Virus record (IMG/VR): IMGVR_UViG_3300044997_001199 | Coordinates: 1 to 64,000 of that record | Reading direction: 5' to 3' (one strand) | Length of the DNA: 64,000 nt | Shown here: piece by piece, positions 1 to 64,000 of the stretch | How positions within the stretch are numbered: position 1 is the first letter of the stretch | Layout of the letters: every line of letters begins with the position of its first letter | Program-made: the position numbers and the translations under genes | Notes under the pieces: generated by a model | Databases searched by the model: none | Seen by the model: only the letters and a program-made list of their open reading frames with translations | Told to the model about the DNA's origin: nothing

Positions 1-2
1 AT

Positions 3-359
3 ACTGCCCGAGGTAAAATCTGTGATCGTGATGCGATCGCCCGAGCTTTAGAAAGTGGTCATTTAGCAGGATACGCAGGAGATGTCTGGTTTCCACAACC
101 AGCACCCCAAAACCATCCATGGCGCACTATGCCAAATCATGGCATGACTCCACATATTTCTGGAACCAGTTTGAGTGCTCAGACTCGTTATGCGGCAGGT
201 GTGCGAGAAGTATTGGAATGTTATTTTGAACACCGCCCTATTCGCAATGAGTACTTAGTGGTCAAAGATGGTGTGTTGGCCGGTGTTGGCGCCCACAGTT
301 ACTCCAAAGGTAATGCCACAGGTGGTAGTGAAGAGGCGACAAAATATAAATATAGATAG
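3..359 (+). CDS. fdh: NAD-dependent formate dehydrogenase, C-terminal part (5' truncated by window edge)
   Basis: Frame open from base 3: TARGKICDRDAIARALESGHLAGYAGDVWFPQPAPQNHPWRTMPNHGMTPHISGTSLSAQTRYAAGVREVLECYF...AHSYSKGNATGGSEEA, recognisably the C-terminus of bacterial NAD-FDH (Pseudomonas sp. 101 type) including the catalytic PHISG motif. Confidence 0.93.
   Translation, partial: TARGKICDRDAIARALESGHLAGYAGDVWFPQPAPQNHPWRTMPNHGMTPHISGTSLSAQTRYAAGVREVLECYFEHRPIRNEYLVVKDGVLAGVGAHSYSKGNATGGSEEATKYKYR
345..352 (+). promoter_or_regulatory. T4-type late promoter TATAAATA overlapping the fdh 3' end
   Basis: Exact T4 late consensus; directly upstream of a tmRNA-acceptor-like fragment, as for the intact tmRNA at 48470. 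Confidence 0.55.
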
Positions 360-360
360 T

Positions 361-415
361 AGGTATTGCTGTATGAAGTATAAGGAAAGATGAAGTATAA
401 GGAAAGGTGGTTTGG
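361..415 (+). pseudogene. Truncated copy of the 5' part of the tmRNA acceptor piece
   Basis: Removing one 17-bp duplicate gives AGGTATTGCTGTATGAAGTATAAGGAAAGGTGGTTTGG, a 33/38 match to the minus-strand tmRNA acceptor start (48430-48467) AGTTATTGCTGTATGAAGTTGAAGGAAAGGTGTTCTGG. Confidence 0.7.
373..406 (+). repeat. Perfect 17-bp tandem duplication ATGAAGTATAAGGAAAG x2
   Basis: 373-389 and 390-406 are identical. Confidence 0.97.
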
Positions 416-434
416 TGGCACCAAACCACCCTAC
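406..434 (-). repeat. GTAG-family REP-like palindrome
   Basis: Minus strand GTAG + GGTGGTTTGGTG-C-CACCAAACCACC (perfect 12-bp inverted repeat after a GTAG tetranucleotide). Confidence 0.6.
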
Positions 435-527
435 GACAACATCACTGGTATCAGCCGCGCTGTGATGAAAGACAATGCGCGGGAAACCATTGCCAACTAC
501 AACGGTAATGCTCGACCCGGAGAATAG
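429..527 (+). pseudogene. Possible orphan 3' end of a gene (PYDNITGISRAVMKDNARETIANYNGNARPGE*)
   Basis: Open frame starting inside the REP end, phage-like codons, followed by GGTAAAT; no start or RBS. Confidence 0.3.
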
Positions 528-651
528 TGGTAAATTTGGCAGTGGCCCGCTAAACGGGTTCTGAGTGACAGCGTTGTATACAAGGGTGCCGACACAATCT
601 AAACTTCCGATGTTGTTCAGCGACCCAAATTGTCAAGAAGGAGATGTTTAG

Positions 652-1020
652 ATGAAGCGCGTTGTTCTGACTGCCCTGCTGTTGGGCTTTGCCGCTCCGG
701 TCCTGGCCGACGATGCCCCCTACACGGTCAAGGACGGGCTGGTCGATGGCAAGACCTTCAAGGGTTTCCAAACGTGGCGCTCTGCGGCCTGCGAGCGTTG
801 CCACGGTGCCAACCAGGAGGGCCTGGTCGGTCCATCCCTGATTGATTCGCTCAAAAAGATGACCAAGGACGAGGTGATGACCACGATCGCCAAAGGCCGG
901 CCGGAAAGGGGCATGCCCCCGCACGACGCGCTCGGTGCCGAAAAAATCGATGCGCTCTACTCTTACCTCAAGGGTCGATCTGACGGCGCATTTCCGACCA
1001 AGGTCAAGTCGTTCGAGTAA
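652..1020 (+). CDS. Exported monohaem class I cytochrome c
   Basis: Signal peptide (MKRVVLTALLLGFAAPVLA), CERCH haem motif, distal Met in RGMPP, strong RBS AAGGAG; GC3-rich codons unlike the phage genes. Confidence 0.9.
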   Translation: MKRVVLTALLLGFAAPVLADDAPYTVKDGLVDGKTFKGFQTWRSAACERCHGANQEGLVGPSLIDSLKKMTKDEVMTTIAKGRPERGMPPHDALGAEKIDALYSYLKGRSDGAFPTKVKSFE

Positions 1021-1278
1021 GCCGCTCCTGCCGGTTGGCGCCTCCCGATGTGAGAAAAACAAGTAAGTCCGGTGGGCGATGCTCAGTTTGCCATCGGGGC
1101 GATCCATAGAGGCACGGTAACTGCCGAGAACGGACGAGATGGGCGACGCGGCCGGTATTGGCATTGGCGCGGCTTACTACCGGCAATCGGGACAGGTGTT
1201 TGTGTGCTTGACCTGACCGATCAGCTGGGCGAGTCTGCAAAAATTCATAAATAATTTCGTAGAACACCGAGATAACGC

Positions 1279-1425
1279 ATGGTCAAACCCAAACCTACTG
1301 AAGTAACCCCTTGATATCTGCGCAACATCACCTTGACCCTGGCAGTGTCCTATACCGGTACCAACAGTGACTTGTTATATAAACTGGGCTGGGAAGAACC
1401 CACAAACCAGACGGAATCAAAATGA
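1279..1425 (+). pseudogene. Small phage ORF with one in-frame TGA (1312-1314)
   Basis: MVKPKPTEVTP*YLRNITLTLAVSYTGTNSDLLYKLGWEEPTNQTESK*; follows TAAATA at 1248 and ends in an ATGA overlap with the nuclease start. Confidence 0.5.
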
Positions 1426-1868
1426 AAACAATCTTAGCAACAGTGTTTACAGTATTCGCAATGATGGGCTCAGCCTATGCGCAGAAGCAGCCCAAAAATT
1501 CAGCCACAAATGACGCACAGGTCCTGCGTGTGATTGACGGCGATACCATCATTATCTCAGCACCATTCCTGCCAGCACCACTCAAGCCAGAACTCGCAGT
1601 TCGCATCTACGGAGTGGACACTCCGGAAAAAGGCCACCGTGCGCAGTGCCCAAGCGAAGATCAACGTGGGCAACTGGCTACCAAGTTTACCACACAGGCC
1701 GTGGCCCAGAGCACGGAGCGACGAGTGGTACTCTATGGTTGGGACAAGTTTGGTGGACGCGTGCTGGGCGACATCATGTTGGACGGTCGCAGCCTGCGTG
1801 CCATGCTAATCGAACAAGGGCTGGCGCGTGAGTACCACGGCGAAACCAAACAGAGCTGGTGCCGGTAA
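1422..1868 (+). CDS. Thermonuclease (SNase-like) family nuclease
   Basis: VIDGDT, RIYGVDTPE, DKFGGRVLG and GLAREY motifs; N-terminal signal-like segment. Confidence 0.9.
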   Translation: MKTILATVFTVFAMMGSAYAQKQPKNSATNDAQVLRVIDGDTIIISAPFLPAPLKPELAVRIYGVDTPEKGHRAQCPSEDQRGQLATKFTTQAVAQSTERRVVLYGWDKFGGRVLGDIMLDGRSLRAMLIEQGLAREYHGETKQSWCR

Positions 1869-3017
1869 CTAGATCTTGAACCACGACAGGTACTGATGCA
1901 CCCGATTGGTCACTGACGCCCAGTCATCAAATGCCGATTGCCGAAACAGTCTCGCGGCGGAATACCACGGCGAATCATCGCGATCCAACAGCCAGCGCCA
2001 GTCCACTCCAAACTTTTGCAACATCACCCAGGTGGGACGACCCAACGCACCACCGAGGTGTGCGATCGCAGTGTCCACACTGAGTATGACATCTTGATGA
2101 GCGATCAAGGCAGCGGTGTCGTGGAATCCGCGTATGGTACCGGGATACAGTTTCACACCGGCTGCAGCCAGAGCAGCACTTTCCTCTTCGGTGGCGTCGA
2201 TCTGTAGATTGGTCCACTCATACTGAGGATTTTTCTCAATTAGATCTAGCATGACTCGGAAAGGCATGCCCTTGTGCTGGTTCAGCCAGGAATCTCTACG
2301 GCCGGACCAGGAAAAACCCACACGCATGCGAGTTTTTGGTCCCAGGCGCTCCTGCCATCTCTGGGTCAACTCACGGTCCGCAGACATGTAACTGACTGGC
2401 CGCGGCAGATTGTCGTAGGTCACACCCAATATTCCGGGAATGCTCATGACAGGCACCCAAACATCAAACTCGCCCGGGTCATCGGTGTAGGTACCAGCCC
2501 AGGCAACCACAGCACTGCCTTGGAACATGGGCACCAGGCCCGCGGTGACCTGCAATTTTATTCGTGCACCCATGACATGCAGATTGTAGGCAAAACGAGA
2601 AAACTGTATGTTGTCTCCGTGGCCTTGCTCGCCTACGATTAGCACAGTCTTGCCCTGGAGGTCTTCACCACGCCATCGCGGCTGTGCAAACTTGGGTTCG
2701 GTTCCGGCTAGATGTTCGTAGTTCCATCGGGCCTCGTAGGCCGGCCATCCCTGGCGCAGATTGCCCATGAGAAGATGAGTGACAGCCAGATTGAACTGTG
2801 CAGTGACATTGTTGGGTTCCAGCGTCAGAGCCTGCTGTAAAAAAGGTACGGCTGATCCTGGCTCCCCTATTTCTCGCAGCACGTTGCCGTAGTTGTTAAA
2901 GGCCGCAGCTGATCTGCGATCCTGTGCAAAGGCCTGTGCATAACAGGTCAGTGCCTGCTCGTACTGACGCTGTTCTCTGTGTTGATTGCCGATTACAATG
3001 AGTTCTTGGGTTTGCAT
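1869..3017 (-). CDS. TPR-repeat protein fused to a GT9/heptosyltransferase-like domain
   Basis: TPR helices (AFNNYGNVLRE, AQFNLA) then EQGHGDNIQF and DVILSVDTAIAHLGGALGRPTW..DWRW motifs. Confidence 0.8.
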   Translation of the reverse strand: MQTQELIVIGNQHREQRQYEQALTCYAQAFAQDRRSAAAFNNYGNVLREIGEPGSAVPFLQQALTLEPNNVTAQFNLAVTHLLMGNLRQGWPAYEARWNYEHLAGTEPKFAQPRWRGEDLQGKTVLIVGEQGHGDNIQFSRFAYNLHVMGARIKLQVTAGLVPMFQGSAVVAWAGTYTDDPGEFDVWVPVMSIPGILGVTYDNLPRPVSYMSADRELTQRWQERLGPKTRMRVGFSWSGRRDSWLNQHKGMPFRVMLDLIEKNPQYEWTNLQIDATEEESAALAAAGVKLYPGTIRGFHDTAALIAHQDVILSVDTAIAHLGGALGRPTWVMLQKFGVDWRWLLDRDDSPWYSAARLFRQSAFDDWASVTNRVHQYLSWFKI

Positions 3018-3061
3018 GGAAGATATTTACTCACGCTAGATAATTGATTGTAGATTATTGG

Positions 3062-3067
3062 TAAATA
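3062..3067 (+). promoter_or_regulatory. Late promoter TAAATA, with a divergent copy on the minus strand at 3024-3029
   Basis: Same hexamer recurs upstream of many structural genes. Confidence 0.6.
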
Positions 3068-3151
3068 CTTGTCAACGCAAACGGCGTTTTATGCGGAAAC
3101 CACCGCGTAGTGGCTAGAACCCACATCGGACTTCTTTAAAGGAGAAAACAA

Positions 3152-3901
3152 ATGGGACGTCCTCTCAAAATTCAAAAACTTTCCACCGGCTCGGGCAACA
3201 GCGGAGAGTCAGTCGGTGTGGATCTTGGCTTTCCTAACTTTGGAAGCCTGACCAATCCGGTCTACAACACCGCTGACACCCTCAACAGCACACAGTTTCT
3301 GGGTGTGGTTGGTGGAGCCAACCCCACAGATACCCCCAGCACCACATTTCCTCGAGTGAGAGTGATTGTCAACATACAGCTGACATCAGGATCGGGTCAA
3401 GGTGTGGCCACTGGTTACATCATCCGCCAAAAAGGTGCCCACAAGTACCTGGTAGGATCAACCACTACCGTCCAGGACGAAGGCATCGTGACTGGAAATT
3501 CCTACATCATTGCCACAGTGGGCAGCACTGACTGGACACTGTTTGGCGCACCAGCTGGCTATGCAGTGGGCACAGTGTTTACAGCCACTGCAGAAGGTTC
3601 CAACAACGGCAATGGTACCTGTAACCTAGTGGGAGTCTGCGTGCTGGATGACGATACCACACCTGCTGCAGGATTGATGGCCATTACCTATACCCTGGGC
3701 GACTCCACGGCCACTACCATCAGCAAATTAACCAACAAGTGGTTGTTGAACTGGGCCGGCGGCAGTGATTATGCTGCTACCAGTGTGGTCAATAATCAAC
3801 GCTATGCGGCCAACTTCTTCACCGACGAAGGCACAGTGATCAAGTCAGGCACACCGCAAACCGCTGTGGAACTGGCCATAGTAGACAACGTCACCTCATA
3901 A
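3152..3901 (+). CDS. Hypothetical virion structural protein
   Basis: 249-aa Thr/Gly-rich ORF, RBS AAGGAG, late promoter upstream. Confidence 0.75.
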   Translation: MGRPLKIQKLSTGSGNSGESVGVDLGFPNFGSLTNPVYNTADTLNSTQFLGVVGGANPTDTPSTTFPRVRVIVNIQLTSGSGQGVATGYIIRQKGAHKYLVGSTTTVQDEGIVTGNSYIIATVGSTDWTLFGAPAGYAVGTVFTATAEGSNNGNGTCNLVGVCVLDDDTTPAAGLMAITYTLGDSTATTISKLTNKWLLNWAGGSDYAATSVVNNQRYAANFFTDEGTVIKSGTPQTAVELAIVDNVTS

Positions 3902-3950
3902 AAGTGTTGTGATATCCGGTCCTTCCAGATACATACTGGAAGGACTTTTT

Positions 3951-4538
3951 ATGCCCGCAGCATTTGTGTTAGGTAATGGACGCAGTCGTCTAGCAGTGAA
4001 TCTCCACGAATTAAAACTTCGCGGGCCTATCTATGGATGCAATGCTCTCTATAGGGAATTTGTTCCTGACACATTGATCAGCACAGATCGACCTATCAGT
4101 GAGCGCATACAGCAGGAAGGATATGCGCTTAAAAATCGCATGTATACCCGCAAGCCCATGGCTCAATGGGGGGCTTTGCCGGTACCTCAAGAATACTATG
4201 GATTCAGTTCAGGGCCAATCGCAATGGCACAGGCCGCACTGGACGGCCATTGTGTGCTGTATCTCCTGGGATTTGACCTTGGTCCAGATGCCTTGGGCAA
4301 ATTCAACAATGTCTATGTTGACACAGAATTTTATAAAAAAAGCTCGGCCAGTCCCACCTTTACTGGTAACTGGGTCCGGCAAATCTGTCAGATAATGAAA
4401 ACCTTTCAGCGAGTGAGTTTTGTCAGAGTAGCCGGAGATACCACTGCTCCTGTTGCGGAATTCCAAACACATCACAATCACTGTGTCATGCCAATAACGG
4501 AATTTTTAGACCGTATAAATAATCTAAAGGATCTATAA
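3951..4538 (+). CDS. Hypothetical protein, possibly a sugar/nucleotide transferase-like fold
   Basis: AFVLGNGRSR...GCNALYR...LLGFD pattern; ATG at 3951 after RBS. Confidence 0.6.
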   Translation: MPAAFVLGNGRSRLAVNLHELKLRGPIYGCNALYREFVPDTLISTDRPISERIQQEGYALKNRMYTRKPMAQWGALPVPQEYYGFSSGPIAMAQAALDGHCVLYLLGFDLGPDALGKFNNVYVDTEFYKKSSASPTFTGNWVRQICQIMKTFQRVSFVRVAGDTTAPVAEFQTHHNHCVMPITEFLDRINNLKDL

Positions 4539-7130
4539 ATGGCCACTTTCAAGCGCATCAATGGCAATTATACTATCAAAACTCTAAATCACACGGACAC
4601 AGTCACTGTGGACGCTGTCAACACTGTGATCACCGGCGATCTAACAGTGCAGGGCAATGCCACATTGGTTGGTAATATCAATGCTGATCGTATTTTTTAT
4701 GGTAATTCCAGCGTGGAAATACCTGTTCCGGGCGGCAATGTCGCGGTGTCAGTGGACGGAACCAGCAACGTAGCGGTGTTTTCGTCATCGACGCTGTCGG
4801 TGTCTGGCAACATTGCAGGCAACTACTTTCTAGGCAACGGCAGTCAGTTGATCGGGGTGGTAGCCACGGATCTTGGCGTGATACCCACTCTCAGCGTGAC
4901 CGGAAATATCGATGCAGGCAATGTGCGTACCGCTGATCAGATCTCGGCCACAGGCGATGTCACTGGCGGCAACCTGCTGACATCGGGCAATGTGTCCTCT
5001 CAAGGCAATGTAATTGCCACGCAGTTCCGTGGTGACCTGATTGGCAGTGTGTTTGCTGACGATTCCAGCTTGATCGTGGATGCCATTGACAGTTGTATCT
5101 TTGCTAACTCAGTAGCAGCACTGGGCAACGTCACTGGCGGCAATTTCATCACTGCAGGAACAATCACTGCCACTGGTAATATCGTTACTGCAGGAACCTT
5201 TGTTGGTAATTTTTCAGGCAACATCACTGGAAATTTAACAGTGCCCGGATCCAACACACAGATCATTTTCAACAATCAGGACAATGCAGCGGCATCAAGT
5301 GCATTTACCTTTGACTCGGCCGGTAATACTCTGACTGTGGCAGGTACGGCCACAGTCACAGGCAACGTCGTGGCTGGCAACGTCAATACCGCTGATCAGA
5401 TATCAGCAACCGGCAATGTCACCGCAGGCAATGTGTTGGTCGGGGACACGGTCAATGCCACCACGTATACCGGAACCGCAGTTTCTGTGACCGGTAACGT
5501 CACTGGTGGCAACCTGATTTCCAGCAACATTGTGTCCAGCAACCTTACCATGACAGCAGCAAATGTGACCTTTGCGCTGTCAGGCAATGTAAATCTAGGC
5601 ACCAGTTATATCAACAATGTAAACTCTCCCATACAAGGCAGTGATGCAGCTACCAAACAATATGTAGACGATTCGGTGTCCACCGGAATCATCATACACA
5701 CCCCGGTTCGTGTGGAGTCGCCCACAGCTCTGACTGCCACGTATGCACCGGGGGGAAATGTGTTCACGGTGACCGATACCATAGACGGCAACACCGTGGT
5801 GTTCAGCACCGCGGCCAACCTGCAGGTCAACGACCAGTTGTGGTTTGCCAATTCTTTCCAAGGTATCACAGCCAACAACGCTTATTTCGTGGTGTCCGCA
5901 CCCAACACCAGCGCAGCGGTGTTGACCACTACCTACAATGGTTTGCCGGTCAGCAATATCACATCGGCGTCGGGGATGACTCAATCGGTGCGTGTGAATT
6001 CAGGTGTCGGTGCCACCCTGACCAATGCCGGGGACAATGCTGCATTGATAATCGATGGTATCACACTGGCAGCCAACGATCGGGTATTAGTGTATACTCA
6101 GGCCAATGCTGCTCACAATGGTGTATACACAGTGAGCAACGTGGGCAATGCCACTGTGGCCTGGGTCATGACCAGGTCTTCCGACACAGATACATATGCA
6201 CCAGACGACATCAACGCCTTGGACGCCGGTGATTATTTTTTTGTACAACAAGGTGACACCGGCGAGGGCGAAAGCTATGTGATGACCTTACCAGTGGGTC
6301 CACTGATCATAGGCTACAACAATCTGGTGTTCACACAATTTTCAGCCAGCAAGGCCTATCAAGCCGGCGATGGGCTGACACTGACTGGCACCACATTCAG
6401 TGTTAATATTGACAACACTACCACGGCCATCGTGGCCGATGTGGTAGTAGTTAAATCTGGAGCCAACCTAGTCACACCCAACATTGGCAATGCTACAGGC
6501 AACAGTCTCACACTGGACGGCAACGGTGCGATCAATACAACCACGGCCACGGCCACCGGTAACATTGTTGGTGGTAATGTCCTAACCGCAGGCCTGATTT
6601 CGGCCACTGGCAATGTGTCAGGCGGTAACTTGTCGGCCGGGCTTGGCACAGTTACCCTTGGCAATATCGTAAATGCCAACGGCAACGGAGTAGGCAATAT
6701 CGGCAGTGCTTCGTTGTATTTCGATACAGTGTTTGCCAAGGCTACGTCTGCGCAATACGCGGACTTGGCCGAAATGTATGCAGCAGACAGTCACTACGAA
6801 ACGGGCACAGTATTGTCCATGGGCGGAACCCACGAAGTAACATTATCTAATCATGCCAACGATCAACGAGTGGCCGGAGTAGTGTCGGCCAATCCGGCCT
6901 ATATCATGAACACAACTATCCAGGCACAATATCCAGTAGCATTGGCATTGGCCGGTCGCGTTCCTACCAATGTGATTGGCCCAGTACGCAAAGGAGACAT
7001 GATGGTAGCAGCTGGTAACGGCCGCGCACAGTCCTGCACCGCACCTGCGATTGGTACCGTGATTGGCAAAAGTCTCGAGGATTTCGATGGAATCCACGGC
7101 ACTATCGAAATAATAGTGGGCCGCCTGTGA
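4539..7130 (+). CDS. Fibre/appendage protein with GN-rich repeats and C-terminal intramolecular chaperone (peptidase G2-like) domain
   Basis: TGNV-GGN repeats; C-terminal SAQYADLAEMY...AGVVSANPAYIMN...GRVP...GDMMV...IGKSLE. Confidence 0.8.
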   Translation: MATFKRINGNYTIKTLNHTDTVTVDAVNTVITGDLTVQGNATLVGNINADRIFYGNSSVEIPVPGGNVAVSVDGTSNVAVFSSSTLSVSGNIAGNYFLGNGSQLIGVVATDLGVIPTLSVTGNIDAGNVRTADQISATGDVTGGNLLTSGNVSSQGNVIATQFRGDLIGSVFADDSSLIVDAIDSCIFANSVAALGNVTGGNFITAGTITATGNIVTAGTFVGNFSGNITGNLTVPGSNTQIIFNNQDNAAASSAFTFDSAGNTLTVAGTATVTGNVVAGNVNTADQISATGNVTAGNVLVGDTVNATTYTGTAVSVTGNVTGGNLISSNIVSSNLTMTAANVTFALSGNVNLGTSYINNVNSPIQGSDAATKQYVDDSVSTGIIIHTPVRVESPTALTATYAPGGNVFTVTDTIDGNTVVFSTAANLQVNDQLWFANSFQGITANNAYFVVSAPNTSAAVLTTTYNGLPVSNITSASGMTQSVRVNSGVGATLTNAGDNAALIIDGITLAANDRVLVYTQANAAHNGVYTVSNVGNATVAWVMTRSSDTDTYAPDDINALDAGDYFFVQQGDTGEGESYVMTLPVGPLIIGYNNLVFTQFSASKAYQAGDGLTLTGTTFSVNIDNTTTAIVADVVVVKSGANLVTPNIGNATGNSLTLDGNGAINTTTATATGNIVGGNVLTAGLISATGNVSGGNLSAGLGTVTLGNIVNANGNGVGNIGSASLYFDTVFAKATSAQYADLAEMYAADSHYETGTVLSMGGTHEVTLSNHANDQRVAGVVSANPAYIMNTTIQAQYPVALALAGRVPTNVIGPVRKGDMMVAAGNGRAQSCTAPAIGTVIGKSLEDFDGIHGTIEIIVGRL

Positions 7131-7152
7131 TGTCAGACCTGGACAGTACTGC

Positions 7153-7572
7153 CTAGGTCACCGAGTCGAGTTTTTGTAATACAGACTCTATGTTCACGGT
7201 ATTCCATAGTCCAGGGTGCATGGGCCGAGGCCATTGACCTGGGTCGATCCAGGCATATCCCAGGTGCTCGGTGTTCAGTCGCGGTTGGAACTCGTCCTTG
7301 ATCACACAGATCCAGGTGTTGTATTCAAATCTACCGTCGGCTGTGGTGAACTTTTCCAATGGAACCAACCGACGATAGGTCGGAAAATGCCCCAATTCTT
7401 CGCTGCATTCTCTTTGCATGCCTTGTAGCAGGGTTTCCCCAGGCTCAATTTTTCCACCGGGCAATCCCCAAGTTCCGGGATTTTTACAATCATTTCTTAG
7501 CAAGTAGAGATACCGCTCAGTGGCAGCACTCCTGAACCATACACCCACTGCCTTTACAACACCAGTCTCCAT
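7153..7572 (-). CDS. NUDIX hydrolase
   Basis: Nudix box GGKIEPGETLLQGMQRECSEELG; start position uncertain. Confidence 0.88.
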   Translation of the reverse strand: METGVVKAVGVWFRSAATERYLYLLRNDCKNPGTWGLPGGKIEPGETLLQGMQRECSEELGHFPTYRRLVPLEKFTTADGRFEYNTWICVIKDEFQPRLNTEHLGYAWIDPGQWPRPMHPGLWNTVNIESVLQKLDSVT

Positions 7573-8960
7573 TTGCCCCCCACATATGTTCCTTGATAAC
7601 TTTTGACCCACATCTCCCCGGTCCATCGATACTGGATACCACTGGTAATGTTGGTAATATATTGTATGGCAGTTTCCTGCGCAGCATGAAACAGCACACG
7701 CCAGTAACCGTAATCGTCATCGTACTCGATGATATCATTGGCTTCGGCGATCAAAGACCGTCCGTTGTGCCCGATCCAGGCTGTGGGATTGCTTTGGTTG
7801 TCAAAATTTCCAGTGGCTTCGGTAAGCAGATATCTTTGCCCAGGTTGTGTGGGAGGCAGCCTGTCGCCGGGTCCGCTGATTAATGGATCAACCACAGCAT
7901 CAACTGGGGGCAAGGTGTTTTGCGGAATAGTATCGATGTCTACGTCGTAGATCACAAAGATATCATCGTTGGGATCAACCACAATGGTACCAATCACGTC
8001 GGTGCCATCGGGCTGTTCCAGTCGAATCTGGCTGATTCCTGGACGCAGAGTTCCATACATGTTGATCACAGCAGGCCATTGTAGGGTTGAAGTTAGCAGT
8101 GGCTCAGGATCGACCAACGCGTCGTTGTCGGGCTCTCGGCTGAGATCCTGCTGCTCAAGACATTGTATTCGATTGCCAAGCACTACCAGCGCATAGTTAA
8201 ACGGAGTCACAACCACTCTGGTACCCAACAATAGATCATTGTTGATCACGGCCTCGGCTAGATCGCCCTGGGCATCATGCATGCTTATGATTATGCGTTC
8301 TACCACGCCCAGTTTTTTTACCTTGGCCGGGGGTGACAACCAGATCGGCAGGTTGAATTTCACGGTTGCGATGTCGATGGGATTTTCAGTGCCTACGGGA
8401 ATCACACGACTGGACCAGTTAACCGATTCCAGTTCCAGCACAGTAAGACTGGTCCAGTCGATAAAGTTGTCTGTGCTCTGGATTTCGAGACTGGGATTGA
8501 ACAGTGTCAACATCTGTTCCAACAGTTGTAGTTTCTGATTGGTGTTGGAGGTCCAGATGTCAAGATTGATAGTTAATTGATACGGAACCGGCATCAGTCG
8601 TTCTATGGTAAATGCATTGCCTTGTGTGGTTTCGTAGGTTTCAGTGGAGGTATCGTAGGTCCGCTGTCTTACCGATACCTTGCTTACATGATAGGGTTCT
8701 TGCATGCGCGGCCGATCATAGTTCAGTGCTGCGATGTAAAAGGTCATCATAGGCGTAGCAGGCATGGAATTTTTGCTGTTTTCCTGCAGTATGGTCTGGG
8801 CCTGGCGGCTGGCATCCCCGTAGCGCACAGGCACACGTATCAACGCAGCAGCATTGCCATCTTCATCTCTGCCATATTCGACCTGAAAGTTGCTGACAAT
8901 GCGAGTGAACTGAAGGAGAAATCTGCGTATTTGTTCGTCGTAGAAAAATTGAGATACCAT
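7554..8960 (-). CDS. gp15: T4 gp15-like tail sheath stabiliser/terminator with C-terminal extension
   Basis: FFYDEQIRRFLLQF, VPVRYG, PVPYQLTINLDIWT...QLLEQMLTLFNPS pattern; lies in neck/tail cluster. Confidence 0.7.
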   Translation of the reverse strand: MVSQFFYDEQIRRFLLQFTRIVSNFQVEYGRDEDGNAAALIRVPVRYGDASRQAQTILQENSKNSMPATPMMTFYIAALNYDRPRMQEPYHVSKVSVRQRTYDTSTETYETTQGNAFTIERLMPVPYQLTINLDIWTSNTNQKLQLLEQMLTLFNPSLEIQSTDNFIDWTSLTVLELESVNWSSRVIPVGTENPIDIATVKFNLPIWLSPPAKVKKLGVVERIIISMHDAQGDLAEAVINNDLLLGTRVVVTPFNYALVVLGNRIQCLEQQDLSREPDNDALVDPEPLLTSTLQWPAVINMYGTLRPGISQIRLEQPDGTDVIGTIVVDPNDDIFVIYDVDIDTIPQNTLPPVDAVVDPLISGPGDRLPPTQPGQRYLLTEATGNFDNQSNPTAWIGHNGRSLIAEANDIIEYDDDYGYWRVLFHAAQETAIQYITNITSGIQYRWTGEMWVKSYQGTYVGGKWRLVL

Positions 8961-9517
8961 TATTCTTTTTCCATATAAATTCTTTTGCCATCTACAATTT
9001 TCCAAGTTTTACCACGAGTACCACTGCGTTCTAATTGGATTTGTCTAATTTTTTCTTTAGCACAATCTGGCATAGACCATCGTCCTTTTATTCCTCTTCC
9101 AGTATGAGCTTTACCCTTCATAGCACCACCATCTCGTCTTGTCCGGGTATCGGTACCTAACGCGCGCCGACGTGCATGAGCCTTTCTTTGTGATTCTCGC
9201 ATTTTTTCTATGCTTTTTGGGTTATGTAATTTGTTGCCACCGGCTTCTCTATTGTTATAAACAACAGCAATTTTTTGATAATGTTCCAACCAGGCCTGTT
9301 CTTTTTCGTTTAGCTTGTTGATATTGTTGGCGGCATCTATCACTTTCCACAAAAAATTTTCGATGCCATATTTTCTCACGCTATCATAAAGATAGCTTTT
9401 GCGTCCTTTATGCATGTAATCACAATGGGCATACCATCTTATCTTAGGATTTTTTTGAACCGTTTGTCCAATGTACACTTTGTTATTGATCTTGTTAGTA
9501 ATCTTATAAATGTGCAT
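8960..9517 (-). CDS. Free-standing GIY-YIG homing endonuclease
   Basis: HIYKITNKINNKVYIGQT motif, basic C-terminal DNA-binding tail, AT-rich relative to neighbours. Confidence 0.88.
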   Translation of the reverse strand: MHIYKITNKINNKVYIGQTVQKNPKIRWYAHCDYMHKGRKSYLYDSVRKYGIENFLWKVIDAANNINKLNEKEQAWLEHYQKIAVVYNNREAGGNKLHNPKSIEKMRESQRKAHARRRALGTDTRTRRDGGAMKGKAHTGRGIKGRWSMPDCAKEKIRQIQLERSGTRGKTWKIVDGKRIYMEKE

Positions 9518-9521
9518 AATC

Positions 9522-10916
9522 CTACTCGCTAAATGGTGGATACTTCACATTGGGCTGCCCGGGCTGGGTGCCAGGCCGCAGCCGTGTGGGCTTGTTGCCG
9601 TTGTCATTGCCATTGTCCGCACGAGGTCTCAACAGTTCACTCAGGCTCTGGCGACTGGGAATGTTTCCTTGATCAGTAGTGGGCACTGTGTAGTCATTGT
9701 TGACAAAACTGCTGCGCAGTGTGTTGTTGTCTGGGCGGTTGTTGAGGTTGGTGCGCACTTTGTCTTCGATTTTGACCCAGCGGTTACCATTGAAACGGAA
9801 CAGCCTGTTGGGGAAATAGTCTAGACGTAGGCAAAAATCTCCGCTGCTGGCATTTGGGGGGAAAGTCACACCAGTGCTCACAGGCAGTCCATTGGGAGGA
9901 ATTCCGTCTCCGGTGAGATATCCAACAGTGTATCCGTCGGCACGCGGGCTGACTCCCAGCCCGTCCTGCTGATCGTCCACTGTGATCCCGCTGTCGGCCG
10001 TGAGACCTGCGGGATCTGCAGGTTGACCATTGGCCCGGGTAGCCAACACATAATATTTGGATACATCATAGCCTGACAATGGAACTTCAACATCGGCCTG
10101 AGTCAGTATGGCATCGTTGATTTCTTGATCCTTGGGTCGGGTACTGAATTGGTCGCTCTGCATTGGAGGAACATAGATCTGCCAGAAAGTATTGTTGGTG
10201 ATGTCGGTTCCGGCCGGAACATTTTGACTGGCCTGATAGTAGGTGTTTCCGTAGTTTACGATGGACCCGCCGGGATAAAAATTACCTGGATCCCAGATCT
10301 GTTGAGAAACCACGGGTTTTTTGAGTATGTCAGCGTATTCCTGCGCGTTGGTCAAAGGCGTGGCTTTGACTCTCCATAGGTGCGGTAACCAGGTCTGGCT
10401 GAATCCTTCCGATGCATATGCAGCATCTTGTATCACGTAGTATTTGGGCAGCGGCTGGGCAATATTGGCATTGAGAGGGTAATAATCCAGCAACGATGGT
10501 ATTTCTAACACGTCACCGGTCATGAGTTTGCGGCCAAAGGTGTCGAGCATGTCGTTGAAGTGGAATGTGATAAACAGTGTGTCGTTGTTGAGAAACAGCC
10601 CAAACTGGGTAAGGTCAAAATCCACGTCCGAGGTATTGAATACTCCGCGCATGACGTAGATGTCGTTGTCGTAGCGCCGATCACGGTTTTCCAACAGCAG
10701 CAGATCCTGTATGTGCAAGGGCGACAGCGTGTCATAGATTGGCTGAGTGGCATCACCTTTGCTTGACAGGGCAGAATCTTCGCCACTGGTGTCAGGTCCA
10801 AGAAATTTGTGCACATAAACATCTGCTCCGCCCACTGTGTACATTTCTGAAATGGTGCGATCGAGAAATTGATAGTCGCGAGTGCGATTGGAGCGATAGA
10901 GACTGAGCCTTGGCAT
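9522..10916 (-). CDS. gp14: T4 gp14-like neck protein with an inserted carbohydrate-binding-like module
   Basis: Neck-protein-like N-terminus (DYQFLDRTISEMYTVGGADVYVHK...GDVLEIP); internal WDPGNFYPGGSIVNYGNTYYQA module. Confidence 0.6.
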   Translation of the reverse strand: MPRLSLYRSNRTRDYQFLDRTISEMYTVGGADVYVHKFLGPDTSGEDSALSSKGDATQPIYDTLSPLHIQDLLLLENRDRRYDNDIYVMRGVFNTSDVDFDLTQFGLFLNNDTLFITFHFNDMLDTFGRKLMTGDVLEIPSLLDYYPLNANIAQPLPKYYVIQDAAYASEGFSQTWLPHLWRVKATPLTNAQEYADILKKPVVSQQIWDPGNFYPGGSIVNYGNTYYQASQNVPAGTDITNNTFWQIYVPPMQSDQFSTRPKDQEINDAILTQADVEVPLSGYDVSKYYVLATRANGQPADPAGLTADSGITVDDQQDGLGVSPRADGYTVGYLTGDGIPPNGLPVSTGVTFPPNASSGDFCLRLDYFPNRLFRFNGNRWVKIEDKVRTNLNNRPDNNTLRSSFVNNDYTVPTTDQGNIPSRQSLSELLRPRADNGNDNGNKPTRLRPGTQPGQPNVKYPPFSE

Positions 10917-10939
10917 AACACTATTTACCGAGTCGGCAC

Positions 10940-10968
10940 TTGACCAGAAACATCACTCTGAGTATAAT
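10940..10968 (+). promoter_or_regulatory. sigma70-type promoter
   Basis: TTGACC-N17-TATAAT. Confidence 0.8.
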
Positions 10969-10997
10969 TACCATACTGTTGATAGGAAGGGACCACA

Positions 10998-12140
10998 ATG
11001 ATCACCACAGTTGCAAAATTGAAGCCAATGAATCCCGGTACCGCAGATGTCAAGTACACTGGCATCGAGCCTTGCTGGGAGCAACAATCTCAATACGGCG
11101 ATCAAGTGAGCCGTCTCACCAAAGCATTCAGTTGGTATAACTACCACTACGGACGCAAAGAGGCGCGAGACATCATCACGGCTTATCTCGAACATCAAGA
11201 ACGCAAGGACGATGTCAAGAATTTCCGCAAAGTGGGCGACAACGATGTCAACCTTACCGCGGCCTGGCTCTGCCGCATGAGCATGCTGGGTCTGGTGTTG
11301 ACCGAGCAAGAGCAACAACAGTTACAAGATCGCATCGACTGTATGTTGAAAACAACCATGAACCAAGCGGCCGTGACACAAGAACCACAGACCGTCGTGG
11401 ACAAACCCAACATCCAGGAACGTCTGCGCGAAAAAATGATCGAATGTGCTGGCGAAATCGAAGGCATGTTCGATGATTTCCTTCTGGGTGGTGCTCGGAT
11501 CACCGCGGAACACAAGCCCGTGAACCTGCTGAGAAGCAAAAATGTAGCCCCAAATCTAGTGGCAGAAATCGCCACGCTGTGGCAAGCGCGACTGCAAGAA
11601 ATCGTACAGGTCCTGGGCGGCCAGGATGATCAGCTGACCGAGGGCTGGAGCAACTATAGCAAAGCTCAGTTGCGGTCAATTGAGAAATTCTGCGAGTCTG
11701 TGATCAACAATTGCAGCGCCTATGTGCAGATCAAGAAAATCGAAACCAAACCGCGCCGCGCCAAGAAAGTTTCTCCCGAACAACGTGCTCGTAAGTTTCG
11801 TTGTGCTACAGAAATCGAGGAGTTTGGAGTCAAGGGTCTACCGGCCACTGGACTGGTCGATTGCTCGGAAGCATGGTTGTATGATGTCAAGAAACGCAAG
11901 CTGATCCATGTGGTAGCCGACAGGCACGTGGGGCGATTTACCATCAAAAACAACATGTTGATTGGTATCAGCCCGGCTGATACCCTACAAAAAACTCTAC
12001 GCAAGCCGGCAGAAATAGTCAAGGCGATTGCAGCAGCAGGCAAACCTGCTGCCCGCAAGATTTTTGCAGAACTTACCACGACCGGAACCCAATTCAACGG
12101 CCGCGGCAACGAACATGTCGTGATCCTCAAAACCTGCTAA
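10998..12140 (+). CDS. Hypothetical protein
   Basis: 380-aa ORF with RBS GGAAGG behind a sigma70 promoter. Confidence 0.8.
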   Translation: MITTVAKLKPMNPGTADVKYTGIEPCWEQQSQYGDQVSRLTKAFSWYNYHYGRKEARDIITAYLEHQERKDDVKNFRKVGDNDVNLTAAWLCRMSMLGLVLTEQEQQQLQDRIDCMLKTTMNQAAVTQEPQTVVDKPNIQERLREKMIECAGEIEGMFDDFLLGGARITAEHKPVNLLRSKNVAPNLVAEIATLWQARLQEIVQVLGGQDDQLTEGWSNYSKAQLRSIEKFCESVINNCSAYVQIKKIETKPRRAKKVSPEQRARKFRCATEIEEFGVKGLPATGLVDCSEAWLYDVKKRKLIHVVADRHVGRFTIKNNMLIGISPADTLQKTLRKPAEIVKAIAAAGKPAARKIFAELTTTGTQFNGRGNEHVVILKTC

Positions 12141-12151
12141 GTATTGGTCTA

Positions 12152-13039
12152 ATGACCAAACCATATTTCAGCAAGATAGAATTTTACATTACCAATACTT
12201 GCAATCTCACTTGCGAGCAGTGCAACCGATTTAACAACTACAATTTTCGTGGATGGCAACGGTGGAGCGACTATGAAGCAGAATATCGCCGTTGGTCAGA
12301 GCTGATAGATCTTAAGGCCTGCAGCATCATGGGCGGAGAGCCCCTTCTCAATCCCACCATCGTGGATTGGGTACACGGAATTAATGATGTTTTTGGTATC
12401 GAAGTACAGATACTGACCAACGGCACGAGATTTTGTCAGGCGCCACGCGGACTCTACGAAGCTATTGCATTTGCCAAACCCAAATCAGGGTGCCGCAATT
12501 CCATCGCAGTAAGTCTGCACAATCTCAATGATCTAGCCGAAGTAGAAAGCGACATCTGCCAGTTCCTCCAGGGCCCTATTACCCAGATGACACAAAAACC
12601 CGAACAATGGGGTTGCGATCATCAATATGTGGATCGCAACGGGGTAATGGTCAATGTCTACTATCAAAACACATTTTGGACTGCCAGTGTGCAACGATCT
12701 GCAGACGGTGTTTATACTTTGTTTGACAGCAACCCGGCAGACGCACATCAAGGGTGTTCGTTTGTAAAATACAAAAGTTATCATTTCATCGCAGGCAAAC
12801 TCTACAAGTGCGGTCCTGCTGCACTCATGCCCGAATTTGATTTGCAATATCCTTTTGACATATCCGACCAAGATCGGGAATTGCTACACAGCTATCGCCC
12901 CTTGACTCCTGACAACTTTGAGGACTATTGCGGAGAATTTCTGCAGTCACTGGAAAATCCCATTGCCCAATGCAAATTCTGTCCAGTGGTCAAACACGCA
13001 ATAAAAATTGCACCGGTACGCAAAGGTTACAGGCAATAA
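12152..13039 (+). CDS. Radical SAM protein
   Basis: CNLTCEQC motif, GGEPLLNP, TNGT, C-terminal Cys cluster. Confidence 0.88.
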   Translation: MTKPYFSKIEFYITNTCNLTCEQCNRFNNYNFRGWQRWSDYEAEYRRWSELIDLKACSIMGGEPLLNPTIVDWVHGINDVFGIEVQILTNGTRFCQAPRGLYEAIAFAKPKSGCRNSIAVSLHNLNDLAEVESDICQFLQGPITQMTQKPEQWGCDHQYVDRNGVMVNVYYQNTFWTASVQRSADGVYTLFDSNPADAHQGCSFVKYKSYHFIAGKLYKCGPAALMPEFDLQYPFDISDQDRELLHSYRPLTPDNFEDYCGEFLQSLENPIAQCKFCPVVKHAIKIAPVRKGYRQ

Positions 13040-13059
13040 ATACCACACCGGAGCCCGCC

Positions 13060-13827
13060 ATGGAACAACAGCAAGACTCGCTGTCAGAACTTAAGCAAAA
13101 TCTCATTGAATATGTGAGGCTTCAACTGGGCGATCAGATCATCGATCTTGAATTAGATCCTGCACACTATCAAGCAGCCTATCAAAAAACCATAGGTACC
13201 TATCGCCAACGTGCACAAAATGCATATGAAGAAGCCTACATATTCATGTATCTGGTCAAGGACGAAAATATCTATACCTTGCCGCAAGAAGTGATGAGTG
13301 TGCGTCAGATTTTCCGTAGAACATTTGGTGATGCCACAGGACCTTTTGCATCCAATTTTGATCCGTTTGCCCAGGCCAGCCTCAATGTGTACCTCATGAA
13401 TTTCAACGTGGCCGGTGGCTTGGCCACCTATGATTTCTACAGTCAGTATGTGGAACTCGCGTCTCGTATGTTCGGTGGATATATCAACTACACATTCAAC
13501 CCTGTGACTAAAAAATTGCAGATTGTACGTGATCCTCGCGGCACAGGGGAAGCAGTGCTGCTGTGGACCTATCAGCTCAAGCCTGAGATCCAATTGCTGT
13601 CGGACATGCAGATCTCGCAATGGATCATGGACTACATGGTTGGTGCGGCCAAAATGATCATTGGCGAAGCTCGTGAAAAATTTGCTGCCATCGCCGGTCC
13701 GCAGGGCGGTACGTCTCTGAACGGTGCGGCTATGAAAGCCGAAGCACAGGCCATCATGGATACCAAGGTCGAAGAACTCAAGCTGTATGTGGATGCTGGC
13801 CAACCGCTGACCTGGGTAATCGGATAA
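13060..13827 (+). CDS. gp13: T4 gp13-like neck protein
   Basis: LIEYVRLQLG..IDLELD..HY; WIMDY..GAAKMIIGEAREKF...GPQGGTSLNG; TAAATA at 13037. Confidence 0.8.
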   Translation: MEQQQDSLSELKQNLIEYVRLQLGDQIIDLELDPAHYQAAYQKTIGTYRQRAQNAYEEAYIFMYLVKDENIYTLPQEVMSVRQIFRRTFGDATGPFASNFDPFAQASLNVYLMNFNVAGGLATYDFYSQYVELASRMFGGYINYTFNPVTKKLQIVRDPRGTGEAVLLWTYQLKPEIQLLSDMQISQWIMDYMVGAAKMIIGEAREKFAAIAGPQGGTSLNGAAMKAEAQAIMDTKVEELKLYVDAGQPLTWVIG

Positions 13828-13932
13828 TTGGTTAATTTTCCAACCAGTCATCATGCATACATTAGAAGATTGCTATAGACATATTGACATGCTTCGAGAA
13901 ACTTTAAAACATTTAACCGTGAGGTAAATCAA

Positions 13933-14643
13933 GTGAAAGTATTGGTCAACGGATGCAGTCATATAGCCGGCACTGAATTGAATGACATCGACGAAGTTGC
14001 AAGAACAATGACTTGGCCAAACTTAATCAATGATTGGGACAGTGTGGTTAATATTTCTATGGCTGCATCTAGCAATGATTCGATATGCCGTAGAACAATT
14101 TTAGAACTTGACAAAAACAATTATGATTTTGTATATGTTCAGTGGACTCACTTTGATCGTATCGAACTTCAGATACCTTTCTACAAAGATCAAGGCGTTG
14201 AACACGAGTGGTTTTGTATCAACAGCGGAAATGCGGTTGTCGAGAGCAATCTCAATGGCATTCCAGGCTTAATATTCAACATTGCTCGCAGTGTTTATTT
14301 AAAACAATTCAATAACACCTGGTTTGACAACTTTAATATTGCACAAATGGTAGTGCTACAAACCTATCTAAAAAATCGCAATATACCTTATCAATTTGGG
14401 TTTGTGTTAGGTGAAGAGTACCGCCGAGTAAAAAAAAGCTCTCTTATCGATGTAGATCACGTGGTTGATCTTGCTTGGATTGATTTTTGCAACAAACATA
14501 GGTTTCAACGAATGATAGCTCACTATAGACGTGATGCACATGAAGCCTACGCTCAATGTATCACAAGAAACACACAGAAGAACAACGACAAAAAAGAGAA
14601 AAGAAAAACTTACACGACCAAAAAAAATATGTTATTATTGTAA
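13933..14643 (+). CDS. SGNH-hydrolase-like hypothetical protein with aberrant C-terminus
   Basis: VNGCSH block I, SND.I.RRT, VQWTHFDR; last ~30 aa read through an A-rich endonuclease remnant. Confidence 0.6.
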   Translation: MKVLVNGCSHIAGTELNDIDEVARTMTWPNLINDWDSVVNISMAASSNDSICRRTILELDKNNYDFVYVQWTHFDRIELQIPFYKDQGVEHEWFCINSGNAVVESNLNGIPGLIFNIARSVYLKQFNNTWFDNFNIAQMVVLQTYLKNRNIPYQFGFVLGEEYRRVKKSSLIDVDHVVDLAWIDFCNKHRFQRMIAHYRRDAHEAYAQCITRNTQKNNDKKEKRKTYTTKKNMLLL

Positions 14644-14707
14644 AAAAGCAGTAGACGCTATGAACTATGGGAGATGGCACGGTGACAGATGTAAACACAA
14701 CAAGTAA
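14562..14707 (+). pseudogene. Frameshifted C-terminal remnant of a homing endonuclease (NUMOD3-like plus Cys-rich tail)
   Basis: KKHTEEQRQKREKK then, after a shift in the A-run, KICYYCKKAVDAMNYGRWHGDRCKHNK*. Confidence 0.65.
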
Positions 14708-15377
14708 AAAACCTATTATTATTGGAGTGGTGGGACTGATTGGAAGTGGAAAGGATACCATCGCTGATTACTTGCAAAACATACATCAATTTAGACGTGA
14801 AAGTTTTGCCCATACTCTCAAAGATGCTGTAGCACAGATATTTGGTTGGGATCGGGAATTGATGGAAGGACGAACCAAAGAGTCCAGGCATTGGCGTGAG
14901 CAAGTAGATTCGTGGTGGGCAGAACGTCTTGACATGCCTAATTTAACACCTAGACATGTACTACAGATATGGGGGACCGAAGTTGCCCGTAAGAGCTTTC
15001 ACGATGACATTTGGATTGCATCTCTAGAAAATAAACTTAGAAAAACCAATGATGATGTGGTAATTTCGGACTGCAGATTTCCTAACGAAATTTCAAGTAT
15101 CCGGCGTGCCGGTGGCATTGTAATCCGTGTTGTTCGTGGCCCGGAACCCAAGTGGTACAATGCAGCTTTAAGTGTAAATCGTGGCCCCGATTGCAATACT
15201 GAGTGGGAGTTGAGCAAAACTTGTTTGGAAAAATATCATATTCATGCCAGCGAAACTGCTTGGATTGGCACCAGGTTTGACAGTGTAATAGACAACAACG
15301 GAGCACTAGACAACCTATATCGGCAAGTCAACGATCTGGTTCAAGGTCCCCGGGACGCCACGGTAAATCACTCCTAG
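14667..15377 (+). CDS. Deoxynucleoside monophosphate kinase (T4 gp1-like)
   Basis: IIGVVGLIGSGKDT P-loop, FAHTLKD, PRHVLQIWGTEV, ISDCRFPNE; true start uncertain. Confidence 0.88.
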   Translation: MGDGTVTDVNTTSKKPIIIGVVGLIGSGKDTIADYLQNIHQFRRESFAHTLKDAVAQIFGWDRELMEGRTKESRHWREQVDSWWAERLDMPNLTPRHVLQIWGTEVARKSFHDDIWIASLENKLRKTNDDVVISDCRFPNEISSIRRAGGIVIRVVRGPEPKWYNAALSVNRGPDCNTEWELSKTCLEKYHIHASETAWIGTRFDSVIDNNGALDNLYRQVNDLVQGPRDATVNHS

Positions 15378-15675
15378 CAATTTCTGTTTCGCAATTTCTA
15401 CATATACAACGTAGATTTTTGATATCGACATTGTCCAAGCGTCCGTCGATGTGATATACTATTATCTGTGCACTGAATTTAGCACGGAATCCGCAGCGAT
15501 CGCATCGCGATTTTTTTTTAAAACCAGCAGACTTCCATCGTGGTGTGCGAGACCTTAGGCCACGACCTCGGCGCATACAACTTTCACAGCGGCTGCGATA
15601 TCTTGCGGCTCCGTTGCGATAGTAATTTATTGCACAAGGTCGCTGATAGCAAGCCTGGCAGATAGGGCGTTCCAT
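15328..15675 (-). CDS. HNH endonuclease family protein
   Basis: CDRCGF...VYHIDGRLDN...LRCICRNC; TAAATA on minus strand at 15681-15686. Confidence 0.75.
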   Translation of the reverse strand: MERPICQACYQRPCAINYYRNGAARYRSRCESCMRRGRGLRSRTPRWKSAGFKKKSRCDRCGFRAKFSAQIIVYHIDGRLDNVDIKNLRCICRNCETEIARSDLPWRPGDLEPDR

Positions 15676-15770
15676 ATCTATATTTACAAGGACCTTTTGG
15701 AAAGGGATATATAGAACTCTTTTTTTATAGTTGCCGGTAAATATTTGCAACTTAACAAAAGGAACCAACC

Positions 15771-18700
15771 ATGGCTCAAATTTCCCCGGGTGTAGAAGTA
15801 GTAGTGATTGACGAAAGTCAATACATTCCATCGGCTGTCAACACAGTTCCGTACTTCTTGGTCGCCACTGCACAAAACAAAGTTTCCGGCGACGGTGTTA
15901 CCGTCGCCGCCGGCACCACTGCTGCCAACGCAAATCGCACTTTTTTGATTAGTAGTCAGCGTGACTTGGTGGCCACATTTGGTGTGCCGTTCTTCTACCG
16001 TACTACTACTGGTACACCCATCAATGGTTACGAACTCAATGAATATGGTCTTCTGGCAGCGTATTCGGCCTTGGGAGTCACTAATCGTGCTTATGTACAA
16101 CGAGTTGATGTTGATCTACCAGAGTTGACAGCTAGTTTAAGCCGCCCACGCGGGGAGCCAGCCAATGGTACCTATTGGTTAGATACTTCTACTACCACAT
16201 GGGGCATACAGGAATGGAATCTAGCCACCGGAAAATTTTCGGTAAAAACACCCATCCAGATCACAGACACAGCCCTGGTAGTAGATGCCGAGGACGATGA
16301 TTATACACCGTTGTCTACCGTGGGTAGCATCGGAGACTATGCGGTAGTCACATTGGATCTACTCAATAGTGGTTGGTACAAAAATACTGACAATGCTTGG
16401 GTTGAGCTGGGCTCAGATGCATGGAAAAGATCTTGGCCTACCATAGTCGGCGCGGCCAGTCCTTCGTCGTTGTCCAGTGGCTCCAACATGTTTATCAATG
16501 ACACTTTGATCACGGTTGGCGCCGGATCGACGGCATTGACTGTGGCAGGATTTGCCCAGGCCATCAATAATGCTGCAATTACCGGGATCACTGCTGAGGC
16601 GGTCAACGGACGTCTCAATATCTATGGTGACTCTACAGCAAGCAATGATGGTAGTACTTCCCTCGGTGGCATTATCGCTGTTGATCCCGGTCCAAACGGA
16701 GGGACAGCCTTGTTGGCAGCTCTCGGTATTGTGTCAAGCGAATATCAAGTTACTGCGTTCTTGCAGGCCTATAGCTATCAAATTCCTCGCTGGAGGACCA
16801 CCGACGGAATCAATGCCAGCCCCACCGGTTCGGTATGGAACAACGTCAGCGCAGTTAACAACGGTACATCTCTGAAAATCAAAGTTTGGTCGTCGACCTT
16901 GGGCGAATGGGTAGCTCAGAATGCTCCCACACATCTGACAGACCAGAGCGCCAATCTAGCATTGGACCCTGCCGGCGGTGGCAGAAATATTCCGGTAGGC
17001 ACTTTCTACACTGAGTTTCAAAATGGTGACAATACCTTTATCTTTCAGATATTGGAACGAGCACGATTTGGAGCGACCGAAGTCACAGGCACCACGGTTC
17101 CTACCAGTTTCAGAGTCGGTGACACCTTTTCTATCAGTGGATCCGCGGCTGGATCTGCCGATTTAAATAACGGCACTGTTACTATCGGCGGTACCGGAAC
17201 TGTGGCCGACTTTATTGCAGCAGTGAGTGCGTCCGACATTCCTTTTGTTAGCGCGACGGTCAATTCAGCGGGAAATATAGTTTTTACTCACAGCCAAGGT
17301 GGCGTAATACGGTTACTTGATACTGTCGGGACAGCAGTTGTAACCGCAGGATTCACAGTAAACACTCCTTTCTGCAGACTGGGAATTGGAGCGTCTCAAC
17401 GACTAGTTTTGAGTAATTGGGTAACTGCTCCTATCTTCACCTACATTCCCAGTGCAGAGGCACCACAACAGAATCCTGACAACGGACGCCTGTGGTATTA
17501 CAGTTCTGTGAGCGATGTGGACATCATGATACAGGACAACGGTGTTTGGCAAGGTTATCAAAATGTGTCCAACGATGTGCGAGGATTCGACCTTACCCTG
17601 ACCAATGCGTCGGGGCCGATTGTGTCGGCCACTGAACCTCTCACTCAAAACGATCTAGCCGAAAGCCCACTGCAATACGGTGATCTTTGGATTGATACCA
17701 GCGATCTTGAAAATTATCCGCAATTGTATCGTTGGCAACAGGTCAATGGCCTGGACCAGTGGGTGTTGATTGATACCACGGACCAGACCACGGAAAACGG
17801 TATCCTGTTTGCAGATGCTCGTTGGGCCCCGAATGGAACCACAGATCCCATCACAGATCCGGAACCGACCATCGAAAGTCTGCTGATCAGCAACTACCTG
17901 GATCTGGATGCACCGGACCCTGCCTTGTATCCACAGGGCATGCTGCTGTTCAACACCCGTCGATCAGGATACAACATCAAGAGCTTCCAGGTCAACTATT
18001 TTAATGCTCAGCGATTCCCAGATGACACAGTGCCTACGGTGACCAATACCTGGCTCACAGCCAGTGGTAACAAGACCAACGGATCCATGTTCGCCGGACG
18101 ATTGGCACAACGACAGATCATTATCAAAGCTCTGCGTGCAGGTATTACCACAAGCGAAGCCGCAAGAGAAGAGCAAAATCAGTTCAACATCATTGCCACT
18201 CCGGGATATCCCGAACTGATCGCGGACATGATTGCACTCAGCAACGAACGCAACAACACCTTGTTTGTTGTGGGGGACACTCCTGTGCGCCTGAGTCCTT
18301 CGGGCAACGATTTGGTCGCCTGGGCCACCAATAACAATGGACTGGGACTGCCCAACGAAGACGGACAGGTGGCAACCAGCAACTACGCTGCCACGTTCTA
18401 TCCAAGTTGCCAGACCACGGATCTTTCGGGCAACACCGTGGTAGCACCGCCCAGCCACATGATGATACGCACCATACTGCGTAGCGATGCTGTGAGTTAT
18501 CCGTGGTTGGCTCCTGCAGGCACACGTCGCGGTGTGGTGGACAATGCTCGTGCGATCGGCTACATCAATGCCGAGACCGGCGAGTTTGAAACTCTGGCCG
18601 TGAGAGAATCGCTGAGAGACAAACTGTACGAACGCAACGTTAACCCTATAACCTTTATTCCAGGAGTGGGTATCACCAACTTTGGTAACAAGACTTCGGC

Positions 18701-19040
18701 CGCAGTGACCACTGCACTGGACCGTATCAACGTTGCACGATTGGTTTCGTTCCTGCGCGAACGCTTGGCAGAAATCGGTAAATTGTTCTTGTTCGAACCC
18801 AACGACCAGATCACGCGTGATGAAATCGCCAGTGTGTGCAACAGCCTCATGATCGACCTGATAGCCAAGCGAGCTATCTACGACTATCTGATTGTGTGCG
18901 ATCTGTCAAACAACACTCCGGCCAGAATTGATCGCAACGAACTGTGGGTAGACATCGCCATCGAGCCGGTCAAAGCCGTGGAATTTATCTACATACCGCT
19001 GCGTATCAAGAACACCGGTGAGATTTCAGGACAGCAGTAA
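15771..19040 (+). CDS. gp18: Tail sheath protein (expanded, 1089 aa)
   Basis: ISPGVEVVVIDES N-terminus; WLAPAGTRRG, LYERNVNPI, DRINVARL, FEPNDQITR, IEPVKAVEFIYIP C-terminus. Confidence 0.95.
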   Translation: MAQISPGVEVVVIDESQYIPSAVNTVPYFLVATAQNKVSGDGVTVAAGTTAANANRTFLISSQRDLVATFGVPFFYRTTTGTPINGYELNEYGLLAAYSALGVTNRAYVQRVDVDLPELTASLSRPRGEPANGTYWLDTSTTTWGIQEWNLATGKFSVKTPIQITDTALVVDAEDDDYTPLSTVGSIGDYAVVTLDLLNSGWYKNTDNAWVELGSDAWKRSWPTIVGAASPSSLSSGSNMFINDTLITVGAGSTALTVAGFAQAINNAAITGITAEAVNGRLNIYGDSTASNDGSTSLGGIIAVDPGPNGGTALLAALGIVSSEYQVTAFLQAYSYQIPRWRTTDGINASPTGSVWNNVSAVNNGTSLKIKVWSSTLGEWVAQNAPTHLTDQSANLALDPAGGGRNIPVGTFYTEFQNGDNTFIFQILERARFGATEVTGTTVPTSFRVGDTFSISGSAAGSADLNNGTVTIGGTGTVADFIAAVSASDIPFVSATVNSAGNIVFTHSQGGVIRLLDTVGTAVVTAGFTVNTPFCRLGIGASQRLVLSNWVTAPIFTYIPSAEAPQQNPDNGRLWYYSSVSDVDIMIQDNGVWQGYQNVSNDVRGFDLTLTNASGPIVSATEPLTQNDLAESPLQYGDLWIDTSDLENYPQLYRWQQVNGLDQWVLIDTTDQTTENGILFADARWAPNGTTDPITDPEPTIESLLISNYLDLDAPDPALYPQGMLLFNTRRSGYNIKSFQVNYFNAQRFPDDTVPTVTNTWLTASGNKTNGSMFAGRLAQRQIIIKALRAGITTSEAAREEQNQFNIIATPGYPELIADMIALSNERNNTLFVVGDTPVRLSPSGNDLVAWATNNNGLGLPNEDGQVATSNYAATFYPSCQTTDLSGNTVVAPPSHMMIRTILRSDAVSYPWLAPAGTRRGVVDNARAIGYINAETGEFETLAVRESLRDKLYERNVNPITFIPGVGITNFGNKTSAAVTTALDRINVARLVSFLRERLAEIGKLFLFEPNDQITRDEIASVCNSLMIDLIAKRAIYDYLIVCDLSNNTPARIDRNELWVDIAIEPVKAVEFIYIPLRIKNTGEISGQQ

Positions 19041-19106
19041 CGGGCATCTTGGGTAGAGATTTCGCAGTCTCTGCCCAAGGTAAATAAAGTATATAGGAGA
19101 TAGAAA

Positions 19107-19733
19107 ATGGCAGTCTCATCACTACAAAAAATGACAGTGCCCTTGGCCAGCGATCAGTCATCGTCCACTCAAGGTCTGTTGATGCCCAAGCTGCGTTATC
19201 GCTTCAGGGTAATGTTTGAAAACTTTGGCATATCAAAACCCACTACAGAATTGACCAAACAAGTGGTGTCGTTTAACCGCCCCAATCTTACGTTTGAAAA
19301 TATCGATCTGCCTGTGTACAACAGCGTATTGAAGTTGGCCGGCAAGCACTCGTGGGCCGATGTTTCCTGCGAAATACGCGACGATGCGTCGGGCGCGGTC
19401 AGCAGACTGGTCGGCGAGCAAATGCAGAAGCAGATGGATTTCCTGGAAATGGCATCGGCTGCATCAGGCATTGACTACAAATTCCTGACCAAGTTTGAAG
19501 TGCTGGACGGTGGCAACGGCGCTGCCGAACCTGTGGTATTGGAAACCTGGGAGCTCTATGGTTGCTATCTGCAGGCCGCAGACTATGGTGCCATGGCCTA
19601 TGGTACCAATGAACCAGCAACCATCTCACTGACCATACGCTACGACAACGCCAACCAAGTTCCCGAAGGCACTGGTATCGGCACCGAAATTGGTAGAACT
19701 GTCGGCGACATTGTCACCGGCGTTGGCATTTAA
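19107..19733 (+). CDS. gp19: Tail tube protein
   Basis: Directly after sheath; LMPKLRYRFRV, WELYGCY, ISLTIRYDNA; TAAATA at 19081. Confidence 0.85.
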   Translation: MAVSSLQKMTVPLASDQSSSTQGLLMPKLRYRFRVMFENFGISKPTTELTKQVVSFNRPNLTFENIDLPVYNSVLKLAGKHSWADVSCEIRDDASGAVSRLVGEQMQKQMDFLEMASAASGIDYKFLTKFEVLDGGNGAAEPVVLETWELYGCYLQAADYGAMAYGTNEPATISLTIRYDNANQVPEGTGIGTEIGRTVGDIVTGVGI

Positions 19734-19743
19734 AGGTTAGCCT

Positions 19744-20886
19744 GTGTCCAACGGCGGCGGCCCGTTTGGGATCGGCAATTCCATCCTAGGTCGGGCGCTA
19801 GGAGGGTTTTTAGGCAACAGCACCTTGCGTGATTACACTCACGCAAGTCGTGTTTTCGCAACCAACAGCTACGAACTCAAACCTCGCTTCAAGTTTCTAT
19901 TCCATGTGAGTTTTACCATCAACACCGCGGAAATACCCTATCTGCGCGGTGCATTTTCAAACAGCGACATACAAGAACTCAGCCTCATTGTAAAGAACGT
20001 AGATCTGCCAAAGTATACCATCGACACCGAGGTAATGAATCAATACAATCGCAAACGATTGATACAGAAACGCATCAACTATAGTCCGGTGAATCTTGCC
20101 TTCCATGACGACGGTGGAGACAATGCTCGCAGGCTGTGGTATTACTACTATACCTACTACTACAAAGATGCCACACAGCCCTATCTCACACCCAACGTGA
20201 CCAATGGATCTGCTGGTTCCAGCGCCAACCGCCAGTCTGGATTTGGGTACAACGCTGCAGATATCTATGACAACGAAATGCAGGTCAAGGACTGGGGATA
20301 CATCGGGGAAACCTGGACCGACGGCACCAGTGCCACATCGGGCAAACCACCGTTTTTCCGAGACATACGTATCTATGGCATGGACCAGAGAAAATTTGCT
20401 GAATATGTGTTGATCAACCCAATTATATCTGCCTGGAACCACGACACCTACAACTACAGCGAAGGTACTGGAATCATGCAGCATTCCATGACCATAGTCT
20501 ATGAAACCGTGAAATACTACGAAGGTGCCATTGGCTCCAGCAGACCCGACACCAATGTACAGGGATTTGCAGACCCCAGCCATTATGATACCAGGCCCAG
20601 TCCCATTGCGAGACCCGGCGCCAATCAAACCATATTTGGCCAAGGTGGTTTGTTGGATGCCGGCATTGGAATCATCAATGATCTACAGTCCGGTGGCAGA
20701 GCCGGTCTCATTGGTGCAGTGCAAACTGCCGGACGAGCAGCACAGACTCTGTCCAACAACCCCAATCTCAAGGCTACCATAGCCAATGAAGCACAGATCA
20801 TTGCACGCAATCAGATCCGGCAGTCGTTGCCCGGCGCAACACGATCTCTCGTCAATTCGTCAAGCGGCGTTTTTGTACCAAAATAG
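19744..20886 (+). CDS. Baseplate/tail-tube initiator-like protein
   Basis: Tube-fold-like motifs (VDLPKYTI, NQYNRKR, FHDD, MTIVYE) after the tube gene. Confidence 0.55.
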   Translation: MSNGGGPFGIGNSILGRALGGFLGNSTLRDYTHASRVFATNSYELKPRFKFLFHVSFTINTAEIPYLRGAFSNSDIQELSLIVKNVDLPKYTIDTEVMNQYNRKRLIQKRINYSPVNLAFHDDGGDNARRLWYYYYTYYYKDATQPYLTPNVTNGSAGSSANRQSGFGYNAADIYDNEMQVKDWGYIGETWTDGTSATSGKPPFFRDIRIYGMDQRKFAEYVLINPIISAWNHDTYNYSEGTGIMQHSMTIVYETVKYYEGAIGSSRPDTNVQGFADPSHYDTRPSPIARPGANQTIFGQGGLLDAGIGIINDLQSGGRAGLIGAVQTAGRAAQTLSNNPNLKATIANEAQIIARNQIRQSLPGATRSLVNSSSGVFVPK

Positions 20887-20903
20887 ATCTAGTAGATAAC
20901 CCC

Positions 20904-21269
20904 ATGACAACTGGATCCATCAACAACGTCAATTTCAACATCGATCAGACCGTGAGGATTTTTGATCAATTCTACGGGTTTGAGCGATTCGTGCCTGCTG
21001 CAGAATATGATGTGATCAACTCATATTTCCGCAGTGTCATGACCAGTCCCATTACAGCTGACTATTTTACCGTGGCACTGTTCCAGGTAGCCGAACAGTC
21101 TGGAATAGAACCACTGACCTTGTTGAACGAGTTTCAAGGCCTCAACGGTATCGAGTTGTCGGCCAGTTTGACCTACTACCTCAATCAACTGCGTAGCCGT
21201 GCTGCCTTGTTGGGTCTAGGGGTACCAGTGGTTCCTAACTTTTATGCTGCTCGCAATGTGCTGCAATGA
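20904..21269 (+). CDS. Hypothetical protein
   Basis: 121-aa ORF in operon, ATGA overlap with next gene. Confidence 0.7.
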   Translation: MTTGSINNVNFNIDQTVRIFDQFYGFERFVPAAEYDVINSYFRSVMTSPITADYFTVALFQVAEQSGIEPLTLLNEFQGLNGIELSASLTYYLNQLRSRAALLGLGVPVVPNFYAARNVLQ

Positions 21270-21697
21270 AACGGTGGGCGCAAGGCATCTATGAAGTACT
21301 GAATCCTCAAAAATACGTAGGCAAGCATAGACCTCGTTATCGGTCGGGTTGGGAGCACAGTTTCATGCAATTCTGTGATACCAACGATCATGTGCTGCAA
21401 TGGGCCAGCGAAAGCGTGACCATACCCTATCGCCATCCGCTGACCGGCAAGATCACTAACTATGTGCCCGACTTCATCATAGTGTATCGCAATCGCGACA
21501 ACACAGTGCGTGCCGAATTGATCGAAATCAAACCCAAAAAACAAAGTGTGGTTGAATCAAAGATGAGTAACAGAGATCGTGCGATAGTGGCAGTAAACTA
21601 TGCCAAATGGGATTGTGCTACCAAGTGGGCCAAACGACATGGCATGACCTTTCGGGTAATCACTGAATCTGACATGTTTCACACAGGATCCCGTTAG
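21266..21697 (+). CDS. gp4: Head completion nuclease (T4 gp4/TnsA-like)
   Basis: NPQKYVG...YRSGWE..F..FCD.N..VLQWASE...IPY...YVPDF...LIEIKPKKQ. Confidence 0.88.
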   Translation: MKRWAQGIYEVLNPQKYVGKHRPRYRSGWEHSFMQFCDTNDHVLQWASESVTIPYRHPLTGKITNYVPDFIIVYRNRDNTVRAELIEIKPKKQSVVESKMSNRDRAIVAVNYAKWDCATKWAKRHGMTFRVITESDMFHTGSR

Positions 21698-21711
21698 CCG
21701 GTAAATACGGC

Positions 21712-22191
21712 ATGACAAAAAAATTGGAAGAACTTTTTGACCTGCCACGCAGCACAAATTTTGATTCCGGACCCATGGAAAATCTGCATGATCAGATCAT
21801 ATCCATAGATGCGACCATAGACAAGATTGACACGGCCTTGCCACAGGTACGTGGTCTGGATGCATCGGACAAAGAAATGGACGATCTGGCAGAGATGGCC
21901 GCAGCTAGTTATCGAGACCTCATGGATCTTGGTATGCAGGTAGATTCAAGATTTGCCAGTGATATCTTTTCTGTAGCTTCAAACATGTTGGGTCATGCGA
22001 TCACCGCAAAAACAGCCAAATTAGATAAAAAGCTCAAAATGGTCGATCTACAACTCAAGAAGATGCGTCTGGATCAAAATCAGCCCGAGTTGGCGTCGCA
22101 CCCCACGGCGCAGGGAACTGGTGTAGTACTGAGCCGTAATGATTTGTTGGGGCGCATTTTAGGTACCAAACAAAATGACAACAAAGAATAA
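21712..22191 (+). CDS. Probable terminase small subunit
   Basis: Helical protein after gp4 (YRDLMDLG...FSVASNML...KLKMVDLQ); TAAATA at 21702. Confidence 0.5.
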   Translation: MTKKLEELFDLPRSTNFDSGPMENLHDQIISIDATIDKIDTALPQVRGLDASDKEMDDLAEMAAASYRDLMDLGMQVDSRFASDIFSVASNMLGHAITAKTAKLDKKLKMVDLQLKKMRLDQNQPELASHPTAQGTGVVLSRNDLLGRILGTKQNDNKE

Positions 22192-22212
22192 ATATACAAC
22201 AGGATATCTCAA

Positions 22213-22821
22213 ATGAAATCATTCGCCAAATACCTAGCCGAAAGTGAACGCACCTATGATTATCGCATCAAAATTTGTGGTCGCGTGCCCAGTGAGTTCG
22301 TAAAAAAACTCAAATCAAAGTTTGACCAATTTGACCCAGTGCGCATGGGCGATGTCAAGACCACTCCCATCCAGTCAGTGCTCACAGACTTTCCCAACTT
22401 CCGCAACGACGCCGTGACCATGTTTGATGTGAGCTTTCGTTACCCGGCTATCGAACCGCAGATCAAGCAGTTGGCACAGTTGTTGCACCTTGATCCCAAC
22501 CGTATTGTCATGCACACAGTGACCTGGGACAACAGCATGACTCAGGAAATGCAAGACATCGAGTCGGAAAACAAGGGTCTGCTCACAGATACCGACTATC
22601 CTGCACCAGATGCAGAGCAGCGCGAGCTCAAAAAAGACTACAGTGCCGAACCACATGATCACGTGGTGCTCAAAAACGCATACCGCACCGACTTCACCGT
22701 GGCCGGCGGACGCACTGCCCTGGCCAAGACCACAAATGAATTGCCCATGGGAACTAACAGTCCCATGAGCCGTATCAAACGTCCGCCCAAGCCGCCCACC
22801 GGCGCACAGCCCCGGGGATAG
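22213..22821 (+). CDS. Hypothetical virion protein
   Basis: MKSFAKYLAES start typical of T4-like head-associated proteins; TAAATA at 22189. Confidence 0.7.
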   Translation: MKSFAKYLAESERTYDYRIKICGRVPSEFVKKLKSKFDQFDPVRMGDVKTTPIQSVLTDFPNFRNDAVTMFDVSFRYPAIEPQIKQLAQLLHLDPNRIVMHTVTWDNSMTQEMQDIESENKGLLTDTDYPAPDAEQRELKKDYSAEPHDHVVLKNAYRTDFTVAGGRTALAKTTNELPMGTNSPMSRIKRPPKPPTGAQPRG

Positions 22822-22889
22822 GGTAAACAAAAATGTAGTTCACGGGATTGCCGCCCCTAACTGCTCTAACGCTATAGAGGAGCGTCCGC

Positions 22890-23084
22890 ATGAGTACTTA
22901 TTCACGTGTTAATTATCGTAAAATCTATGAGAAACATTTTGGATCAATTCCAAAAGAACCCAGTGGTAGAAGTTACGAAATACATCATAAAGATAGAGAC
23001 CATGTCAACAATGATCCATCCAACTTGATAGCAGTGACACTACAGGAACACTATGATTTACATTATGCTCAAGGCGACTTTTGA
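22890..23084 (+). pseudogene. Truncated HNH homing endonuclease
   Basis: YRKIYEKHFG.IPK...YEIHHKDRDHVNNDPSNLIAVTLQEHYDLH stops just after the HNH core; no DNA-binding tail. Confidence 0.75.
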
Positions 23085-23152
23085 GCATCAGTATTCATCA
23101 GATAAACAATCGCATACGTTCATAAATAATTTATAATGTCAAGGAGTCCAAT

Positions 23153-25138
23153 GTGAGCACATTTTTTTACGATCTAAATCGCAGACTCAACGAACTGGCT
23201 GCACCAAAAGAAACCCTAAACGAAGGTGTCAGTGCCACTGACTACAATCCCAAAAGTCAGGGGGGTTCACGCAAAGAGTCGACGGCCAAGTACCACAAGA
23301 CTCGAGATCTCCAAGATGCTGCGGCTGCTCGACGTGCCGGCGCCACCCAAAAAGAACTCAAAGCTGTGGAGGAAGGTTCCTGCGGTCGCATGGAAGAGGT
23401 CTCTTATTCTGCCAGGGCAGCACGTGCCGGCAAAGACATTGGCAAACCCAGCAAGAACTTTGCCAAGATTGCCAAGTCTGCGTCGGAACGCCACGGCAGC
23501 GAAGAACGCGGAGGAAAAGTCGCAGGTGCTGTGCTGGCCAAACTGCGTGCTAAAGAATCGGTAGAAGAAGCCGACATGGACGAAGGCAACGAATTCTCGG
23601 GTGCACTGGCCAAGGCTCGTGAGACCGGATCGTCCACGTTCAAAGTCGACGGCAAAATCTACAAGGTCACAGAAGCCGAACTAGACGAACGCGAATTTGA
23701 TACCAAAGAAAAGTTTGATCTCCGGGCGCAGCCCGGGGATACCTATCGTGGTGCCAAGGGTACCATTACCAAAACACTCTCGGGGATGACACATCGCCGC
23801 CGAGCAGAACAAGAACGCGAAGTTGCGGACGATGACGATGACAAGCTCAAGACCATGGGTCGTCCCACAGGCACCAAGCGCGCCATTGGCGCCACGGGAC
23901 CCACAGGTCGCAGCAAACTGCTCAAGAAAGATGCCATTGGCGAATCCGACATGGACGAAGATTACGACCGCGACGAATACGACAAAGAAGGTGAAATGGC
24001 CAAGAGTCAGAGTTATACCATTGCCGACGCAGCCATGGATCTTCGAGACATGCTGGCAGACAATGAAAACCTGCCCGAATGGGTACAGAAGAAAATTACC
24101 TTGGCTCAGGAATACATAGATTCGGCCCGCGACTATCTCAAGGCCAATCGTCCCGAAGACGAAATGGTAGCCGAAAAGGCAGTGAGTCAAGCTCAACGCA
24201 GGGCCGCAGGCATCGCTCGTGCAGCACAAAAAGGCTACATTCCACGTAGCGAACTGCGTGGCGCATCAAAGGCCATGGCCGAGATGCCTACCGGTGAACT
24301 GAAGAAATTTGCCAAGACCAAGGAAAAAGGTCTACCCGAGAAAGTCCGAGAAGGTGACACGGGTCAAGCAGATGCTCGTCGATCTGTGCCTTCCGGCAAA
24401 GAACACAACGAAAAAGTTTTTGCCAAACATCGCGAATGCACCAAACGAGAAAGCGAAGGAAACAAAAAGGAAAAGCCAGTAAAAGAAACTACGGTAGCAG
24501 GATCAGTGGCACCTACCGCTGACGCACCGACTAAAGGCAAAGGTAGCATGCAGCTTGGCAAAGGAATCTATGATTCGTTCAACCGCGAAGTAGAAAACCT
24601 TATCGCCGAAAGCATGGCAGTCAGCATGGAATACAGCACAGAAAATCAACCCAGTGTCACAGTCGAAGCTACCGATCAAGATGCTGTGAAGCTGATCAAA
24701 CTCCTAAAGATGGCCGGCGTGGGCACCATGGGTGCAGATTCGCATGCTTGCCCTACCTGCAGTCAGGAGCCCTGTGTTTGTGCTGAGCAGGTAGATGAAA
24801 ATCAACCTGATTGGCCTACCAACACTGAAACATCCAATGATGCTCTGCAATACGCAGGTGGCCTCAACAAGCCCAAGTCAACTGGCCAAACCACAGCACC
24901 TATCGTGGCCAGCCAGATGGATCGCATAGAGTCGGACGACGATGATGATGACCTGGATCGACTGCGCGAAATGGCAGGCATCGTAGAAGCAGCAAAGCCA
25001 GACTACATCGATTTGGACAACGACGGTGATCGCAAGGAATCCATGAAAAAGGCAGCGGCAGAAAAGCACAAAGGCAACAAAGAAGTCCAAGAAAGCATTC
25101 TTGCCATGAGTCAACTGTGGAAAGCATACAAGGCCTGA
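23153..25138 (+). CDS. Modular internal head protein with a DUF3008-like module
   Basis: Many (V/L/I/M)xE junctions; AVSQAQRRAAGIA..KG...GASKAMAEM...LKKFAKTKEKGLPEKV; DLDNDGD loop. Confidence 0.7.
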   Translation: MSTFFYDLNRRLNELAAPKETLNEGVSATDYNPKSQGGSRKESTAKYHKTRDLQDAAAARRAGATQKELKAVEEGSCGRMEEVSYSARAARAGKDIGKPSKNFAKIAKSASERHGSEERGGKVAGAVLAKLRAKESVEEADMDEGNEFSGALAKARETGSSTFKVDGKIYKVTEAELDEREFDTKEKFDLRAQPGDTYRGAKGTITKTLSGMTHRRRAEQEREVADDDDDKLKTMGRPTGTKRAIGATGPTGRSKLLKKDAIGESDMDEDYDRDEYDKEGEMAKSQSYTIADAAMDLRDMLADNENLPEWVQKKITLAQEYIDSARDYLKANRPEDEMVAEKAVSQAQRRAAGIARAAQKGYIPRSELRGASKAMAEMPTGELKKFAKTKEKGLPEKVREGDTGQADARRSVPSGKEHNEKVFAKHRECTKRESEGNKKEKPVKETTVAGSVAPTADAPTKGKGSMQLGKGIYDSFNREVENLIAESMAVSMEYSTENQPSVTVEATDQDAVKLIKLLKMAGVGTMGADSHACPTCSQEPCVCAEQVDENQPDWPTNTETSNDALQYAGGLNKPKSTGQTTAPIVASQMDRIESDDDDDDLDRLREMAGIVEAAKPDYIDLDNDGDRKESMKKAAAEKHKGNKEVQESILAMSQLWKAYKA

Positions 25139-25142
25139 CAAC

Positions 25143-26687
25143 ATGACAAAAAATCTGCGCGATTACATAACAGAAACCGAATCCACACAGGATCATCCGG
25201 CGTCGGGCGATCACTTTTCGATCAACATACGAGAAGAATGCCTGCTGGAAACTGCCATCGTAGATGTTGTCGAAGACAGTGTGATATTAGAAGCCGATGA
25301 TCGGTTCATGGAAATCCTGGAAAGTTATGGCATGCTGTCCAAAGACAGTCGCGATGCAATACGCAGTGCTATCTCGCGCAGAATTATGAGCCATCACATG
25401 GATCTACTGAGCCGCCACGGAATCGACCGTGTGCTGGCTGCCATCGATGATGCAGCGGATTATTATGGCAACGGCGATCTTGACGAAATTGGTACGTCGG
25501 ATGTGTCAGCATTTGTCAACTTAGTACGCCAGGGCCTCGAAGGGTCAGACCGTGTGGACGAACTCAGCTCAGGCCGCGTAGAACGCTACATGCAAGCAGC
25601 ACAGCGCGACATGGCCCGTCATGCAGCAGCAGCCAAGACTCGGCGTCATGTGCACGGCCCGGAGGACTGGCAGGCACAGGAGCACGAACGCGAGGCCGAT
25701 CGCAGAGAATGCGGCCTTGAGAGAGCACAACGTCGTATGCAAGAACAAAACGATATTCCGGGCTTCATGGGTGTCGAAGAAGATTGGGTAGAAGAAGGTG
25801 CCATGAAAGCCATCGCGATCCAATACCAAGATTGGAAACGGATGTCGCCGAGGGAGTTTTTTACGGCATACCGTGTGACCAAGGATGCCTGGATGGCCAA
25901 GTACCGAGACATAGTCAAGGCCACGGAAGCATATGAGTTGGACGAAATGCGCCGTAGAGCAGGTCTAGCTGAGGGCGACATTTCGCAACGGGAAAAAGAC
26001 ATCGCTGATGCTCCGGTCCGGCCTATCGCCAGCATGGAAGGATCATGCGTATACATGAGAGAAGTACTAGATCGTCTGGGGAACGTCAGCGACGATAAAC
26101 CAACCGGCAATGCTTACGAAATGGGCCATCGTGCTGCTGCATTGTACCACAAGAGCCGTAGTTCAAACCCATTCCAAGACACTGATCCCAGTAAAGCCAT
26201 GGAGTGGGAAGATGGCTGGTGCAAGGGAGCTGCAGAAGAAGGACTCGACGAGGCTGCAGAATACGACGTGGCAGCAGCGCGTGCCAGTCGCGACAAGATC
26301 GACCGTCCGGCAGTTTTTAGAAAACAAGAGCGTTTTTTGCCCAGCAAGAGCCGTGACTGGCAGGCTTCGTTACAAGATCTCGAACAGGCTGCTGATCTAC
26401 ACCGTCGTGAATTTGCTACACGCCAAAAAGAAATGGGCATCGACGAAGCCGAATATCAGGGACGCGAAGTGGCCTTGGGCAAGCCCATGCAAGGCGATGT
26501 CAAAAAGTTCAAGGTTTATGTCAAAGATCCTAAAACAGGCAATGTCAAGAAAGTGAACTTTGGCGACCCTAACATGCGTATCAAAAAATCAAATCCCGCG
26601 CGCCGAAGAAGTTTTCGCGCTCGTCACAATTGCGACACTGCAAAAGATAGAACTTCGGCTAGGTATTGGTCGTGTCGTAAATGGTAG
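25143..26687 (+). CDS. Modular internal head protein with a conserved basic C-terminal domain
   Basis: xxE junctions; C-terminal KKFKVYVKDPKTGNVKKVNFGDPNMRIKKSNPARRRSFRARHNC...ARYWSCRKW. Confidence 0.7.
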   Translation: MTKNLRDYITETESTQDHPASGDHFSINIREECLLETAIVDVVEDSVILEADDRFMEILESYGMLSKDSRDAIRSAISRRIMSHHMDLLSRHGIDRVLAAIDDAADYYGNGDLDEIGTSDVSAFVNLVRQGLEGSDRVDELSSGRVERYMQAAQRDMARHAAAAKTRRHVHGPEDWQAQEHEREADRRECGLERAQRRMQEQNDIPGFMGVEEDWVEEGAMKAIAIQYQDWKRMSPREFFTAYRVTKDAWMAKYRDIVKATEAYELDEMRRRAGLAEGDISQREKDIADAPVRPIASMEGSCVYMREVLDRLGNVSDDKPTGNAYEMGHRAAALYHKSRSSNPFQDTDPSKAMEWEDGWCKGAAEEGLDEAAEYDVAAARASRDKIDRPAVFRKQERFLPSKSRDWQASLQDLEQAADLHRREFATRQKEMGIDEAEYQGREVALGKPMQGDVKKFKVYVKDPKTGNVKKVNFGDPNMRIKKSNPARRRSFRARHNCDTAKDRTSARYWSCRKW

Positions 26688-26696
26688 AAAAATAAA

Positions 26697-26870
26697 ATGC
26701 TAAAAGTATACACCACCGTTGCTCAATCTCAAACCCCGGAGGATCTCATGCGTACTATGCCGCAACCTGTTGCAGTTCCACAACCTTATGTAGAAATTCC
26801 CGGAGTGCTCAATCAAACTCGTAATCTTTATCGGCCCTACACCGGTCGTGACGCCAAGGACAACAAATAA
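26697..26870 (+). CDS. Small hypothetical protein (57 aa, not in ORF track)
   Basis: MLKVYTTVAQSQTPEDLMRTMPQPVAVPQPYVEIPGVLNQTRNLYRPYTGRDAKDNK*; fills the gap, TAATG overlap with next gene. Confidence 0.6.
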   Translation: MLKVYTTVAQSQTPEDLMRTMPQPVAVPQPYVEIPGVLNQTRNLYRPYTGRDAKDNK

Positions 26871-27169
26871 TGGTTGCAAACGTCTATACTGCTCTGGCCA
26901 ACGCAGTGGTCTATACAGATAAACTTGAAATTGCCACTTCGACCACCGCAGTGACTTATCAGGTCTATGCCACTGCATTGGGCAGCCAACCAGCGGTTGG
27001 AAATCTTTATTCAGCTCCGGTGCAGCTACCGGCTAGTTCGATTAACCAGGTCTATGTGGGCGTGGGAAATCGGGTCACAGTGACCGGTGCCAACTGGACT
27101 GCGACTGAACTTGGCACCAGAACATCTGCACAGGCCGGAGTGATCGCAAACACAGGTACTGGGCACTGA
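26870..27169 (+). CDS. Hypothetical virion protein
   Basis: 99-aa beta-rich ORF in late operon. Confidence 0.7.
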   Translation: MVANVYTALANAVVYTDKLEIATSTTAVTYQVYATALGSQPAVGNLYSAPVQLPASSINQVYVGVGNRVTVTGANWTATELGTRTSAQAGVIANTGTGH

Positions 27170-27174
27170 TTCTC

Positions 27175-27549
27175 GTGCGTGCAAGAGAATTCATCGCGGA
27201 AGTAGCCGGAAACGCACCCATCGGCAAGCGCAAACGATATGCCACGCGCGGTCTCAATCTCTTTCGCGATCGCGAACGGTGGAACACAGACTACACGCTG
27301 AATCGTGTGATGATGGCCGCTGCGGCCACTGATGGCACTTTTGTACCGGACATGGACAAAAAATCCTGGATAGGCAAACACAAATCTGCACATCCGTATA
27401 CCCGCGAGGAACAAGACATACTCAAGATGGCTTTCCGGGCCGCTGGTGCTGATTGGTATGACCTCAATCACGGTGACATGGAGTCCGAGGAGGTACCGGA
27501 TACCAACACACGTAGTCCTGTGGTGGGGTTCAAGGGTTATACGCGATGA
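27175..27549 (+). CDS. Hypothetical protein, MRAREFI paralogue 1
   Basis: Shares start and C-terminal SP..F.GY.R with the next gene. Confidence 0.75.
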   Translation: MRAREFIAEVAGNAPIGKRKRYATRGLNLFRDRERWNTDYTLNRVMMAAAATDGTFVPDMDKKSWIGKHKSAHPYTREEQDILKMAFRAAGADWYDLNHGDMESEEVPDTNTRSPVVGFKGYTR

Positions 27550-27932
27550 GAGCACGCGAATTTATCCGAGAACATCGAGAGTTACCGCCCGAGATAGACG
27601 GACCGCTGAGCTATACCTATGTACTGCCGGGATTGAGTACCGATAATACTTACCAACACTATAGATTTGGAGTGGCCATTGCCCGTGCTAGGTCAGATTA
27701 CATCGACGATGATGTTAACCCTTATCGTCCTGTGTGGTCACCCGAACCTGCGTTCGGTAAGCATAGCGTAGTAGTGGGCATGGATGCAGGCATCGAGCAA
27801 GTGATCGACCAGGCACTCAGCATGACCAAGACCCCGGGCGGCCGACGCCCGGGGAGTTCTTCTACCAGCAATGAACCCGCCTTGGTCAATGCGCAAAGTC
27901 CTCTCAAACCGTTCTGCGGATACCCTAGATAG
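27546..27932 (+). CDS. Hypothetical protein, MRAREFI paralogue 2
   Basis: ATGA overlap; paralogous termini. Confidence 0.75.
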   Translation: MRAREFIREHRELPPEIDGPLSYTYVLPGLSTDNTYQHYRFGVAIARARSDYIDDDVNPYRPVWSPEPAFGKHSVVVGMDAGIEQVIDQALSMTKTPGGRRPGSSSTSNEPALVNAQSPLKPFCGYPR

Positions 27933-28059
27933 TCCTTGTTGTGATTGACGATGCCGACACAGTTGGCTACCGTGGCCTATTATCGATTTTATCAGCCAGG
28001 AAAAGAAATATGGATATATATTGTGTGTCTCTTTAAAATATTACAAAAGAATTAAACCA

Positions 28060-28578
28060 ATGTCACAGCAGATTATCAATACCGGAAATGTAATCAACGA
28101 TGGCAGTGGGGAATCGCTGAAAGAGGCATTTGTCGCGATCAACGCCAATTTTGCCGAAATCTATGCCACAGGACTGGCAGACTCGCAGGTAGTGATCACC
28201 GGTAATACCATTGGTGTCACAGGAACCAACAACAACTTGGTACTGGCCGGCAATGGCATAGGCAATGTGCAGAGCAACAGTTCCATCCAACCCAACATCG
28301 ATCGAGTGCATGACATTGGGTCTCCTACCCGGAGATTCGACACAGTGTATGCTGCTTTTTTTGTGGGCAACGTACAGACATCCACACTTTCGGTCACAGG
28401 CAACATTTCTGCAGGAAATGTCGTAACAGCAGGTGCCGTAACAGGAGCCACGGTATCAGCATCAGGCACAGTCTCCGCCGCAAATGTCATGGCATCCGGG
28501 TCGATCTCGGTAGTTGGGGAGATAACCGCTGCCGGATTCAACGGTTTCATTGACGGCGGCAACGCCAATTCTTTTTGA
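28060..28578 (+). CDS. Short fibre/baseplate-associated protein
   Basis: QQIINTGNVINDGSGESLKEAFVAINANFAEIY, a T4 gp9/gp10-like N-terminal motif. Confidence 0.7.
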   Translation: MSQQIINTGNVINDGSGESLKEAFVAINANFAEIYATGLADSQVVITGNTIGVTGTNNNLVLAGNGIGNVQSNSSIQPNIDRVHDIGSPTRRFDTVYAAFFVGNVQTSTLSVTGNISAGNVVTAGAVTGATVSASGTVSAANVMASGSISVVGEITAAGFNGFIDGGNANSF

Positions 28579-28652
28579 CCTTCGAAACAAATACACAACA
28601 GACAAAAATTTGCCTGTCTGATAAATATCAGGGTTAACATAAAGGAACAACC

Positions 28653-29309
28653 ATGCCGTCAAGAATACAGCTTAGACGCGACACCGCAGCGAACTGGACC
28701 ACGGCTAATCCAGTTCTGGCCTTGGCCGAACCCGGACTAGAAACCGATACCAATCTGATTAAATACGGTGACGGTGTCACGGCATGGAACAGTCTTCCCT
28801 ATGCCGGTGTTTATCCTGTTATTTCTGGTAACCTAATACCGTCGACCAACAATGTTTACAGTCTAGGATCATCTGAATATGGCTGGAAAGAACTCTATGT
28901 TTCCGGCAACAACATACACCTTGGCTCCCTGACATTGTCCGACATAGATGGACAATTGATTGCTGTAGGAGATGGCTATCAGGTGAATCTCAGCGAGGGT
29001 GTATTAGCTGATCGAGGTGCAGATTCAAACAATTGGGACGATCTCACCCTGATGGGAGTTTATACCGTGGACCGCACATCGTGGGCAGGTGTTACCGGTG
29101 CACCGACGGACAGCTTGATATTTGTTGGAATTTTGGAAGTTTTGCACAGCACCAACGGTACAGAGACTGGAATAACCCAGATGTTTTTTCCGGGTGAACA
29201 GCAGGCCGATGTCACAGTCCAGTTCAATCGCAGTTACTGGAGCGATCTCTGGACGCCTTGGTACAAGGTCATCAATGATTCACAAATTGTCAATGGTGGC
29301 CAGTTTTAA
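28653..29309 (+). CDS. Fibre protein with Mtd_N-like N-terminal domain and knob-like C-terminus
   Basis: RIQLRRDTAANWTTANPVLALAEPGLETDTNLIKYGDGVTAWNSLPY. Confidence 0.8.
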   Translation: MPSRIQLRRDTAANWTTANPVLALAEPGLETDTNLIKYGDGVTAWNSLPYAGVYPVISGNLIPSTNNVYSLGSSEYGWKELYVSGNNIHLGSLTLSDIDGQLIAVGDGYQVNLSEGVLADRGADSNNWDDLTLMGVYTVDRTSWAGVTGAPTDSLIFVGILEVLHSTNGTETGITQMFFPGEQQADVTVQFNRSYWSDLWTPWYKVINDSQIVNGGQF

Positions 29310-29348
29310 TCACAAGCAGTAACTACTATAACCAAAAGGGATTTTGAG

Positions 29349-31649
29349 ATGGCTAATACTATTCTTATTAAACGCAGTGAAACACCCAATGTTGCACCGA
29401 CGGCCAATGTGCTGTCGTCAGGGGAACTCGCGATTAACACTGCCGATGGCAAACTGTTCTTCAAGGACGCCTCTGGTAACGTGCAGGTTCTGGCCAGTAT
29501 CGGCTCACAGACATTTACTGGCAACGTCACAGCCGGTAACCTGTTAAGCAATGGCATAGTTTCAGCAGTCAGTACCGTAACCGGTGGCAACTTGGCCACA
29601 GCTGGTACAGTATCAGCAGCTGGTAACATCACTGGTGCTAACGTAAGCACAGCTGGTACAGTGTCAGCAGCCAGTACCGTGACCGGTGGCAACCTGGCCA
29701 CAGGTGGTACACTGAGCGCAGCTGGAACTGCCACAGTGGGCAACCTGGACACAGCTGGTACAGTATCAGCAGCTGGTAACATCACTGGTGCTAACGTAAG
29801 CACAGCTGGTACAGTGTCAGCAGCCAGTACCGTGACCGGTGGCAACCTGGCCACAGGTGGTACACTGAGCGCAGCTGGAACTGCCACAGTGGGCAATCTG
29901 GACACAGCTGGTGCGGTATCAGCAGTCAGTACCGTAACCGGTGGCAACTTGGCCACAGCTGGTACAGTATCAGCAGCTGGTAACATCACTGGTGCCAATC
30001 TGTTCACTGCTGGCAACGTCAGTGCTACTGGTAACGTGCATGGCAACTTTATACTGGGCAACGGCGCGTTTTTGACTGGTATTGACGCTACCAGCATCCA
30101 GAGCGGCACATCGAATGTTAGAATCGACGGCGTCAACGGCAACGTTGACATGAACATTGCTGGCAACTTGGTTGCCACGGTCCTTGCCAGCGGACTCGAA
30201 GTAACTGGCACTATCAGCGCCACTGGCGACATCACCGGTGCCAATGTGGCCACAGGTGGTACACTGAGCGCAGCTGGAACCGCCACAGTGGGCAACCTGG
30301 ACACAGCTGGTGCGGTATCAGCAGCCAGTACCGTGACCGGTGGCAACCTGGCCACAGGTGGTACACTGAGCGCAGCTGGAACTGCCACAGTGGGCAACCT
30401 GGACACAGCTGGTACAGTATCAGCAGCCAGTACCGTGACCGGTGGCAACCTGGCCACGGGTGGTACACTGAGCGCAGCTGGAACTGCCGCTCTCGGTGGC
30501 GATCTAGCGGTCAACGGCAACACTATAGCGGGCAACCTGGCCACGGGTGGTACACTGAGCGCAGCTGGAACTGCCACAGTGGGCAACCTAGCCACGGGTG
30601 GTACCGTGTCGGCCACTGGCAACATCGCCGGTGGCAATGTGGCCACAGCTGGTACAGTGTCGGCTGCAGGCAACATTGACGGTGCCAACCTACGCACAGC
30701 TGGTTTGGTTTCGGCCACTGGCAACATCGCCGGTGGCAATGTGGCCACAGCTGGTACAGTGTCGGCTGCAGGCAACATTGACGGTGCCAACCTACGCACA
30801 GCTGGTTTGGTTTCGGCCACTGGCGACATCACCGGTGGCAATGTGGCCACAGCTGGTACAGTGTCGGCCACTGGCAACATCGCCGGTGGCAATGTGGCCA
30901 CAGCTGGTACAGTGTCGGCTGCAGGCAACATTGACGGTGCCAACCTACGCACAGCTGGTTTGGTTTCGGCCACCGGCAACGTAGACGGTGCCAATTTCGT
31001 TACCACAGGTGCAGTGAACGCCGGAACCCTGTTCACAACTGGCAACGCCGTTATCGGCGGCGACCTAGCGGTCAACGGCAACACTATCAACATCAACATC
31101 ACTGACCTGAACATTGAAGATCCCATCATTGGTCTGGGTCGCGGTGCCAACAACTCACCGCTGAGTACCAATGATGGCAAGGATCGCGGCGAGCAACTGT
31201 GGTATTTTGATAGCTCGGAAGAATCGGCCTTCATTGGTTTCCAAAACTCAACCGGCAAGCTGATTGCTGCTGGCAATGTCACTATTGCCAACGAAATAGT
31301 CAGCGTACAATCTTACGGCGCGTTTGTTGTTGGTGACCTAGAAGGCACTACTGTCAGTGTATCGGGCAATGTCGCGGGCGGCAATGTGCTCACAGGCGGT
31401 GTAGTTTCGGCTGCTGGCAACATCACTGGTGCCAACGTAATCACGACCGGCATAGGTAACATCGCCACGCTGGAAGTAGGCACACTGGCCAACATCAAGG
31501 CTACCACAGCCAGTACCAATACCACTTCGGGTGCATTGGTCGTGGCAGGTGGTGTTGGTGTGGCAGGAAACGTGCATGCAACCAATATGTTCAAGAACGG
31601 CGTCACTGTGCTCAATGCAGATGACGCGGTGGATGGCGGTGTATTCTAA
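29349..31649 (+). CDS. Repeat-rich tail fibre protein
   Basis: MANTILIKRS...GELAINTADGKLFFK; many 12-aa GNL.TAGTVSAA repeats, near-identical at DNA level. Confidence 0.85.
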   Translation: MANTILIKRSETPNVAPTANVLSSGELAINTADGKLFFKDASGNVQVLASIGSQTFTGNVTAGNLLSNGIVSAVSTVTGGNLATAGTVSAAGNITGANVSTAGTVSAASTVTGGNLATGGTLSAAGTATVGNLDTAGTVSAAGNITGANVSTAGTVSAASTVTGGNLATGGTLSAAGTATVGNLDTAGAVSAVSTVTGGNLATAGTVSAAGNITGANLFTAGNVSATGNVHGNFILGNGAFLTGIDATSIQSGTSNVRIDGVNGNVDMNIAGNLVATVLASGLEVTGTISATGDITGANVATGGTLSAAGTATVGNLDTAGAVSAASTVTGGNLATGGTLSAAGTATVGNLDTAGTVSAASTVTGGNLATGGTLSAAGTAALGGDLAVNGNTIAGNLATGGTLSAAGTATVGNLATGGTVSATGNIAGGNVATAGTVSAAGNIDGANLRTAGLVSATGNIAGGNVATAGTVSAAGNIDGANLRTAGLVSATGDITGGNVATAGTVSATGNIAGGNVATAGTVSAAGNIDGANLRTAGLVSATGNVDGANFVTTGAVNAGTLFTTGNAVIGGDLAVNGNTININITDLNIEDPIIGLGRGANNSPLSTNDGKDRGEQLWYFDSSEESAFIGFQNSTGKLIAAGNVTIANEIVSVQSYGAFVVGDLEGTTVSVSGNVAGGNVLTGGVVSAAGNITGANVITTGIGNIATLEVGTLANIKATTASTNTTSGALVVAGGVGVAGNVHATNMFKNGVTVLNADDAVDGGVF

Positions 31650-31656
31650 GTAGTAT

Positions 31657-31678
31657 GGGTGGGGTTTTTACCCCACCC
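31657..31678 (+). terminator. Intrinsic terminator-like hairpin
   Basis: GGGTGGGGT-TTTT-ACCCCACCC followed by TATTCCTTTTT. Confidence 0.7.
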
Positions 31679-31698
31679 TATTCCTTTTTAGGACTATC

Positions 31699-32289
31699 AT
31701 GGCTAACACGATCAAGTTAAAAAAGTCATCCGTACCAGCAAAGTCTCCGCAGGTTGGGGATCTTGATTTCGGAGAGTTGGCAATCAACTATGCTGACGGC
31801 AACCTGTTTTTCAAAACAGCTAACAACGTAATCGCTACTCTGTCCAGCACACAGTTTGTTTCGGTCTCGGGCAATGTCACCGGTGGCAACATATTCACTG
31901 CCGGCAACGTCAGTGCCACAGGCAACGTGCATGGAAACTACATTGTAGGCAACGGCAGGGCACTCACAGGCATTAACAGTATTTCCGATGGCACTAGCAA
32001 CGTTGTAGTAGTAGCAGCGAGTGGGAACGTGGTAGTGGCGGTGGGTGGCGTAGCCGACACTGCGATATTCGGTCAGGGATCTTTTTATGTTCAAGGACCC
32101 ATGACTACACCTCGCGTGCTCAACACTAGTGCAGCAATGGCCGACGGAGTTAACGGCATAATGATCGGACCACTAACACTGGGTAACGCAGCCAACATAT
32201 CGATACCCGATGGGTCGGCTCTCACGATATTTGAACCCAGCAACACCGATGTCGACGGCGGCGACGCTGAGTTGACATTCATTACTTGA
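31699..32289 (+). CDS. Short fibre-family protein, paralogous N-terminus to 29349
   Basis: MANTIKLKKS...GELAINYADGNLFFK. Confidence 0.8.
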   Translation: MANTIKLKKSSVPAKSPQVGDLDFGELAINYADGNLFFKTANNVIATLSSTQFVSVSGNVTGGNIFTAGNVSATGNVHGNYIVGNGRALTGINSISDGTSNVVVVAASGNVVVAVGGVADTAIFGQGSFYVQGPMTTPRVLNTSAAMADGVNGIMIGPLTLGNAANISIPDGSALTIFEPSNTDVDGGDAELTFIT

Positions 32290-32320
32290 CATCTATTTTT
32301 ATAGAAAGGTAACGGAGAAA

Positions 32321-34939
32321 ATGGCAATATTATTGGATGGAACCACAGGAATTTCGGCCTCGGGAAATATCTCCGTTGGCGGCACACTGGCAGTCGGCGG
32401 CAATTTTGCCCCAAATTCACTTTCAACGTCTGGAAACGTACAGGGCGGTAACCTGCGCACAGCAGGACAGGTATCGGCCACTGGCAACATTTCCGGCAAT
32501 CATTTTATTGGTAACGGTGCTTTGCTTACAAACATCGTTGCTGAATCAGCAAACACTGCAACCACAGTGACCGGTGCAGCACAGGCCAATATCACGTCAG
32601 TGGGCACACTGACTTCTCTGAGCGTATCGGGCAACGTCAACGGCGGCAACCTACGCACCGCAGGCCTGATTTCGGCTACGGGTGAAGTGACAGCCAGCCA
32701 GTTTACTGGCTCGGGTGCAGGACTCAGCGCCATACCTGGTGCCAATGTCACTGGTACAGTGGCATCGGCCACCACAGCTACCACAGCTACCACAGCTACC
32801 ACGGTGACTGGTGCAGCACAGGCCAATATCACGTCAGTGGGCACACTGACTTCTCTGAGCGTATCGGGCAACGTCGACGGCGGCAATCTACGCACCGCAG
32901 GCCTGATTTCGGCTACAGGTGAAGTGACAGCCAGCCAGTTTACTGGTTCGGGTGCAGGACTCAGCGCCATACCTGGTGCCAATGTCACTGGCACAGTGGC
33001 ATCGGCCACCACAGCCACCACGGTGACTGGTGCAGCACAGGCCAATATCACGTCAGTGGGCACACTGACTTCTCTGAGCGTATCGGGCAACGTCGACGGC
33101 GGCAATCTACGCACCGCAGGCCTGATTTCGGCTACGGGTGAAGTGACAGCCAGCCAGTTTACTGGTTCGGGTGCAGGACTCAGCGCCATACCTGGTGCCA
33201 ATGTCACTGGCACAGTGGCATCGGCCACCACAGCCACCACGGTGACTGGTGCAGCACAGGCCAATATCACGTCAGTGGGCACACTGACTTCTCTGAGCGT
33301 ATCGGGTAACGTCAACGGCGGCAACCTAATTACTGCCGGTGTGTTGGATGCTGCTTCGTTGACTACCTCGGGCAACATCGATGGCGGCAATCTACGCACC
33401 GCAGGCCTGATTTCGGCCACTGGTGCAGTGACAGCCAGCCAGTTTAATGGCTCGGGTGCAGGACTCAGCGCCATACCTGGTGCCAATGTCACTGGCACAG
33501 TGTCATCGGCCACCACAGTGACTGGTGCAGCACAGGCCAATATCACGTCAGTGGGCACACTGACTGCATTGAGCGTATCGGGCAACGTCAACAGCGGCAA
33601 CCTAATTACTGCCGGTGTGTTGGATGCTGCTTCGTTGACTACCTCGGGCAACGCTGTTATCGGCGGCGACCTAGTGGTCAATGGCAACACTATCAACATC
33701 AACATCACCGACCTGAACATTGAAGATCCCATCATTGGTCTGGGTCGCGGCGCCAACAACTCACCGCTGAGTACCAATGATGGCAAGGATCGCGGTGAAC
33801 AACTATGGTACTATAGTGGTGCTGAACGTTCGGCATTTATGGGTTGGGATCAATCGGCTGGCAAGCTGATTGCTGCTGGCAATGTCACTATTGCCAACGA
33901 AATAGTCAGCGTACAATCTTACGGCGCGTTTGTTGTTGGTGACCTAGAAGGCGCTACTGTCAGTGTATCGGGCAATATCACTGCAGGTAACCTTGCTGGT
34001 ACATTACTTACAGCAGCACAGACCAATATCACGTCAGTGGGCACACTGACTGCATTGAGCGTATCGGGCAACGTCGATGGCGGCAATCTACGCACCGCAG
34101 GCCTGATTTCGGCCACTGGTGCAGTGACAGCCAGCCAGTTTAATGGCTCGGGTGCAGGACTCAGCGCCATACCTGGTGCCAATGTCACTGGCACAGTGGC
34201 ATCGGCCACCACAGCCACCACAGCCACCACAGCCACCACAGCCACCACAGCCACCACAGCCACCACAGCCACCACGGTGACTGGTGCAGCACAGGCCAAT
34301 ATCACGTCAGTGGGCACACTGACTTCTCTGAGCGTATCGGGCAACGTCGATGGCGGCAATCTACGCACCGCAGGCCTGATTTCGGCCACTGGCTCAATCA
34401 CCGGTGCTGCAATCACAGGCTCGTCGCTGTCGGTGATAGCCGGCAATGTTACACTTGGTAACATCGTCAACGGCGGAGCCAATGGCGCTGGCAATATCGG
34501 TTCGTCTGCTAATACATTCAACACTATATTTGCCAGAGCCACATCGGCACAGTACGCTGACTTGGCCGAATACTATCGCGCCGATCATGCATATGCACCA
34601 GGCACTGTGGTAGTGTTTGGAGGTAATGTTGAAATCACTCAGAGCACACAGTCACATTGCAGTGCAGTGGCCGGTGTGGTCAGTACCGAACCAGCCTATA
34701 TCATGAATGCTAGCCTGGCCGGTAACGATGCAGTAGCAGTGGCATTGGTAGGACGTGTTCCTTGCCGAGTAGTAGGCGATATCAGCAAGGGTGATCTTGT
34801 GGTTACCAGCTCGATTCCGGGAACAGCACAGCGCCTTGACCCAGCTCAGCATCGACCGGGCGTGGTCATTGGCAAGGCTCTGGAAAACCACAGCGGTGCT
34901 GAGCCAGGGGTGATCGAAATCGTTGTTGGTAGACACTGA
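32321..34939 (+). CDS. Repeat-rich tail fibre with C-terminal intramolecular chaperone domain
   Basis: Long near-identical ~72-aa repeats; C-terminal SAQYADLAEYY...GRVPC...GDLVV...IGKALE. Confidence 0.85.
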   Translation: MAILLDGTTGISASGNISVGGTLAVGGNFAPNSLSTSGNVQGGNLRTAGQVSATGNISGNHFIGNGALLTNIVAESANTATTVTGAAQANITSVGTLTSLSVSGNVNGGNLRTAGLISATGEVTASQFTGSGAGLSAIPGANVTGTVASATTATTATTATTVTGAAQANITSVGTLTSLSVSGNVDGGNLRTAGLISATGEVTASQFTGSGAGLSAIPGANVTGTVASATTATTVTGAAQANITSVGTLTSLSVSGNVDGGNLRTAGLISATGEVTASQFTGSGAGLSAIPGANVTGTVASATTATTVTGAAQANITSVGTLTSLSVSGNVNGGNLITAGVLDAASLTTSGNIDGGNLRTAGLISATGAVTASQFNGSGAGLSAIPGANVTGTVSSATTVTGAAQANITSVGTLTALSVSGNVNSGNLITAGVLDAASLTTSGNAVIGGDLVVNGNTININITDLNIEDPIIGLGRGANNSPLSTNDGKDRGEQLWYYSGAERSAFMGWDQSAGKLIAAGNVTIANEIVSVQSYGAFVVGDLEGATVSVSGNITAGNLAGTLLTAAQTNITSVGTLTALSVSGNVDGGNLRTAGLISATGAVTASQFNGSGAGLSAIPGANVTGTVASATTATTATTATTATTATTATTATTVTGAAQANITSVGTLTSLSVSGNVDGGNLRTAGLISATGSITGAAITGSSLSVIAGNVTLGNIVNGGANGAGNIGSSANTFNTIFARATSAQYADLAEYYRADHAYAPGTVVVFGGNVEITQSTQSHCSAVAGVVSTEPAYIMNASLAGNDAVAVALVGRVPCRVVGDISKGDLVVTSSIPGTAQRLDPAQHRPGVVIGKALENHSGAEPGVIEIVVGRH
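34205..34276 (+). repeat. In-frame 9-bp tandem repeat (GCCACCACA) x8 encoding (Ala-Thr-Thr)n
   Basis: Counted directly; last unit ends in G. Confidence 0.92.
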
Positions 34940-34957
34940 TCCACCATAAATTACTGT

Positions 34958-36088
34958 ATGAATAATCGGTATTGTGCAGCCCCCTGGAGGGGGCTGCACA
35001 TTAATCCTCGTGGTGATGTCAAGACCTGCTGTGCAGGTGATCCCAACATGCTGGGCAATCTAAACCAGCATAGCATCGAACAAATACTCACAGGTCCTGC
35101 TCTGGCCGAAGTTCGACAGAGCATGCGCATGGGTCAGCTTCATCCTCAATACTGCTATAACTGTATCCAGGCCGAACGCTATGGACGCAGCGAGCGCGAT
35201 TGGCACAATTCCGTCAGCACAGACTTTGATCCGACCACAGCAACAGACATTGATCATGTACCCGCCATAGTGGATGTGCGGTGGAACACCACATGCAATC
35301 TCAGTTGTAACTATTGCAGCGACAAGTGTTCTAGTCGCTGGGCTGTTTTAAAAAATATTTCGGTGCGGTCAGGAGCAAGGCCTTACTATGAGTCTGTCTG
35401 TGATTATCTGGACCAACATCGCACGCACATCCGGGAAGTGGCACTTGTGGGCGGCGAGCCCTTGTTGTTGCCAGAAAACGAGCGGCTATTGGATGTGATA
35501 CCCGACCGCGCCATCGTGACTTTGATTACCAATGCAGCCGTGGATCTTGAGCGCAATCGTATTTTTCAGAAACTTCAACAACGATCTCGTGTGGGCTGGA
35601 GCCTAAGTTTTGACAACGTTGGGGAGAGGTTTGAATACGTGCGTCACGGTGCACAGTGGAATACATTGCTACAAAATCTCGATCGTATACAACATCTCAT
35701 GCAGACACAGGGTCATTGGGGTGGCATACATGCAGTATACAATCTATACAATGTCACGCGAATCCGGGAACTCACAGAGTTCGCTAGATCACGCGGTCTG
35801 ACCATACAGTGGCAGAGCCTGTATCAACCCGATTGTCTTGACCCAGCCCGCCTGGGAGAAAAAATTACGGCATTGGCTCGCACACATGTCCAAGAGTTAT
35901 TGGAACTGGGGATCTGTCTGCCACAGGAGCGATCCTTTTTTGAACAGGTACTCCAGAATCTAACAAGTCGAGAAGATCTAACAACCGATCTCAAACAATA
36001 TGTCACGGACATCGAGGCTCAGTATCACACCGATCAGCAAGGACAGTTTGTTCGGTTGTGGCCCGAAATCAACAACGTGCTGACATGA
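34958..36088 (+). CDS. Radical SAM protein with N-terminal SPASM/twitch-like Cys cluster
   Basis: YCAAPW...KTCC...CYNC; CNLSCNYC; GGEPLL; ITN. Confidence 0.88.
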   Translation: MNNRYCAAPWRGLHINPRGDVKTCCAGDPNMLGNLNQHSIEQILTGPALAEVRQSMRMGQLHPQYCYNCIQAERYGRSERDWHNSVSTDFDPTTATDIDHVPAIVDVRWNTTCNLSCNYCSDKCSSRWAVLKNISVRSGARPYYESVCDYLDQHRTHIREVALVGGEPLLLPENERLLDVIPDRAIVTLITNAAVDLERNRIFQKLQQRSRVGWSLSFDNVGERFEYVRHGAQWNTLLQNLDRIQHLMQTQGHWGGIHAVYNLYNVTRIRELTEFARSRGLTIQWQSLYQPDCLDPARLGEKITALARTHVQELLELGICLPQERSFFEQVLQNLTSREDLTTDLKQYVTDIEAQYHTDQQGQFVRLWPEINNVLT

Positions 36089-37662
36089 TGGCATCAAGGT
36101 CCACTCTAGACACAGTGTTGGTCAAAGCGCCACATCGGCGCGAAACCTACACTCACGAAGAACTCACAGAATTCTCTCAATGCGCCGATCCAGTGCAAGG
36201 GCCGCAGTATTTTTTGAGTTGTTTTTTCTATATACAACACCCAACCAAAGGGCGTATGTTGTACAAACCGTTTGATTATCAAAAACGGTTAATACACACC
36301 TATCACAATTATCGATATAGTATTGCACTAATGCCCAGACAGTCTGGTAAATCCACCAGTGCTGCTGGGTATCTGTTGTGGTATGCCATGTTTGTTCCAG
36401 ACTCAACCATATTAATTGCCGCACACAAATATACCGGATCACAAGAAATCATGTCACGTATACGATATGCGTATGAATCAGTGCCGGATTTCATACGTGC
36501 CGGCGCCACCAGCTACAACAAAGGCAGTATAGATTTTGATAATGGAAGCCGCATACTTTCCTCCACTACCACCGAGAATACCGGACGTGGTTTGTCAATA
36601 TCTCTGTTGTACGTAGATGAGTTTGCATTCGTCCGACCCACCATTGCCAGGGAATTCTGGACGTCGATCGGCCCTACGCTGGCCACCGGCGGTAAATGTA
36701 TCATAACATCTACGCCCAACAGTGACGAAGATCAATTTGCGTTCTTGTGGAAAGGGGCCAACAAAACACAGGATGAGTTCGGCAATGATACCGAGCTGGG
36801 TATCAATGGGTTCCGTGCGTTTCGCAGTTACTGGAACGAGCATCCTGATCGCGATGACCGCTGGGCCGCAGAACAGCGCCAACAGCTAGGCGAGGATCGT
36901 TTCCGACGAGAAATGGACTGTGACTTCATCATCGACGATGAAACCTTGATTGCTCCGGCCAAGCTCTTGGATCTAGAAGGTCGGGACCCCATTCGACGCA
37001 CTGGTCAGGTCAGATGGTACAAGACCGTTGATCCTGGTGCTATCTATGTAGTGGGTCTGGATCCCAGTCTGGGCACCGGCGGAGATCCAGCAGCCATCCA
37101 GGTGTTTGAAGCAGGAACCACCGAACAGGTGGCTGAATGGCGCCACAATCGGTCCACTATACCCGAACAGATACGCATACTGGCTGACATTGTGCGAGAA
37201 TTAAATTCAGTCACACGCGACGAGAAGCGGATCTACTACTCTGTGGAAAACAATACCATCGGTGAAGCCGCGCTGATCTCAATCGCAGAACTTGGTGAAG
37301 AAAATATTCCGGGCTACTTTCTCAGCAACGATTCCGTGACCGGTAGCCGTAGGTTCCGTAAGGGGTTCAATACCACTCCCAAAAGCAAACTCACTGCCTG
37401 CAGCAAACTCAAAATCCTGATAGAAACCAACCGGATGAAAATTGCCAGCAAACCGTTGATCAGTGAGCTAAAAACCTTTGTGGCCAGCGGTGTGAGTTAC
37501 GCTGCCAAGTCCGGCGAAACCGATGACCTAGTAATGAGCACTCTGTTGGTGGTTCGTATGTTGCTGGCACTGCAGCGTTACCATGCCGAACTGGACACAC
37601 ACCTCAAGGATCACGGTGATCAGATCATCGAACCCATGCCGTTCATTGCTGTCATGCGATAA
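36085..37662 (+). CDS. gp17: Terminase large subunit (T4 gp17-like)
   Basis: PRQSGKS Walker A, LYVDEFAF Walker B, STPN, nuclease GLDPSLG and DDLVMS; no intein seen. Confidence 0.95.
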   Translation: MMASRSTLDTVLVKAPHRRETYTHEELTEFSQCADPVQGPQYFLSCFFYIQHPTKGRMLYKPFDYQKRLIHTYHNYRYSIALMPRQSGKSTSAAGYLLWYAMFVPDSTILIAAHKYTGSQEIMSRIRYAYESVPDFIRAGATSYNKGSIDFDNGSRILSSTTTENTGRGLSISLLYVDEFAFVRPTIAREFWTSIGPTLATGGKCIITSTPNSDEDQFAFLWKGANKTQDEFGNDTELGINGFRAFRSYWNEHPDRDDRWAAEQRQQLGEDRFRREMDCDFIIDDETLIAPAKLLDLEGRDPIRRTGQVRWYKTVDPGAIYVVGLDPSLGTGGDPAAIQVFEAGTTEQVAEWRHNRSTIPEQIRILADIVRELNSVTRDEKRIYYSVENNTIGEAALISIAELGEENIPGYFLSNDSVTGSRRFRKGFNTTPKSKLTACSKLKILIETNRMKIASKPLISELKTFVASGVSYAAKSGETDDLVMSTLLVVRMLLALQRYHAELDTHLKDHGDQIIEPMPFIAVMR

Positions 37663-37672
37663 ATAAAAGATC

Positions 37673-39394
37673 ATGGCAAATCAACAAAATATTTCAACAG
37701 ATCTTTACGATCTTCTGACCACACGTAACCTTGACCCCGAAGTCACAGGTACGCAAGGCCAGGCATCACAGCCTGTCAACGGAGCAGTATTCAGCTTTGA
37801 TTATGTGAGCACCTCGGGAAAAAACTATGGCACTGCAGTGGCAGTGATTAACCCTGACGATCAGGAACTTGCTTTGTATTTCGGGAACAATCTGGGTCGG
37901 AGCATGGAAGAACCAGACAAAAGTGAGTGGTTTGAGTTTCTGCAACAGTTGAGGCAGTTTGCCACCCGCCATAATTTCCATACATTTAGTCCCAAAAATC
38001 TCACACAACTCAAACACACCATGGCTGGCATGGCCGCAATCAAGGAAGGCCTGTTCGAAGGCTACTATGGAACACGCCGCGTGAGTTACATGGGGTCGGT
38101 CACCGAGGCCCGATTGGTTATAGAACACAACAAGGTGCTGGAACAGGATGATTCACGTCATCGCAATATCAAAAACTTGTTTATAGAAACAGCAGAAGGT
38201 GAGAGATTCAAGTTGCCCTTTGTAAATCTTGCAGGTGGACGGGCCATGCTAAAACACGTGCGCAGCGGCGGCCGCCCCTATGATATTCGCGGCGTACACA
38301 TCACAGAAATGATCTCAGAATTAAAACTGCTCAATAGATTCAATCGAGCCAGTGCTTCACATGTGGTAGAGGGAGTAACTGCTCAACTGCGTGAACAGGC
38401 ACAGGCATACTACAGTGCCATGAGAGAAAACCTGCGGAGTCTGGCCACACACCGTGGTTATCAACGTTATTTCGAATCATGGTCCCCGGCCGAAATCACA
38501 GAAACCGACACCCTGGTAGAAGATCTCAAAACACTGTTTGTGGAACAAACCATTGATGCTAGGATCGAAGCTGCACTGCCGGTGCTGGTCAAGATACAAC
38601 AAGGATCTGTCATGAAAGAAGCCAAGATGTTCGAAACATGGGCCAATCACATGGTCGAGGGTACCTGGGCCATGCCCGATACCCCAGAAAAAATCAAAAA
38701 ACTGCAGGCATTTATGAGCCAAGAACAGCCGCTGGGTCCTGACGCAGCCAATGCCACTGGTTTGCTCCATGACATCATCGGCGACGGCGAACTCCATGAT
38801 CGACTGGCCGACATGGCCAACGAGAATCCCGACGCCGATGCTCGTATCGTGGTCAAGCACTGGATCCGGGATCATCAATTTGATCCTAAGTGGCAGGACA
38901 TGCTGCGCCCCGTTGCCGTGGAGTTTGATGCAGACGATCAAGAACAAAAACTAGACATAGATATTGACAATGACAAGGTCACCGAAGTAACACGTGGTAT
39001 TTCTGGTCTCCACGGTGATCTAGAAAGGACCGACATACCAGCGGGAACGACCGTGCAGCGAGTCAAATACCAAGACGTTGATCGGTACAAGCCCGACACC
39101 GAACCCGACAGTCATCCCCGGGCTGCCACTCTAGATCCTCGCCAGGGTCGACTCATGAAAACCGTTCTATCAATGAAGGAAGGTGACAACCTGGCTACGT
39201 TTGAAGAACCTGTGCAAGAAGCAGAATGCAACCATACCATGGAAGGTGAATCCTGCCCGATTCACGGCATGGTGAAATGTGATATGTATGAGGACGGCAA
39301 AGACCCCATAGACCATCGCGGCGCTGTCACAGACAGTTTCCACGAAGAGCTGGAACGTATAAAAACACTGGCTTCACCAAAACAGCATAAATAA
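37673..39394 (+). CDS. Hypothetical virion/morphogenesis protein
   Basis: 573-aa ORF after terminase; TAAATA at 37660; acidic C-terminal modules ending ELERIKTLA. Confidence 0.75.
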   Translation: MANQQNISTDLYDLLTTRNLDPEVTGTQGQASQPVNGAVFSFDYVSTSGKNYGTAVAVINPDDQELALYFGNNLGRSMEEPDKSEWFEFLQQLRQFATRHNFHTFSPKNLTQLKHTMAGMAAIKEGLFEGYYGTRRVSYMGSVTEARLVIEHNKVLEQDDSRHRNIKNLFIETAEGERFKLPFVNLAGGRAMLKHVRSGGRPYDIRGVHITEMISELKLLNRFNRASASHVVEGVTAQLREQAQAYYSAMRENLRSLATHRGYQRYFESWSPAEITETDTLVEDLKTLFVEQTIDARIEAALPVLVKIQQGSVMKEAKMFETWANHMVEGTWAMPDTPEKIKKLQAFMSQEQPLGPDAANATGLLHDIIGDGELHDRLADMANENPDADARIVVKHWIRDHQFDPKWQDMLRPVAVEFDADDQEQKLDIDIDNDKVTEVTRGISGLHGDLERTDIPAGTTVQRVKYQDVDRYKPDTEPDSHPRAATLDPRQGRLMKTVLSMKEGDNLATFEEPVQEAECNHTMEGESCPIHGMVKCDMYEDGKDPIDHRGAVTDSFHEELERIKTLASPKQHK

Positions 39395-39396
39395 CA

Positions 39397-39425
39397 TTGA
39401 CACCCAGCAACAAAGCGCATATACT
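39397..39425 (+). promoter_or_regulatory. sigma70-type promoter for ssb-uvsX-uvsY
   Basis: TTGACA-N17-TATACT; TAAATA just upstream at 39388. Confidence 0.8.
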
Positions 39426-39522
39426 TTGGGTATGTGCGCTTTTTTGTTGATGTCACAGGCAATATTATCTAAAACAGTTAGATAGGCAACACACATAGGC
39501 AACTTATCAAGGAGATACTACT

Positions 39523-40488
39523 ATGGCTTCATTGGCAGAAATTCGAGCAAGACTACAGGCAGCAGAAATTAAAGGTTCACAATCTCAAGGCACAGGCGAC
39601 AGCGCGATCTATCCGCACTGGAACATGGAAGAAAACCAAAGTGCCACCCTCCGATTCCTTCCGGATGGCAACAGCAAAAATACTTTTTTCTGGGCCGAGC
39701 GTGCCATGATTCGCTTGCCTTTCAACGGCGTCAAGGGCGATATAGATTCAAAGCAGGTCATGGTACAGGTACCCTGCGTTGAAATGTGGGGCGATGCTTG
39801 TCCGATCCTGGCCGAAGTGCGCACGTGGTTCAAGGACAAGAACCTTGAAGAAATGGGTCGTAAATATTGGAAGAAGCGCAGTTATATCTTCCAGGGTTTC
39901 GTGCGTGAGAATCCCCTGACCGAGGACCGTACCCCGGAAAACCCCATTCGTCGTTTCATTATCGGGCCGCAGATCTTTACCATCATCAAGGGCGCACTTA
40001 TGGATCCTGAACTGGAAGAACTGCCCACTGACTATCAACATGGACTGGATTTTCGCATCACCAAGACTGCCAAGGGCGGATATGCCGACTACAACACTTC
40101 CAAGTGGTCACGCAAAGAGTCGCCCTTGACCGAGGTGGAACAAGCAGCCATTGCTGCTCATGGTCTGTTTGACCTGGTTGCATCGTTGCCCAAGCGTCCC
40201 ACTGATGTGGAACTGCGTGTGATGAAGGAAATGTTTGAATCATCAGTGAATGGCCAGAGTTATGATCCGGACCGCTGGGGTCAATATTTCCGTCCGGCTG
40301 GTGTGACAGCTCCCACGGGCGTATCGGTCGAGTCGGTCGAGCCCGCAGCAACCACTGTGGCACCAATGGTCAATGATGGGTTTGATGACGAACCTGCGGC
40401 ACCGTCTGCTCCGGTCGAAGCCAAGCTTTCCAGTCAAAAGGCCGAGGACATCCTGGCCATGATACGGGCTCGACAAAACAAAGGTTAG
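39523..40488 (+). CDS. gp32: Single-stranded DNA-binding protein (T4 gp32-like)
   Basis: IRFLP-type LRFLPDG, CPIL, YWKKRSY, DFRITKT..GGYADY, acidic tail ending EDILAMIRARQ. Confidence 0.88.
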   Translation: MASLAEIRARLQAAEIKGSQSQGTGDSAIYPHWNMEENQSATLRFLPDGNSKNTFFWAERAMIRLPFNGVKGDIDSKQVMVQVPCVEMWGDACPILAEVRTWFKDKNLEEMGRKYWKKRSYIFQGFVRENPLTEDRTPENPIRRFIIGPQIFTIIKGALMDPELEELPTDYQHGLDFRITKTAKGGYADYNTSKWSRKESPLTEVEQAAIAAHGLFDLVASLPKRPTDVELRVMKEMFESSVNGQSYDPDRWGQYFRPAGVTAPTGVSVESVEPAATTVAPMVNDGFDDEPAAPSAPVEAKLSSQKAEDILAMIRARQNKG

Positions 40489-40489
40489 T

Positions 40490-40621
40490 ATGACAACTTT
40501 TCAATCTTTGATCAAAGACTGTGAAATGTCTGAGAATCATCCAGTTGAATCGGGGCATCGTAAGATCGCCGATGTAGTGATAAATTTTTTAGAAAGCAGA
40601 AATTATGGCCAAACCATTTGA
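40490..40621 (+). pseudogene. Short ORF resembling fused ends of a deleted SGNH-like gene
   Basis: MTTFQSLIKDCEMSENHPVESGHRKIADVVINFLESRNYGQTI*; HP...GH..IAD is an SGNH block-V-like terminus. Confidence 0.45.
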
Positions 40622-41672
40622 CGTAAGTAAGTTCCGTAAGGAAATTACAAAGTCCATCGATGGGCTGTCCATCGGTTTCAACGATCCCACAGATTGGGTC
40701 AGCACCGGCAATTATGCACTCAACTATTTGATCTCAGGTGACTTCAACAAAGGTATTCCGCTGGGTAAGGTCACGGTATTTGCTGGCGAATCCGGCGCAG
40801 GCAAAAGCTATATCTGTTCAGGAAATATTGTAAGACATGCACAACAGCAGGGAATCTTCGTGGTGTTGATTGATACTGAAAATGCTCTAGACGAAACATG
40901 GCTGCATGCGTTGGGAGTAGATACCAGCGAGGGGAAACTGCTAAAACTTTCAATGGCCATGATCGACGATGTAGCCAAGACCATCTCCACATTCATGAGC
41001 GAGTACAAAATACTGTCGGCCGAAGAACGGCCCAAGGTATTGTTTGTGATCGATTCGGTGGGCATGTTGCTTACTCCTACCGATGTCAATCAGTTTGAAG
41101 CCGGCGATATGAAAGGCGACCTAGGCCGCAAGGCCAAAAGTCTCACTGCCTTGGTGCGTAACTGTGTCAACATGTTTGGTAGTTACAACGTAGGCATGGT
41201 TTGTACCAACCATACCTATGCCAGTCAGGACATGTTTGACCCCGACGACAAGATTTCGGGCGGACAGGGTTTTATCTACGCCAGTTCCATTGTGGTAGCC
41301 ATGCGCAAGCTCAAGCTCAAGGAAGACGAAGATGGTAACAAGATTTCGGACGTTATGGGCATTCGTAGTGCATGCAAGGTCATGAAAACTCGATATACCA
41401 AACCGTTTGAAGGTGTACAGGTTAAGATTCCGTATGAGACCGGAATGAATCCGTATTCGGGATTGGTTGATCTAGCTGAGAAAAAGGGTCTTCTGGTCAA
41501 GGACGGAAATCGACTTCGTTTTGTCACAGATACCGGTCAAGAAATCAAATTGTTTCGCAAGGCCTGGGAATCAAACGAGGATGGTTGTCTTGACACTCTC
41601 ATGATCGAGTTCTCAAAAAAATCTTCCAGCCTTGGCGCGATTGCTGAAATCTCAACAGAGGAGCAGGCATGA
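40605..41672 (+). CDS. uvsX: RecA-like recombinase UvsX
   Basis: GESGAGKS, LIDTENA, VIDSVG, TNHTY, SGGQGFIYASSIV. Confidence 0.95.
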   Translation: MAKPFDVSKFRKEITKSIDGLSIGFNDPTDWVSTGNYALNYLISGDFNKGIPLGKVTVFAGESGAGKSYICSGNIVRHAQQQGIFVVLIDTENALDETWLHALGVDTSEGKLLKLSMAMIDDVAKTISTFMSEYKILSAEERPKVLFVIDSVGMLLTPTDVNQFEAGDMKGDLGRKAKSLTALVRNCVNMFGSYNVGMVCTNHTYASQDMFDPDDKISGGQGFIYASSIVVAMRKLKLKEDEDGNKISDVMGIRSACKVMKTRYTKPFEGVQVKIPYETGMNPYSGLVDLAEKKGLLVKDGNRLRFVTDTGQEIKLFRKAWESNEDGCLDTLMIEFSKKSSSLGAIAEISTEEQA

Positions 41673-41908
41673 GTACAGAACTTGCTGTGGATGTCTGGGA
41701 AGAATTAAAGAGATACATAAACACTATTGATCACGCAGATGCAGCAGATACCTTGGTATCCGTTATGATCGATCATGACTATACAGCCGACGATATTTTA
41801 CAGGTGTTTTTTCATGATTCTGACATCAAACATGCTCTAAACAGTTATCTAACCACAACAGACGAGTTTGACAAGTACGATGATGATGACTTTGGATATG
41901 AGGACTGA
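41669..41908 (+). CDS. Small acidic hypothetical protein
   Basis: 79-aa ORF, ATGA overlap with uvsX. Confidence 0.75.
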   Translation: MSTELAVDVWEELKRYINTIDHADAADTLVSVMIDHDYTADDILQVFFHDSDIKHALNSYLTTTDEFDKYDDDDFGYED

Positions 41909-41910
41909 TC

Positions 41911-42363
41911 GTGTGGTACAGTCGTGTGGTCTCCGATCTCGGTCTGATTCCAGATTTTATCTCGTATTACGAACAGGAACTTGAACAGGCTAGGGCCGAA
42001 TGCCGCATTGGCGGTTTGGTAGAGCGCAATATCAAAGATCTGCCCGGAATCACTGAGCATCGTTTCAATCAACTGCAGGAGATTGAGGCAGTGCTCAACT
42101 ATCTCAATATCCAGTTGCGCAAGATCCGCCGCCGGCATTTCCAGAAATACCTTGAGGCCTATCAGCGAGCGCTGACATCACGCGACGCAGAAAAATATGT
42201 AGACGGCGAGGACGAAGTCATAGACTTTGAAACCATTATCAATGAAGTTGCCCTGCTGAGAAATCGCTGGTTGGGTATCATGAAAGGACTGGATTCCAAG
42301 AGTTGGATGTCTGGTCATATCGTGCGCTTGCGGACCGCAGGCATGGAAGACATACAAGTCTAA
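41911..42363 (+). CDS. uvsY: Recombination mediator UvsY-like
   Basis: Helical protein with YLE...RALTSRDAEKYVDGEDEV...LDSKSW; next to uvsX. Confidence 0.75.
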   Translation: MWYSRVVSDLGLIPDFISYYEQELEQARAECRIGGLVERNIKDLPGITEHRFNQLQEIEAVLNYLNIQLRKIRRRHFQKYLEAYQRALTSRDAEKYVDGEDEVIDFETIINEVALLRNRWLGIMKGLDSKSWMSGHIVRLRTAGMEDIQV

Positions 42364-42374
42364 AAGGAAACTCA

Positions 42375-43349
42375 ATGAAACGCGTGGCATTTGTGACAGG
42401 CATGACCGGACAAGACGGTCCATATCTTGCCAAGACGCTGTTAGAACAGGATTATCAGGTCTATGGACTGGTAAAACGCTACAGCAATCTTAATCTTGAC
42501 AATCTGCGTTGGCTGGGAATAGAAAATGACATCGAGCTGGTGACCGGTGATATCACCGACGAAAATTCAATGAATCATCTCCTGCGCAGTCTACAACCTG
42601 CCGAAGTATACAATCTCGCAGCGCAGAGCTTTGTTGGAGTGAGCTGGGATCTCAACAAGTTGACCACCGAAGTCAATGCCATAGGCCCACTTAACATACT
42701 CAATGCCATACGTACTCACAGTCCAAATTCTCGATTCTATCAGGCATCCACGTCGGAAATGTATGGTAATAGCACAGGCGGCCAGCAGAACGAAACCACG
42801 CCTTTCCGCCCTTGCAGTCCCTACGGCGTGTCAAAACTCTATGCGCATTGGATCACTGTGAATTTCCGCGAAAGCTACAGTCTCTATGCCTGTTCGGGCA
42901 TATTGTTCAATCACGAAAGTCCCCTGCGTGGTCGAGAATTTGTGACACGCAAGGTCACTGACGGAGTGGCTCGCATCGCACTGGGCCTAGCAGACACCAT
43001 TGCCCTGGGCAATCTTGATGCCCGCCGCGACTGGGGATTCGCCGGTGATTATGCCGAGGCCATGTGGCTGATGTTACAACAGCCCGAAGCTTTGGATTAT
43101 GTAATCTCAACTGGTGAGCAACATACCATACGCGAACTACTGGAGATAGCGTTTGATCGGGCAGGCATCACGTCGTGGACCGATCGGGTGGTCAGCGATC
43201 CTAGGTTCAAGCGTCCAGCCGAACTGCATAATCTTTGCGGTGATTCTGGTCGTGCCCGTAGGCTGTTGGGATGGCAGCCTCGTACTACATTTGAACAGAT
43301 GATCCGCGACATGGTCGATGCCGATCTAGCAAGACTCAAGCCGCGATAA
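42375..43349 (+). CDS. gmd: GDP-mannose 4,6-dehydratase
   Basis: TGMTGQDGPYL, YNLAAQSFV, QASTSEMYG, PYGVSK, LFNHESPLRG.EFVTRK, RDWGFA. Confidence 0.95.
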   Translation: MKRVAFVTGMTGQDGPYLAKTLLEQDYQVYGLVKRYSNLNLDNLRWLGIENDIELVTGDITDENSMNHLLRSLQPAEVYNLAAQSFVGVSWDLNKLTTEVNAIGPLNILNAIRTHSPNSRFYQASTSEMYGNSTGGQQNETTPFRPCSPYGVSKLYAHWITVNFRESYSLYACSGILFNHESPLRGREFVTRKVTDGVARIALGLADTIALGNLDARRDWGFAGDYAEAMWLMLQQPEALDYVISTGEQHTIRELLEIAFDRAGITSWTDRVVSDPRFKRPAELHNLCGDSGRARRLLGWQPRTTFEQMIRDMVDADLARLKPR

Positions 43350-44171
43350 CAAACTGGCCACTGGCTCGCCACTGGCGATTTCTCCAACGGTCCATTCGGT
43401 GTGTGCGACCTGATTCAGCCAACTCTCGCGATTGGGTCTTTGGGGAGATTCGATCTGTGACCAATCCAGTGATGCTACAGGAGCAGCCAGGCTAGTGGGC
43501 CCAACAAATGCTGGCACCCCTTGTATCACGGCCTGGGTGCCCGGACCACTGTTCCAGTTCAGCACACACCAGGCCTGCTGTAAGCTGCGATCAAAATCAA
43601 AATCATCGTAGGTTCCGGGCAATTTGTTGGGAACCTCGATGTCAAATCCCAAACTGTGCAACATGCGTTTTCGCGGATGTGAGCGTATGCGTATGGGTCG
43701 ATCGGTGTGGCTCTTCAGCCCGGCAACAACATCAGCAAGCCATTGATCCATTGGTGGCTGGTCCTTCCATTGCTCGCTGTCTGTGCGCTGCAACGCGATG
43801 ACAACGTCGGTGCCAAATGAACGCCAGGGCTCGAGTGCTATGCCCAATTTGGTCGGCCGATCACAGTCACTCACGGATGGCCACTCGGCGCCACGGTCAG
43901 TGCCGTTGCCAGACATTTTCCAGGTATGGCCACGACGTAGCATGCCCACTTCTAACACCACCACTGGCCGACCGGTGTTGCGAAATGCGTTCCAGACCTC
44001 CTGGTTGGCCCGCATACGCCCGGCCCATACCACTGACCAAATCACTGCAATGTCGGCCGTGGCATCGTGCAGCCGCCACGCGTGCCCGAGACGGGTCACA
44101 GCCTGTGTAAATGCCTCAAACACTGGTTGACTGTTTGCTGCACCAAATTTATTGAAGACGCCAAAACGCAT
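43326..44171 (-). CDS. Glycosyltransferase-like protein (capsule biosynthesis KpsC/KpsS-like C-terminus)
   Basis: VLEVG, IRSHPR, NWNSGPGTQAVIQGVPAF; start chosen at MRFGVF. Confidence 0.55.
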   Translation of the reverse strand: MRFGVFNKFGAANSQPVFEAFTQAVTRLGHAWRLHDATADIAVIWSVVWAGRMRANQEVWNAFRNTGRPVVVLEVGMLRRGHTWKMSGNGTDRGAEWPSVSDCDRPTKLGIALEPWRSFGTDVVIALQRTDSEQWKDQPPMDQWLADVVAGLKSHTDRPIRIRSHPRKRMLHSLGFDIEVPNKLPGTYDDFDFDRSLQQAWCVLNWNSGPGTQAVIQGVPAFVGPTSLAAPVASLDWSQIESPQRPNRESWLNQVAHTEWTVGEIASGEPVASLLSRLESC

Positions 44172-44208
44172 GATGTAAATAAAGTTACAAGTAGTTATAA
44201 GGAAAACT

Positions 44209-45039
44209 GTGTCAAGAAAATTCTCAGTGGTAACCACCTTTCATCGTGCAGGGTATGAAAAATACGGTAGTCGTATGATCGAAACCTTCTTGAAAAACTG
44301 GCCTCAGGCAGTCGAACTACATGTGTATGCCGAGGACTGTGACATACAACAACATGCATCGAACCTGGTGGTACATGATCTGCATCAAAGGGTCCCGGCG
44401 CTGGTCAAATTCAAACAACAATATCAAGCGGATCTGCGTGCGACCGGGCGATTGGCCCAAGGACCGCCCGACCGCAAAGGCAAACAACCTGGCATTGGAT
44501 TTCGTTGGGATGCAGTAAGGTTTAGCCACAAAGTATATGCACAGTGCGATCTGGCTCGACGTCGGAGCACGGGCACTATGATATGGATGGATGCCGACAT
44601 GGTCTGCCACAGCGCCATTGGTCTTGATATTCTAGATCAGGAAATACCCCAGGACGTGGGTGTGGCCTTCCTGGGGCGTGCACGAAAGTACACCGAAACC
44701 GGGCTATGGGCTATCAATCTGGATCGCCCGGGTAGTCACGAATTCATGGAACGCATGCAGTGGGCCTACGACCATGCCGAACAAGGTGTGTTGGCCATGA
44801 AAGAATATCATGACTGCTGGGTGTTTGACCGTACCCGAGAATGGATGACGCAACATTTTCCTGCTTGGCAACAACTGGATTGGAACCGGGGATCTTTGCA
44901 AGGCGAGGGGCACCCCTTGATCAACACAGCATGGGGCGCTTATCTCGACCACCTCAAGGGACGTAGAAAAGATCAAGGGTGTAGCACGGTTAAAGATCTT
45001 GTGTCACCTCGCACAGAGCGTTATTGGCAGTCCAGTTGA
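44209..45039 (+). CDS. GT-A glycosyltransferase-like protein
   Basis: WDAVRFSHKV, WMDADM (DxD), ETG, EYHD, DHLKG motifs. Confidence 0.7.
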   Translation: MSRKFSVVTTFHRAGYEKYGSRMIETFLKNWPQAVELHVYAEDCDIQQHASNLVVHDLHQRVPALVKFKQQYQADLRATGRLAQGPPDRKGKQPGIGFRWDAVRFSHKVYAQCDLARRRSTGTMIWMDADMVCHSAIGLDILDQEIPQDVGVAFLGRARKYTETGLWAINLDRPGSHEFMERMQWAYDHAEQGVLAMKEYHDCWVFDRTREWMTQHFPAWQQLDWNRGSLQGEGHPLINTAWGAYLDHLKGRRKDQGCSTVKDLVSPRTERYWQSS

Positions 45040-45065
45040 AACAGTCTGATTGTTCAAGCGTTATC

Positions 45066-45140
45066 TGGTACCTGGTGACGGGATCGAACCGCCGACCTTC
45101 TCCTTGTAAGGGAGACACTCTACCGCTGAGTTAACCAGGC
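45066..45140 (-). tRNA. tRNA-Val (TAC)
   Basis: Complete cloverleaf, loop CT-TAC-AA, TTCGATC T-loop, encoded CCA. Confidence 0.95.
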
Positions 45141-45145
45141 AATTC

Positions 45146-45180
45146 TAGTCGGAGTGCAAGGATTCCAACCCTACACTCCA
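45146..45180 (-). pseudogene. tRNA remnant folded as an acceptor+T-arm minihelix
   Basis: TGGAGTG-TAGGG-TTGGAAT-CCTTG-CACTCCG-ACTA; D and anticodon arms absent. Confidence 0.7.
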
Positions 45181-45183
45181 AAT

Positions 45184-45262
45184 TGGTCTCGATGGCAAGA
45201 TTCGAACTTGCGACATCCTGCTCCCAAAGCAGGCGGAATGAACCAGACTATCCTACACCGAT
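45184..45262 (-). tRNA. tRNA-Pro (TGG), first base pair mismatched
   Basis: Cloverleaf with CCTGC-TTTGGGA-GCAGG, CCA; A1:G72 mismatch. Confidence 0.88.
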
Positions 45263-45263
45263 T

Positions 45264-45337
45264 TGGTGGAGGATAACAGAATCGAACTGTTAATCTCGGC
45301 TTGCAAAGCCGATGTTATCCCATTTAACTAATCCCCC
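45264..45337 (-). tRNA. tRNA-Ala (TGC)
   Basis: G3:U70 identity pair, loop TT-TGC-AA, CCA. Confidence 0.93.
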
Positions 45338-45342
45338 AAACT

Positions 45343-45419
45343 TGGCTCCCCAGCGTGGGCTCGAACCACGGACATTCTGATTAACAGTCAGACGCATCTA
45401 CCAACTGTGCTACTGGGGA
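45343..45419 (-). tRNA. tRNA-Asn (GTT)
   Basis: TCTGA-CTGTTAA-TCAGA, full cloverleaf, CCA. Confidence 0.95.
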
Positions 45420-45425
45420 ATATTC

Positions 45426-45455
45426 TTAACTGCACTACCGCTGTACTACCTTGGA
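45426..45455 (-). pseudogene. 5' fragment of a tRNA (acceptor strand plus D arm)
   Basis: TCCAAGGTAGTACAGCGGTAGTGCAGTTAA; rest missing. Confidence 0.55.
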
Positions 45456-45462
45456 ATAAAAA

Positions 45463-45538
45463 TGGTGCCGGTTGTCGGATTCGAACTGACGACCTATCGC
45501 TTACAAGGCGATTGCAACTACCACTGTGCTAAACCGGC
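45463..45538 (-). tRNA. tRNA-Thr (TGT)
   Basis: ATCGC-CTTGTAA-GCGAT, full cloverleaf, CCA. Confidence 0.95.
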
Positions 45539-45564
45539 TTAAAACTATATATCTCTTTTATTGC

Positions 45565-45654
45565 TGGCGGAGAGTATGAGATTCGAATCTAAGTGTCCAT
45601 TTCTGAACGACGGGTTAGCAAACCGCTGCGTTAACCACTCTCGGTCAACTGTCA
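45565..45654 (-). pseudogene. Degenerate tRNA-Ser (GCT)
   Basis: Long variable arm, loop TT-GCT-AA, 3' ACTCTCC-GCCA but 5' strand TGACAGT mismatched. Confidence 0.75.
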
Positions 45655-45661
45655 AATTTTT

Positions 45662-45739
45662 AAGTAGGGCCCCGGAGGATCGAACTCCGAACCTATCCAT
45701 TATGAGTGGATTGCTCTAGACCAATTGAGCTAGGGCCCT
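45662..45739 (-). tRNA. tRNA with CAT anticodon, probably Ile2 (lysidine) rather than Met
   Basis: AGGGCCC acceptor, ATCCA-CTCATAA-TGGAT; CCA not encoded (ACTT); adjacent to tilS. Confidence 0.85.
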
Positions 45740-45781
45740 GTGACTTTACAACTAAAATTTTTCCGCGTTCGCAATGTTGCA

Positions 45782-45811
45782 ATTATAACCAGTGTCTTTG
45801 ATTCTTGTCAA
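45782..45811 (-). promoter_or_regulatory. sigma70-type promoter for the tRNA cluster
   Basis: TTGACA-N18-TATAAT. Confidence 0.7.
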
Positions 45812-46397
45812 GGATTTTTCTTTGCACCATGGTAGCGATTCCAGGATTTACTTTAAGAATTTCGGGCATGACGGCATGTCGGATCTGATTACGACTGTAT
45901 CGCAGATCACGATTGCTGTGGTCTTCGTACCAGGTCACAGCGTGCCGCTGAGTCCAGGCAACCAGCTGTTGTTTGGGTGTTCTTAGGAACGGTCTCACAC
46001 AGCGTCCTCGCTGATAGTTCATGATTCTGGGCTGACCATGACACGATCCCCAGATCCAAGTTTCCACGGCATCGTCGAGATGATGGGCCAAAACCACCGG
46101 TTCGGATCCTGGCAAACGGTCAAGGAATCCATAGCGTTCGTTGCGCCAGTGTTCTTCGGGACTGATGCCCGGGGGCCTCGGTTGAGAGATTTTTCCGATG
46201 GCGAGAGGTATGTCATGCTGCGAGCAGTACGTCCTGACCGTGGCCAGGCCATGCTCACTGGCCACGGTACCGTGATCAAAAAAGGCCACCTGGGTATGGT
46301 GTCGCCGACGGAGAAAGTCCAGGGCTGCCATGGAATCCAACCCGCCTGAGCAGGCGACGACAACAGTTCTAGGCAGGGCGTTCAACAACCTGATCAT
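45783..46397 (-). CDS. tilS: tRNA(Ile)-lysidine synthetase, short form
   Basis: ACSGGLDSMA PP-loop, RNERY, LAHHLDDAVET, RPFL, W.EDHSN, RNQIRH. Confidence 0.9.
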   Translation of the reverse strand: MIRLLNALPRTVVVACSGGLDSMAALDFLRRRHHTQVAFFDHGTVASEHGLATVRTYCSQHDIPLAIGKISQPRPPGISPEEHWRNERYGFLDRLPGSEPVVLAHHLDDAVETWIWGSCHGQPRIMNYQRGRCVRPFLRTPKQQLVAWTQRHAVTWYEDHSNRDLRYSRNQIRHAVMPEILKVNPGIATMVQRKILDKNQRHWL

Positions 46398-46401
46398 GTA
46401 A

Positions 46402-46650
46402 CTACTTGCGTTCGCGCAGTTGTTGACAGTACACACAGCACCGTACTCCGGGCATGAGTCGTTGTCGAGCCTCGGGGATGTCGTCACCACATTCTTCGCA
46501 ATGAGCCAAACTGGGGAATCGTGCCTGTTCGGCTAACTGTCGCTGTACATCGGCCACGGCATTCATGCCTAGGTGTATGGCATGCAGCTGACCCATCTCA
46601 GCTTCTTCTTCGTTGTTGTAAACAAAATCATCTTTATCCATAGTTGACAT
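46402..46650 (-). CDS. DksA/TraR family C4 zinc-finger protein
   Basis: CEECGDDIPEARQRLMPGVRCCVYCQ. Confidence 0.9.
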   Translation of the reverse strand: MSTMDKDDFVYNNEEEAEMGQLHAIHLGMNAVADVQRQLAEQARFPSLAHCEECGDDIPEARQRLMPGVRCCVYCQQLRERK

Positions 46651-46789
46651 TGTAACAAACTTTAAGTTAGAGATCAACTGTTGACGTAAATACTGTATGA
46701 GAATTTTTTCAATACAAAGTCGCACTGCCTGTGTAACCAGAACAGATCGTTGTTCATAGTGTCAAATATTTATCGACGATAAATACCGG

Positions 46790-47461
46790 GTGAAACTGAA
46801 CTTTCATCCCACGGACTGTGCCGGTGTTTATAGGATCACTGTGATAGATCCGCCTATGTCGGTGTCAGAGATCGTGGCACATCTTGCTGCAGATCCAGAC
46901 TGGGAACAGCCGGTCACGCATCCTGATACTGCCCATTGGGCAGTGAAATCTCTCACAGATTGGCAGACTCACGACTCTGTGTTGCAGGATATCTGTTGGC
47001 AATTGGACAGTGCCTGTGTCAAACAGCAGATACTGGATTTAGCCAGCCGCGATCAGATATTCCAAGAATTTTGGAGTTTTCCTAACCGGTCATGCCTGGA
47101 TTCCATTACCAATACCTACGCATACTTTATACAGACTCCGGCTCATTATGAAAATCATCCATGGCATGTTGATTGCAAAAATCTGTTGCTACAGGGCATG
47201 ATTTATCTTGTGGAACAGCCCAGCAACGATCAAGGCACTTGGTTTTGTAGAGATACATCGGTTCTGTACAACAGACATGACCCGGAAACCGAGCTGCGCT
47301 TGCCAGCAGCGCCCTGGCAAGGGTGGTTGTTGATCAACTCAGATCTCAGCTATCACCGTGCCTTGAATCTCACCGAGCAACCACGTTTCAGTATAAAGTT
47401 CGGACTGCAATTCAATCTCAAACGGCCACATCCGCGGATACCTGCAACACACAGTATCTAG
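46790..47461 (+). CDS. Hypothetical protein, possibly 2OG-Fe(II) oxygenase-like
   Basis: PWHVD (HxD), distal YHRA, RFSI; TAAATA at 46780. Confidence 0.55.
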   Translation: MKLNFHPTDCAGVYRITVIDPPMSVSEIVAHLAADPDWEQPVTHPDTAHWAVKSLTDWQTHDSVLQDICWQLDSACVKQQILDLASRDQIFQEFWSFPNRSCLDSITNTYAYFIQTPAHYENHPWHVDCKNLLLQGMIYLVEQPSNDQGTWFCRDTSVLYNRHDPETELRLPAAPWQGWLLINSDLSYHRALNLTEQPRFSIKFGLQFNLKRPHPRIPATHSI

Positions 47462-47484
47462 CAAATTTCTCAAGGAAACTGTCA

Positions 47485-47850
47485 ATGTCTAGCGTTTGGG
47501 GGTACCACTTAACTCTAGATTGTCGTGATGCAAATCGAGCACTCATGATGGAACGATACAATGTTGAATGCTTCGTCAAAGAACTGGTCAGTCGAATCAA
47601 CATGGATCCAATTGGAGAGCCGTGGATCGAATATACCGCGGCCGACTGTCCAGACAAAGCCGGATTCACTGCAGTGCAGATCATCGTAGCATCCAGCATT
47701 GTTGCACATTTTGTTAACGACACTGGTGACATCTATCTTGATGTGTTCGGTTTCCGAGAATTTGACATCGACGTGGTCAAATCGGTAGTACAAGATTATT
47801 TCAAACCCAAAAACATGAGAATGAACTTTCTCACTCGTCATGCTGGTTGA
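47485..47850 (+). CDS. S-adenosylmethionine decarboxylase-like proenzyme with altered active site
   Basis: WGYHLTLDC, GFTAVQII...SIVAHF, IYLDVF..REFD; canonical ES/TS and SC motifs changed. Confidence 0.7.
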   Translation: MSSVWGYHLTLDCRDANRALMMERYNVECFVKELVSRINMDPIGEPWIEYTAADCPDKAGFTAVQIIVASSIVAHFVNDTGDIYLDVFGFREFDIDVVKSVVQDYFKPKNMRMNFLTRHAG

Positions 47851-47851
47851 T

Positions 47852-47927
47852 TGGCCCGCCTCGAAGGATTCAAACGTACGACCACTGGGTTCGAAGACCA
47901 GAGCTCTTCCACTGAGCTAAGAGCGGT
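47852..47927 (-). pseudogene. Degenerate tRNA-Arg (TCG)
   Basis: Loop CT-TCG-AA and GCCA end, but broken T stem and TTTGAAT T-loop. Confidence 0.7.
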
Positions 47928-47930
47928 GTG

Positions 47931-47960
47931 TGGCACGCCTGGGTAGATTCAAGCCCGCGG
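47931..47960 (-). pseudogene. 3' tRNA fragment
   Basis: GCGGGCTTGAATCTACCCAGGCGTGCCA, T-arm and acceptor-like only. Confidence 0.5.
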
Positions 47961-47980
47961 CCTTTCCAACGGTACGAATT

Positions 47981-48058
47981 ACGAGTAGAGGGCAGGATTC
48001 AAACCTACGGTTTTAAGGATTTGCAGTCCCTTGCATTGGGCCACTCTGCCACCTCTAC
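47981..48058 (-). tRNA. tRNA-Cys (GCA), T-loop variant
   Basis: GTAGAGG/CCTCTAC acceptor, U73, AGGGA-CTGCAAA-TCCTT; TTTGAAT loop, CCA not encoded. Confidence 0.82.
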
Positions 48059-48062
48059 GTTT

Positions 48063-48097
48063 TGTCTCCGGGGGAGGAAATCGAACCCAACACCCGC
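48063..48097 (-). pseudogene. 3' tRNA fragment
   Basis: GGGTTCGATTTCCTCCCCCGGAGACA, T-loop plus acceptor-like strand. Confidence 0.45.
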
Positions 48098-48128
48098 ATG
48101 TTTGTGCTGAGCTGGATACAAAGCTTCT

Positions 48129-48157
48129 AAAGAAAATGGCCCATCGCTGGGCCATTT
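48129..48157 (-). terminator. Intrinsic terminator after the tmRNA coding piece
   Basis: AAATGGCCCA-GCGA-TGGGCCATTT then TCTTT. Confidence 0.8.
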
Positions 48158-48467
48158 GGTCGTTCTGTTGCCAGGTGACCAACCCCGACAGATCAAGCCG
48201 CTAGGCGGAGATCCTCAGCATAAACGTCGTCATTGGCGTTTATAAGTTTTGCTAGGTTTACGACCTTCGCCTCTCGTGCTGTCTGTATCTGTACTCATTT
48301 GTCCTGTCGAAACCAAAACCGGCCCATCATAAGCATACTAGATTTTATCGATACTACCGAATAATGGGAGGGCGACTCCATCTTACACCAGTATGCTTAT
48401 GGTGGACCGGGCGAGAGTCGAACTCGCGTCCAGAACACCTTTCCTTCAACTTCATACAGCAATAACT
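48130..48467 (-). ncRNA. ssrA: Circularly permuted two-piece tmRNA
   Basis: Acceptor piece ending GTTCGACTCTCGCCCGGTCCACCA (CCA at 48400) lies upstream of the coding piece starting GGGCCGGTTTTGGTTTCGAC (48325); G3:U70; tag ANDDVYAEDLRLAA* at 48237-48193. Confidence 0.92.
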
Positions 48468-48608
48468 GTTATTTATGTATTTTTTTGAACAGTCGGCAGT
48501 CTTCTGTGCTTCTTCGTTGTACCACAGACGTCGAGTGTAGTCCTGATCGATGTCCCGAAGATACTGGTCGGTGAAATACTTCACATGACCCTTGACCAAA
48601 TAAAACAA
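48354..48608 (-). CDS. Small hypothetical protein; 3' part reads into the tmRNA, so its true end is uncertain
   Basis: MFYLVKGHVKYFTDQYLRDIDQDYTRRLWYNEEAQ looks coding; the remainder overlaps promoter and RNA. Confidence 0.4.
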   Translation of the reverse strand: MFYLVKGHVKYFTDQYLRDIDQDYTRRLWYNEEAQKTADCSKKYINNSYCCMKLKERCSGREFDSRPVHHKHTGVRWSRPPIIR

Positions 48609-48668
48609 ATTGTATGTGTCCTATACAATATTTAAAATCAAAGCCCAAAAACTAATGCGATATGTTAA

Positions 48669-48887
48669 TCAGTCGCGGCAGCAATGTTGATCACGGTGAT
48701 CGAGACTCACATAGTCATCTTGATACACAGTTTGTTGACCACACTGTGACGGTGTTTGGATAGGTGAATGGATGAATGCACAGAGACATTTGCCGCATTG
48801 ATAGTCAGGCCGCATGATACGCTCACGCAAGGCTTCGGGATCTGAGTACTCGGAGGTTCGGATGTTTCGGCAGACACAAACTACCAT
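48669..48887 (-). CDS. Bfd-like [2Fe-2S] small protein
   Basis: MVVCVCRNI...CGKC Cys spacing. Confidence 0.6.
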   Translation of the reverse strand: MVVCVCRNIRTSEYSDPEALRERIMRPDYQCGKCLCAFIHSPIQTPSQCGQQTVYQDDYVSLDHRDQHCCRD

Positions 48888-48989
48888 GTCACGACCAGGT
48901 ACACGATGAAAGAAACAACCGCGATTGCCCAACAAGCAAATATGAATATCTGTAGCATTCCATATTTATGGCCTCACACAGTTATTGCG

Positions 48990-49168
48990 CGGCGGCAGCC
49001 AGTCGGCATAGACGCGCTGGAAGTCGCGCTCGACGGTGCGGGCCCGGTAGTCGATGCCGAACTGCTTTGCATAGTCGTCGATCGTGCGCGCGCTGCCAAG
49101 CCCGAACACGCCCAGCTCGCGCCGCTCGTAGAGCAGGTCGGCGAGCCGCTCGTAGAGCAGGTCAGCGA
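48990..49168 (-). pseudogene. GC-rich internal fragment of a foreign gene, GlcNAc-transferase-like C-terminus
   Basis: ADLLYERRELGVFGLGSARTIDDYAKQFGIDYRARTVERDFQRVYADWL; GLG..R....Y....GID pattern; no start codon of its own. Confidence 0.5.
49121..49168. repeat. 24-bp tandem duplication at the res truncation point
   Basis: GCCGCTCGTAGAGCAGGTC(G/A)GCGA x2, one mismatch. Confidence 0.95.
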
Positions 49169-49276
49169 GAACGCACACTTGCGCGATTTACGGCGCCAGT
49201 CATCCTGCGCATCTTTCAGGTTGTTCAATGCATCGCGCACGGCGTCGCGTTGATAGTCCTTGAGGGTGAACTTCAT
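49160..49276 (-). pseudogene. res: Type III restriction subunit (Res), first ~39 codons only
   Basis: MKFTLKDYQRDAV...AFSLT follows mod and breaks just before the expected Walker A motif. Confidence 0.8.
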
Positions 49277-49278
49277 CT

Positions 49279-51381
49279 TTATTCCCCATTCGCAAAGCTG
49301 AAATTGGACAGGTACGACTCATACAGCCGCACTGGCTCGATGCCATCAGGTAGGCGCTTGGCAATGGCCTGAAAGCGCCGGTCGTCGTCGGTGACGATGT
49401 AGGCAATGCGCAAAGCACTGGCTTGACTCACTGCAAGGATGAACGGCGTGGCTTGATCCACCTCGGTCAACAAACCATAGGTATCCGCCACTGCCCATCC
49501 CTCGGGCGGCAATTTGTCGATGCGGCGGCCTTGTGCCCCCGCCCGCAACCACAGCATGGGCGCGATGCGTGCATACGCAAGGTTGTGATTGACGGCGCTC
49601 TTGGCCTCGTAGGTCAGGGTGAAGAACTCGGCGTTTTCCTCGAAACCCTCGGCCATCGGAAATTCGTCGGTGAACTTGTAATCGCCCTTGATCGGCTCAC
49701 CAGCAGGCGTCGTGCCGGTAATCGCAGCAGCCACGCGCGGCTTGGTGATGTAGTCGCAGATGCCGTGCTTTTCCCATTCGGGATCTCCGGGTCGCAAACC
49801 CTGCTCTCGCAGCACCTTTTGCTCATCAGCGGCCACCTCGTTGTTGGTCACCGAAATGCACTGGCGTCGCCCACCGTCTTGACGGTTCAGGCGCATCACG
49901 GCATGGGCCGTGGTGCCGGATCCGGAGAAGAAATCAAGAACTATTGCGTCAATCTTCTTGGAAACAAAAAAACGTAGTGCATCTTCTACTGCATAAAGAG
50001 ATTTGGGGAAATCAAAAGCGTGACCAGGAATAAGAGCCTTGATTATTGACTTCCCATGCTCTTGTGCACTATGCGACTCATAATCCCACTGAGTTGTTGG
50101 CATAGTTGCTTTACCCGTCTCAAATTCAACTATTGCAGCGCCACTGGCTTCGTAGCCCTTAACCTTAAGGTCACCCGCCGAAATCTCCTTTATTTGACCA
50201 CTTGTTAGGTAATAAAGCGCAGGCTCTTTATTTCCTCGCCCTGCTACGGCCTTAACATATCCGCCTTTAAGACGCGACCTAAGTGAATCAGGTGTTAGCC
50301 CCCAGTTCATCTCCGTTCCATCAGGTCGAACGGGCCAGATCGTAAAACACCCATCTCGACCACTTACAGTATGACGTTCAATGTGCGGTGGAATGGGCTC
50401 ACCAATCGCCTCAATAGCAGATGTCTTCTTGTTTACATAAATGGGGAAAAATTGGGACTGTCCACCTTTGGCAGTTCCTCTGCGGGATTCAATGTCTGTA
50501 CGCCGCAGGCTCGCCCACCTTACGGCGGCACCTGTATCGGCCCTGCTAGGGTTAAGTCTGGCCGAGCCAAACAATGCAAAATATATAAACTCATTTGTTC
50601 GAGTAAATTCATTTGCTCGAACTATTCCCTTTCGGTTAATTACGGATGTCACCATTTGAATCTTGGCTTCCGGAAAAACCTGCTCCAATAAAAGGCCCAA
50701 CCGAAGGTATTCTTTTTCGTCAATTGAAGCGATAAGCACTGAGTCGGCAGGATTCAGTAATTCCTTTGCCACTAGCAGGCGCCTCTCCATCATCGCCAGC
50801 CACTTGCTGTGTCGATATAGGTCGTCACCTTCGACGTAGTCATTGTTGTACTTCCAGTCCTTTGCGCCTGAGTTGTAGGGCGGGTCGATGTAGATGGCGT
50901 CGACTTTGCCGCGGTGTGTGTAGGTCAGCACCTTCAACACGTGGTAGTTCTCGCCGTTCATGACCGTGTGGAAGGGTTTGTCGCCGCCGCGCGTGACCTT
51001 GCCGGTGCTAACCATGCCTGGATAAATCGTGTCGCGGAACTCGGCCACCACAATCAAAGCGGCCAGCGGCACCGATTGTATTTCTGGAACTGCTGTATCC
51101 AGCAGTTCCAAGTCAGCAACTTTAATGGCCTTGTGAATGGCTTTGACCTGCCACAAGCGCTGATCTCCCTTTTTGACCGAGCCACGGTCAGGCAGCACGC
51201 GCACCTTGTCACCCTTGCGGACGGGGCGCAGCGGCAACTCCACCGCCTCCGGACTATGGCGTTCAAAGTTCAGACCAAACGGCAGCCGAGAGGAGAGCAA
51301 TTTGAACTCGCGTTCGAGATCGGCTCCTAGATGTGAGTCCTTGGCTTTGGCCTTAGCGAGTAGATCAGTGAGTCGAGACAC
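49279..51381 (-). CDS. mod: Type III R-M methyltransferase (Mod), intact
   Basis: GENYHVL, IYIDPPYN (motif IV), WL.MMERRL, FDFPKS, LDFFSGSGTT (motif I); res start directly downstream. Confidence 0.93.
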   Translation of the reverse strand: MSRLTDLLAKAKAKDSHLGADLEREFKLLSSRLPFGLNFERHSPEAVELPLRPVRKGDKVRVLPDRGSVKKGDQRLWQVKAIHKAIKVADLELLDTAVPEIQSVPLAALIVVAEFRDTIYPGMVSTGKVTRGGDKPFHTVMNGENYHVLKVLTYTHRGKVDAIYIDPPYNSGAKDWKYNNDYVEGDDLYRHSKWLAMMERRLLVAKELLNPADSVLIASIDEKEYLRLGLLLEQVFPEAKIQMVTSVINRKGIVRANEFTRTNEFIYFALFGSARLNPSRADTGAAVRWASLRRTDIESRRGTAKGGQSQFFPIYVNKKTSAIEAIGEPIPPHIERHTVSGRDGCFTIWPVRPDGTEMNWGLTPDSLRSRLKGGYVKAVAGRGNKEPALYYLTSGQIKEISAGDLKVKGYEASGAAIVEFETGKATMPTTQWDYESHSAQEHGKSIIKALIPGHAFDFPKSLYAVEDALRFFVSKKIDAIVLDFFSGSGTTAHAVMRLNRQDGGRRQCISVTNNEVAADEQKVLREQGLRPGDPEWEKHGICDYITKPRVAAAITGTTPAGEPIKGDYKFTDEFPMAEGFEENAEFFTLTYEAKSAVNHNLAYARIAPMLWLRAGAQGRRIDKLPPEGWAVADTYGLLTEVDQATPFILAVSQASALRIAYIVTDDDRRFQAIAKRLPDGIEPVRLYESYLSNFSFANGE

Positions 51382-51411
51382 GGCGCCCCCCTGTATTTGG
51401 TGATGCTCTCG

Positions 51412-51567
51412 TCAGCTTGGTTTCCCCAGACGGCCCACCCAGGCCGCCCGCCTCTGAAAATACTGCGGTCGGTCGGTACCTTGTGCAATGTAGGCTAAGA
51501 CCTTGTTGCCATCCACGAGATAGGTGTGGTTGTAGCTCCAGTCTGTGACTTCTCTTACTGCTTCCAT
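51412..51567 (-). pseudogene. Small phage gene interrupted by the mod-bearing segment
   Basis: MEAVREVTDWSYNHTYLVDGNKVLAYIAQGTDRPQYF in phage-like codons switches near 51455 to GC-rich RRAAWVGRLGKPS*. Confidence 0.6.
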
Positions 51568-51594
51568 GATGGACCCGATGCGTGGCAATGATTC

Positions 51595-51623
51595 ATTGTA
51601 ACCTAGATTGCTTCGATGGTCAA
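51595..51623 (-). promoter_or_regulatory. sigma70-type early promoter
   Basis: TTGACC-N17-TACAAT. Confidence 0.75.
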
Positions 51624-51629
51624 TCGTGC

Positions 51630-51854
51630 TCAGTTGGGGACGTCGTATTGCCAGGCAAGATTAACTACCAAAACATCGTCGCGCTGGAGAGCAGCATGCA
51701 GGCTCTGGGCAATGGCAGCATCGGCCAGGAGATAGTGAGCCGTGACCAGCTCATCCACTGTGACGTGCTCAGATCCGATTTGACCATCCAGTACAGCCTG
51801 CACGACCATGCTACGATCAATGCTGATGAAGATCATGTCGTCGCGATCATTCAT
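51630..51854 (-). CDS. Small early hypothetical protein
   Basis: 74-aa ORF with ATGA overlap to upstream gene. Confidence 0.65.
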   Translation of the reverse strand: MNDRDDMIFISIDRSMVVQAVLDGQIGSEHVTVDELVTAHYLLADAAIAQSLHAALQRDDVLVVNLAWQYDVPN

Positions 51855-52075
51855 GCTGCGTGATCCTGGGTCAGGATTTCCACGGTGAGCCTTTGCACAG
51901 TTTGTCTCATGCTCTGTGACATCTTGCGCAAACTGGTATCATCGGCCTGCAAGGGCACAATGGCGCTGACCGCGCCTATCATCTTGGCATTGGCAATGTC
52001 TTCGCTGGAACTCGCGGCCCTGAAAGCCGCGCGCATATCGTTCCAATCCTTGATGAATTCTGCATATGCGGTCAT
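51851..52075 (-). CDS. Small early hypothetical protein
   Basis: 74-aa ORF, RBS AAGGAG. Confidence 0.75.
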   Translation of the reverse strand: MTAYAEFIKDWNDMRAAFRAASSSEDIANAKMIGAVSAIVPLQADDTSLRKMSQSMRQTVQRLTVEILTQDHAA

Positions 52076-52084
52076 GCTAGCTCC

Positions 52085-52498
52085 TTAGGCAGTGACAGTG
52101 TAGGGACGGTTCCAACGGCCCAGTTGCACATCCACATACCAACCGCGATCATGGTAGTCATACTCGATCTCGCTGCGATCCCAGTTGCCGTCGTTGAGAG
52201 CACTAATCAGTTCGCTCAGTGCCTCACGGGCCACACCGTCAAAATGATTGCGATAGTGGTAGACGTTGACGTCAATGTCGCCCCAGTCAGCACTCCGGGC
52301 AAAGTAGTCTGCGTGGTTGCGGCCCATGACGTCTTTGTGGTTGCCAACAAAGTCAATCTTACCACCGGTGAGAGTAAGCACCACGGTCCTGTGGTTGCGG
52401 ACACTCAGGCTTCCCTTGATGCCGTACTTGTTGAGGATGTTCTTGACAGCGGGGGCAATTTGCGTCTTGCGTTCTTGACTGAAATATGCCATGGTCAC
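52085..52498 (-). CDS. Small early hypothetical protein
   Basis: 137-aa ORF, RBS AGGAG, promoter upstream. Confidence 0.8.
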   Translation of the reverse strand: MTMAYFSQERKTQIAPAVKNILNKYGIKGSLSVRNHRTVVLTLTGGKIDFVGNHKDVMGRNHADYFARSADWGDIDVNVYHYRNHFDGVAREALSELISALNDGNWDRSEIEYDYHDRGWYVDVQLGRWNRPYTVTA

Positions 52499-52526
52499 TG
52501 CTCCTGTGTTGTTACGCTATGTGTGT

Positions 52527-52555
52527 ATATTACAGTGAGCCCCGTTATCGGTCAA
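52527..52555 (-). promoter_or_regulatory. sigma70-type early promoter
   Basis: TTGACC-N17-TAATAT. Confidence 0.75.
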
Positions 52556-52594
52556 CCATATTGTATTTCGTCGGGTGTGCTACTGCTGTCAGAG

Positions 52595-54893
<2,299 letters not shown>

Positions 54894-54903
54894 GGCGATT
54901 TCC

Positions 54904-55008
54904 TTAGAATGGATTGGTCAGTGCAGCCAACACGCCCAGGCTGGTAACAATCAGCACGAAAGTGCCCACAGCAGCAATAATCAGACGCAGTTCTGTTTGA
55001 GTAGTCAT
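54904..55008 (-). CDS. 34-aa single-pass membrane peptide (not in ORF track)
   Basis: MTTQTELRLIIAAVGTFVLIVTSLGVLAALTNPF*, RBS AAGGA, fills the operon gap. Confidence 0.6.
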   Translation of the reverse strand: MTTQTELRLIIAAVGTFVLIVTSLGVLAALTNPF

Positions 55009-55018
55009 TGATATGTCC

Positions 55019-55279
55019 TTACAGTGTGTCAAGAAAAGCCCGACAATCTGTGTAGTCGCGGAACACTTGATTGCCATGGCAGTTGGTAGTCATCGTGATA
55101 AAGTGACGATTGAAAATCTGCACAGTGTAGTCTAGGCTTCGAGCACGACCGAAGATCACTGTCTCGAATTGTGTGCCTCGGTGATTGGACTGCTTGCCAG
55201 TGAGTACACCATAGGGAGCAGTGAATTCACGACTGGTGGCACGGGCATAGATAGCAGGTTGGATGCTTTGGCTGTTCAC
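55019..55279 (-). CDS. Small early hypothetical protein
   Basis: 86-aa ORF in same-strand run. Confidence 0.7.
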   Translation of the reverse strand: MNSQSIQPAIYARATSREFTAPYGVLTGKQSNHRGTQFETVIFGRARSLDYTVQIFNRHFITMTTNCHGNQVFRDYTDCRAFLDTL

Positions 55280-55305
55280 GATTGTTGCTGCGTATCACGT
55301 GTTGA

Positions 55306-55746
55306 TTAACATGCACAATGGTTTTCATTCAGTGCCTCTAGATAACGATGCAGTTCTTTGTCTCGGGGTTGCACGGTATAATTGTGTTTGAAAAAGATTT
55401 CGTAGCTGTCAGACCCATACTGGCCAATGCCATAGAGTTTGCGAGCATCGTCGTGCTGCCATGTCACGAAATCACGAGTCATGCCGCGCAGCCGCTTGAG
55501 CCTGACCGTGACCAAGCCCAAGGGCCAGATTACCTCGCACACTTCTTCATCAGTGGCACGACAGAATTGCTGCGGTGTGGGCCAGCGGTCAATGAATATG
55601 GGCAGCACGGTTTTCACGGGTTTCCTGCCAGTCTGATTCAGCATGATCACAGCCACCATGTGTTGCCAGGCACCGTTTACGCTGTGTCCATCTGGCAACT
55701 GTTCCTGCACCATGAGATCATCTCTCAGCGGTTGTATCATCGCCAC
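55306..55746 (-). CDS. HhH-GPD DNA glycosylase (MBD4-like)
   Basis: IMLNQT, WPTP, IWPLGL, LYGIGQYGSDSY helix-hairpin-helix with catalytic Asp. Confidence 0.85.
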   Translation of the reverse strand: MAMIQPLRDDLMVQEQLPDGHSVNGAWQHMVAVIMLNQTGRKPVKTVLPIFIDRWPTPQQFCRATDEEVCEVIWPLGLVTVRLKRLRGMTRDFVTWQHDDARKLYGIGQYGSDSYEIFFKHNYTVQPRDKELHRYLEALNENHCAC

Positions 55747-56291
55747 CAGACCTCCCAGGGAAAATCAATCCAGACATCTTCTTCCAATTTGTTGATGGTT
55801 CGACCAATGAAATCAGGTTCGCGCCAGCACTCGCTGCTTTCGTTGTTTACCAACACTGCAAATTTTACATTGTGTCCCCAGACGTCGTCCCATTCGGGAT
55901 TGTTGGGCAAACAACTGTTTTGCCAGTCCTGGCGGATCCAGTTCAAGGTGGCGCCGGAATCATTGATGTCGTCCACGATGAGAATATTTTTACGCAGTGT
56001 GGAGGATGACGCCGCGGTACCCGGCAAAGACCTCTCATCTCGATAACTCACATAACCAAAAGCGTCCTGGCCCATCCAGCAGTTAGATTCTGTGTCTGAG
56101 TCATCACGCAGACTGACTTTGAGAGTTTGCATGGGCACATTGAGATATTGGCTCAGCAAAACCGCAGGAGTGAGACCTCCTCGTGTGATCCCCACAATGT
56201 AGTCGGGCAACCATTGATGTTGTTGTATCTGGCGGATGAGTTCATGGGTGAGACCTTGTACATCAGTCCATGTCAGTGGCATTGTTTTCAT
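55737..56291 (-). CDS. Type I phosphoribosyltransferase (xanthine/guanine PRT-like)
   Basis: VGITRGGL, ILIVDDINDSGAT PRPP motif, WIDFPWE. Confidence 0.9.
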   Translation of the reverse strand: MKTMPLTWTDVQGLTHELIRQIQQHQWLPDYIVGITRGGLTPAVLLSQYLNVPMQTLKVSLRDDSDTESNCWMGQDAFGYVSYRDERSLPGTAASSSTLRKNILIVDDINDSGATLNWIRQDWQNSCLPNNPEWDDVWGHNVKFAVLVNNESSECWREPDFIGRTINKLEEDVWIDFPWEVWWR

Positions 56292-56473
56292 TCTTCAACT
56301 CCGAAATGTTGTTTGAATCTATCTCTATAAAGTTGTTTTGCGTGTTCTAAGAAAGTCCTATACAAATTATTTTCATAATCTTCATTACTCATAAAACTCA
56401 AAGGATCTATAGCGGCTATGAGATGAACATCGGAAGAATACTTGATGCCTTGTATTTGTCTAACACAATGCAT
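56288..56473 (-). CDS. Small hypothetical protein; start uncertain
   Basis: Ends KQHFGVEE with ATGA overlap; annotated start overlaps the -10 box. Confidence 0.45.
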   Translation of the reverse strand: MHCVRQIQGIKYSSDVHLIAAIDPLSFMSNEDYENNLYRTFLEHAKQLYRDRFKQHFGVEE

Positions 56474-56500
56474 TGTAGGCTAGTCTCAGTTATCGGTCAA
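56472..56500 (-). promoter_or_regulatory. sigma70-type early promoter
   Basis: TTGACC-N17-TACAAT. Confidence 0.75.
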
Positions 56501-56708
56501 CCGGAACACAACTGGCAGTGATTTCTTTGACCTCAGGTCGTTGCTGATGTTTTTTCGCCCGTTGCCTTGAGACCCCCACGCAGCTAGCAAGGTCGTGGAA
56601 TCCCTTGCGTTCCACGATTTCGTTGCCGTCGGAGGCAAACAGTGTGACAGTAAGTATCCAGATTGTGTTCATAGCATTATATATTTCTCTGCAGTCGAGA
56701 CTGTTCAT
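56490..56708 (-). CDS. Small hypothetical protein
   Basis: WILTVTLF...C......C..V pattern of short exported phage proteins. Confidence 0.5.
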   Translation of the reverse strand: MNSLDCREIYNAMNTIWILTVTLFASDGNEIVERKGFHDLASCVGVSRQRAKKHQQRPEVKEITASCVPVDR

Positions 56709-56718
56709 AAGTATTTCT

Positions 56719-57792
56719 GTGACCGATCTTTATCATCAAATTTACAACAATGAAATCTTTCAGTTGAGTCGATGCATCTGGCAAGAAAACTCTATTTTGG
56801 ATTTTTTGCGCACTGTGTTGATCAGTCAGGGCTATGTCTCCATAGACTCCGGCAACAAAGTCTGGAAACGCAAACATCGCACTGTAGCTATTTGTCTGGT
56901 CGATGATTATACCACCTGTGCTCAGTACCCCGGGGAAACAGTGTCCCGCATGTTTGATCGTGACACTGTAGTAGTCACGGACAATTATGTGCTGTGCCCC
57001 ACTAGATATTCGGTACTGACCTTGCCCAAGAGCTTTGTTGGAATCTATGCTCACAGTGCTCCGTTGAGATCATGGAATCCACAGAGAAGATTTACCTTTG
57101 CAGTCAATCGAATTGACATCAAGCGTATGTTATTGCTGTTGGAAATTGTCCGCAGTTCTTATACGCTTTATGCAGATCCGACCAATCTTGATTTTATCAA
57201 TTTCAATTGCTGGGCCTGGGAAGGAGACAATTCCACCCAGTCGGGATTGCAACAGAATTTCCAAAACATATGGAATCAACTAGAACCGCACCATGTGAAA
57301 CTCTATGAAGAATACCATGGCAAATTGATCGATTGCATGCCGTTGCGCAATCATGACATGACCTTAGAGGAAAGCTATCATGCCAGTGGTATGAATGTGG
57401 TCATTGAAACTTACAGCGGAGAGTCAGTGATCGCACTGAGCGAAAAAACGTTTGCGGCACTGTGCAGTGCTGCACCATGGGCTCTGTATGCAGGCCGATA
57501 CGCAGTGAGTTATCTTGCCAGTCTGGGATTTGATACTCTGGTCGATCTGTTCGCCCATCAGTATGACGGATTGGTTGAAAATGGAACCTTTTCGGAAGGC
57601 GACAGGATAATCGAATTTGTTTGTGAGTCTCGTCTGCAGGCACACAATATACAATCAGCAAATCGCGATCGAACCAGTTGGCGATTACAACAGGCTGCGG
57701 AGCACAATCGTCGACGATTGTACGAGTTCAGAACCCAATGGGCACAAGATTTTGCCCAATGGTTGCCTCAGTTTGTCGCTGCGATCGGCTAG
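56719..57792 (+). CDS. Glycosyltransferase-like protein (GT10-like C-terminal motif)
   Basis: NVVIETY...LSEKTF...PW....G...LGFD; TAAGTA at 56708. Confidence 0.5.
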   Translation: MTDLYHQIYNNEIFQLSRCIWQENSILDFLRTVLISQGYVSIDSGNKVWKRKHRTVAICLVDDYTTCAQYPGETVSRMFDRDTVVVTDNYVLCPTRYSVLTLPKSFVGIYAHSAPLRSWNPQRRFTFAVNRIDIKRMLLLLEIVRSSYTLYADPTNLDFINFNCWAWEGDNSTQSGLQQNFQNIWNQLEPHHVKLYEEYHGKLIDCMPLRNHDMTLEESYHASGMNVVIETYSGESVIALSEKTFAALCSAAPWALYAGRYAVSYLASLGFDTLVDLFAHQYDGLVENGTFSEGDRIIEFVCESRLQAHNIQSANRDRTSWRLQQAAEHNRRRLYEFRTQWAQDFAQWLPQFVAAIG

Positions 57793-57795
57793 TGC

Positions 57796-58446
57796 ATGGA
57801 CACGATTCAACAGTTGTTGGGCAGCAACTATTGCATGTTTTATCACCCTGGCTATCCTGTAGCACAACTGTCACCGGTACAAACTCTAGACCGGGTGATA
57901 GTCACGGTAAATTATTGTTTGCAGACACAGGGACGCGATCTTTCCGTGTGGCATCATGGTGCACAGGACGAGATAGCTCGCTTGCTCTGGGTGAACTGGT
58001 TTTATCAACAGTTGGCCCAGGAGCCCATACGAAAACCCATTCTAGTGCACGAAGATCACAGCAAATTGATCGTGGACTGCGGCGATACTAGACTCATGGC
58101 AGTGAGTCTGCGCGATGCCAATGCTGCAGTGCCGGTTATGATCACTACGCGGTTGGATCAGACTGACCGGTACACTGACTGGATACAAATCTACTGCGCA
58201 GCAGATCTCATTTCTCTGCTGGACTTTGATCAGGAAAACTGTCAGATTTTTTATACACCAACTCAGTACGGGTCATCTCATGCAGTGTCGTGGCTGGAAA
58301 TCAGCGATCCCAGCACTGTGCATCATCTACACGACGTCGGTATGAGACTGAACATGATGCAAAATTATCTTGGCCAGCAATCAGTGGATTTTGTGTTTGG
58401 TTGGAAGTGGTGCGTGAGTCGCATTGAGTGGAGTCGGTATCAATGA
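57796..58446 (+). CDS. Hypothetical protein
   Basis: 216-aa ORF in operon; IRKPILV...CGDTRL resembles ParB-like motifs. Confidence 0.65.
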   Translation: MDTIQQLLGSNYCMFYHPGYPVAQLSPVQTLDRVIVTVNYCLQTQGRDLSVWHHGAQDEIARLLWVNWFYQQLAQEPIRKPILVHEDHSKLIVDCGDTRLMAVSLRDANAAVPVMITTRLDQTDRYTDWIQIYCAADLISLLDFDQENCQIFYTPTQYGSSHAVSWLEISDPSTVHHLHDVGMRLNMMQNYLGQQSVDFVFGWKWCVSRIEWSRYQ

Positions 58447-59414
58447 TTGACTATTCTGTGTTTTTTAATCGTGTGTTGACCAAGGCTGGGTTTGATCTCG
58501 TGGCCGAATACAATTGTTATAATGTTGGATACGACACAGATCAGGGCTGGCCAATGAAATTGCCCGATGTGGATTTTGGCTCAAATACCTTGTTGCTGTT
58601 GCATTTTCAGGATTTTGTTACACGAACTGATCGCGGTGTATTGGAACTGCTGCGTGTGGAACAGCACTATGGTGACCGGGCCGCACAAGTTCTGGTAACC
58701 TATTGGCCACACAGACTTCAACATTACTACACAGGGCCTGTGAATCTCATTGAGTTCAACAGTCACGAATATGCCATCATACAGAATTTAAAACAGTGCC
58801 AAACAGCATGGTATCCAAGGTTACAAGCGTCGCGGCCAGTGGCCTGGCAGTCGTTGAACGGTCGAAAATGTCCGCATCGTCAACGCGTCTGCAGGGTGTT
58901 GTCAACCTGGCCCAACGGAGTGCTGAGTCTCGGAGATTGTGTGTCCCTAGACCAATGGCCATATTCCACCTATCGAGGTGGCACTACCAACGAAGACAAC
59001 TACCTGCGCCTGATAGAAACATATGGCAGTTGTGCCGTGAATATCGTGACCGAAACACAGTATGATCGGGCACCGGGCATCATAACTGAAAAGACTATAT
59101 TTGCCATGCTGTCAGAACAGATTCCTGTGATAGTTGGTTATCCAGGCGTCGTGGCAGATTGCCAGGATCTAGGATTCGACATGTTCACTGATGTGGTCGA
59201 CACTGCCTATGATTATGCACCCAATGACACACGTGTGGAGCTTGCCTTGGAACTCAATCGCAATCTCATATTAGGCCTAAAGGACCTCGATGCTTACCGA
59301 CTACGGCTCAGGTGCCAGCGTGAATTTTTGCTTGACTACTATCCAAACCTGCTTGAATACAGATTCACCATCGCCGTGGAGTCATTGGCCAGATCGTGGC
59401 CCGGTATTAGATAG
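58443..59414 (+). CDS. Glycosyltransferase-like protein (GT10-like C-terminal motif), paralogue of 56719
   Basis: SLNGR...HR, NIVTETQY...ITEKT...PVIVG...LGFDMF. Confidence 0.5.
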   Translation: MIDYSVFFNRVLTKAGFDLVAEYNCYNVGYDTDQGWPMKLPDVDFGSNTLLLLHFQDFVTRTDRGVLELLRVEQHYGDRAAQVLVTYWPHRLQHYYTGPVNLIEFNSHEYAIIQNLKQCQTAWYPRLQASRPVAWQSLNGRKCPHRQRVCRVLSTWPNGVLSLGDCVSLDQWPYSTYRGGTTNEDNYLRLIETYGSCAVNIVTETQYDRAPGIITEKTIFAMLSEQIPVIVGYPGVVADCQDLGFDMFTDVVDTAYDYAPNDTRVELALELNRNLILGLKDLDAYRLRLRCQREFLLDYYPNLLEYRFTIAVESLARSWPGIR

Positions 59415-59753
59415 GAATTTTTCTAGATCCCCGTACAGTGTAAGCATCATGGCCTCTCGACTGCCAAACAGAGATAACTGGACCGGCCTTTTTGTTTGCA
59501 AATAGTATGCACAGGTCATGCGTCGATCCAGATCAAGCAAAACCTTGGGTTTTCGTGCCAGGCCAGCATCTAGATCAAAACTGTAAAACTCAACATTGAT
59601 TTCCAACAGGTACCTATGGGCAAATGCGGTCAGTCTGAGGCCATCGCTGCTGCGCTGATCATACCACCAGGCCTCCTCGACTTCGGCACAGGTCAGATCT
59701 TGTTGTTGGGCAACATCTTGTATGATTTTTTTGAATGCGGACCGGTTGGTCAC
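59382..59753 (-). CDS. Hypothetical protein
   Basis: 123-aa ORF, overlap with upstream stop. Confidence 0.7.
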   Translation of the reverse strand: MTNRSAFKKIIQDVAQQQDLTCAEVEEAWWYDQRSSDGLRLTAFAHRYLLEINVEFYSFDLDAGLARKPKVLLDLDRRMTCAYYLQTKRPVQLSLFGSREAMMLTLYGDLEKFLSNTGPRSGQ

Positions 59754-60040
59754 GGGGCGGTCACAGTGGTACCTTGATTGAGTAGTACCACGGTAAACTG
59801 ATCGGTTTTGAACCGTGCATTGAGCTTGCGAGCAAGATTGTGTGCATGCCCAGGATTGCTGAACGAAACTTTTTTGTATTTGGGACCAGGATACTGTGTG
59901 AGCATGTTTCCGATCTTGAGATTGATGGGCTGACCTTGATAAAAAACCGCCCAGATTCCTTCACTGGCCAGCACCTGCTCGGTGCGATAGGTCTGACGAT
60001 CGGTCTGTTCGATTAAAACTCGTGGCTTGGGTCTGCTCAT
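59750..60040 (-). CDS. Hypothetical protein
   Basis: 96-aa basic ORF; TAAATA on minus strand at 60058-60063. Confidence 0.75.
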   Translation of the reverse strand: MSRPKPRVLIEQTDRQTYRTEQVLASEGIWAVFYQGQPINLKIGNMLTQYPGPKYKKVSFSNPGHAHNLARKLNARFKTDQFTVVLLNQGTTVTAP

Positions 60041-60070
60041 TCGGAATCTCCGAACATTATTTATGGCAAC

Positions 60071-60283
60071 CTACGAGTCTTGGAACGAGCCCCCTTGTAT
60101 TTCTATGATCATGGGTTCCGCGGCCGCAGTGTTTTGGTCGCGCAGTTGTTCCAGGGTCAACAGCAGTTTTGTAATATCACTGTGCAGATCCTTGGCATCT
60201 CGCAGTGAAATCTGTAGATCACGCTGTCCGCGAGCTTCGGCGGATTTGATACTGTCAATGAATCGATTGATGTGTAAACTCAT
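60071..60283 (-). CDS. Hypothetical coiled-coil protein
   Basis: MSLHINRFIDSIK...IEIQGGSF. Confidence 0.65.
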   Translation of the reverse strand: MSLHINRFIDSIKSAEARGQRDLQISLRDAKDLHSDITKLLLTLEQLRDQNTAAAEPMIIEIQGGSFQDS

Positions 60284-60291
60284 TGATTGGC

Positions 60292-60416
60292 CTATAGAAA
60301 AGGATCTAACATCGGGGGTTGCCAGCGCGGGGGCAATTGAATTGTTCCTCATTGAATCCTACAGTATACTGCCCGGATGCAGTCATAAATTGTGCTTGAT
60401 CACTGAATGGATTCAC
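60292..60416 (-). pseudogene. Internally deleted MazG-like/PRA-PH pyrophosphohydrolase
   Basis: N-terminus NPFSDQAQFMTASGQYTVGFNEEQF joined out of frame to C-terminus WQPPMLDPFL*; acidic catalytic core missing. Confidence 0.6.
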
Positions 60417-60846
60417 GTGCTTGCTCTCGGTCATGGTATGGTCCCCGGAACGGATATCGTTCCAACACAATGAGTTTGGGATTGCGCTCAATGCGCCAGG
60501 TACGATTTTGTTGTATGGCATACCACCCAGCGGCAACCCAACTTTTGCTTTTCGTGGTCTTGGTAAACAGTGGCAGTCGATGGCGCACACTCCACATGGC
60601 ATTGTGAGCACGGCAACCCGCATCGTATCCATGTACCAGGGTGGGTTTTTGTGGTGTAAATCGTTGCGGAGGAATGAATTCAATTTCAGTATCGCAACGT
60701 ATCATGGGCATGGTCTTGAAACGACTGACTCGATCTCGTAGTTTGACCACATAACCTTCACCGTCGGCCTCCACTTGACCGATCTTGCGGCCGTCTTCCT
60801 TGAGAATCCAAAAACGATTGGCTATCACTGGTTTGGCTTCAATCAT
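60400..60846 (-). CDS. Hypothetical protein
   Basis: 148-aa ORF, ATGA overlap with exonuclease stop. Confidence 0.75.
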   Translation of the reverse strand: MIEAKPVIANRFWILKEDGRKIGQVEADGEGYVVKLRDRVSRFKTMPMIRCDTEIEFIPPQRFTPQKPTLVHGYDAGCRAHNAMWSVRHRLPLFTKTTKSKSWVAAGWYAIQQNRTWRIERNPKLIVLERYPFRGPYHDREQARESIQ

Positions 60847-61856
60847 GCAACAATCTCCTCTATCAGTGTACCGCTATAGGATTGGTTGAGCCAGCGACCA
60901 AACTGTTCGGCGCTGTCACTGCAACGTGTGAGTTCGTAACGACCGCAGAATTTCAGGAAGTGGCTGCCGACCTGGCCGCAGTCTTGTCTGCTGATCTGCT
61001 CGCGTATGGCACTGTCCACTGCTTGTTTGATGTCCTGAGGCTGTGCAGTGAGATCAATCAGCACACGGTTGCGTTCATAGTCATCCAGCACACGATGTTC
61101 GTTGCCATCGTGGTCAGTCCATCGCTGCAGCATGAGATTGTTCCAGGCATAGCCTCGCTTGTTTTTGTCAGCAAAGGCTTCGCGCAGACCAATTCGATTG
61201 CGGGTACTGTGTTCACGCACACCGGGATATGCGCTGAACACATTGTCACTGACATCACCGCGCATGCATTTTTCGAACAACAACCAGGCAGGATCGGGCG
61301 TGGTCTTGGGCATATTGGTTTTTTTGTCTAGCACTGGCTCCAAGCGTTCATTGAATATACCCTCTATGGTCAGCAGTTCGTCGGTGATACCATTGAACTG
61401 AGTGACATTGGGTGCCAACAGTTGCACAAAGTCGGTGTCGCTGCTGACAATCACATGACTGTCAGCAGGATGCAGCGCGATCCAACGAGCAATGATATCA
61501 TCTGCTTCGGCAGTAGGATGACGTATTACCGAACAGTTGGTTCGTGTGCGCAGATATTCTGTAAATACAACGTACATTTCCCAAAACAAACGATCTTCCT
61601 CGGCTTCGATTTCGGTCAGTGCAGCACGAGCTGCTGCTCGATCCTTTTTGTACGGAGCATAGAAATCCTTGCGCCACGAGCGACCTTCCAGAGCAAAGAT
61701 CACATGGTCGGGCTGAAAACGCCGAGCCACCTTGTTGATAGCCATGAGTGTGACATGCAGTGCAAATCCGAGTTTGGTCCAGGGATCCGATGCTCGGTGA
61801 GCACTGTGTCGTGCCCGGAAAAACATGTTTGCAGTGTCAATTGATAGATATTGCAT
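60843..61856 (-). CDS. rnh: 5'-3' exonuclease / T4 RNase H-like flap nuclease
   Basis: IDTANMF, WRKDFY..YK..R, EADDIIA, VSSDTDFVQL, GDVSDNV. Confidence 0.9.
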   Translation of the reverse strand: MQYLSIDTANMFFRARHSAHRASDPWTKLGFALHVTLMAINKVARRFQPDHVIFALEGRSWRKDFYAPYKKDRAAARAALTEIEAEEDRLFWEMYVVFTEYLRTRTNCSVIRHPTAEADDIIARWIALHPADSHVIVSSDTDFVQLLAPNVTQFNGITDELLTIEGIFNERLEPVLDKKTNMPKTTPDPAWLLFEKCMRGDVSDNVFSAYPGVREHSTRNRIGLREAFADKNKRGYAWNNLMLQRWTDHDGNEHRVLDDYERNRVLIDLTAQPQDIKQAVDSAIREQISRQDCGQVGSHFLKFCGRYELTRCSDSAEQFGRWLNQSYSGTLIEEIVA

Positions 61857-62568
61857 CGGCGGTATCCAGTAGTTTGTTATCTTTGATATATTGTAATAGA
61901 AACTCTGCCCAAAAGCAATGGGCCGCGGGTCCAAAATGCCAACTGTTTGGATTCACCGTTGAGAATCCGGCATGACGTAAAATATAATCATAGGTGCCCC
62001 GGTCATTGTAAGGGCTGATATAAAATAGCCCCCAATCATGACGATCTGCGATCGAAGCAAAATGACTGTTGCCATTGAAAAACACATGTGGAATCGATTG
62101 CTGTGTTAGTTCCTGATGAAACTGCCAGATCTCTTGGTGCGCTCGTTGAGTGCATTGTTCCCAATCCACCTCGGCCACAAATTTTTTGTACCTTTGTTGA
62201 TGGTCAGACGGAACATGGTCGATACCTGATGCATTGACTTGCCACCATTGGTCGTTGATCCACCATTCCTGGCGTTCCCACGTGCTCCATTGTATGACCA
62301 TGAACGTGCGATCCAGCAGGTCAGGGTTGTTGACGATCCAGTCACGAGTGGTACGCATGGTTCTGTAATTGCTGCCGGCGCTTTCGGCATCACAGTGCAG
62401 AACGGCGCCCAACCAATTGGCCAGTTTGCATCCGTAACTGGCCCTGAGATTGTCAGGATGAGGCTGACGGCCCAGCTCCCAGTGTATACCGTCATCCTCT
62501 GCAAACACATGCGGAGTCACTGATTCGGCCGCGGCCGAATGGCTGTCACCGTTGACATAGAGATGCAT
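61837..62568 (-). CDS. SGNH-hydrolase-like hypothetical protein
   Basis: VNGDSH, GSNYRTMRTT, QWSTWER, WHFGPAAH. Confidence 0.6.
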   Translation of the reverse strand: MHLYVNGDSHSAAAESVTPHVFAEDDGIHWELGRQPHPDNLRASYGCKLANWLGAVLHCDAESAGSNYRTMRTTRDWIVNNPDLLDRTFMVIQWSTWERQEWWINDQWWQVNASGIDHVPSDHQQRYKKFVAEVDWEQCTQRAHQEIWQFHQELTQQSIPHVFFNGNSHFASIADRHDWGLFYISPYNDRGTYDYILRHAGFSTVNPNSWHFGPAAHCFWAEFLLQYIKDNKLLDTADAISIN

Positions 62569-62574
62569 GGTCTC

Positions 62575-63033
62575 TTACTTTTTTTCGGCCGCAGCCACAC
62601 GCTTTCTCAGGCTGCTGGAACTAAAGCTATGATCTCTAGTATTAAATATCAATTCAATACCACGTTGTATGCATATGTTACGCCCGGTAAATTCACGATC
62701 CTGGTATTCTACTCCCAGGATACGCACATCAATGGGCAGAGTCAACAAGATGTCTTCGAGATCTTTTTCGGTCTGGTAGACCACGATTTCGTCCACATAG
62801 CGAGTGGCACTGAGCTGTATCTGGCGTTCCACTATGCTCTGCACCGGCGGATTCTTGGAATCGGGACGATCAATGGTGGGATCGGTCTGCAGGCCTGCTA
62901 TGAGGTAGTCGCAGTGATTGCGAGCTTCGGCCAGCATGGCAATGTGTCCAGCATGCAGCAAATCAAAGGTGCTGAAAGTAATACCTATGGTATTGCCACG
63001 ATCTTTGAGATCCCGTACTCGATTGAAGATCAT
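62575..63033 (-). CDS. Cytidylyltransferase (TagD-like)
   Basis: FSTFDLLHAGH (HxGH), GLQTD, ERQIQL...YVDE, R.H.FSSS.LR. Confidence 0.9.
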   Translation of the reverse strand: MIFNRVRDLKDRGNTIGITFSTFDLLHAGHIAMLAEARNHCDYLIAGLQTDPTIDRPDSKNPPVQSIVERQIQLSATRYVDEIVVYQTEKDLEDILLTLPIDVRILGVEYQDREFTGRNICIQRGIELIFNTRDHSFSSSSLRKRVAAAEKK

Positions 63034-63422
63034 GATACCTCACTCCTGCCGTTGCCGATGTCCCGACTTTTGACATAGATACCTGAATTTTGCATGGCCT
63101 GATCCTGTTCCCAAGTCTCCATGACCACATGTCGACAGACATTTTGAAACCACTGATCTACCACATCCGAATCGGTTTTCCCTGCGTATCCAGCTCTCAA
63201 AAGATTGGCCACAAACTTTTCGTTCCAGTCCAGTTCAAACGCGCCCTGATGAGGATTGGCTGGATCAATGTCCAGTCTCAGTACCGCCACATAGGGCTCG
63301 CCTTGTTCCGTGGCCAATTCTCGGGCAGATTTTGCGGGTTTTTTTGTTTCGTCCCGAGGTTTTTCTTTGGTTTGCTGCGGTTCGCTGATTTTGTTGTTTC
63401 TCCAGAAATCAAATATTCCCAT
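63030..63422 (-). CDS. Hypothetical protein
   Basis: MGIFDFW...FELDWNEKF...VDQWF; TAATG overlap with queE stop. Confidence 0.7.
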   Translation of the reverse strand: MGIFDFWRNNKISEPQQTKEKPRDETKKPAKSARELATEQGEPYVAVLRLDIDPANPHQGAFELDWNEKFVANLLRAGYAGKTDSDVVDQWFQNVCRHVVMETWEQDQAMQNSGIYVKSRDIGNGRSEVS

Positions 63423-64000
63423 TATCGTCCCCACCCGTTGCCCCAGATATCTACATGCAGCCGAGGCGAATACCAATGACCTCTGCGCAGAGCCTCGTCG
63501 GCCACATTGATACGATTGTCATCGTACACAGACACCACACCTCCTACCGGCATCACACACACCGGACCTCTAAATCCTGCTGTCCGATATTCTTCCACGG
63601 CTCGATCCACTTCGTCAAAGTCTGCTGTGTGTGCTACCACAAACTTGAGATAGGTCATACCCACAGTTTCGTATTCCACTATGATCTGTGGCTTGATGGC
63701 ATCTTCCCAACGTTCGCCGCTCACTGTGAGTTTTGGGCTCACCGAAAAAGTGATTTCTCTGCGACCCCGACAGGTGGTATTTAGATATCGTCGGAAATCA
63801 TCATGCAACGATTGTGTGCCATTGGTTTCAAATGTGATCTGCTGTAGGTCCTGCATGCGATCATGTTCAAACAATTCCACATAGGCCCGCTGCCATCCCA
63901 GCAACGGTTCCCCGCCAGTGATCACTAGATGCACGGGATTGCCATTGGGTTGCAGCCAGCGATTATTTGGCACGAGCGCCAACATGCGGTCCACGATTTC
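63422..64000 (-). CDS. queE: 7-carboxy-7-deazaguanine synthase QueE-like radical SAM protein, 5' part outside window
   Basis: VITGGEPLL, FETNGT, FSVSPKL, LKFVV, MPVGG, YSPRLHVDIWGN. Confidence 0.85.
   Translation of the reverse strand, partial: EIVDRMLALVPNNRWLQPNGNPVHLVITGGEPLLGWQRAYVELFEHDRMQDLQQITFETNGTQSLHDDFRRYLNTTCRGRREITFSVSPKLTVSGERWEDAIKPQIIVEYETVGMTYLKFVVAHTADFDEVDRAVEEYRTAGFRGPVCVMPVGGVVSVYDDNRINVADEALRRGHWYSPRLHVDIWGNGWGR

What the first reader, a model, noticed from the sequence alone, without database searches (positions are those of the whole stretch)
1..1253. Patchwork of short bacterial and phage fragments at the window start
Seen: five unrelated pieces in 1.25 kb, namely an fdh 3' end, a late promoter plus tmRNA-acceptor fragment with a 17-bp duplication, a GTAG-type palindrome, an orphan gene tail and a GC-rich cytochrome c block, before normal phage sequence resumes at TAAATA (1248). 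Joints overlap by a few shared bases (GGTG; CCCTAC). Inference: this is either a capture hotspot filled by repeated microhomology recombination, a host/prophage boundary, or a chimeric assembly.
Basis: partly seen in the sequence, partly recalled or inferred. Interest (0 to 1): 0.7.

Follow-up and report, generated by a model that had tools for sequence, protein, structure and literature searches.

The report
Host cytochrome gene captured by phage
The window starts in a real gene-shuffling hot spot just behind the capsid gene of a large T4-like lake phage, holding a cut-down tmRNA gene, two wrecked phage genes and a newly captured 617-bp piece of a co-occurring bacterium's chromosome with a whole cytochrome c gene. 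It is a well-documented example of a known kind of phage genome plasticity, not an assembly error or a prophage edge.

Summary
The patchwork is real, but several pieces were misread. Window position 1 is the end of a 215-kb viral contig, so the fdh "3' end" is a complete 400-aa NAD-formate dehydrogenase gene cut by the assembly. A 99.97%-identical contig from another sample continues upstream into a T4-like head module (gp20, gp21, scaffold, gp23, IscA).

- **343-409:** late-promoter-like TATAAATA plus the first ~28 nt of a permuted beta-type tmRNA, with a perfect 17-bp tandem duplication. Sister phages carry an intact tmRNA here. This phage has an intact copy at 48.1-48.5 kb.
- **406-430:** a unique perfect palindrome. 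Its right arm is the start of a small conserved phage gene.
- **416-538 and ~1145-1216:** head and tail of that 98-aa gene, so the "orphan tail" is a head.
- **539-1155:** a bacterial chromosomal block lying between that head and tail, made of an intergenic region, a complete cytochrome c gene and the 3' end of the convergent neighbouring gene. It is near-identical to a betaproteobacterium in the same lakes.
- **1279-1425:** collapsed relic of a virion structural gene.

All joints occur in four lake metagenomes at phage depth. This refutes a chimera and a host boundary, and supports capture by illegitimate recombination. Whether the cytochrome functions in the phage is unknown.

The parts
1..359 (+). 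3' 119 codons of a complete NAD-dependent formate dehydrogenase gene (400 aa), cut by the contig end and not by recombination
   Evidence: Window 1 = G000:C1:1. The full gene is at L006 9155-10357, 99.97% identical in the overlap. It scores 693 bits against NCBIfam NF005750, cut-off 329. Pfam 2-Hacid_dh_C also matches.
345..352 (+). T4-type late-promoter-like TATAAATA, overlapping the last fdh codons
   Evidence: One of 2 exact copies in 64 kb; the other lies 17 nt before the fibre gene ATG at 4539. The relaxed motif ATAAATA sits 24-32 nt upstream of several large + strand ORFs and upstream of the intact tmRNA.
367..409 (+). Relic of a permuted (two-piece) tmRNA gene: only the first ~28 nt (5' strands of the pairing helices), with no T-arm, acceptor or tag
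   Evidence: Alignment A1 with the intact copy and with sister phages L007, L008 and L014-16, which have an intact tmRNA directly after fdh. Rfam RF04321 position 1 maps to the equivalent base of the intact copy. No Rfam hit to a tmRNA family in window 1-1500.
373..406 (+). Perfect 17-bp tandem duplication (373-389, 390-406) of the tmRNA relic sequence
   Evidence: the repeat finder family D3, 100% identity. Sister phages have a single copy.
406..430 (.). Perfect 12+1+12 palindrome at the tmRNA-relic/small-gene joint. The right arm is native start-of-gene sequence and the left arm is its inverted copy.
   Evidence: I3, 100% complementary. Single copy in the genome and in all loci. The right arm aligns with the first codons of homologous genes.
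416..538 (+). Head (about codons 1-44) of a small conserved 96-98-aa phage gene. The start region is disturbed and there is a 1-nt deletion near 525. It is a pseudogene.
   Evidence: phmmer gives 114 listed hits (one is this ORF itself); in the other 113, query residues 5-39 match protein residues 4-38, up to 89% identity. An HMM of 28 family members hits 420-527 with i-E 1.3e-16. The frameshift is visible in alignments A2.
539..1155 (+). Block of betaproteobacterial chromosomal DNA (59% GC) inserted in the small gene
   Evidence: It is colinear with bacterial loci L085-L093, 85% identical over the gapped alignments, with conserved bacterial synteny. The closest genomes are Burkholderiales and Rhodocyclaceae MAGs. 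The bacterial flanks appear as loose ends at 539 and 1152-1155. The block is present on bacterial contigs up to 22.5 kb in runs that lack the phage.
652..1020 (+). Complete c-type cytochrome gene (122 aa) with signal-peptide-like N-terminus, a CERCH haem motif, and its own AAGGAG ribosome site at 638-643
   Evidence: Pfam PF13442 and PF00034. 93% aa identity to a bacterial protein from the same sample series. No PHROG family. The only viral contig that encodes it is the same strain.
1047..1066 (+). Scar where the bacterium has ~42-47 further nt, a hairpin plus T-run that reads as the intrinsic terminator between the convergent genes. These are absent from the phage.
   Evidence: Alignment gaps against L092 and L093. 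Joint '1060 to 1066, 47 letters between' in bacterial contigs. Loose ends at 1047, 1060 and 1066.
1081..1155 (-). Last ~25 codons of the convergent bacterial membrane-transport (Mem_trans/auxin-efflux family) gene, a non-functional stub
   Evidence: blastn against L086 4307-4386, 80%. The C-terminal peptide SAVTVPLWIA..AN* is recognisable.
1145..1216 (+). Tail (last ~20-26 codons plus stop at 1214-1216) of the same small 98-aa phage gene. Its first ~8-11 nt overlap the end of the bacterial block.
   Evidence: HMM positions 72-97 hit 1133-1210 with i-E 4e-4. This is the only other hit in the six-frame 215-kb genome; the next best has E 1.7. tblastn of P0126 residues 72-98 ends exactly at the stop.
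1247..1253 (+). Late-promoter-like ATAAATA, 32 nt before the ATG of the next relic
1279..1425 (+). Collapsed relic of a ~500-aa virion structural gene ('X', phrog_1645). The head (28 codons, with Trp changed to TGA at 1312-1314) is fused to the last ~16 codons. Its stop overlaps the SNase ATG.
   Evidence: tblastn of L176 X: residues 1-28 match 1279-1359 (57%, E 9e-5) and residues 491-506 match 1357-1404 (colinear, weak). X followed by SNase occurs in L176, L189, L247, L238, L219 and L199. PHROG assignment.
1422..1868 (+). Intact staphylococcal-nuclease-like gene, where undisturbed phage backbone resumes
   Evidence: Pfam SNase. phrog_452. At least 592 related stretches in IMG/VR.
48131..48519 (-). 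The phage's intact permuted beta-type tmRNA (tag ANDDVYAEDLRLAA), followed by a tRNA cluster. It shares its first ~65 nt (promoter-like motif plus 5' helix strands) with 342-409.
   Evidence: ARAGORN. RF01850 scores 121.9 bits (gathering 84) and RF04321 scores 123.1 bits. blastn 342-392 against 48486-48436.

Best explanation
Window 1-1425 is the accessory-gene zone that follows the major capsid gene of a large T4-like freshwater myophage. The contig is 215 kb and CheckV rates it 61% complete.

The resident order is gp23, IscA, FDH, tmRNA, a small 98-aa gene, structural gene X, SNase.

In this strain three kinds of illegitimate-recombination event have left scars.

1. **tmRNA deletion.** The fdh-linked tmRNA was deleted from its ~29th nucleotide up to the start of the small gene. 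The joint is decorated by a 17-bp direct duplication and a 12-bp inverted duplication. This is shown. That it arose by replication template switching or fold-back repair is inferred. The loss was tolerable because an intact tmRNA sits at 48 kb.
2. **Host DNA capture.** A 617-bp piece of the chromosome of a co-occurring betaproteobacterium, presumably the host, replaced the middle ~33 codons of the small gene. It consists of an intergenic region, a complete cytochrome c gene and the 3' stub of the convergent neighbouring gene. Both joints fall on short sequence coincidences, roughly GCAGTGG on the left and GCGGCCGG on the right. The capture and the bacterium-to-phage direction are shown. The microhomology mechanism is inferred. 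The transfer is very recent: 0-1 differences over ~490 nt to the bacterial strain in the source lake.
3. **Collapse of gene X.** X was reduced by an internal deletion and a nonsense codon.

The cytochrome c gene keeps its own ribosome site and signal peptide. No terminator is predicted between it and the late-type promoter at 345, and the bacterial terminator behind it is missing. It would therefore be transcribed late with the downstream nuclease. This expression model is inferred and untested.
For: **Contig end and independent reproduction**
- Window position 1 is the contig end. A second assembly reproduces window 1-11017 at 99.97%.
- T4-like Gp20, S77 protease and Gp23 lie upstream. FDH is an equivalog match.

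**tmRNA**
- Five sister contigs have an intact permuted tmRNA directly after fdh.
- The intact copy sits at 48 kb. The relic gives no Rfam hit.

**Small gene**
- Its head and tail are the only two HMM hits in the genome, and they flank the block.
- In relatives the small gene sits right after Gp23 (L261), before SNase (L260), or before the TPR gene (L262).

**Bacterial block**
- It is colinear with conserved bacterial synteny (ispDF, two-component system, hypothetical gene, cyt c, Mem_trans, PPK2, aconitase) in several MAGs.
- GC is 59%, against 49.5% for the phage and 62-67% for the bacterial loci.

**Read-level support**
- Logan contigs of four runs bridge 331-568 and 1104-3000+ at depths 32.5 and 38.7. 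The shared piece is at 87, and bacterial flanks appear as loose ends.
- Three other runs hold the bacterial version on contigs up to 22.5 kb with no phage present.
- The only 3 mismatches between the two phage assemblies in 11 kb fall at positions where the bacterial allele differs.

**Other points**
- The cytochrome is absent from all other IMG/VR contigs scanned.
- Codons of relatives at both joints show the shared short strings.
- X relic and X-then-SNase synteny. Late-promoter motif pattern. No + strand terminator predicted in 1-2000.
Against: - The exact parental phage allele is unknown, so the microhomology lengths are inferred from relatives that are only ~70-80% identical.
- The tail match of the small gene is short (26 positions, i-E 4e-4) and overlaps the bacterial block by ~8-20 nt.
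- The tail half of the X relic is not significant on its own (E 1.7).
- Logan records are compacted contigs, not raw reads. Their depths are means, and they can merge near-identical alleles, so '0 differences' to the bacterium in run X1 could hide a minority variant.
- No sigma-70-like promoter was found for the cytochrome on the + strand. No RNA data were available. The acquisition is too recent for any test of selection. The gene may therefore be a neutral passenger.
- The closest named bacterial genomes carry a one-piece tmRNA whereas the phage carries a permuted one, so tmRNA type gives no independent support for the host assignment.
- The order and number of events cannot be reconstructed.
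Confidence: 0.8

Rival explanations
1. Chimeric assembly. The assembler threaded a phage contig through a bacterial sequence, and the patchwork does not exist in any molecule.
For: There are coverage steps: about 53 over 1-360, 33 over 331-568, 87 over 539-1025 and 39 beyond 1104. One IMG/VR contig (L005) stops at window 665 inside the shared block. The window's contig itself starts inside fdh.
Against: The same joints occur in an independent 98-kb contig from another sample. They also occur in k-mer contigs of four runs, bridging 331-568 and 1104-3000 at phage depth. The depths are additive in each run: phage plus bacterium over the block, phage plus sister phage over fdh. Contig breaks are expected exactly where two genomes share words.
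Confidence: 0.03
2. Host/prophage boundary. The window start is the edge of an integrated phage, and fdh and the cytochrome belong to the bacterial chromosome.
For: tmRNA genes are classical integration sites, and ssrA fragments are known in prophages (established knowledge, also stated in PMC9004378). The cytochrome block is truly bacterial.
Against: Upstream of fdh lie a T4-like portal, prohead protease, scaffold and Gp23. The bacterial DNA is 617 bp with phage genes on both sides. The uninterrupted bacterial locus exists separately, including in runs without the phage. FDH occurs in 116 viral contigs.
Confidence: 0.02
3. Reverse direction. The cytochrome block is an old phage gene that the bacterium acquired from the phage.
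For: Near-identity alone does not give a direction.
Against: The block and its neighbours are syntenic across several divergent Burkholderiales and Rhodocyclaceae MAGs at 75-85% aa identity. Its GC matches the bacteria rather than the phage. The phage copy carries a truncated stub of the bacterial neighbour gene and lacks the terminator. Only this phage strain has it. No PHROG family matches.
Confidence: 0.02
4. The palindrome is a mobile REP-type element (GTAG head plus hairpin) or a purpose-built terminator, rather than a repair scar.
For: On the minus strand it reads GTAG followed by a perfect 12-bp hairpin. It lies just behind fdh, where a transcript end would be useful once the tmRNA was lost.
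Against: It is single-copy in the 215-kb genome and in 2.57 Mb of related phage and bacterial loci. The 'GTAG' and the right arm are the conserved Pro-Pro-Tyr coding start of the small gene. No T-run follows it on the + strand, and it is not called as a terminator.
Confidence: 0.08

Closest known systems
Hypervariable (plastic) regions between core modules of T4-like aquatic myophages (cyanomyophages, pelagimyophages), which carry auxiliary metabolic genes
   Same: The region lies between conserved structural modules, with Gp23 upstream and the TPR/glycosyltransferase and fibre genes downstream. Gene content differs between close relatives. It carries metabolic genes, including a formate dehydrogenase, which is also reported in some pelagimyophages (PMC7029224).
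   Different: Here the zone lies immediately after gp23 rather than in the described host-recognition cluster. One cargo can be traced to a near-identical donor locus in the same samples, with host flanking remnants still attached.
Two-piece (permuted) tmRNA genes of aquatic T4-like phages such as the OM43 phage Melnitz
   Same: The phage has a permuted ssrA next to tRNA genes. This is common but not universal in the group (PMC9004378). The intact copy here scores above the Rfam gathering thresholds.
   Different: This copy is beta-type rather than alpha-type. The genome holds a second, truncated copy at the position where sister phages keep their tmRNA. No glutamine riboswitch was looked for.
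Morons of lambdoid phages, and host-gene capture by illegitimate recombination (established concept)
   Same: A foreign-composition insert carrying one complete gene sits between resident phage genes and is absent from sister genomes.
   Different: There is no recognisable promoter or terminator of its own; the terminator is in fact missing. The insert destroys a resident conserved gene instead of sitting between genes. The carrier is a lytic-type T4-like phage, not a temperate one.
ssrA fragments in prophages left by imprecise excision
   Same: A partial tmRNA gene inside a phage genome.
   Different: The fragment is the 5' end of the phage's own type of permuted tmRNA, orthologous to intact genes of sister phages. 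It is not the 3' end of a host gene at an att site. No bacterial DNA adjoins it.

Membership tests
Hypervariable accessory region of a T4-like myophage | Flanked by conserved T4-like core genes | tested here: met
   Portal_T4, Peptidase_S77 and Gp23 lie upstream. The TPR gene, the 249-aa and 209-aa genes and the fibre genes downstream are shared with L262.
Hypervariable accessory region of a T4-like myophage | Gene content differs among close relatives while the flanks are conserved | tested here: met
   L007 and L008 (fdh 98-99% nt) switch to other sequence at 378-392. L261 has Gp23 followed by the small gene, L260 has the small gene followed by SNase, and L179 and L196 have IscA followed by SNase.
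Host-derived gene capture (moron/AMG acquisition) | Colinear with a host chromosomal locus, including partial neighbours | tested here: met
   539-1158 aligns colinearly with L092 and L093. The neighbour-gene stub is at 1081-1155.
Host-derived gene capture (moron/AMG acquisition) | Absent from sister phages; composition foreign to the phage | tested here: met
   Only the same strain among the IMG/VR contigs scanned. GC 59% against 49.5%.
Host-derived gene capture (moron/AMG acquisition) | Own promoter and terminator (classical moron) | tested here: not met
   No + strand sigma-70-like site or terminator in 1-2000. The bacterial terminator segment is missing.
Host-derived gene capture (moron/AMG acquisition) | Expressed and beneficial during infection (AMG in the strict sense) | not testable with these tools
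   No RNA run was listed. The divergence from the donor is too small for a selection test.
Permuted tmRNA gene (the 367-409 piece) | T-arm, acceptor end with CCA, tag reading frame; score above the Rfam gathering threshold | tested here: not met
   No tmRNA hit in 1-1500 even at E up to 10. Homology to intact genes stops before the T-arm. The copy at 48131-48519 does meet these criteria.
REP / GTAG-headed palindromic element | Many dispersed copies in one genome | tested here: not met
   A single copy in G000 and in 2.57 Mb of loci, allowing 1 mismatch.
Prophage-host junction at a tmRNA gene | Continuous bacterial synteny beyond the boundary | tested here: not met
   10 kb upstream is phage head module.
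Assembly chimera | Joints not reproduced in independent data | tested here: not met
   Joints are reproduced in another assembly and in contigs of four runs.

The most novel reading that the evidence does not exclude
This may be an auxiliary metabolic gene caught at birth. A lytic T4-like phage picked up a periplasmic c-type cytochrome from its betaproteobacterial host within the lifetime of the sampled lake populations. The gene was placed under a late promoter next to a phage NAD-formate dehydrogenase and an Fe-S assembly protein, and it is retained because it re-routes host electron flow during infection. If so, the joints show directly how such genes enter lytic phage genomes: short-homology template switching, at the cost of a resident gene.
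Probability: 0.2. Interest if true: 0.7.

Novelty: new member of a known kind. Interest (0 to 1): 0.45.

Why it matters
Host-gene capture by phages is usually inferred from old, diverged genes whose joints have eroded. Here four things are visible together in public lake metagenomes:
- the donor locus, on bacterial contigs up to 22.5 kb;
- the recipient gene, with head and tail still recognisable;
- both joints;
- sister phages without the insert.

This gives a direct phage-host link, to a Burkholderiales/Rhodocyclaceae-like freshwater bacterium. It also offers a natural example for studying the mechanism and fate of newly captured genes. For annotation, it is a caution that coverage steps and contig breaks at such places come from sequence shared between phage and host, not from misassembly.

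Tried and rejected
- **Phage GenBank collection:** blastn of 1-1300 found nothing.
- **Circular junction or terminal repeat:** the other contig end carries no fdh 5' part and no terminal repeat.
- **432-527 as the tail of the bacterial gene upstream of the cytochrome:** no match.
- **Source of 406-545:** A degenerate-codon scan of IMG/VR found only the same strain. The exhaustive phmmer search then solved it.
- **fdh relic upstream of the intact tmRNA**, tested as a sign of segmental duplication: none found; homology is limited to 342-409.
- **Intact copies of gene X or of the small gene elsewhere in the 215 kb:** none. The genome is incomplete, so absence is not shown.
- **Permuted tmRNA in the candidate host MAGs:** they have one-piece tmRNAs.
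- **Transposon-like target duplications or inverted repeats around the block:** none.
- **Small gene next to fdh or SNase in 160 related loci:** found only in L176, so the ancestral fdh-to-small-gene spacing cannot be reconstructed.
- **RNA runs:** none listed.
Full report
**Where the window lies.** The window is the first 64 kb of a 215,330-bp IMG/VR viral contig, classed as linear and rated 61% complete by CheckV. Window position 1 is therefore an assembly end. The other contig end carries neither the missing fdh part nor a terminal repeat. An independent 98-kb viral contig from another sample (loci L004/L006) is 99.97% identical over window 1-11017 and continues upstream. Read downstream toward the window, that region holds:
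- a homing-endonuclease-like gene;
- a T4-type portal (Pfam Portal_T4, 342 bits);
- a prohead protease (Peptidase_S77);
- a scaffold-like gene;
- a Gp23 major capsid protein (323 bits);
- an IscA/HesB-like Fe-S protein;
- a complete 400-aa NAD-dependent formate dehydrogenase (NCBIfam NF005750, 693 bits, cut-off 329).

The 'fdh 3' end' is therefore a whole phage-borne gene truncated by the contig edge, and there is no bacterial synteny upstream. FDH relatives occur in at least 116 viral contigs, mostly in unrelated contexts.

**The tmRNA piece.** ARAGORN and Rfam find an intact permuted tmRNA at 48.1-48.5 kb on the minus strand. It scores 121.9 bits against RF01850 beta_tmRNA (gathering 84) and 123.1 bits against RF04321, and is followed by eight tRNA genes. 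Window 342-409 repeats its first ~65 nt. This comprises a TATAAATA or CATAAATA motif and the 5' strands of the helices that open the permuted RNA.

Five related contigs have an intact permuted tmRNA directly after fdh. They are L007 and L008, with fdh 98-99% identical at the DNA level, and L014-L016. Homology of the window to them stops at 378-392, just before the T-arm. No tmRNA family matches window 1-1500, even at E up to 10. The piece is thus the stump of the orthologous tmRNA gene. The 17-bp duplication (373-389/390-406) is perfect, and sister phages have one copy.

TATAAATA occurs only twice in 64 kb; the other copy lies just ahead of the fibre gene at 4539. The relaxed ATAAATA lies 24-32 nt before several large ORFs. 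This fits the T4-type late promoter consensus. That consensus is established knowledge; its function here is inferred.

**The palindrome and the 'orphan tail'.** The palindrome 406-417/419-430 is perfect. It is unique in the genome and in 2.57 Mb of fetched phage and bacterial loci, so it is not a REP-type repeat.

An exhaustive phmmer search with the translation of 408-524 listed 114 proteins, one of them this ORF itself. In the other 113, query residues 5-39 align with residues 4-38 at up to 89% identity. Those proteins range from 37 to 1131 aa and are fibre-like. The piece is therefore a gene head, not a tail. The right palindrome arm and the following CCCTAC are its first codons (Pro-Pro-Tyr), as alignments with L256, L176 and L260-L263 show. 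The left arm is an inverted copy of them.

The closest full-length relatives form a tight family of 96-98-aa proteins. In relatives this small gene lies:
- directly after Gp23 (L261);
- directly before SNase (L260);
- before a TPR gene, a 269-aa gene, a 208-aa gene and fibre genes that match the window's downstream genes (L262).

An HMM of 28 family members was searched against the six-frame translation of all 215 kb. It gives only two hits. The head (positions 4-39) lies at 420-527 with i-E 1.3e-16. The tail (positions 72-97) lies at 1133-1210 with i-E 4e-4 and is followed by a stop at 1214-1216. The next best hit has E 1.7. A 1-nt deletion near 525 breaks the frame.

**The bacterial block.** Between head and tail lies 539-1155. 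The cytochrome (652-1020) is a 122-aa class I c-type cytochrome (PF13442, PF00034). It has a signal-peptide-like N-terminus and a CERCH motif (read).

Its best protein matches (93-75% identity) come from metagenomic bacteria, some from the same sample series as the phage. Named genomes are Burkholderiales, Rhodocyclaceae and Betaproteobacteria MAGs at 85%, 81% and 75%.

In those bacteria the gene sits in a conserved neighbourhood: ispD, ispF, a two-component system, a hypothetical gene, the cytochrome, a convergent Mem_trans gene, PPK2 and aconitase. Window 539-1158 is colinear with this locus from 13 nt after the upstream gene's stop, through the cytochrome, and into the last ~25 codons of the convergent gene. 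A 42-47-nt hairpin plus T-run between the two genes is present in the bacteria and missing in the phage.

GC is 59% for the block, 49.5% for the phage and 62-67% for the bacterial loci. Among the IMG/VR contigs scanned, only the same phage strain encodes this protein, and no PHROG family matches it. The direction of transfer is therefore bacterium to phage.

**Read-level evidence.** The sequence is held by lake-water metagenomes. In four runs the compacted contigs break exactly where another genome shares words. Depths in run X1 are:

| Contig (window coordinates) | Depth in X1 |
|---|---|
| 1-360 | 53 |
| 331-568 | 32.5 |
| 539-1025 | 87 |
| 1104 to beyond 3000 | 38.7 |

The contigs 331-568 and 1104-3000+ bridge the joints of the tmRNA relic, the palindrome, the gene head and both edges of the block, all at phage depth.

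Loose ends show the alternatives:
- At 389, the intact tmRNA of a co-occurring sister phage.
- Before 539, the bacterial upstream flank.
- Behind 1152-1155, the rest of the bacterial Mem_trans gene.

The depth of the shared piece equals phage plus bacterium. In X3 the parts are 22 and 31.5 against 61.6 for the shared piece. In X4 they are 6.9 and 15.7 against 22.9.

In three further runs the phage is absent (depth 0 at 401-500 and beyond 1200). The block is nevertheless present at depth 27-53 on bacterial contigs up to 22,563 nt. These carry 5-6 differences per ~452 nt and include the extra terminator segment.

In run X1 the shared contig shows no difference from the window over 487 nt. The only three mismatches between the two phage assemblies in 11 kb (748, 783, 835) are positions where bacterial strains differ. 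The capture is thus very recent, and the donor population co-exists with the phage. The coverage steps and the contig ends (L005 stops at 665; the window's contig starts inside fdh) are consequences of shared sequence, not of misassembly.

**The part after the block.** 1247-1253 is another late-promoter-like motif. 1279-1425 is the relic of a ~500-aa virion structural gene (phrog_1645). Residues 1-28 of the L176 homologue align to 1279-1359 at 57% (E 9e-5), with TGA replacing a conserved Trp codon at 1312-1314. Residues 491-506 align colinearly to 1357-1404; this part is weak on its own. The stop overlaps the SNase start. The homologue precedes SNase in six other viral contigs. SNase (1422-1868) and everything beyond it are intact.

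**Mechanism.**

Shown:
- Deletion of the tmRNA body up to the start of the small gene, with a direct and an inverted duplication at the joint.
- Replacement of the middle of the small gene by 617 bp of host DNA.
- Internal collapse of gene X.

Inferred: all three are products of illegitimate, short-homology recombination. Templated duplications of both orientations at the first joint suggest template switching or fold-back priming.

At the block's joints, relatives of the small gene read AAT CTT GCA GTA GAT CC. The window and the bacterium read GCA GTG GCC CG there. On the right, the relatives' Ala-Ala-Gly codons (GCN GCN GGT) coincide with GCGGCCGG at the bacterial side. This would give 5-8 nt of overlap at each end. 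The true parental allele is unknown. No target duplications or terminal inverted repeats flank the block.

The expression model rests on four points: the cytochrome's own AAGGAG site, no predicted terminator between 345 and 652, loss of the bacterial terminator, and overlap of the X relic's stop with the SNase ATG. It is untested, and no RNA run was listed.

**Comparison with what is known.** T4-like aquatic myophages are described as conserved modules separated by hypervariable regions with auxiliary metabolic genes. A formate dehydrogenase has been noted in some pelagimyophages (PMC7029224). Two-piece tmRNAs are frequent in this group, and ssrA fragments are known in prophages (PMC9004378). 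The present locus is a member of that kind. Two points are not routine: the near-identical donor in the same samples with host flanking remnants still attached, and the type of cargo. A full-text search for phage- or virus-encoded cytochrome c returned essentially nothing.

**Limits.**
- The candidate host MAGs have a one-piece tmRNA with tag ANDESFALAA, while the phage's is permuted. The host assignment therefore rests on the captured block alone.
- Whether the cytochrome is useful to the phage cannot be told.
- The genome is incomplete, so loss of the small gene and of X from the whole phage is not shown.

Noticed in passing
window 45066-48519 (-): An intact permuted beta-type tmRNA is followed by eight tRNA genes. 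The tag peptides differ sharply among phages whose fdh is 98-99% identical: ANDDVYAEDLRLAA here, ANDSDYTMALAA in L007, ANDEKFALAA in L008. The candidate host MAGs have a one-piece tmRNA with tag ANDESFALAA.
   Followed up: partly
window 49279-51381 (-), and 48.9-49.4 kb: A 700-aa ORF just upstream of the tmRNA contains an IDPPYN motif typical of DNA methyltransferases. The stretch between it and the tmRNA has only short overlapping ORFs. It may be another accessory or foreign patch.
   Followed up: no
L006 1910-2425: A homing-endonuclease-like gene (phrog_314) sits immediately before the T4-like portal gene in the contig that extends the window upstream.
   Followed up: no
L006 8396-8652 and L008 6166-6506, against G000 166204-166541: A ~260-340-nt segment between Gp23 and IscA is 72-73% identical to a place 166 kb into the window's contig, on the opposite strand. 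It is a dispersed repeat or a small duplicated gene.
   Followed up: no
G000 116429-116729 (-), and the last ~600 nt of G000: There are tandemly repeated coding segments. One is GGTGGTTTGGTCACAGCC units spaced 51-99 nt apart near 116.5 kb. The other is a ~190-nt repeat in the gene at the far contig end, which probably explains why the assembly stops there.
   Followed up: no
window 1422-1868; loci L176-L255: The staphylococcal-nuclease-like gene has at least 592 relatives (66-79% aa) in IMG/VR contigs with almost no shared neighbours. It behaves like a widely travelling accessory gene itself.
   Followed up: partly
L005 (IMGVR_UViG_3300044953_000820) end = window 665; window position 1: Both contig ends fall inside sequence shared with another co-occurring genome: the bacterial cytochrome locus, and the fdh of sister phages. 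This is a practical sign that assembly breaks mark shared sequence.
   Followed up: yes
window 416-538; proteins P0122-P0234: The ~38-aa N-terminus (consensus M-A-N-P-P-P-P-Y-D-N-I-T-G-I-S-R-A-V-M-K-D-N-A-Q-E-T...N-Y-N-G-N-A-R-P-G-E) is shared by proteins from 37 to 1131 aa with fibre-like repetitive bodies. It looks like a common attachment module of unknown function with no Pfam or PHROG family.
   Followed up: partly

What the first reader, a model, noticed from the sequence alone, without database searches (positions are those of the whole stretch)
345..415. Second, broken copy of the tmRNA acceptor-piece start 48 kb from the intact one
Seen: TAAATA followed by a 33/38 match to the tmRNA acceptor start at 48430-48467, in opposite orientation. 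It breaks just before the T-arm, where a 17-bp duplication and a palindrome occur. The five differences suggest another phage's allele. Inference: a tmRNA locus acted as an insertion or recombination target and was destroyed, or DNA from a related phage is mosaicked in.
Basis: partly seen in the sequence, partly recalled or inferred. Interest (0 to 1): 0.6.

Follow-up and report, generated by a model that had tools for sequence, protein, structure and literature searches.

The report
Leftover stub of a phage tmRNA gene
This is the dead front end (promoter plus about 45 bases) of a second tmRNA gene that rode into a freshwater giant phage with a borrowed formate dehydrogenase gene cassette; it is an ordinary scar of phage gene shuffling, though an unusually well documented one.

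Summary
Window 345-415 holds a T4-type late-promoter box (TATAAATA, 345-352). It is followed by the first ~45 nt of a two-piece tmRNA acceptor piece, a 17-nt tandem duplication (373-389, 390-406) and a 25-nt palindrome (406-430). There is no T-arm, no CCA end and no coding piece.

The window is the start of a 215-kb T4-like jumbo phage record from lake water. The phage's working tmRNA lies at 48131-48519 on the minus strand.

Related phage contigs settle the origin. L199, L122 and L128-L130 carry the same formate dehydrogenase (FDH) gene, up to 98.7% identical in nucleotides. In each, an intact, Rfam-scoring permuted tmRNA starts exactly where the fragment starts.

In the window phage this tmRNA stub is the right-hand end of a ~2-kb imported cassette (IscU', IscA', FDH, tmRNA'). 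The cassette sits in a variable region between the capsid gene and a TPR-glycosyltransferase gene. The redundant passengers have decayed and only FDH is intact. To the right lie ~110 nt of unknown origin, then a cytochrome c gene captured very recently from a Burkholderiales host.

Broken and intact alleles coexist in the same lake samples. The stub cannot act as a tmRNA, but it may still supply a late promoter. Interest is modest.

The parts
3..359 (+). 3' part (118 codons) of a phage-borne NAD-dependent formate dehydrogenase-like gene. The record starts inside the gene; the full 400-aa gene is seen in L054 12423-13625.
   Evidence: Pfam 2-Hacid_dh_C. The full gene with both domains is in L054. 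It lies downstream of the T4-like portal, protease and gp23 capsid genes.
345..352 (+). TATAAATA, the T4-type late-promoter consensus. It overlaps the last FDH codons and is the promoter of the former tmRNA gene.
   Evidence: Sequence. The same box in the same place precedes the intact tmRNAs of L199 and L122. TAAATA is about 8-fold enriched within 60 nt upstream of long ORFs in the 215-kb record (35 observed, 4.4 expected). 34 of 63 distinct phage tmRNA starts have TAAATA within 30 nt upstream.
362..409 (+). Remnant of the 5' end of a two-piece tmRNA acceptor piece (the 5' strand of helix P2), of the L199-like allele.
   Evidence: Alignment A2. blastn of L199 181-572 against window 1-392 gives 98.7%. 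The 16-nt core is the conserved start of about 100 phage permuted tmRNAs in IMG/VR.
373..406 (+). Exact 17-nt tandem duplication (373-389 and 390-406) inside the remnant. It places an AAGGA box 3 nt before the second ATG (390).
   Evidence: Sequence. The duplication is absent from the intact alleles L199 and L122. It is present in all copies of the broken allele.
406..430 (+). 25-nt near-perfect palindrome forming an 11-bp hairpin with no U tract after it. It sits at the break point.
   Evidence: strand folding. No terminator call was made here. The palindrome is found only in this phage's contigs in IMG/VR.
410..520 (+). About 110 nt of filler of unknown origin. ORF 390-527 (45 aa) begins in the duplicated stub and runs through it.
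   Evidence: No similarity to the rest of the genome, to the intact tmRNA loci or to any fetched locus. No match in three Burkholderiales-type MAGs. The ORF has no homologue in phage records.
521..1155 (+). Segment captured from a betaproteobacterial host, carrying a cytochrome c gene (652-1020) with its own upstream region.
   Evidence: Pfam Cytochrome_CBB3. 85% aa and 86% nt identity to a Burkholderiales MAG, flanks included. Bacterial contigs in the same lake runs match with 0-5 differences and leave the window at 539 and 1155.
1422..1868 (+). Staphylococcal-nuclease-like (thermonuclease) gene, the last gene of the inserted block before the conserved TPR-glycosyltransferase gene (1869-3017, minus strand).
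   Evidence: Pfam SNase. In 17 of 80 related loci it follows IscA or IscU-IscA, and none has a tmRNA within 3 kb.
48131..48519 (-). The phage's resident, intact two-piece tmRNA (tag ANDDVYAEDLRLAA), next to a tRNA cluster.
   Evidence: Rfam RF04321 123.1 bits and RF01850 121.9 bits. ARAGORN calls it at 48102-48492. It is the only tmRNA in the 215-kb record.

Best explanation
The element is a pseudogene stub: the late promoter and first ~45 nt of a second, FDH-linked two-piece tmRNA gene. It is the right-hand end of a ~2-kb cassette (IscU-IscA-FDH-tmRNA) that this freshwater T4-like jumbo phage took from another phage lineage. The cassette landed in the variable region between its capsid gene and a TPR-glycosyltransferase gene. 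The phage already had its own IscU, IscA and tmRNA, so the imported copies were redundant and have decayed, and only FDH stayed intact. The tmRNA copy lost everything from the T-arm onward at an illegitimate junction. That junction carries a 17-nt tandem duplication, a 25-nt palindrome and ~110 nt of filler, and it adjoins a cytochrome c gene captured very recently from the Burkholderiales host. The stub has no T-arm, CCA end, 5' acceptor strand or tag reading frame, so it cannot work in trans-translation. By inference only, its intact TATAAATA box may still start late transcripts that read through the hairpin, which has no U tract, towards the cytochrome c and nuclease genes.
For: Shown: (1) An intact permuted tmRNA sits at the same position after the same FDH gene in L199 (127.5 bits), L122 (110.4) and L128-L130 (138.8), each with a tag reading frame. 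(2) The window is 98.7% identical to L199 over 1-392, then unrelated. (3) Against L122 the shared DNA is only ~2 kb. It starts 66 nt after the capsid gene's stop, just past its terminator and inside IscU, and ends in the tmRNA start. (4) In the cassette, IscU is 5'-truncated with an in-frame stop, IscA is frameshifted and FDH is intact. Native intact IscU and IscA lie at 165.8-166.5 kb, and the native tmRNA at 48 kb. (5) The closest capsid relatives (92-97% aa) go straight from the capsid gene to the TPR-glycosyltransferase gene. (6) No other tmRNA piece exists in the 215 kb. (7) The junction is seen in independent assemblies, and intact alleles coexist in the same lake runs. (8) The cytochrome c segment is 86% nt identical to a Burkholderiales MAG. 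Bacterial contigs of the same runs match it with 0-5 differences. Inferred: promoter activity, from TAAATA enrichment upstream of ORFs and upstream of phage tmRNAs.
Against: The record is only about 61% complete by CheckV, so a displaced 3' part in the unseen remainder cannot be excluded. The direction of transfer rests on truncated cassette ends and synteny, not on a rooted tree. It is unresolved whether the tmRNA was cut when the cassette arrived or later, when the filler and host DNA were inserted. The origin of the filler and palindrome is unknown. No RNA data exist: no RNA run holds the region.
Confidence: 0.85

Rival explanations
1. The stub has been recruited. It works as a late promoter plus 5' leader for the downstream host-derived cytochrome c gene and the nuclease gene. 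Alternatively it makes a ~70-nt hairpin-ended small RNA that pairs with the resident tmRNA coding piece as a decoy or regulator. The 17-nt duplication would have been kept because it creates a ribosome-binding site and ATG.
For: The TATAAATA box is intact and this box type is enriched before genes. The hairpin has no U tract, so read-through is plausible. The duplication puts AAGGA 3 nt before ATG 390, which opens a 45-codon frame. In cofold the stub can pair with the resident coding piece, ddG about -10 kcal/mol against -11.3 for the resident's own first 39 nt. Other phages have the same promoter and start directly before protein genes (L023/L058). A CDS-less tmRNA of mycobacteriophage DS6A inhibits host tmRNA (PMC11915505).
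Against: The 45-aa frame has no homologues. The captured cytochrome c segment brought its own upstream region. The complete resident acceptor piece binds far better, ddG -26.8. The neighbouring passengers are plainly decaying. There are no expression data.
Confidence: 0.15
2. The break is the scar of a homing-endonuclease cut. An HNH endonuclease from a co-infecting phage cleaved the tmRNA gene near the T-arm. Error-prone repair then produced the duplication, the palindromic filler and the capture of host DNA. This is a special case of the best explanation, naming the cause of the break.
For: In L085 the same kind of tmRNA start is broken in the T-loop by an HNH endonuclease gene that abuts a complete tmRNA of another type. 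L092 keeps an orphan start, a C-terminal relic of that HNH gene and a complete tmRNA. HNH genes also sit just after the capsid gene in several relatives. Short duplications, snap-back palindromes and captured DNA are typical of error-prone break repair (general knowledge).
Against: There is no endonuclease gene or relic in the window or in the 215 kb. No replacement tmRNA follows the stub. The break point at 409-415 lies about 15 nt upstream of the L085 break. The cleavage site of these enzymes is unknown.
Confidence: 0.15
3. The fragment is an attachment-site remnant: an integrative element used a tmRNA gene as its target, as genomic islands do in bacteria, and displaced part of it.
For: tmRNA genes are common island integration sites and displaced fragments mark island ends (PMC4383910). 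ssrA fragments are known in prophages (PMC9004378).
Against: The genome is a T4-like phage with no integrase near 1-3200. The retained piece is the 5' promoter end. The two copies are inverted and are different alleles. No matching displaced 3' part is present. The FDH-tmRNA synteny in relatives explains the position.
Confidence: 0.03
4. The similarity is a general late-promoter-proximal motif, a chance match, or an assembly chimera that joins phage and host reads.
For: A late-promoter box is part of the match, and host-like DNA lies 110-130 nt away.
Against: The 16-nt core occurs only at the two sites in 215 kb, although there are 101 TAAATA sites. About 100 of 121 IMG/VR hits to the core are true tmRNA starts. 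The junction is identical in independent assemblies and runs.
Confidence: 0.02

Closest known systems
Two-piece (circularly permuted) tmRNA genes, betaproteobacterial and phage type (Rfam RF01850, RF04321); phage-borne examples such as OM43 phage Melnitz (PMC9004378)
   Same: The stub is homologous to the promoter and first ~45 nt (5' strand of helix P2) of such a gene. Intact orthologues sit at the same locus in related phages.
   Different: It lacks the T-arm, the 3' acceptor strand with CCA, the 5' acceptor strand and the tag reading frame. It does not score against either Rfam model (E > 5). It is a fragment, not a gene.
Hyperplastic regions and promoter/stem-loop (PeSL) cassettes that mediate modular shuffling in T4-like phages (PMC2839356, PMC4122927)
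   Same: It lies in a variable block between conserved late genes. A promoter followed by a stem-loop marks the border between unrelated modules, and neighbouring genes are swapped between related phages.
   Different: PeSLs are early sigma-70-type promoters with terminators, repeated many times per genome. Here the box is a late-type one, the hairpin has no U tract, and the unit is single-copy and derived from an RNA gene. The cassette's left end cuts through a gene (IscU) and the right junction shows no homology beyond a possible 3-nt GTG overlap, so the joins look illegitimate rather than motif-mediated.
Displaced tRNA/tmRNA gene fragments at the ends of genomic islands and ssrA fragments in prophages (PMC4383910; noted in PMC9004378)
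   Same: It is a partial tmRNA gene copy beside foreign DNA, with an intact copy elsewhere.
   Different: There is no integrase and no direct repeat. The 5' end is retained rather than the 3' end. The setting is a lytic-type T4-like phage, and the two copies are different alleles.
tmRNA genes interrupted in the T-loop by group I introns, some with homing endonuclease genes (PMC11915505)
   Same: The interruption lies close to the T-arm. Related phage contigs (L085, L092) show an HNH endonuclease gene at that place.
   Different: No downstream exon, intron fold or endonuclease gene is present here. The gene is truncated, not split.
CDS-less tmRNA-like RNA of mycobacteriophage DS6A, reported to inhibit host tmRNA (cited in PMC11915505)
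   Same: It is a reduced phage tmRNA derivative that could in principle interfere with trans-translation.
   Different: The DS6A form keeps the tRNA-like domain. The window stub keeps only one strand of helix P2.

Membership tests
Two-piece (permuted) tmRNA gene (RF04321 / RF01850) | Acceptor piece 5' strand of helix P2, homologous to known genes | tested here: met
   33/38 identity to the resident gene. Near-identity to the L199 allele up to position 392, and the conserved 16-nt start.
Two-piece (permuted) tmRNA gene (RF04321 / RF01850) | T-arm and 3' acceptor strand ending in CCA | tested here: not met
   The sequence after 409-415 is a palindrome and unrelated filler. ARAGORN finds nothing at 1-3200.
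Two-piece (permuted) tmRNA gene (RF04321 / RF01850) | Coding piece with 5' acceptor strand and tag reading frame ending in ..AA-stop | tested here: not met
   There is no second tmRNA piece in the window or in the 215-kb record. The L199 tmRNA body matches only the 48-kb gene.
Two-piece (permuted) tmRNA gene (RF04321 / RF01850) | Covariance-model score at or above the gathering threshold | tested here: not met
   No tmRNA-family hit at E <= 5 in 1-3200. The intact relatives score 110-139 bits.
Pseudogene or remnant of an orthologous locus | An intact gene at the syntenic position in relatives, with flanking homology | tested here: met
   FDH is followed at once by an intact tmRNA in L199, L122 and L128-L130. 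The FDH flank is 73-98.7% nt identical.
T4-type late promoter | TATAAATA box at a suitable distance before the transcribed unit | tested here: met
   The box is at 345-352, 11 nt before the conserved tmRNA start. TAAATA is enriched before ORFs and before phage tmRNAs.
T4-type late promoter | Late, gp55/gp33-dependent transcription initiation | not testable with these tools
   No RNA run holds the region.
tDNA-integrated island attachment site | Tyrosine integrase next to the split gene, and a direct repeat of the gene's 3' part | tested here: not met
   Neighbours are cytochrome c, a nuclease and a TPR-glycosyltransferase. The only other copy is inverted, complete and a different allele.
PeSL regulatory cassette of T4-like phages | Sigma-70-type early promoter plus terminator stem-loop, repeated through hyperplastic regions | tested here: not met
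   The box is late-type, there is no U tract, and both core and palindrome are single-copy in the genome. The setting in a hyperplastic region is met.

The most novel reading that the evidence does not exclude
In aquatic T4-like phages the tmRNA gene is a recurrent recombination and homing target. Free-standing HNH endonuclease genes linked to a resistant tmRNA allele replace resident alleles and leave orphan promoter-plus-5' stubs (L085, L092, L023). Such stubs, the window's included, are then reused as late promoter-leaders for newly captured genes, here a cytochrome c gene taken from the host. The window stub would be one scar of that process rather than an isolated accident.
Probability: 0.2. 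Interest if true: 0.55.

Novelty: new member of a known kind. Interest (0 to 1): 0.3.

Why it matters
This is a clean, datable example of how giant freshwater phages build their accessory gene sets. A metabolic gene (FDH) moved between phage lineages as a cassette, and its redundant passengers (IscU, IscA, tmRNA) decayed. Host DNA, a cytochrome c gene nearly identical to that of a bacterium in the same lake, was captured at the same spot. For annotation it is a warning: a conserved tmRNA start with a late promoter is not a tmRNA gene. It also gives a host link for an uncultured phage. It points to phage tmRNA loci, and to the region after the capsid gene, as hot spots of exchange. It does not reveal a new kind of molecule or mechanism.

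Tried and rejected
(1) The phage GenBank collection has no nucleotide match to 1-3200 or to the tmRNA region.

(2) A relaxed Rfam scan of 1-3200 for a hidden tmRNA remainder or an intron found only freshwater-2.

(3) A whole-record scan for a second tmRNA found only the 48-kb gene and a 13-bit noise hit.

One core-like hit (L369) is the 3' end of an IscA gene and is taken as coincidence.

(5) The origin of the filler 410-520 was sought in several places. The genome itself and all fetched loci gave no match. Phage records gave no match to the 45-aa frame. Three Burkholderiales-type MAGs gave none. A 35-nt exact metagenome scan was blank.

(6) The palindrome alone gave one metagenome hit (L364), inside a much longer unrelated inverted repeat. 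It is judged unrelated.

(7) The cytochrome c gene appears in IMG/VR only in this phage's own contig.

(8) The record does not close into a circle, and the FDH gene does not continue across its ends. The record is simply incomplete.

(9) The decoy-RNA idea: cofolding shows only weak pairing compared with the true acceptor piece. It is kept as a low-probability rival.

(10) No protein-structure, complex or large protein searches were needed.

Full report
**What the window is**

The window is bases 1-64000 of a single 215,330-nt IMG/VR virus record. IMG/VR classes the record as linear, and CheckV estimates it at about 61% complete. It encodes T4-like virion proteins, for example a gp15-like tail completion protein at 7554-9005. 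Its best phage relatives are jumbo myoviruses at 34-37% amino-acid identity.

The window holds eight tRNA genes at 45066-48058 and one two-piece (permuted) tmRNA gene on the minus strand. Rfam places the tmRNA at 48131-48519 (RF01850, 121.9 bits) and 48193-48461 (RF04321, 123.1 bits). ARAGORN places it at 48102-48492 with tag ANDDVYAEDLRLAA. The runs that hold the region are lake-water metagenomes.

**Checking the observation**

The fragment exists as described. The repeat finder ranks it as the longest inverted repeat in the window: 342-392 against 48436-48486, 51 nt at 78%, plus 390-415 against 48430-48455 at 85%. Reading the sequence gives, in order:
- TATAAATA at 345-352, inside the last codons of a dehydrogenase gene whose stop is at 357-359.
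- The conserved tmRNA start from 362.
- An exact 17-nt tandem duplication at 373-389 and 390-406.
- Three further matching bases.
- A 25-nt palindrome at 406-430, which folds into an 11-bp hairpin with no U tract after it.

With one duplicate copy removed, the match to the resident gene is 33 of 38 positions. The 16-nt core occurs exactly only at these two places in the 215 kb. Nothing resembling a T-arm, a CCA end or a coding piece follows.

**What it is: evidence from relatives**

An exact scan of IMG/VR with the 16-nt core returned more than 119 loci. About 100 of them are true permuted tmRNA starts, so this is the conserved 5' end of a large family of phage tmRNAs. Among 63 distinct starts, 34 have TAAATA within 30 nt upstream.

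One locus, L054, is the same phage. It carries 13.2 kb lying upstream of the window's first base. That stretch holds a T4-like baseplate protein, the portal (gp20), the prohead protease, the major capsid protein (gp23), an IscA-like gene and the complete 400-aa formate-dehydrogenase-like (FDH) gene. The FDH gene is therefore phage-borne, and the record simply begins inside it.

Searching IMG/VR with the FDH protein gave the decisive comparison:
- L199 has FDH 99% identical in protein, and its nucleotides are 98.7% identical to window 1-392.
- L122 has FDH 98% identical in protein.
- L128-L130 have FDH 84% identical in protein.

In each of these, the same TATAAATA-bearing end of the FDH gene is followed at once by an intact permuted tmRNA. 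The Rfam scores are 127.5, 110.4 and 138.8 bits, and the tags are ANDSDYTMALAA, ANDEKFALAA and ANAANDEVFALAA. The window follows L199 almost base for base up to 392 and is unrelated afterwards. The body of the L199 tmRNA matches nothing in the 215 kb except, distantly, the 48-kb gene. The fragment is therefore the stub of an FDH-linked tmRNA gene of the L199-like allele. It is not a copy of the resident gene.

**The stub is the edge of an imported cassette**

Against L122, the window phage (through L121, which is 99.95% identical to window 1-6356) shares only about 2 kb at 94%. The shared stretch begins 66 nt after the capsid gene's stop, just past its terminator and in the middle of an IscU gene. 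It ends in the tmRNA start.

L122 has complete IscU (128 aa) and IscA (103 aa, ending in the Cys-Gly-Cys motif). In the window phage the cassette copies are damaged. IscU lacks its first 17 codons and has an in-frame stop. IscA is frameshifted before the Cys motif. FDH is intact.

The phage has its own intact IscU and IscA at about 165.8-166.5 kb, and its own tmRNA at 48 kb. It has no other FDH. The closest capsid relatives (92-97% identity; L283, L285, L288, L297, L340) run directly from the capsid gene into the TPR-glycosyltransferase gene and the genes that follow it in the window. The roughly 5 kb from IscU' to the nuclease gene is therefore an insertion into a variable spot.

Both cassette ends cut through genes, and only the non-redundant gene has survived. 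That pattern argues that this phage was the recipient and that the tmRNA stub is a decaying passenger.

**What lies to the right of the stub**

Positions 410-520 match nothing I could find.

From about 521-539 to 1155 the DNA is bacterial. The cytochrome c gene (652-1020) and its flanks are 86% identical in nucleotides to a Burkholderiales MAG. In the lake runs, contigs with bacterial continuations match this stretch with 0-5 differences and leave it at 539 and 1155. One of them is a 15.7-kb contig. This is a very recent capture from the host.

The same runs confirm the junction. Contigs in X1 and X4 bridge 331-568 without any difference. They also show intact alleles in the same water: loose ends at 389 in X1 and X5 continue as the L199-type T-arm, and one at 378 in X8 continues as the L122 type.

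None of 80 nuclease-gene relatives has a tmRNA within 3 kb. In 17 of them the nuclease gene follows IscA or IscU-IscA. The nuclease gene may therefore have belonged to the same imported block.

**How it works, or does not**

Shown: the stub lacks every part needed for aminoacylation, SmpB binding and tagging, so it is not a tmRNA.

Inferred: its late-promoter box is intact. TAAATA-type boxes are about 8-fold enriched just upstream of long ORFs in this genome, and the hairpin has no U tract. Late transcripts may therefore start here and run towards the cytochrome c and nuclease genes.

The duplication happens to place a ribosome-binding-like AAGGA box before an ATG that opens a 45-codon frame. 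That frame has no homologues, and I treat it as accidental.

A decoy role is thermodynamically possible but weak. Pairing with the resident coding piece gives about -10 kcal/mol, against -26.8 for the true acceptor piece.

**What caused the break**

The cause is not resolved. The junction features are a short tandem duplication, a palindromic filler and captured host DNA, and they look like error-prone repair of a double-strand break.

Other phage contigs suggest one possible source of such breaks. In L085 the same kind of tmRNA start is broken in the T-loop by an HNH endonuclease gene (Pfam HNH) whose 3' end abuts a complete tmRNA of another type. L092 keeps an orphan start, a C-terminal relic of that endonuclease gene and a complete tmRNA. 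L023 and L058 keep an orphan start, then a small lipoprotein-like gene, then a complete tmRNA 525 nt downstream.

No endonuclease gene or relic is present in the window record. I therefore give this cause only about 15%.

**Comparison with what is known**

- Phage-borne two-piece tmRNAs are known, mostly from aquatic phages (PMC9004378).
- ssrA fragments in prophages, and displaced tDNA fragments at island ends, are known (PMC4383910).
- T-loop introns in tmRNA genes are known (PMC11915505).
- Variable regions of T4-like phages, where promoter/stem-loop cassettes mark module exchange, are known (PMC2839356, PMC4122927).

The present element fits this last picture in its setting but is not a PeSL. 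It fails the membership tests for a tmRNA gene and for an island attachment site. It is best filed as a tmRNA pseudogene remnant at a mosaic junction, which is a new member of a known kind.

**Verdict**

- Observation: confirmed.
- Confidence that this is a non-functional stub of an imported FDH-linked tmRNA: 0.85.
- Interest: 0.3.
- The more novel reading is that tmRNA loci are systematic homing and recombination targets whose stubs are reused as promoters. It has about 0.2 probability and would be moderately interesting.

Noticed in passing
window 3073-3154 (+), with ORF 3152-3901: The Rfam freshwater-2 RNA motif (RF02980, 79 bits), a motif of unknown role, sits as the 5' leader of a late gene and overlaps its ribosome-binding site and ATG. 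Relatives of the ORF it precedes follow the capsid and TPR-glycosyltransferase genes in the closest relatives. That points to a T4-like phage origin for this freshwater motif.
   Followed up: partly
window about 521-1155 (cytochrome c gene 652-1020): A cytochrome c gene with its flanks is 86% nt identical to a small-genome Burkholderiales MAG (L201). Bacterial contigs of the same lake runs match it with 0-5 differences. This is a very recent host-to-phage capture and a direct host clue.
   Followed up: partly
L121 5239-5878 (same as L054 11661-12300), just upstream of the window start; native copies at G000 165.8-166.5 kb (L365 1342-2042): The imported cassette's IscU is 5'-truncated with an in-frame stop and its IscA is frameshifted, while FDH is intact. 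The phage keeps its own intact IscU and IscA elsewhere. Redundant passengers decay and the novel gene is kept.
   Followed up: yes
L085 1-900 (minus strand); L092 9266-9700; L023 6709-7594: Other aquatic phage contigs hold orphan tmRNA starts upstream of a complete tmRNA of a different type. In L085 an HNH endonuclease gene lies between them, and in L092 a relic of that gene does. This looks like endonuclease-linked tmRNA allele replacement, which I did not find described in the two tmRNA papers I consulted (PMC9004378, PMC11915505).
   Followed up: partly
L286, L287, L294, L335, L346 (about 200 nt after the capsid gene): HNH endonuclease-like genes sit directly downstream of the major capsid gene in several relatives. 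This is the same variable spot where the window phage carries its imported block.
   Followed up: no
window 29349-31649, 32321-34939 and 4539-7130 (+): Large ORFs are built from dozens of 51-nt (17-aa) repeats, plus 9-nt Thr/Ala-rich runs at 32750-32811 and 34187-34284. They are presumably fibre-like virion proteins and have no Pfam match for 4539-7130.
   Followed up: no
L199 (sample 3300044957) against L121 (same sample); runs X1, X5, X8: Intact and broken FDH-linked tmRNA alleles coexist in the same lake samples. The phage with the intact allele has a different downstream neighbourhood (M15 peptidase through to gp32) and about 75% aa identity in a shared gene. The FDH cassette is therefore shared across distinct phages.
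   Followed up: partly
L369 2262-2284: The 3' end of IscA genes (codons for Ser-Phe-Ala-Val-stop) resembles the conserved tmRNA start at 14 of 16 bases. This is probably coincidence, but IscA and the tmRNA lie in the same cassettes.
   Followed up: no

What the first reader, a model, noticed from the sequence alone, without database searches (positions are those of the whole stretch)
48130..48475. Phage-encoded, late-promoter-driven, circularly permuted tmRNA with an unusual tag
Seen: TAAATA, acceptor piece, ~75-nt intervening segment closed by a 16-bp inverted repeat (48324-48339 with 48390-48405), coding piece, tag ANDDVYAEDLRLAA* and terminator. Established: two-piece tmRNAs occur in alphaproteobacteria and some beta- and cyanobacteria; C-terminal LAA directs ClpXP degradation. 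Inference: the phage supplies its own ribosome rescue late in infection, perhaps countering ribosome-stalling abortive-infection toxins; the permuted form is a host clue. No smpB is seen in the window.
Basis: partly seen in the sequence, partly recalled or inferred. Interest (0 to 1): 0.72.

Follow-up and report, generated by a model that had tools for sequence, protein, structure and literature searches.

The report
Phage two-piece tmRNA, beta type
A lake-water jumbo phage carries an intact two-piece ribosome-rescue RNA (tmRNA) behind a phage late-type promoter motif, which is real but belongs to an already described and, in freshwater phages, common kind.

Summary
On the minus strand at 48129-48477 lies a complete circularly permuted tmRNA gene. 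ARAGORN calls the tag ANDDVYAEDLRLAA. Rfam scores are 123 bits (tmRNA_permuted) and 122 bits (beta_tmRNA), against 58 (alpha), 52 (cyano) and 27 (one-piece).

The contig is a 215 kb fragment of a contractile-tailed jumbo phage found in several lake metagenomes.

It precedes the sheath, fibre and other virion genes. Near-complete relatives encode a T4 gp55-type late sigma, so late expression is plausible but untested.

No SmpB is found in this record or in two near-complete relatives, so host SmpB must be used.

The tag is longer than the uniform 10-residue tags of the sampled bacterial beta-type tmRNAs, but it is not unique. At least 110 permuted tmRNAs turned up in IMG/VR from one capped scan, and about a dozen carry homologous long tags.

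Viral genes form their own diverse group apart from the Rhodocyclales clade. They have roughly three times longer intervening segments and usually a templated CCA.

Phage two-piece tmRNAs are already published (PMC9004378, PMC7162821).

New context: the same genome encodes ClpX, ClpP and a ClpA-like ATPase.

Verdict: a new member of a known kind, of modest interest.

The parts
48470..48477 (-). Promoter-like motif CATAAATA (core TAAATA at 48470-48475), 6 nt upstream of the conserved start of the acceptor piece. No sigma70-type -35 element.
   Evidence: Searches give the coordinates. TAAATA-containing 7-mers are the most enriched upstream words in the genome. The motif sits at the same position in 19 unique viral tmRNA genes and in none of 39 unique bacterial ones.
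48400..48463 (-). Acceptor piece (the 3' half of the tRNA-like domain). It contains the conserved 5' start AUUGCUGUAUGAAG, the T-arm at 48411-48427, the 3' acceptor strand CCGGUCC at 48404-48410, and a templated ACCA at 48400-48403.
   Evidence: Rfam alignment, coordinates, and conservation in alignment A1.
48326..48399 (-). Intervening segment of 74 nt, presumed to be excised. Its two ends (48388-48399 and 48326-48341) pair and extend the acceptor stem into one helix of about 23 bp. The interior is not conserved.
   Evidence: The viral median spacer is 82 nt against 27.5 nt in bacteria.
48129..48325 (-). Coding piece. It contains the 5' acceptor strand GGGCCGG at 48319-48325 (G3 pairs with U70), the conserved UGGUUUCGACAGG at 48303-48315, the region before the tag, the tag frame, a 3' hairpin and a U-tract.
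48193..48237 (-). Tag reading frame from resume codon GCC to stop codon UGA, encoding ANDDVYAEDLRLAA.
   Evidence: Codon comparison with L111, L121 and L116 shows mostly synonymous changes.
48134..48157 (-). Terminator-like hairpin: 10 perfect pairs and a 4-nt loop, followed by UUUUCUUU (48129-48133 and beyond). It aligns with the 3' terminal hairpin of the beta_tmRNA model.
47983..48058 (-). tRNA-Cys (GCA), the next gene downstream on the same strand. tRNA-Arg (TCG) follows at 47852-47926, and six more tRNAs lie at 45066-45739.
48629..48634 (-). A second TAAATA about 150 nt upstream of the tmRNA gene on the same strand. It overlaps a weak sigma70-like match. It could be a second promoter giving a longer leader.

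Best explanation
This is an intact, functional-looking two-piece (circularly permuted) tmRNA gene of the betaproteobacterial type, carried by a freshwater jumbo myovirus.

Shown: the gene is complete, phage-borne and well conserved.

Inferred mechanism:
1. A precursor is transcribed from a promoter that lacks a -35 element and has a TAAATA core, of the kind that precedes this phage's virion genes. So expression is probably late, through a gp55-type sigma.
2. Host tRNA-processing enzymes remove the 74-nt intervening hairpin. This leaves an acceptor piece ending in the templated CCA and a coding piece starting at G1. The two stay base-paired.
3. Host AlaRS charges it, using the G3:U70 identity pair. 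Host SmpB and EF-Tu deliver it to ribosomes stalled on broken mRNAs.
4. Translation resumes on GCC and appends ANDDVYAEDLRLAA.
5. The C-terminal LAA hands the product to ClpXP, which this phage also encodes itself.

Net effect: the phage boosts ribosome recycling and clearance of truncated proteins at a stage when mRNA decay or host nuclease defences would otherwise stall ribosomes.
For: Gene identity:
- ARAGORN calls a permuted tmRNA.
- RF04321 scores 123.1 bits and RF01850 121.9 bits, against alpha 57.5, cyano 52.1 and standard 27.1.

Architecture:
- 7/7 acceptor pairs form between segments 74 nt apart, with G3:U70, an intact T-arm and an encoded ACCA.
- The same holds in all 73 unique viral relatives parsed, with 11 compensatory stem variants.

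Coding selection on the tag:
- The long tags of the window, L111, L121 and L116 differ mostly at synonymous positions.

Phage context:
- Sheath and TerL lie on the same contig.
- It is a virus record of 215 kb.
- A 100% identical copy occurs in a second IMG/VR contig, and the phage is present in at least 4 lake metagenomes.
- No integrase was found.

Promoter:
- TAAATA words are about 9-fold enriched upstream of genes, with a 19:5 sense bias.
- The motif precedes the sheath, fibre, fibre-assembly and spike genes.
- It has a fixed position in viral tmRNA genes, where bacterial genes carry a sigma70 promoter.
- gp55 homologues occur in relatives G001 and G002.

Downstream arm:
- ClpX scores 522 bits (cut-off 359) and has GYVG, IGF and GGRKN motifs.
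- ClpP scores 301 bits (cut-off 249) and has the Ser-His-Asp motifs.
- A ClpA-like ATPase is also present.
Against: - There is no direct evidence of transcription, processing, charging or tagging. RNA-library contigs came only from relatives and do not show two pieces.
- No SmpB is found in the phage and the host is unknown, so compatibility is assumed.
- No gp55 was found in this 61%-complete record.
- TAAATA also precedes a ClpA-like gene and lies upstream of a ribonucleotide reductase gene, so it may not be strictly late.
- ClpX is absent from five near-complete ~160 kb phages that carry permuted tmRNAs, and is present in a relative without a convincing tmRNA. The tmRNA-ClpXP link is therefore co-occurrence, not a conserved module.
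- The window scores 122 bits on RF01850 against 244-313 bits for bacterial genes, so it is a divergent member.
Confidence: 0.65

Rival explanations
1. The gene is a decoy or inhibitor of trans-translation. The phage RNA mainly titrates host SmpB or competes with host tmRNA, as proposed for the mycobacteriophage DS6A molecule that has only the tRNA-like domain, rather than tagging proteins.
For: There is no phage SmpB. A published precedent shows that a phage tRNA-like-domain-only molecule inhibits tmRNA (PMC4131195, PMC11915505). The gene is divergent from bacterial genes.
Against: The tag frame is intact, with a conserved context around the resume codon, an in-frame stop and an LAA end. Tag codons change mostly synonymously among relatives. 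A decoy would not need any of these.
Confidence: 0.08
2. The gene is a passenger or relic: a host ssrA captured by imprecise excision or recombination, or an attachment-site remnant, with no role in infection.
For: tmRNA genes are common prophage integration sites (PMC9004378, PMC11915505). Two viral contigs (L089, L177) carry host-like copies nested in the bacterial clade.
Against: - The window's gene lies in a large, diverse group that is almost entirely viral, and is at most 68-78% identical to anything else.
- The bacterial sigma70 promoter has been replaced by the phage motif.
- The gene is complete and all pairings are intact.
- No integrase was found.
- The identical sequence persists across several lake samples.
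Confidence: 0.07
3. The gene is a functional tmRNA but is not expressed late. TAAATA would be an AT-rich -10-like element read by the host sigma70 holoenzyme (early or constitutive), as Buchholz et al. proposed for the early-promoter tmRNA of phage Melnitz.
For: - Many viral relatives have TTGACA...TATAAT promoters at this position, and in some (L142, L099) TAAATA overlaps a -10 box that has a -35 partner.
- A weak sigma70-like site lies 150 nt upstream.
- The motif also precedes some non-structural genes.
- No gp55 was found in this record.
Against: - The window's copy has no -35 element.
- The motif is concentrated before virion genes.
- gp55 homologues exist in the near-complete relatives.
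Confidence: 0.2

Closest known systems
Betaproteobacterial two-piece tmRNA (Rfam RF01850; Rhodocyclales such as Azonexus/Dechloromonas, Thauera, Propionivibrio; Sharkady and Williams 2004, as cited in PMC9004378)
   Same: - Permuted gene order.
- tRNA-like domain with G3:U70.
- The conserved UGGUUUCGACAGG element.
- A tag starting with AND and ending with LAA.
- A 3' terminal hairpin.
- It is the best-scoring Rfam subtype.
   Different: - It scores 122 bits against 244-313 bits for bacterial genes.
- It falls outside the tight bacterial clade.
- The tag is 14 residues, against a uniform 10.
- The intervening segment is 74-75 nt, against a median of 27.5.
- CCA is templated, which is true of only 7 of 30 bacterial genes.
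- It has a TAAATA motif instead of a sigma70 promoter.
Two-piece tmRNA of marine phage Melnitz and other aquatic phages (Buchholz et al. 2022, PMC9004378)
   Same: A complete permuted ssrA encoded by a lytic aquatic myovirus, without smpB. That paper counted 53 two-piece forms among 133 unique phage tmRNAs, 50 of them from aquatic phages.
   Different: Melnitz's gene is alpha-type, was assigned to an early promoter, and is linked to a glutamine riboswitch. This one is beta-type, sits behind a late-type motif, has no riboswitch match, and is carried by a freshwater jumbo phage related to PA5oct and Atu_ph07.
tmRNAs of huge phages and mycobacteriophages (Al-Shayeb et al. 2020, PMC7162821; Bxz1-like phages and phage G, PMC4131195)
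   Same: A large phage that carries tRNAs and a tmRNA as part of an expanded translation toolkit.
   Different: Some huge phages also carry SmpB, but none was found here or in two near-complete relatives. The mycobacteriophage genes are one-piece.
Clp gene sets of Rak2-like and Atu_ph07-like jumbo phages (PMC6102473, PMC7824862)
   Same: The nearest isolates by TerL encode ClpX, ClpA and ClpP, as this genome does.
   Different: Those papers relate Clp proteins to replication control, assembly or stress. Neither mentions a tmRNA.

Membership tests
Two-piece (circularly permuted) tmRNA | Gene order is acceptor (3') piece, then intervening segment, then coding (5') piece, with the acceptor stem formed between the two pieces. 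| tested here: met
   ARAGORN makes a permuted call. There are 7/7 pairs between 48404-48410 and 48319-48325, and 11 covarying stem variants across 73 relatives.
Two-piece (circularly permuted) tmRNA | A tRNA-Ala-like domain: G3:U70, a T-arm with a TTCGA-type loop, and an NCCA end. | tested here: met
   G3:U70, a 5/5 T-stem, the loop UUCGACU and an encoded ACCA are all present.
Two-piece (circularly permuted) tmRNA | A tag reading frame that starts at an Ala resume codon, ends with an in-frame stop, and has a hydrophobic C-terminus. | tested here: met
   The frame runs from GCC to UGA and encodes ANDDVYAEDLRLAA.
Two-piece (circularly permuted) tmRNA | Score above the curated covariance-model thresholds. 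| tested here: met
   RF04321 scores 123.1 bits (cut-off 47) and RF01850 scores 121.9 bits (cut-off 84).
Two-piece (circularly permuted) tmRNA | The precursor is processed into two RNA pieces in vivo. | tested here: inconclusive
   RNA-library contigs come only from relatives. One spans the acceptor piece, the spacer and the start of the coding piece, and could be precursor RNA or DNA.
Two-piece (circularly permuted) tmRNA | It works with SmpB. | not testable with these tools
   No SmpB was found in G000, G001 or G002. The host is unknown, so a host SmpB partner is assumed.
Beta-type subtype (RF01850) | It scores best on the beta model and groups with betaproteobacterial genes. | tested here: inconclusive
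   The beta model is the best by more than 60 bits. In the tree, however, the gene lies in a viral group outside the Rhodocyclales clade.
T4-type late promoter | A TATAAATA-like -10 element without a -35 element, located before late (virion) genes. | tested here: met
   The motif here is CATAAATA with no -35 element. The motif is enriched upstream of genes and precedes the sheath, fibre and spike genes.
T4-type late promoter | A gp55-type late sigma factor encoded by the phage. | tested here: inconclusive
   Not found in the 61%-complete G000. Found in the relatives G001 and G002, with E about 1e-24.
T4-type late promoter | Late timing of transcription. | not testable with these tools
   No infection time course exists for this uncultured phage.
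ssrA-tag / ClpXP degradation | A C-terminal LAA degron, and a ClpX with pore-1 GYVG, an RKH-type loop and a ClpP-docking IGF loop. | tested here: met
   The tag ends in LAA. The phage ClpX has GYVG at 144, GGRKN (RKN instead of RKH) and IGF at 259. The phage ClpP has the Ser, His and Asp motifs. Actual degradation was not tested.

The most novel reading that the evidence does not exclude
Freshwater phages maintain their own long-diverged lineage of beta-type two-piece tmRNAs. This lineage has been re-engineered for phage use in several ways:
- The promoter has been swapped, either to a late TAAATA type or to a phage sigma70 type.
- CCA is templated.
- The processing hairpin is enlarged.
- The tag cassette is exchangeable. 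L116 and L102 differ almost only in the tag, and metatranscriptome contigs share this window's tag module on different backbones.

In this jumbo-phage lineage, the long acidic tag and the phage's own ClpXP/ClpA would form a phage-controlled tag-and-degrade circuit, rather than a simple copy of the host rescue system.
Probability: 0.25. Interest if true: 0.6.

Novelty: new member of a known kind. Interest (0 to 1): 0.36.

Why it matters
Phage-borne tmRNAs show that large phages invest in keeping ribosomes running, but nobody has shown what they do during infection.

This locus is a clean example with features that can each be tested:
- a late-type promoter;
- a long tag that is homologous across many phages;
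- a phage-encoded ClpXP in the same genome.

The wider pattern seen on the way has practical value for annotation and for host prediction from tmRNA type. That pattern is a viral group of beta-type tmRNAs that is far more diverse than the bacterial clade, with swappable tags and two promoter classes. It cautions against reading the permuted form as a direct pointer to the host.

Tried and rejected
- **Isolated-phage nucleotide search.** A search with the tmRNA found only a 33-nt T-arm match, so there is no close isolate.
- **Late sigma in G000.** Sigma70_r2, T4 gp55 protein, phrog_234 and phrog_12791 searches of G000 gave nothing above threshold. The gene is probably in the missing ~39%, because relatives have it.
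- **SmpB, integrase, ArfB.** SmpB (PF01668), integrase (PF00589) and RF-1/ArfB (PF00472) were not found.
- **Expression and processing.** RNA-library reads came only from relatives, as short contigs from libraries that may contain DNA, so they show neither transcription nor processing.
- **Supplement look-ups.** A search for the long tag in the tmRNA database paper and the Melnitz paper found nothing usable.
- **ClpXP-tmRNA as a conserved module.** Rejected. ClpX is absent from five near-complete tmRNA-bearing ~160 kb phages, and present in G001, which lacks a convincing tmRNA.
- **Host genus from tmRNA similarity.** Rejected.
- **Possible extra tRNA.** The T-loop-like stretch at 48059-48105 is not called as a tRNA even at a relaxed threshold.

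Full report
**What is there.**
Reading the minus strand between 48477 and 48129 gives, in order:
- CATAAATA at 48477->48470.
- A 64-nt acceptor piece at 48463->48400. It contains the T-arm GCGAG-UUCGACU-CUCGC, the 3' acceptor strand CCGGUCC and a templated ACCA.
- A 74-nt intervening segment at 48399->48326.
- A coding piece that starts at G1 = 48325 with GGGCCGG. It continues through the conserved UGGUUUCGACAGG and the tag frame 48237->48193 (ANDDVYAEDLRLAA then a stop). It ends in a perfect 10-bp hairpin at 48157->48134 followed by UUUUCUUU.

ARAGORN calls a permuted tmRNA with this tag. Rfam gives 123.1 bits for tmRNA_permuted and 121.9 bits for beta_tmRNA, both far above their cut-offs. 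The alpha, cyano and one-piece models score 57.5, 52.1 and 27.1 bits, so the gene is beta-type.

This is the acceptor stem continued by a helix that closes the intervening segment. The whole precursor folds with a z-score of -6.1.

**Context.**
The window is the first 64 kb of a 215,330-bp IMG/VR virus record that CheckV estimates as 61% complete.
- The contig encodes a tail sheath and a large terminase.
- It carries 14 tRNAs. Eight lie on the same strand just downstream of the tmRNA.
- A PP-loop (TilS-like) protein and a SAM decarboxylase-like protein lie nearby.
- No integrase was found.
- The nearest isolates by TerL are PA5oct-like Pseudomonas jumbo phages (53%), Phosso, Atu_ph07 and Rak2-like phages.
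- IMG/VR holds at least 600 closer TerL relatives at 72-80% identity.
- The phage is present almost intact in at least four lake-water metagenomes.
- A second IMG/VR contig (L159) is 100% identical over the tmRNA and its flanks.
- A freshwater-2 RNA motif lies at 3073-3154.

**How common this is.**
One capped pattern scan of IMG/VR returned at least 119 loci, and ARAGORN finds a permuted tmRNA in about 110 of them. Many are on contigs of 150-190 kb.

The literature already covers this kind:
- Buchholz et al. (PMC9004378) described the two-piece tmRNA of phage Melnitz. They counted 53 two-piece forms among 133 unique phage tmRNAs, 50 of them aquatic.
- Al-Shayeb et al. (PMC7162821) reported tmRNA and SmpB in huge phages.
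- The 2025 tmRNA database lists 79 phage sequences.

The kind is therefore known.

**How the viral genes differ from bacterial ones.**
- The same DNA pattern in one genome per species returned 36 permuted genes. Of these, 31 are from Rhodocyclales (Azonexus, Dechloromonas, Thauera, Propionivibrio and others), and all true calls have 10-residue tags of the form ANDE[RQ]FA[LVIM]AA.
- Only 4 of 151 sampled genomes of that order reach the RF01850 cut-off.
- In a maximum-likelihood tree, the bacterial genes form one tight clade (98% support) that contains only two viral sequences. The window's gene lies in a large, diverse group of 71 viral sequences plus one MAG contig. Its nearest relatives are L121, L130 and L127, at no more than 68% identity over aligned columns.
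- All 73 unique viral genes parsed, and the window, have 7/7 acceptor pairs and G3:U70, with 11 compensatory stem variants.
- CCA is templated in 66 of 73 viral genes and in 7 of 30 bacterial ones.
- The spacer between NCC and G1 has a median of 82 nt in viral genes (75 nt in the window) and 27.5 nt in bacterial genes.
- In the alignment with close relatives, the base of the closing helix (UAAGCA after ACCA; UGCUUAUGAU before G1) is conserved while the interior varies freely. This fits a processing signal rather than a functional insert.

**The tag.**
The 14-residue tag is longer than any bacterial beta-type tag sampled, but it is not unique.
- L159 has the identical tag.
- L183, L111, L198, L116, L121 and L167 carry homologous long tags of the form AND-x-[FV]-Y-x-E-D-(L)-R-LAA. 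L088, L118 and others carry related ones.
- Codon comparison shows mostly synonymous differences, which indicates selection on the peptide.
- The long tags sit on different backbones in the tree.
- L116 and L102 are almost identical genes. Of their 34 differences, 29 fall in the 63 alignment columns around the tag and 5 in the other 403. This points to cassette-like replacement of the tag.
- Contigs from three RNA libraries match this window's tag region at 96-98% identity and then diverge completely. One contig matches the acceptor piece with a different spacer interior. This again indicates mosaic genes.

**The promoter.**
- TAAATA-containing 7-mers are the most enriched words in the 80 nt upstream of the 242 crude gene calls. 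ATAAATA occurs in 19 sense and 5 antisense upstream regions, about 9-fold over expectation.
- Of 101 TAAATA sites in the genome, 46 lie within 80 nt upstream of a same-strand gene.
- These genes include the tail sheath, the structural gene after TerL, and the tail fibre, fibre-assembly and spike-like genes. They also include a ClpA-like gene and, from inside the upstream coding sequence, a ribonucleotide reductase.
- Upstream of the tmRNA, all bacterial genes have cTTGAA-17-CATAAT at a fixed position.
- Among 77 unique viral upstream regions, 29 contain TAAATA, and 19 of those have it exactly 43-44 nt before the T-arm, as in the window. Others have TTGACA...TATAAT instead.
- No gp55-type sigma was found in this incomplete record. 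Both near-complete TerL relatives encode one, with E about 1e-24.

Late expression is therefore a reasonable inference, at roughly 60%. It is not a demonstrated fact.

**Partners.**
No SmpB is found in the 215 kb record or in relatives G001 (95% complete) and G002 (89% complete, and itself carrying a permuted tmRNA with a 29-residue tag). The RNA must therefore use host SmpB, AlaRS and EF-Tu.

Outside the window, the same genome encodes:
- ClpX at 151735-152943: 522 bits on the NCBIfam equivalog (cut-off 359), with the zinc finger, pore-1 GYVG, GGRKN in place of the RKH loop, and the IGF loop.
- ClpP at 134283-134927: 301 bits (cut-off 249), with the Ser, His and Asp motifs.
- A ClpA-like double-AAA+ protein at 92419-94695.

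Clp genes are known in related jumbo phages. ClpX is a lineage trait here, present in 6 of the 10 TerL relatives searched. But it is absent from five near-complete ~160 kb tmRNA-bearing phages. The pairing of tmRNA and ClpXP is therefore co-occurrence in this lineage, not a fixed module.

**Mechanism and rivals.**
The best reading is a working tmRNA that raises rescue capacity during infection, probably late. The phage's own ClpXP would be available to clear LAA-tagged products.
- The decoy model is disfavoured by the conserved tag frame.
- The relic model is disfavoured by the separate viral group, the replaced promoter, the intact pairings, the absence of an integrase and the persistence across samples.
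- The timing rival (sigma70-read, early) remains open.
Published speculation links defence systems to tmRNA, and that is context only.

**Host clue.**
The beta type points to betaproteobacterial, Rhodocyclales-like ancestry. However, the viral genes are a separate and much more diverse group. The Melnitz precedent, an alpha-type tmRNA in a phage of a non-alphaproteobacterial host, shows that the subtype is not a safe predictor of host.

**Verdict.**
This is a real, complete, phage-borne beta-type two-piece tmRNA and a new member of a known kind. The late-type promoter, the long swappable tag and the phage ClpXP are worthwhile details. None of them lies outside known biology.

Noticed in passing
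G000 (same genome, outside the window): 151735-152943 (-), 134283-134927 (-), 92419-94695 (-): The phage encodes a bona fide ClpX (with zinc finger, GYVG, GGRKN and IGF), a ClpP with its catalytic motifs, and a ClpA-like double-AAA+ ATPase. ClpX recurs in most TerL relatives, but not in the ~160 kb tmRNA-bearing phages.
   Followed up: partly
L116:4385-4801 and L102:3091-3498 (IMG/VR contigs); RNA-library contigs laid on window 48144-48253 and 48157-48244: Tag cassettes of viral tmRNAs appear to be exchanged. Two nearly identical genes differ almost only in the tag region (13 against 10 residues). Metatranscriptome contigs share this window's tag region at 96-98% identity on otherwise different backbones.
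   Followed up: partly
L085, L100, L134, L187, L182, L195, L156, L181 and L201 (G002:314232-314549): Several viral permuted tmRNAs are predicted by ARAGORN to have very long tags of 28-32 residues. One is in a 317 kb TerL relative of this phage, with the tag AKTSTGETTVSGKNIKFSARTAQRQSLAV, which does not end in LAA.
   Followed up: no
window 3073-3154 (+): A match to the freshwater-2 RNA motif (RF02980, 79 bits, cut-off 49.9) lies directly upstream of the ORF that starts at 3152. This is consistent with the lake-water origin.
   Followed up: no
window 45783-46490 (-) and 47323-47850 (+): A PP-loop ATPase (TilS-like, PF01171, E 2e-31) and a SAM decarboxylase-like protein (PF02675) lie between the two tRNA blocks, next to the tmRNA. 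The PP-loop protein may be a tRNA-modification enzyme.
   Followed up: no
window 48059-48105 (-): A stretch with a T-loop-like GGUUCGAUU motif lies between the tmRNA terminator and tRNA-Cys. Neither ARAGORN nor Rfam calls it as a tRNA, even at a relaxed threshold. It may be a tRNA remnant.
   Followed up: partly
window 48354-48648 (-): A second TAAATA (48629-48634) and a weak sigma70-like site lie about 150 nt upstream of the tmRNA. An 84-codon TTG-start frame (48608->48354) reads through the acceptor piece and is probably spurious. It is unclear whether a longer tmRNA leader is made.
   Followed up: no
window 52595-54619 (-): A 674-residue protein has FG-GAP repeats, RTX calcium-binding repeats and a serralysin-type C-terminal domain. 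This is an unusual secreted or adhesin-like architecture for a phage gene, and it may be a virion decoration or fibre component.
   Followed up: no
L243 / L328 (MAG 'bacterium UBP17_UBA6191', contig 55): A permuted tmRNA in a bacterial MAG scores only 101 bits on RF01850, has the tag ANDDTYLLAANA, and groups with the viral genes. The contig is probably a phage sequence binned into the MAG.
   Followed up: no
L281 / L327 (Cupriavidus numazuensis LMG 26411): A Rhodocyclales-type permuted tmRNA (244 bits, tag ANDERFALAA) occurs in a Burkholderiaceae genome, a family that otherwise has one-piece tmRNA. It may be a horizontally acquired second copy.
   Followed up: no
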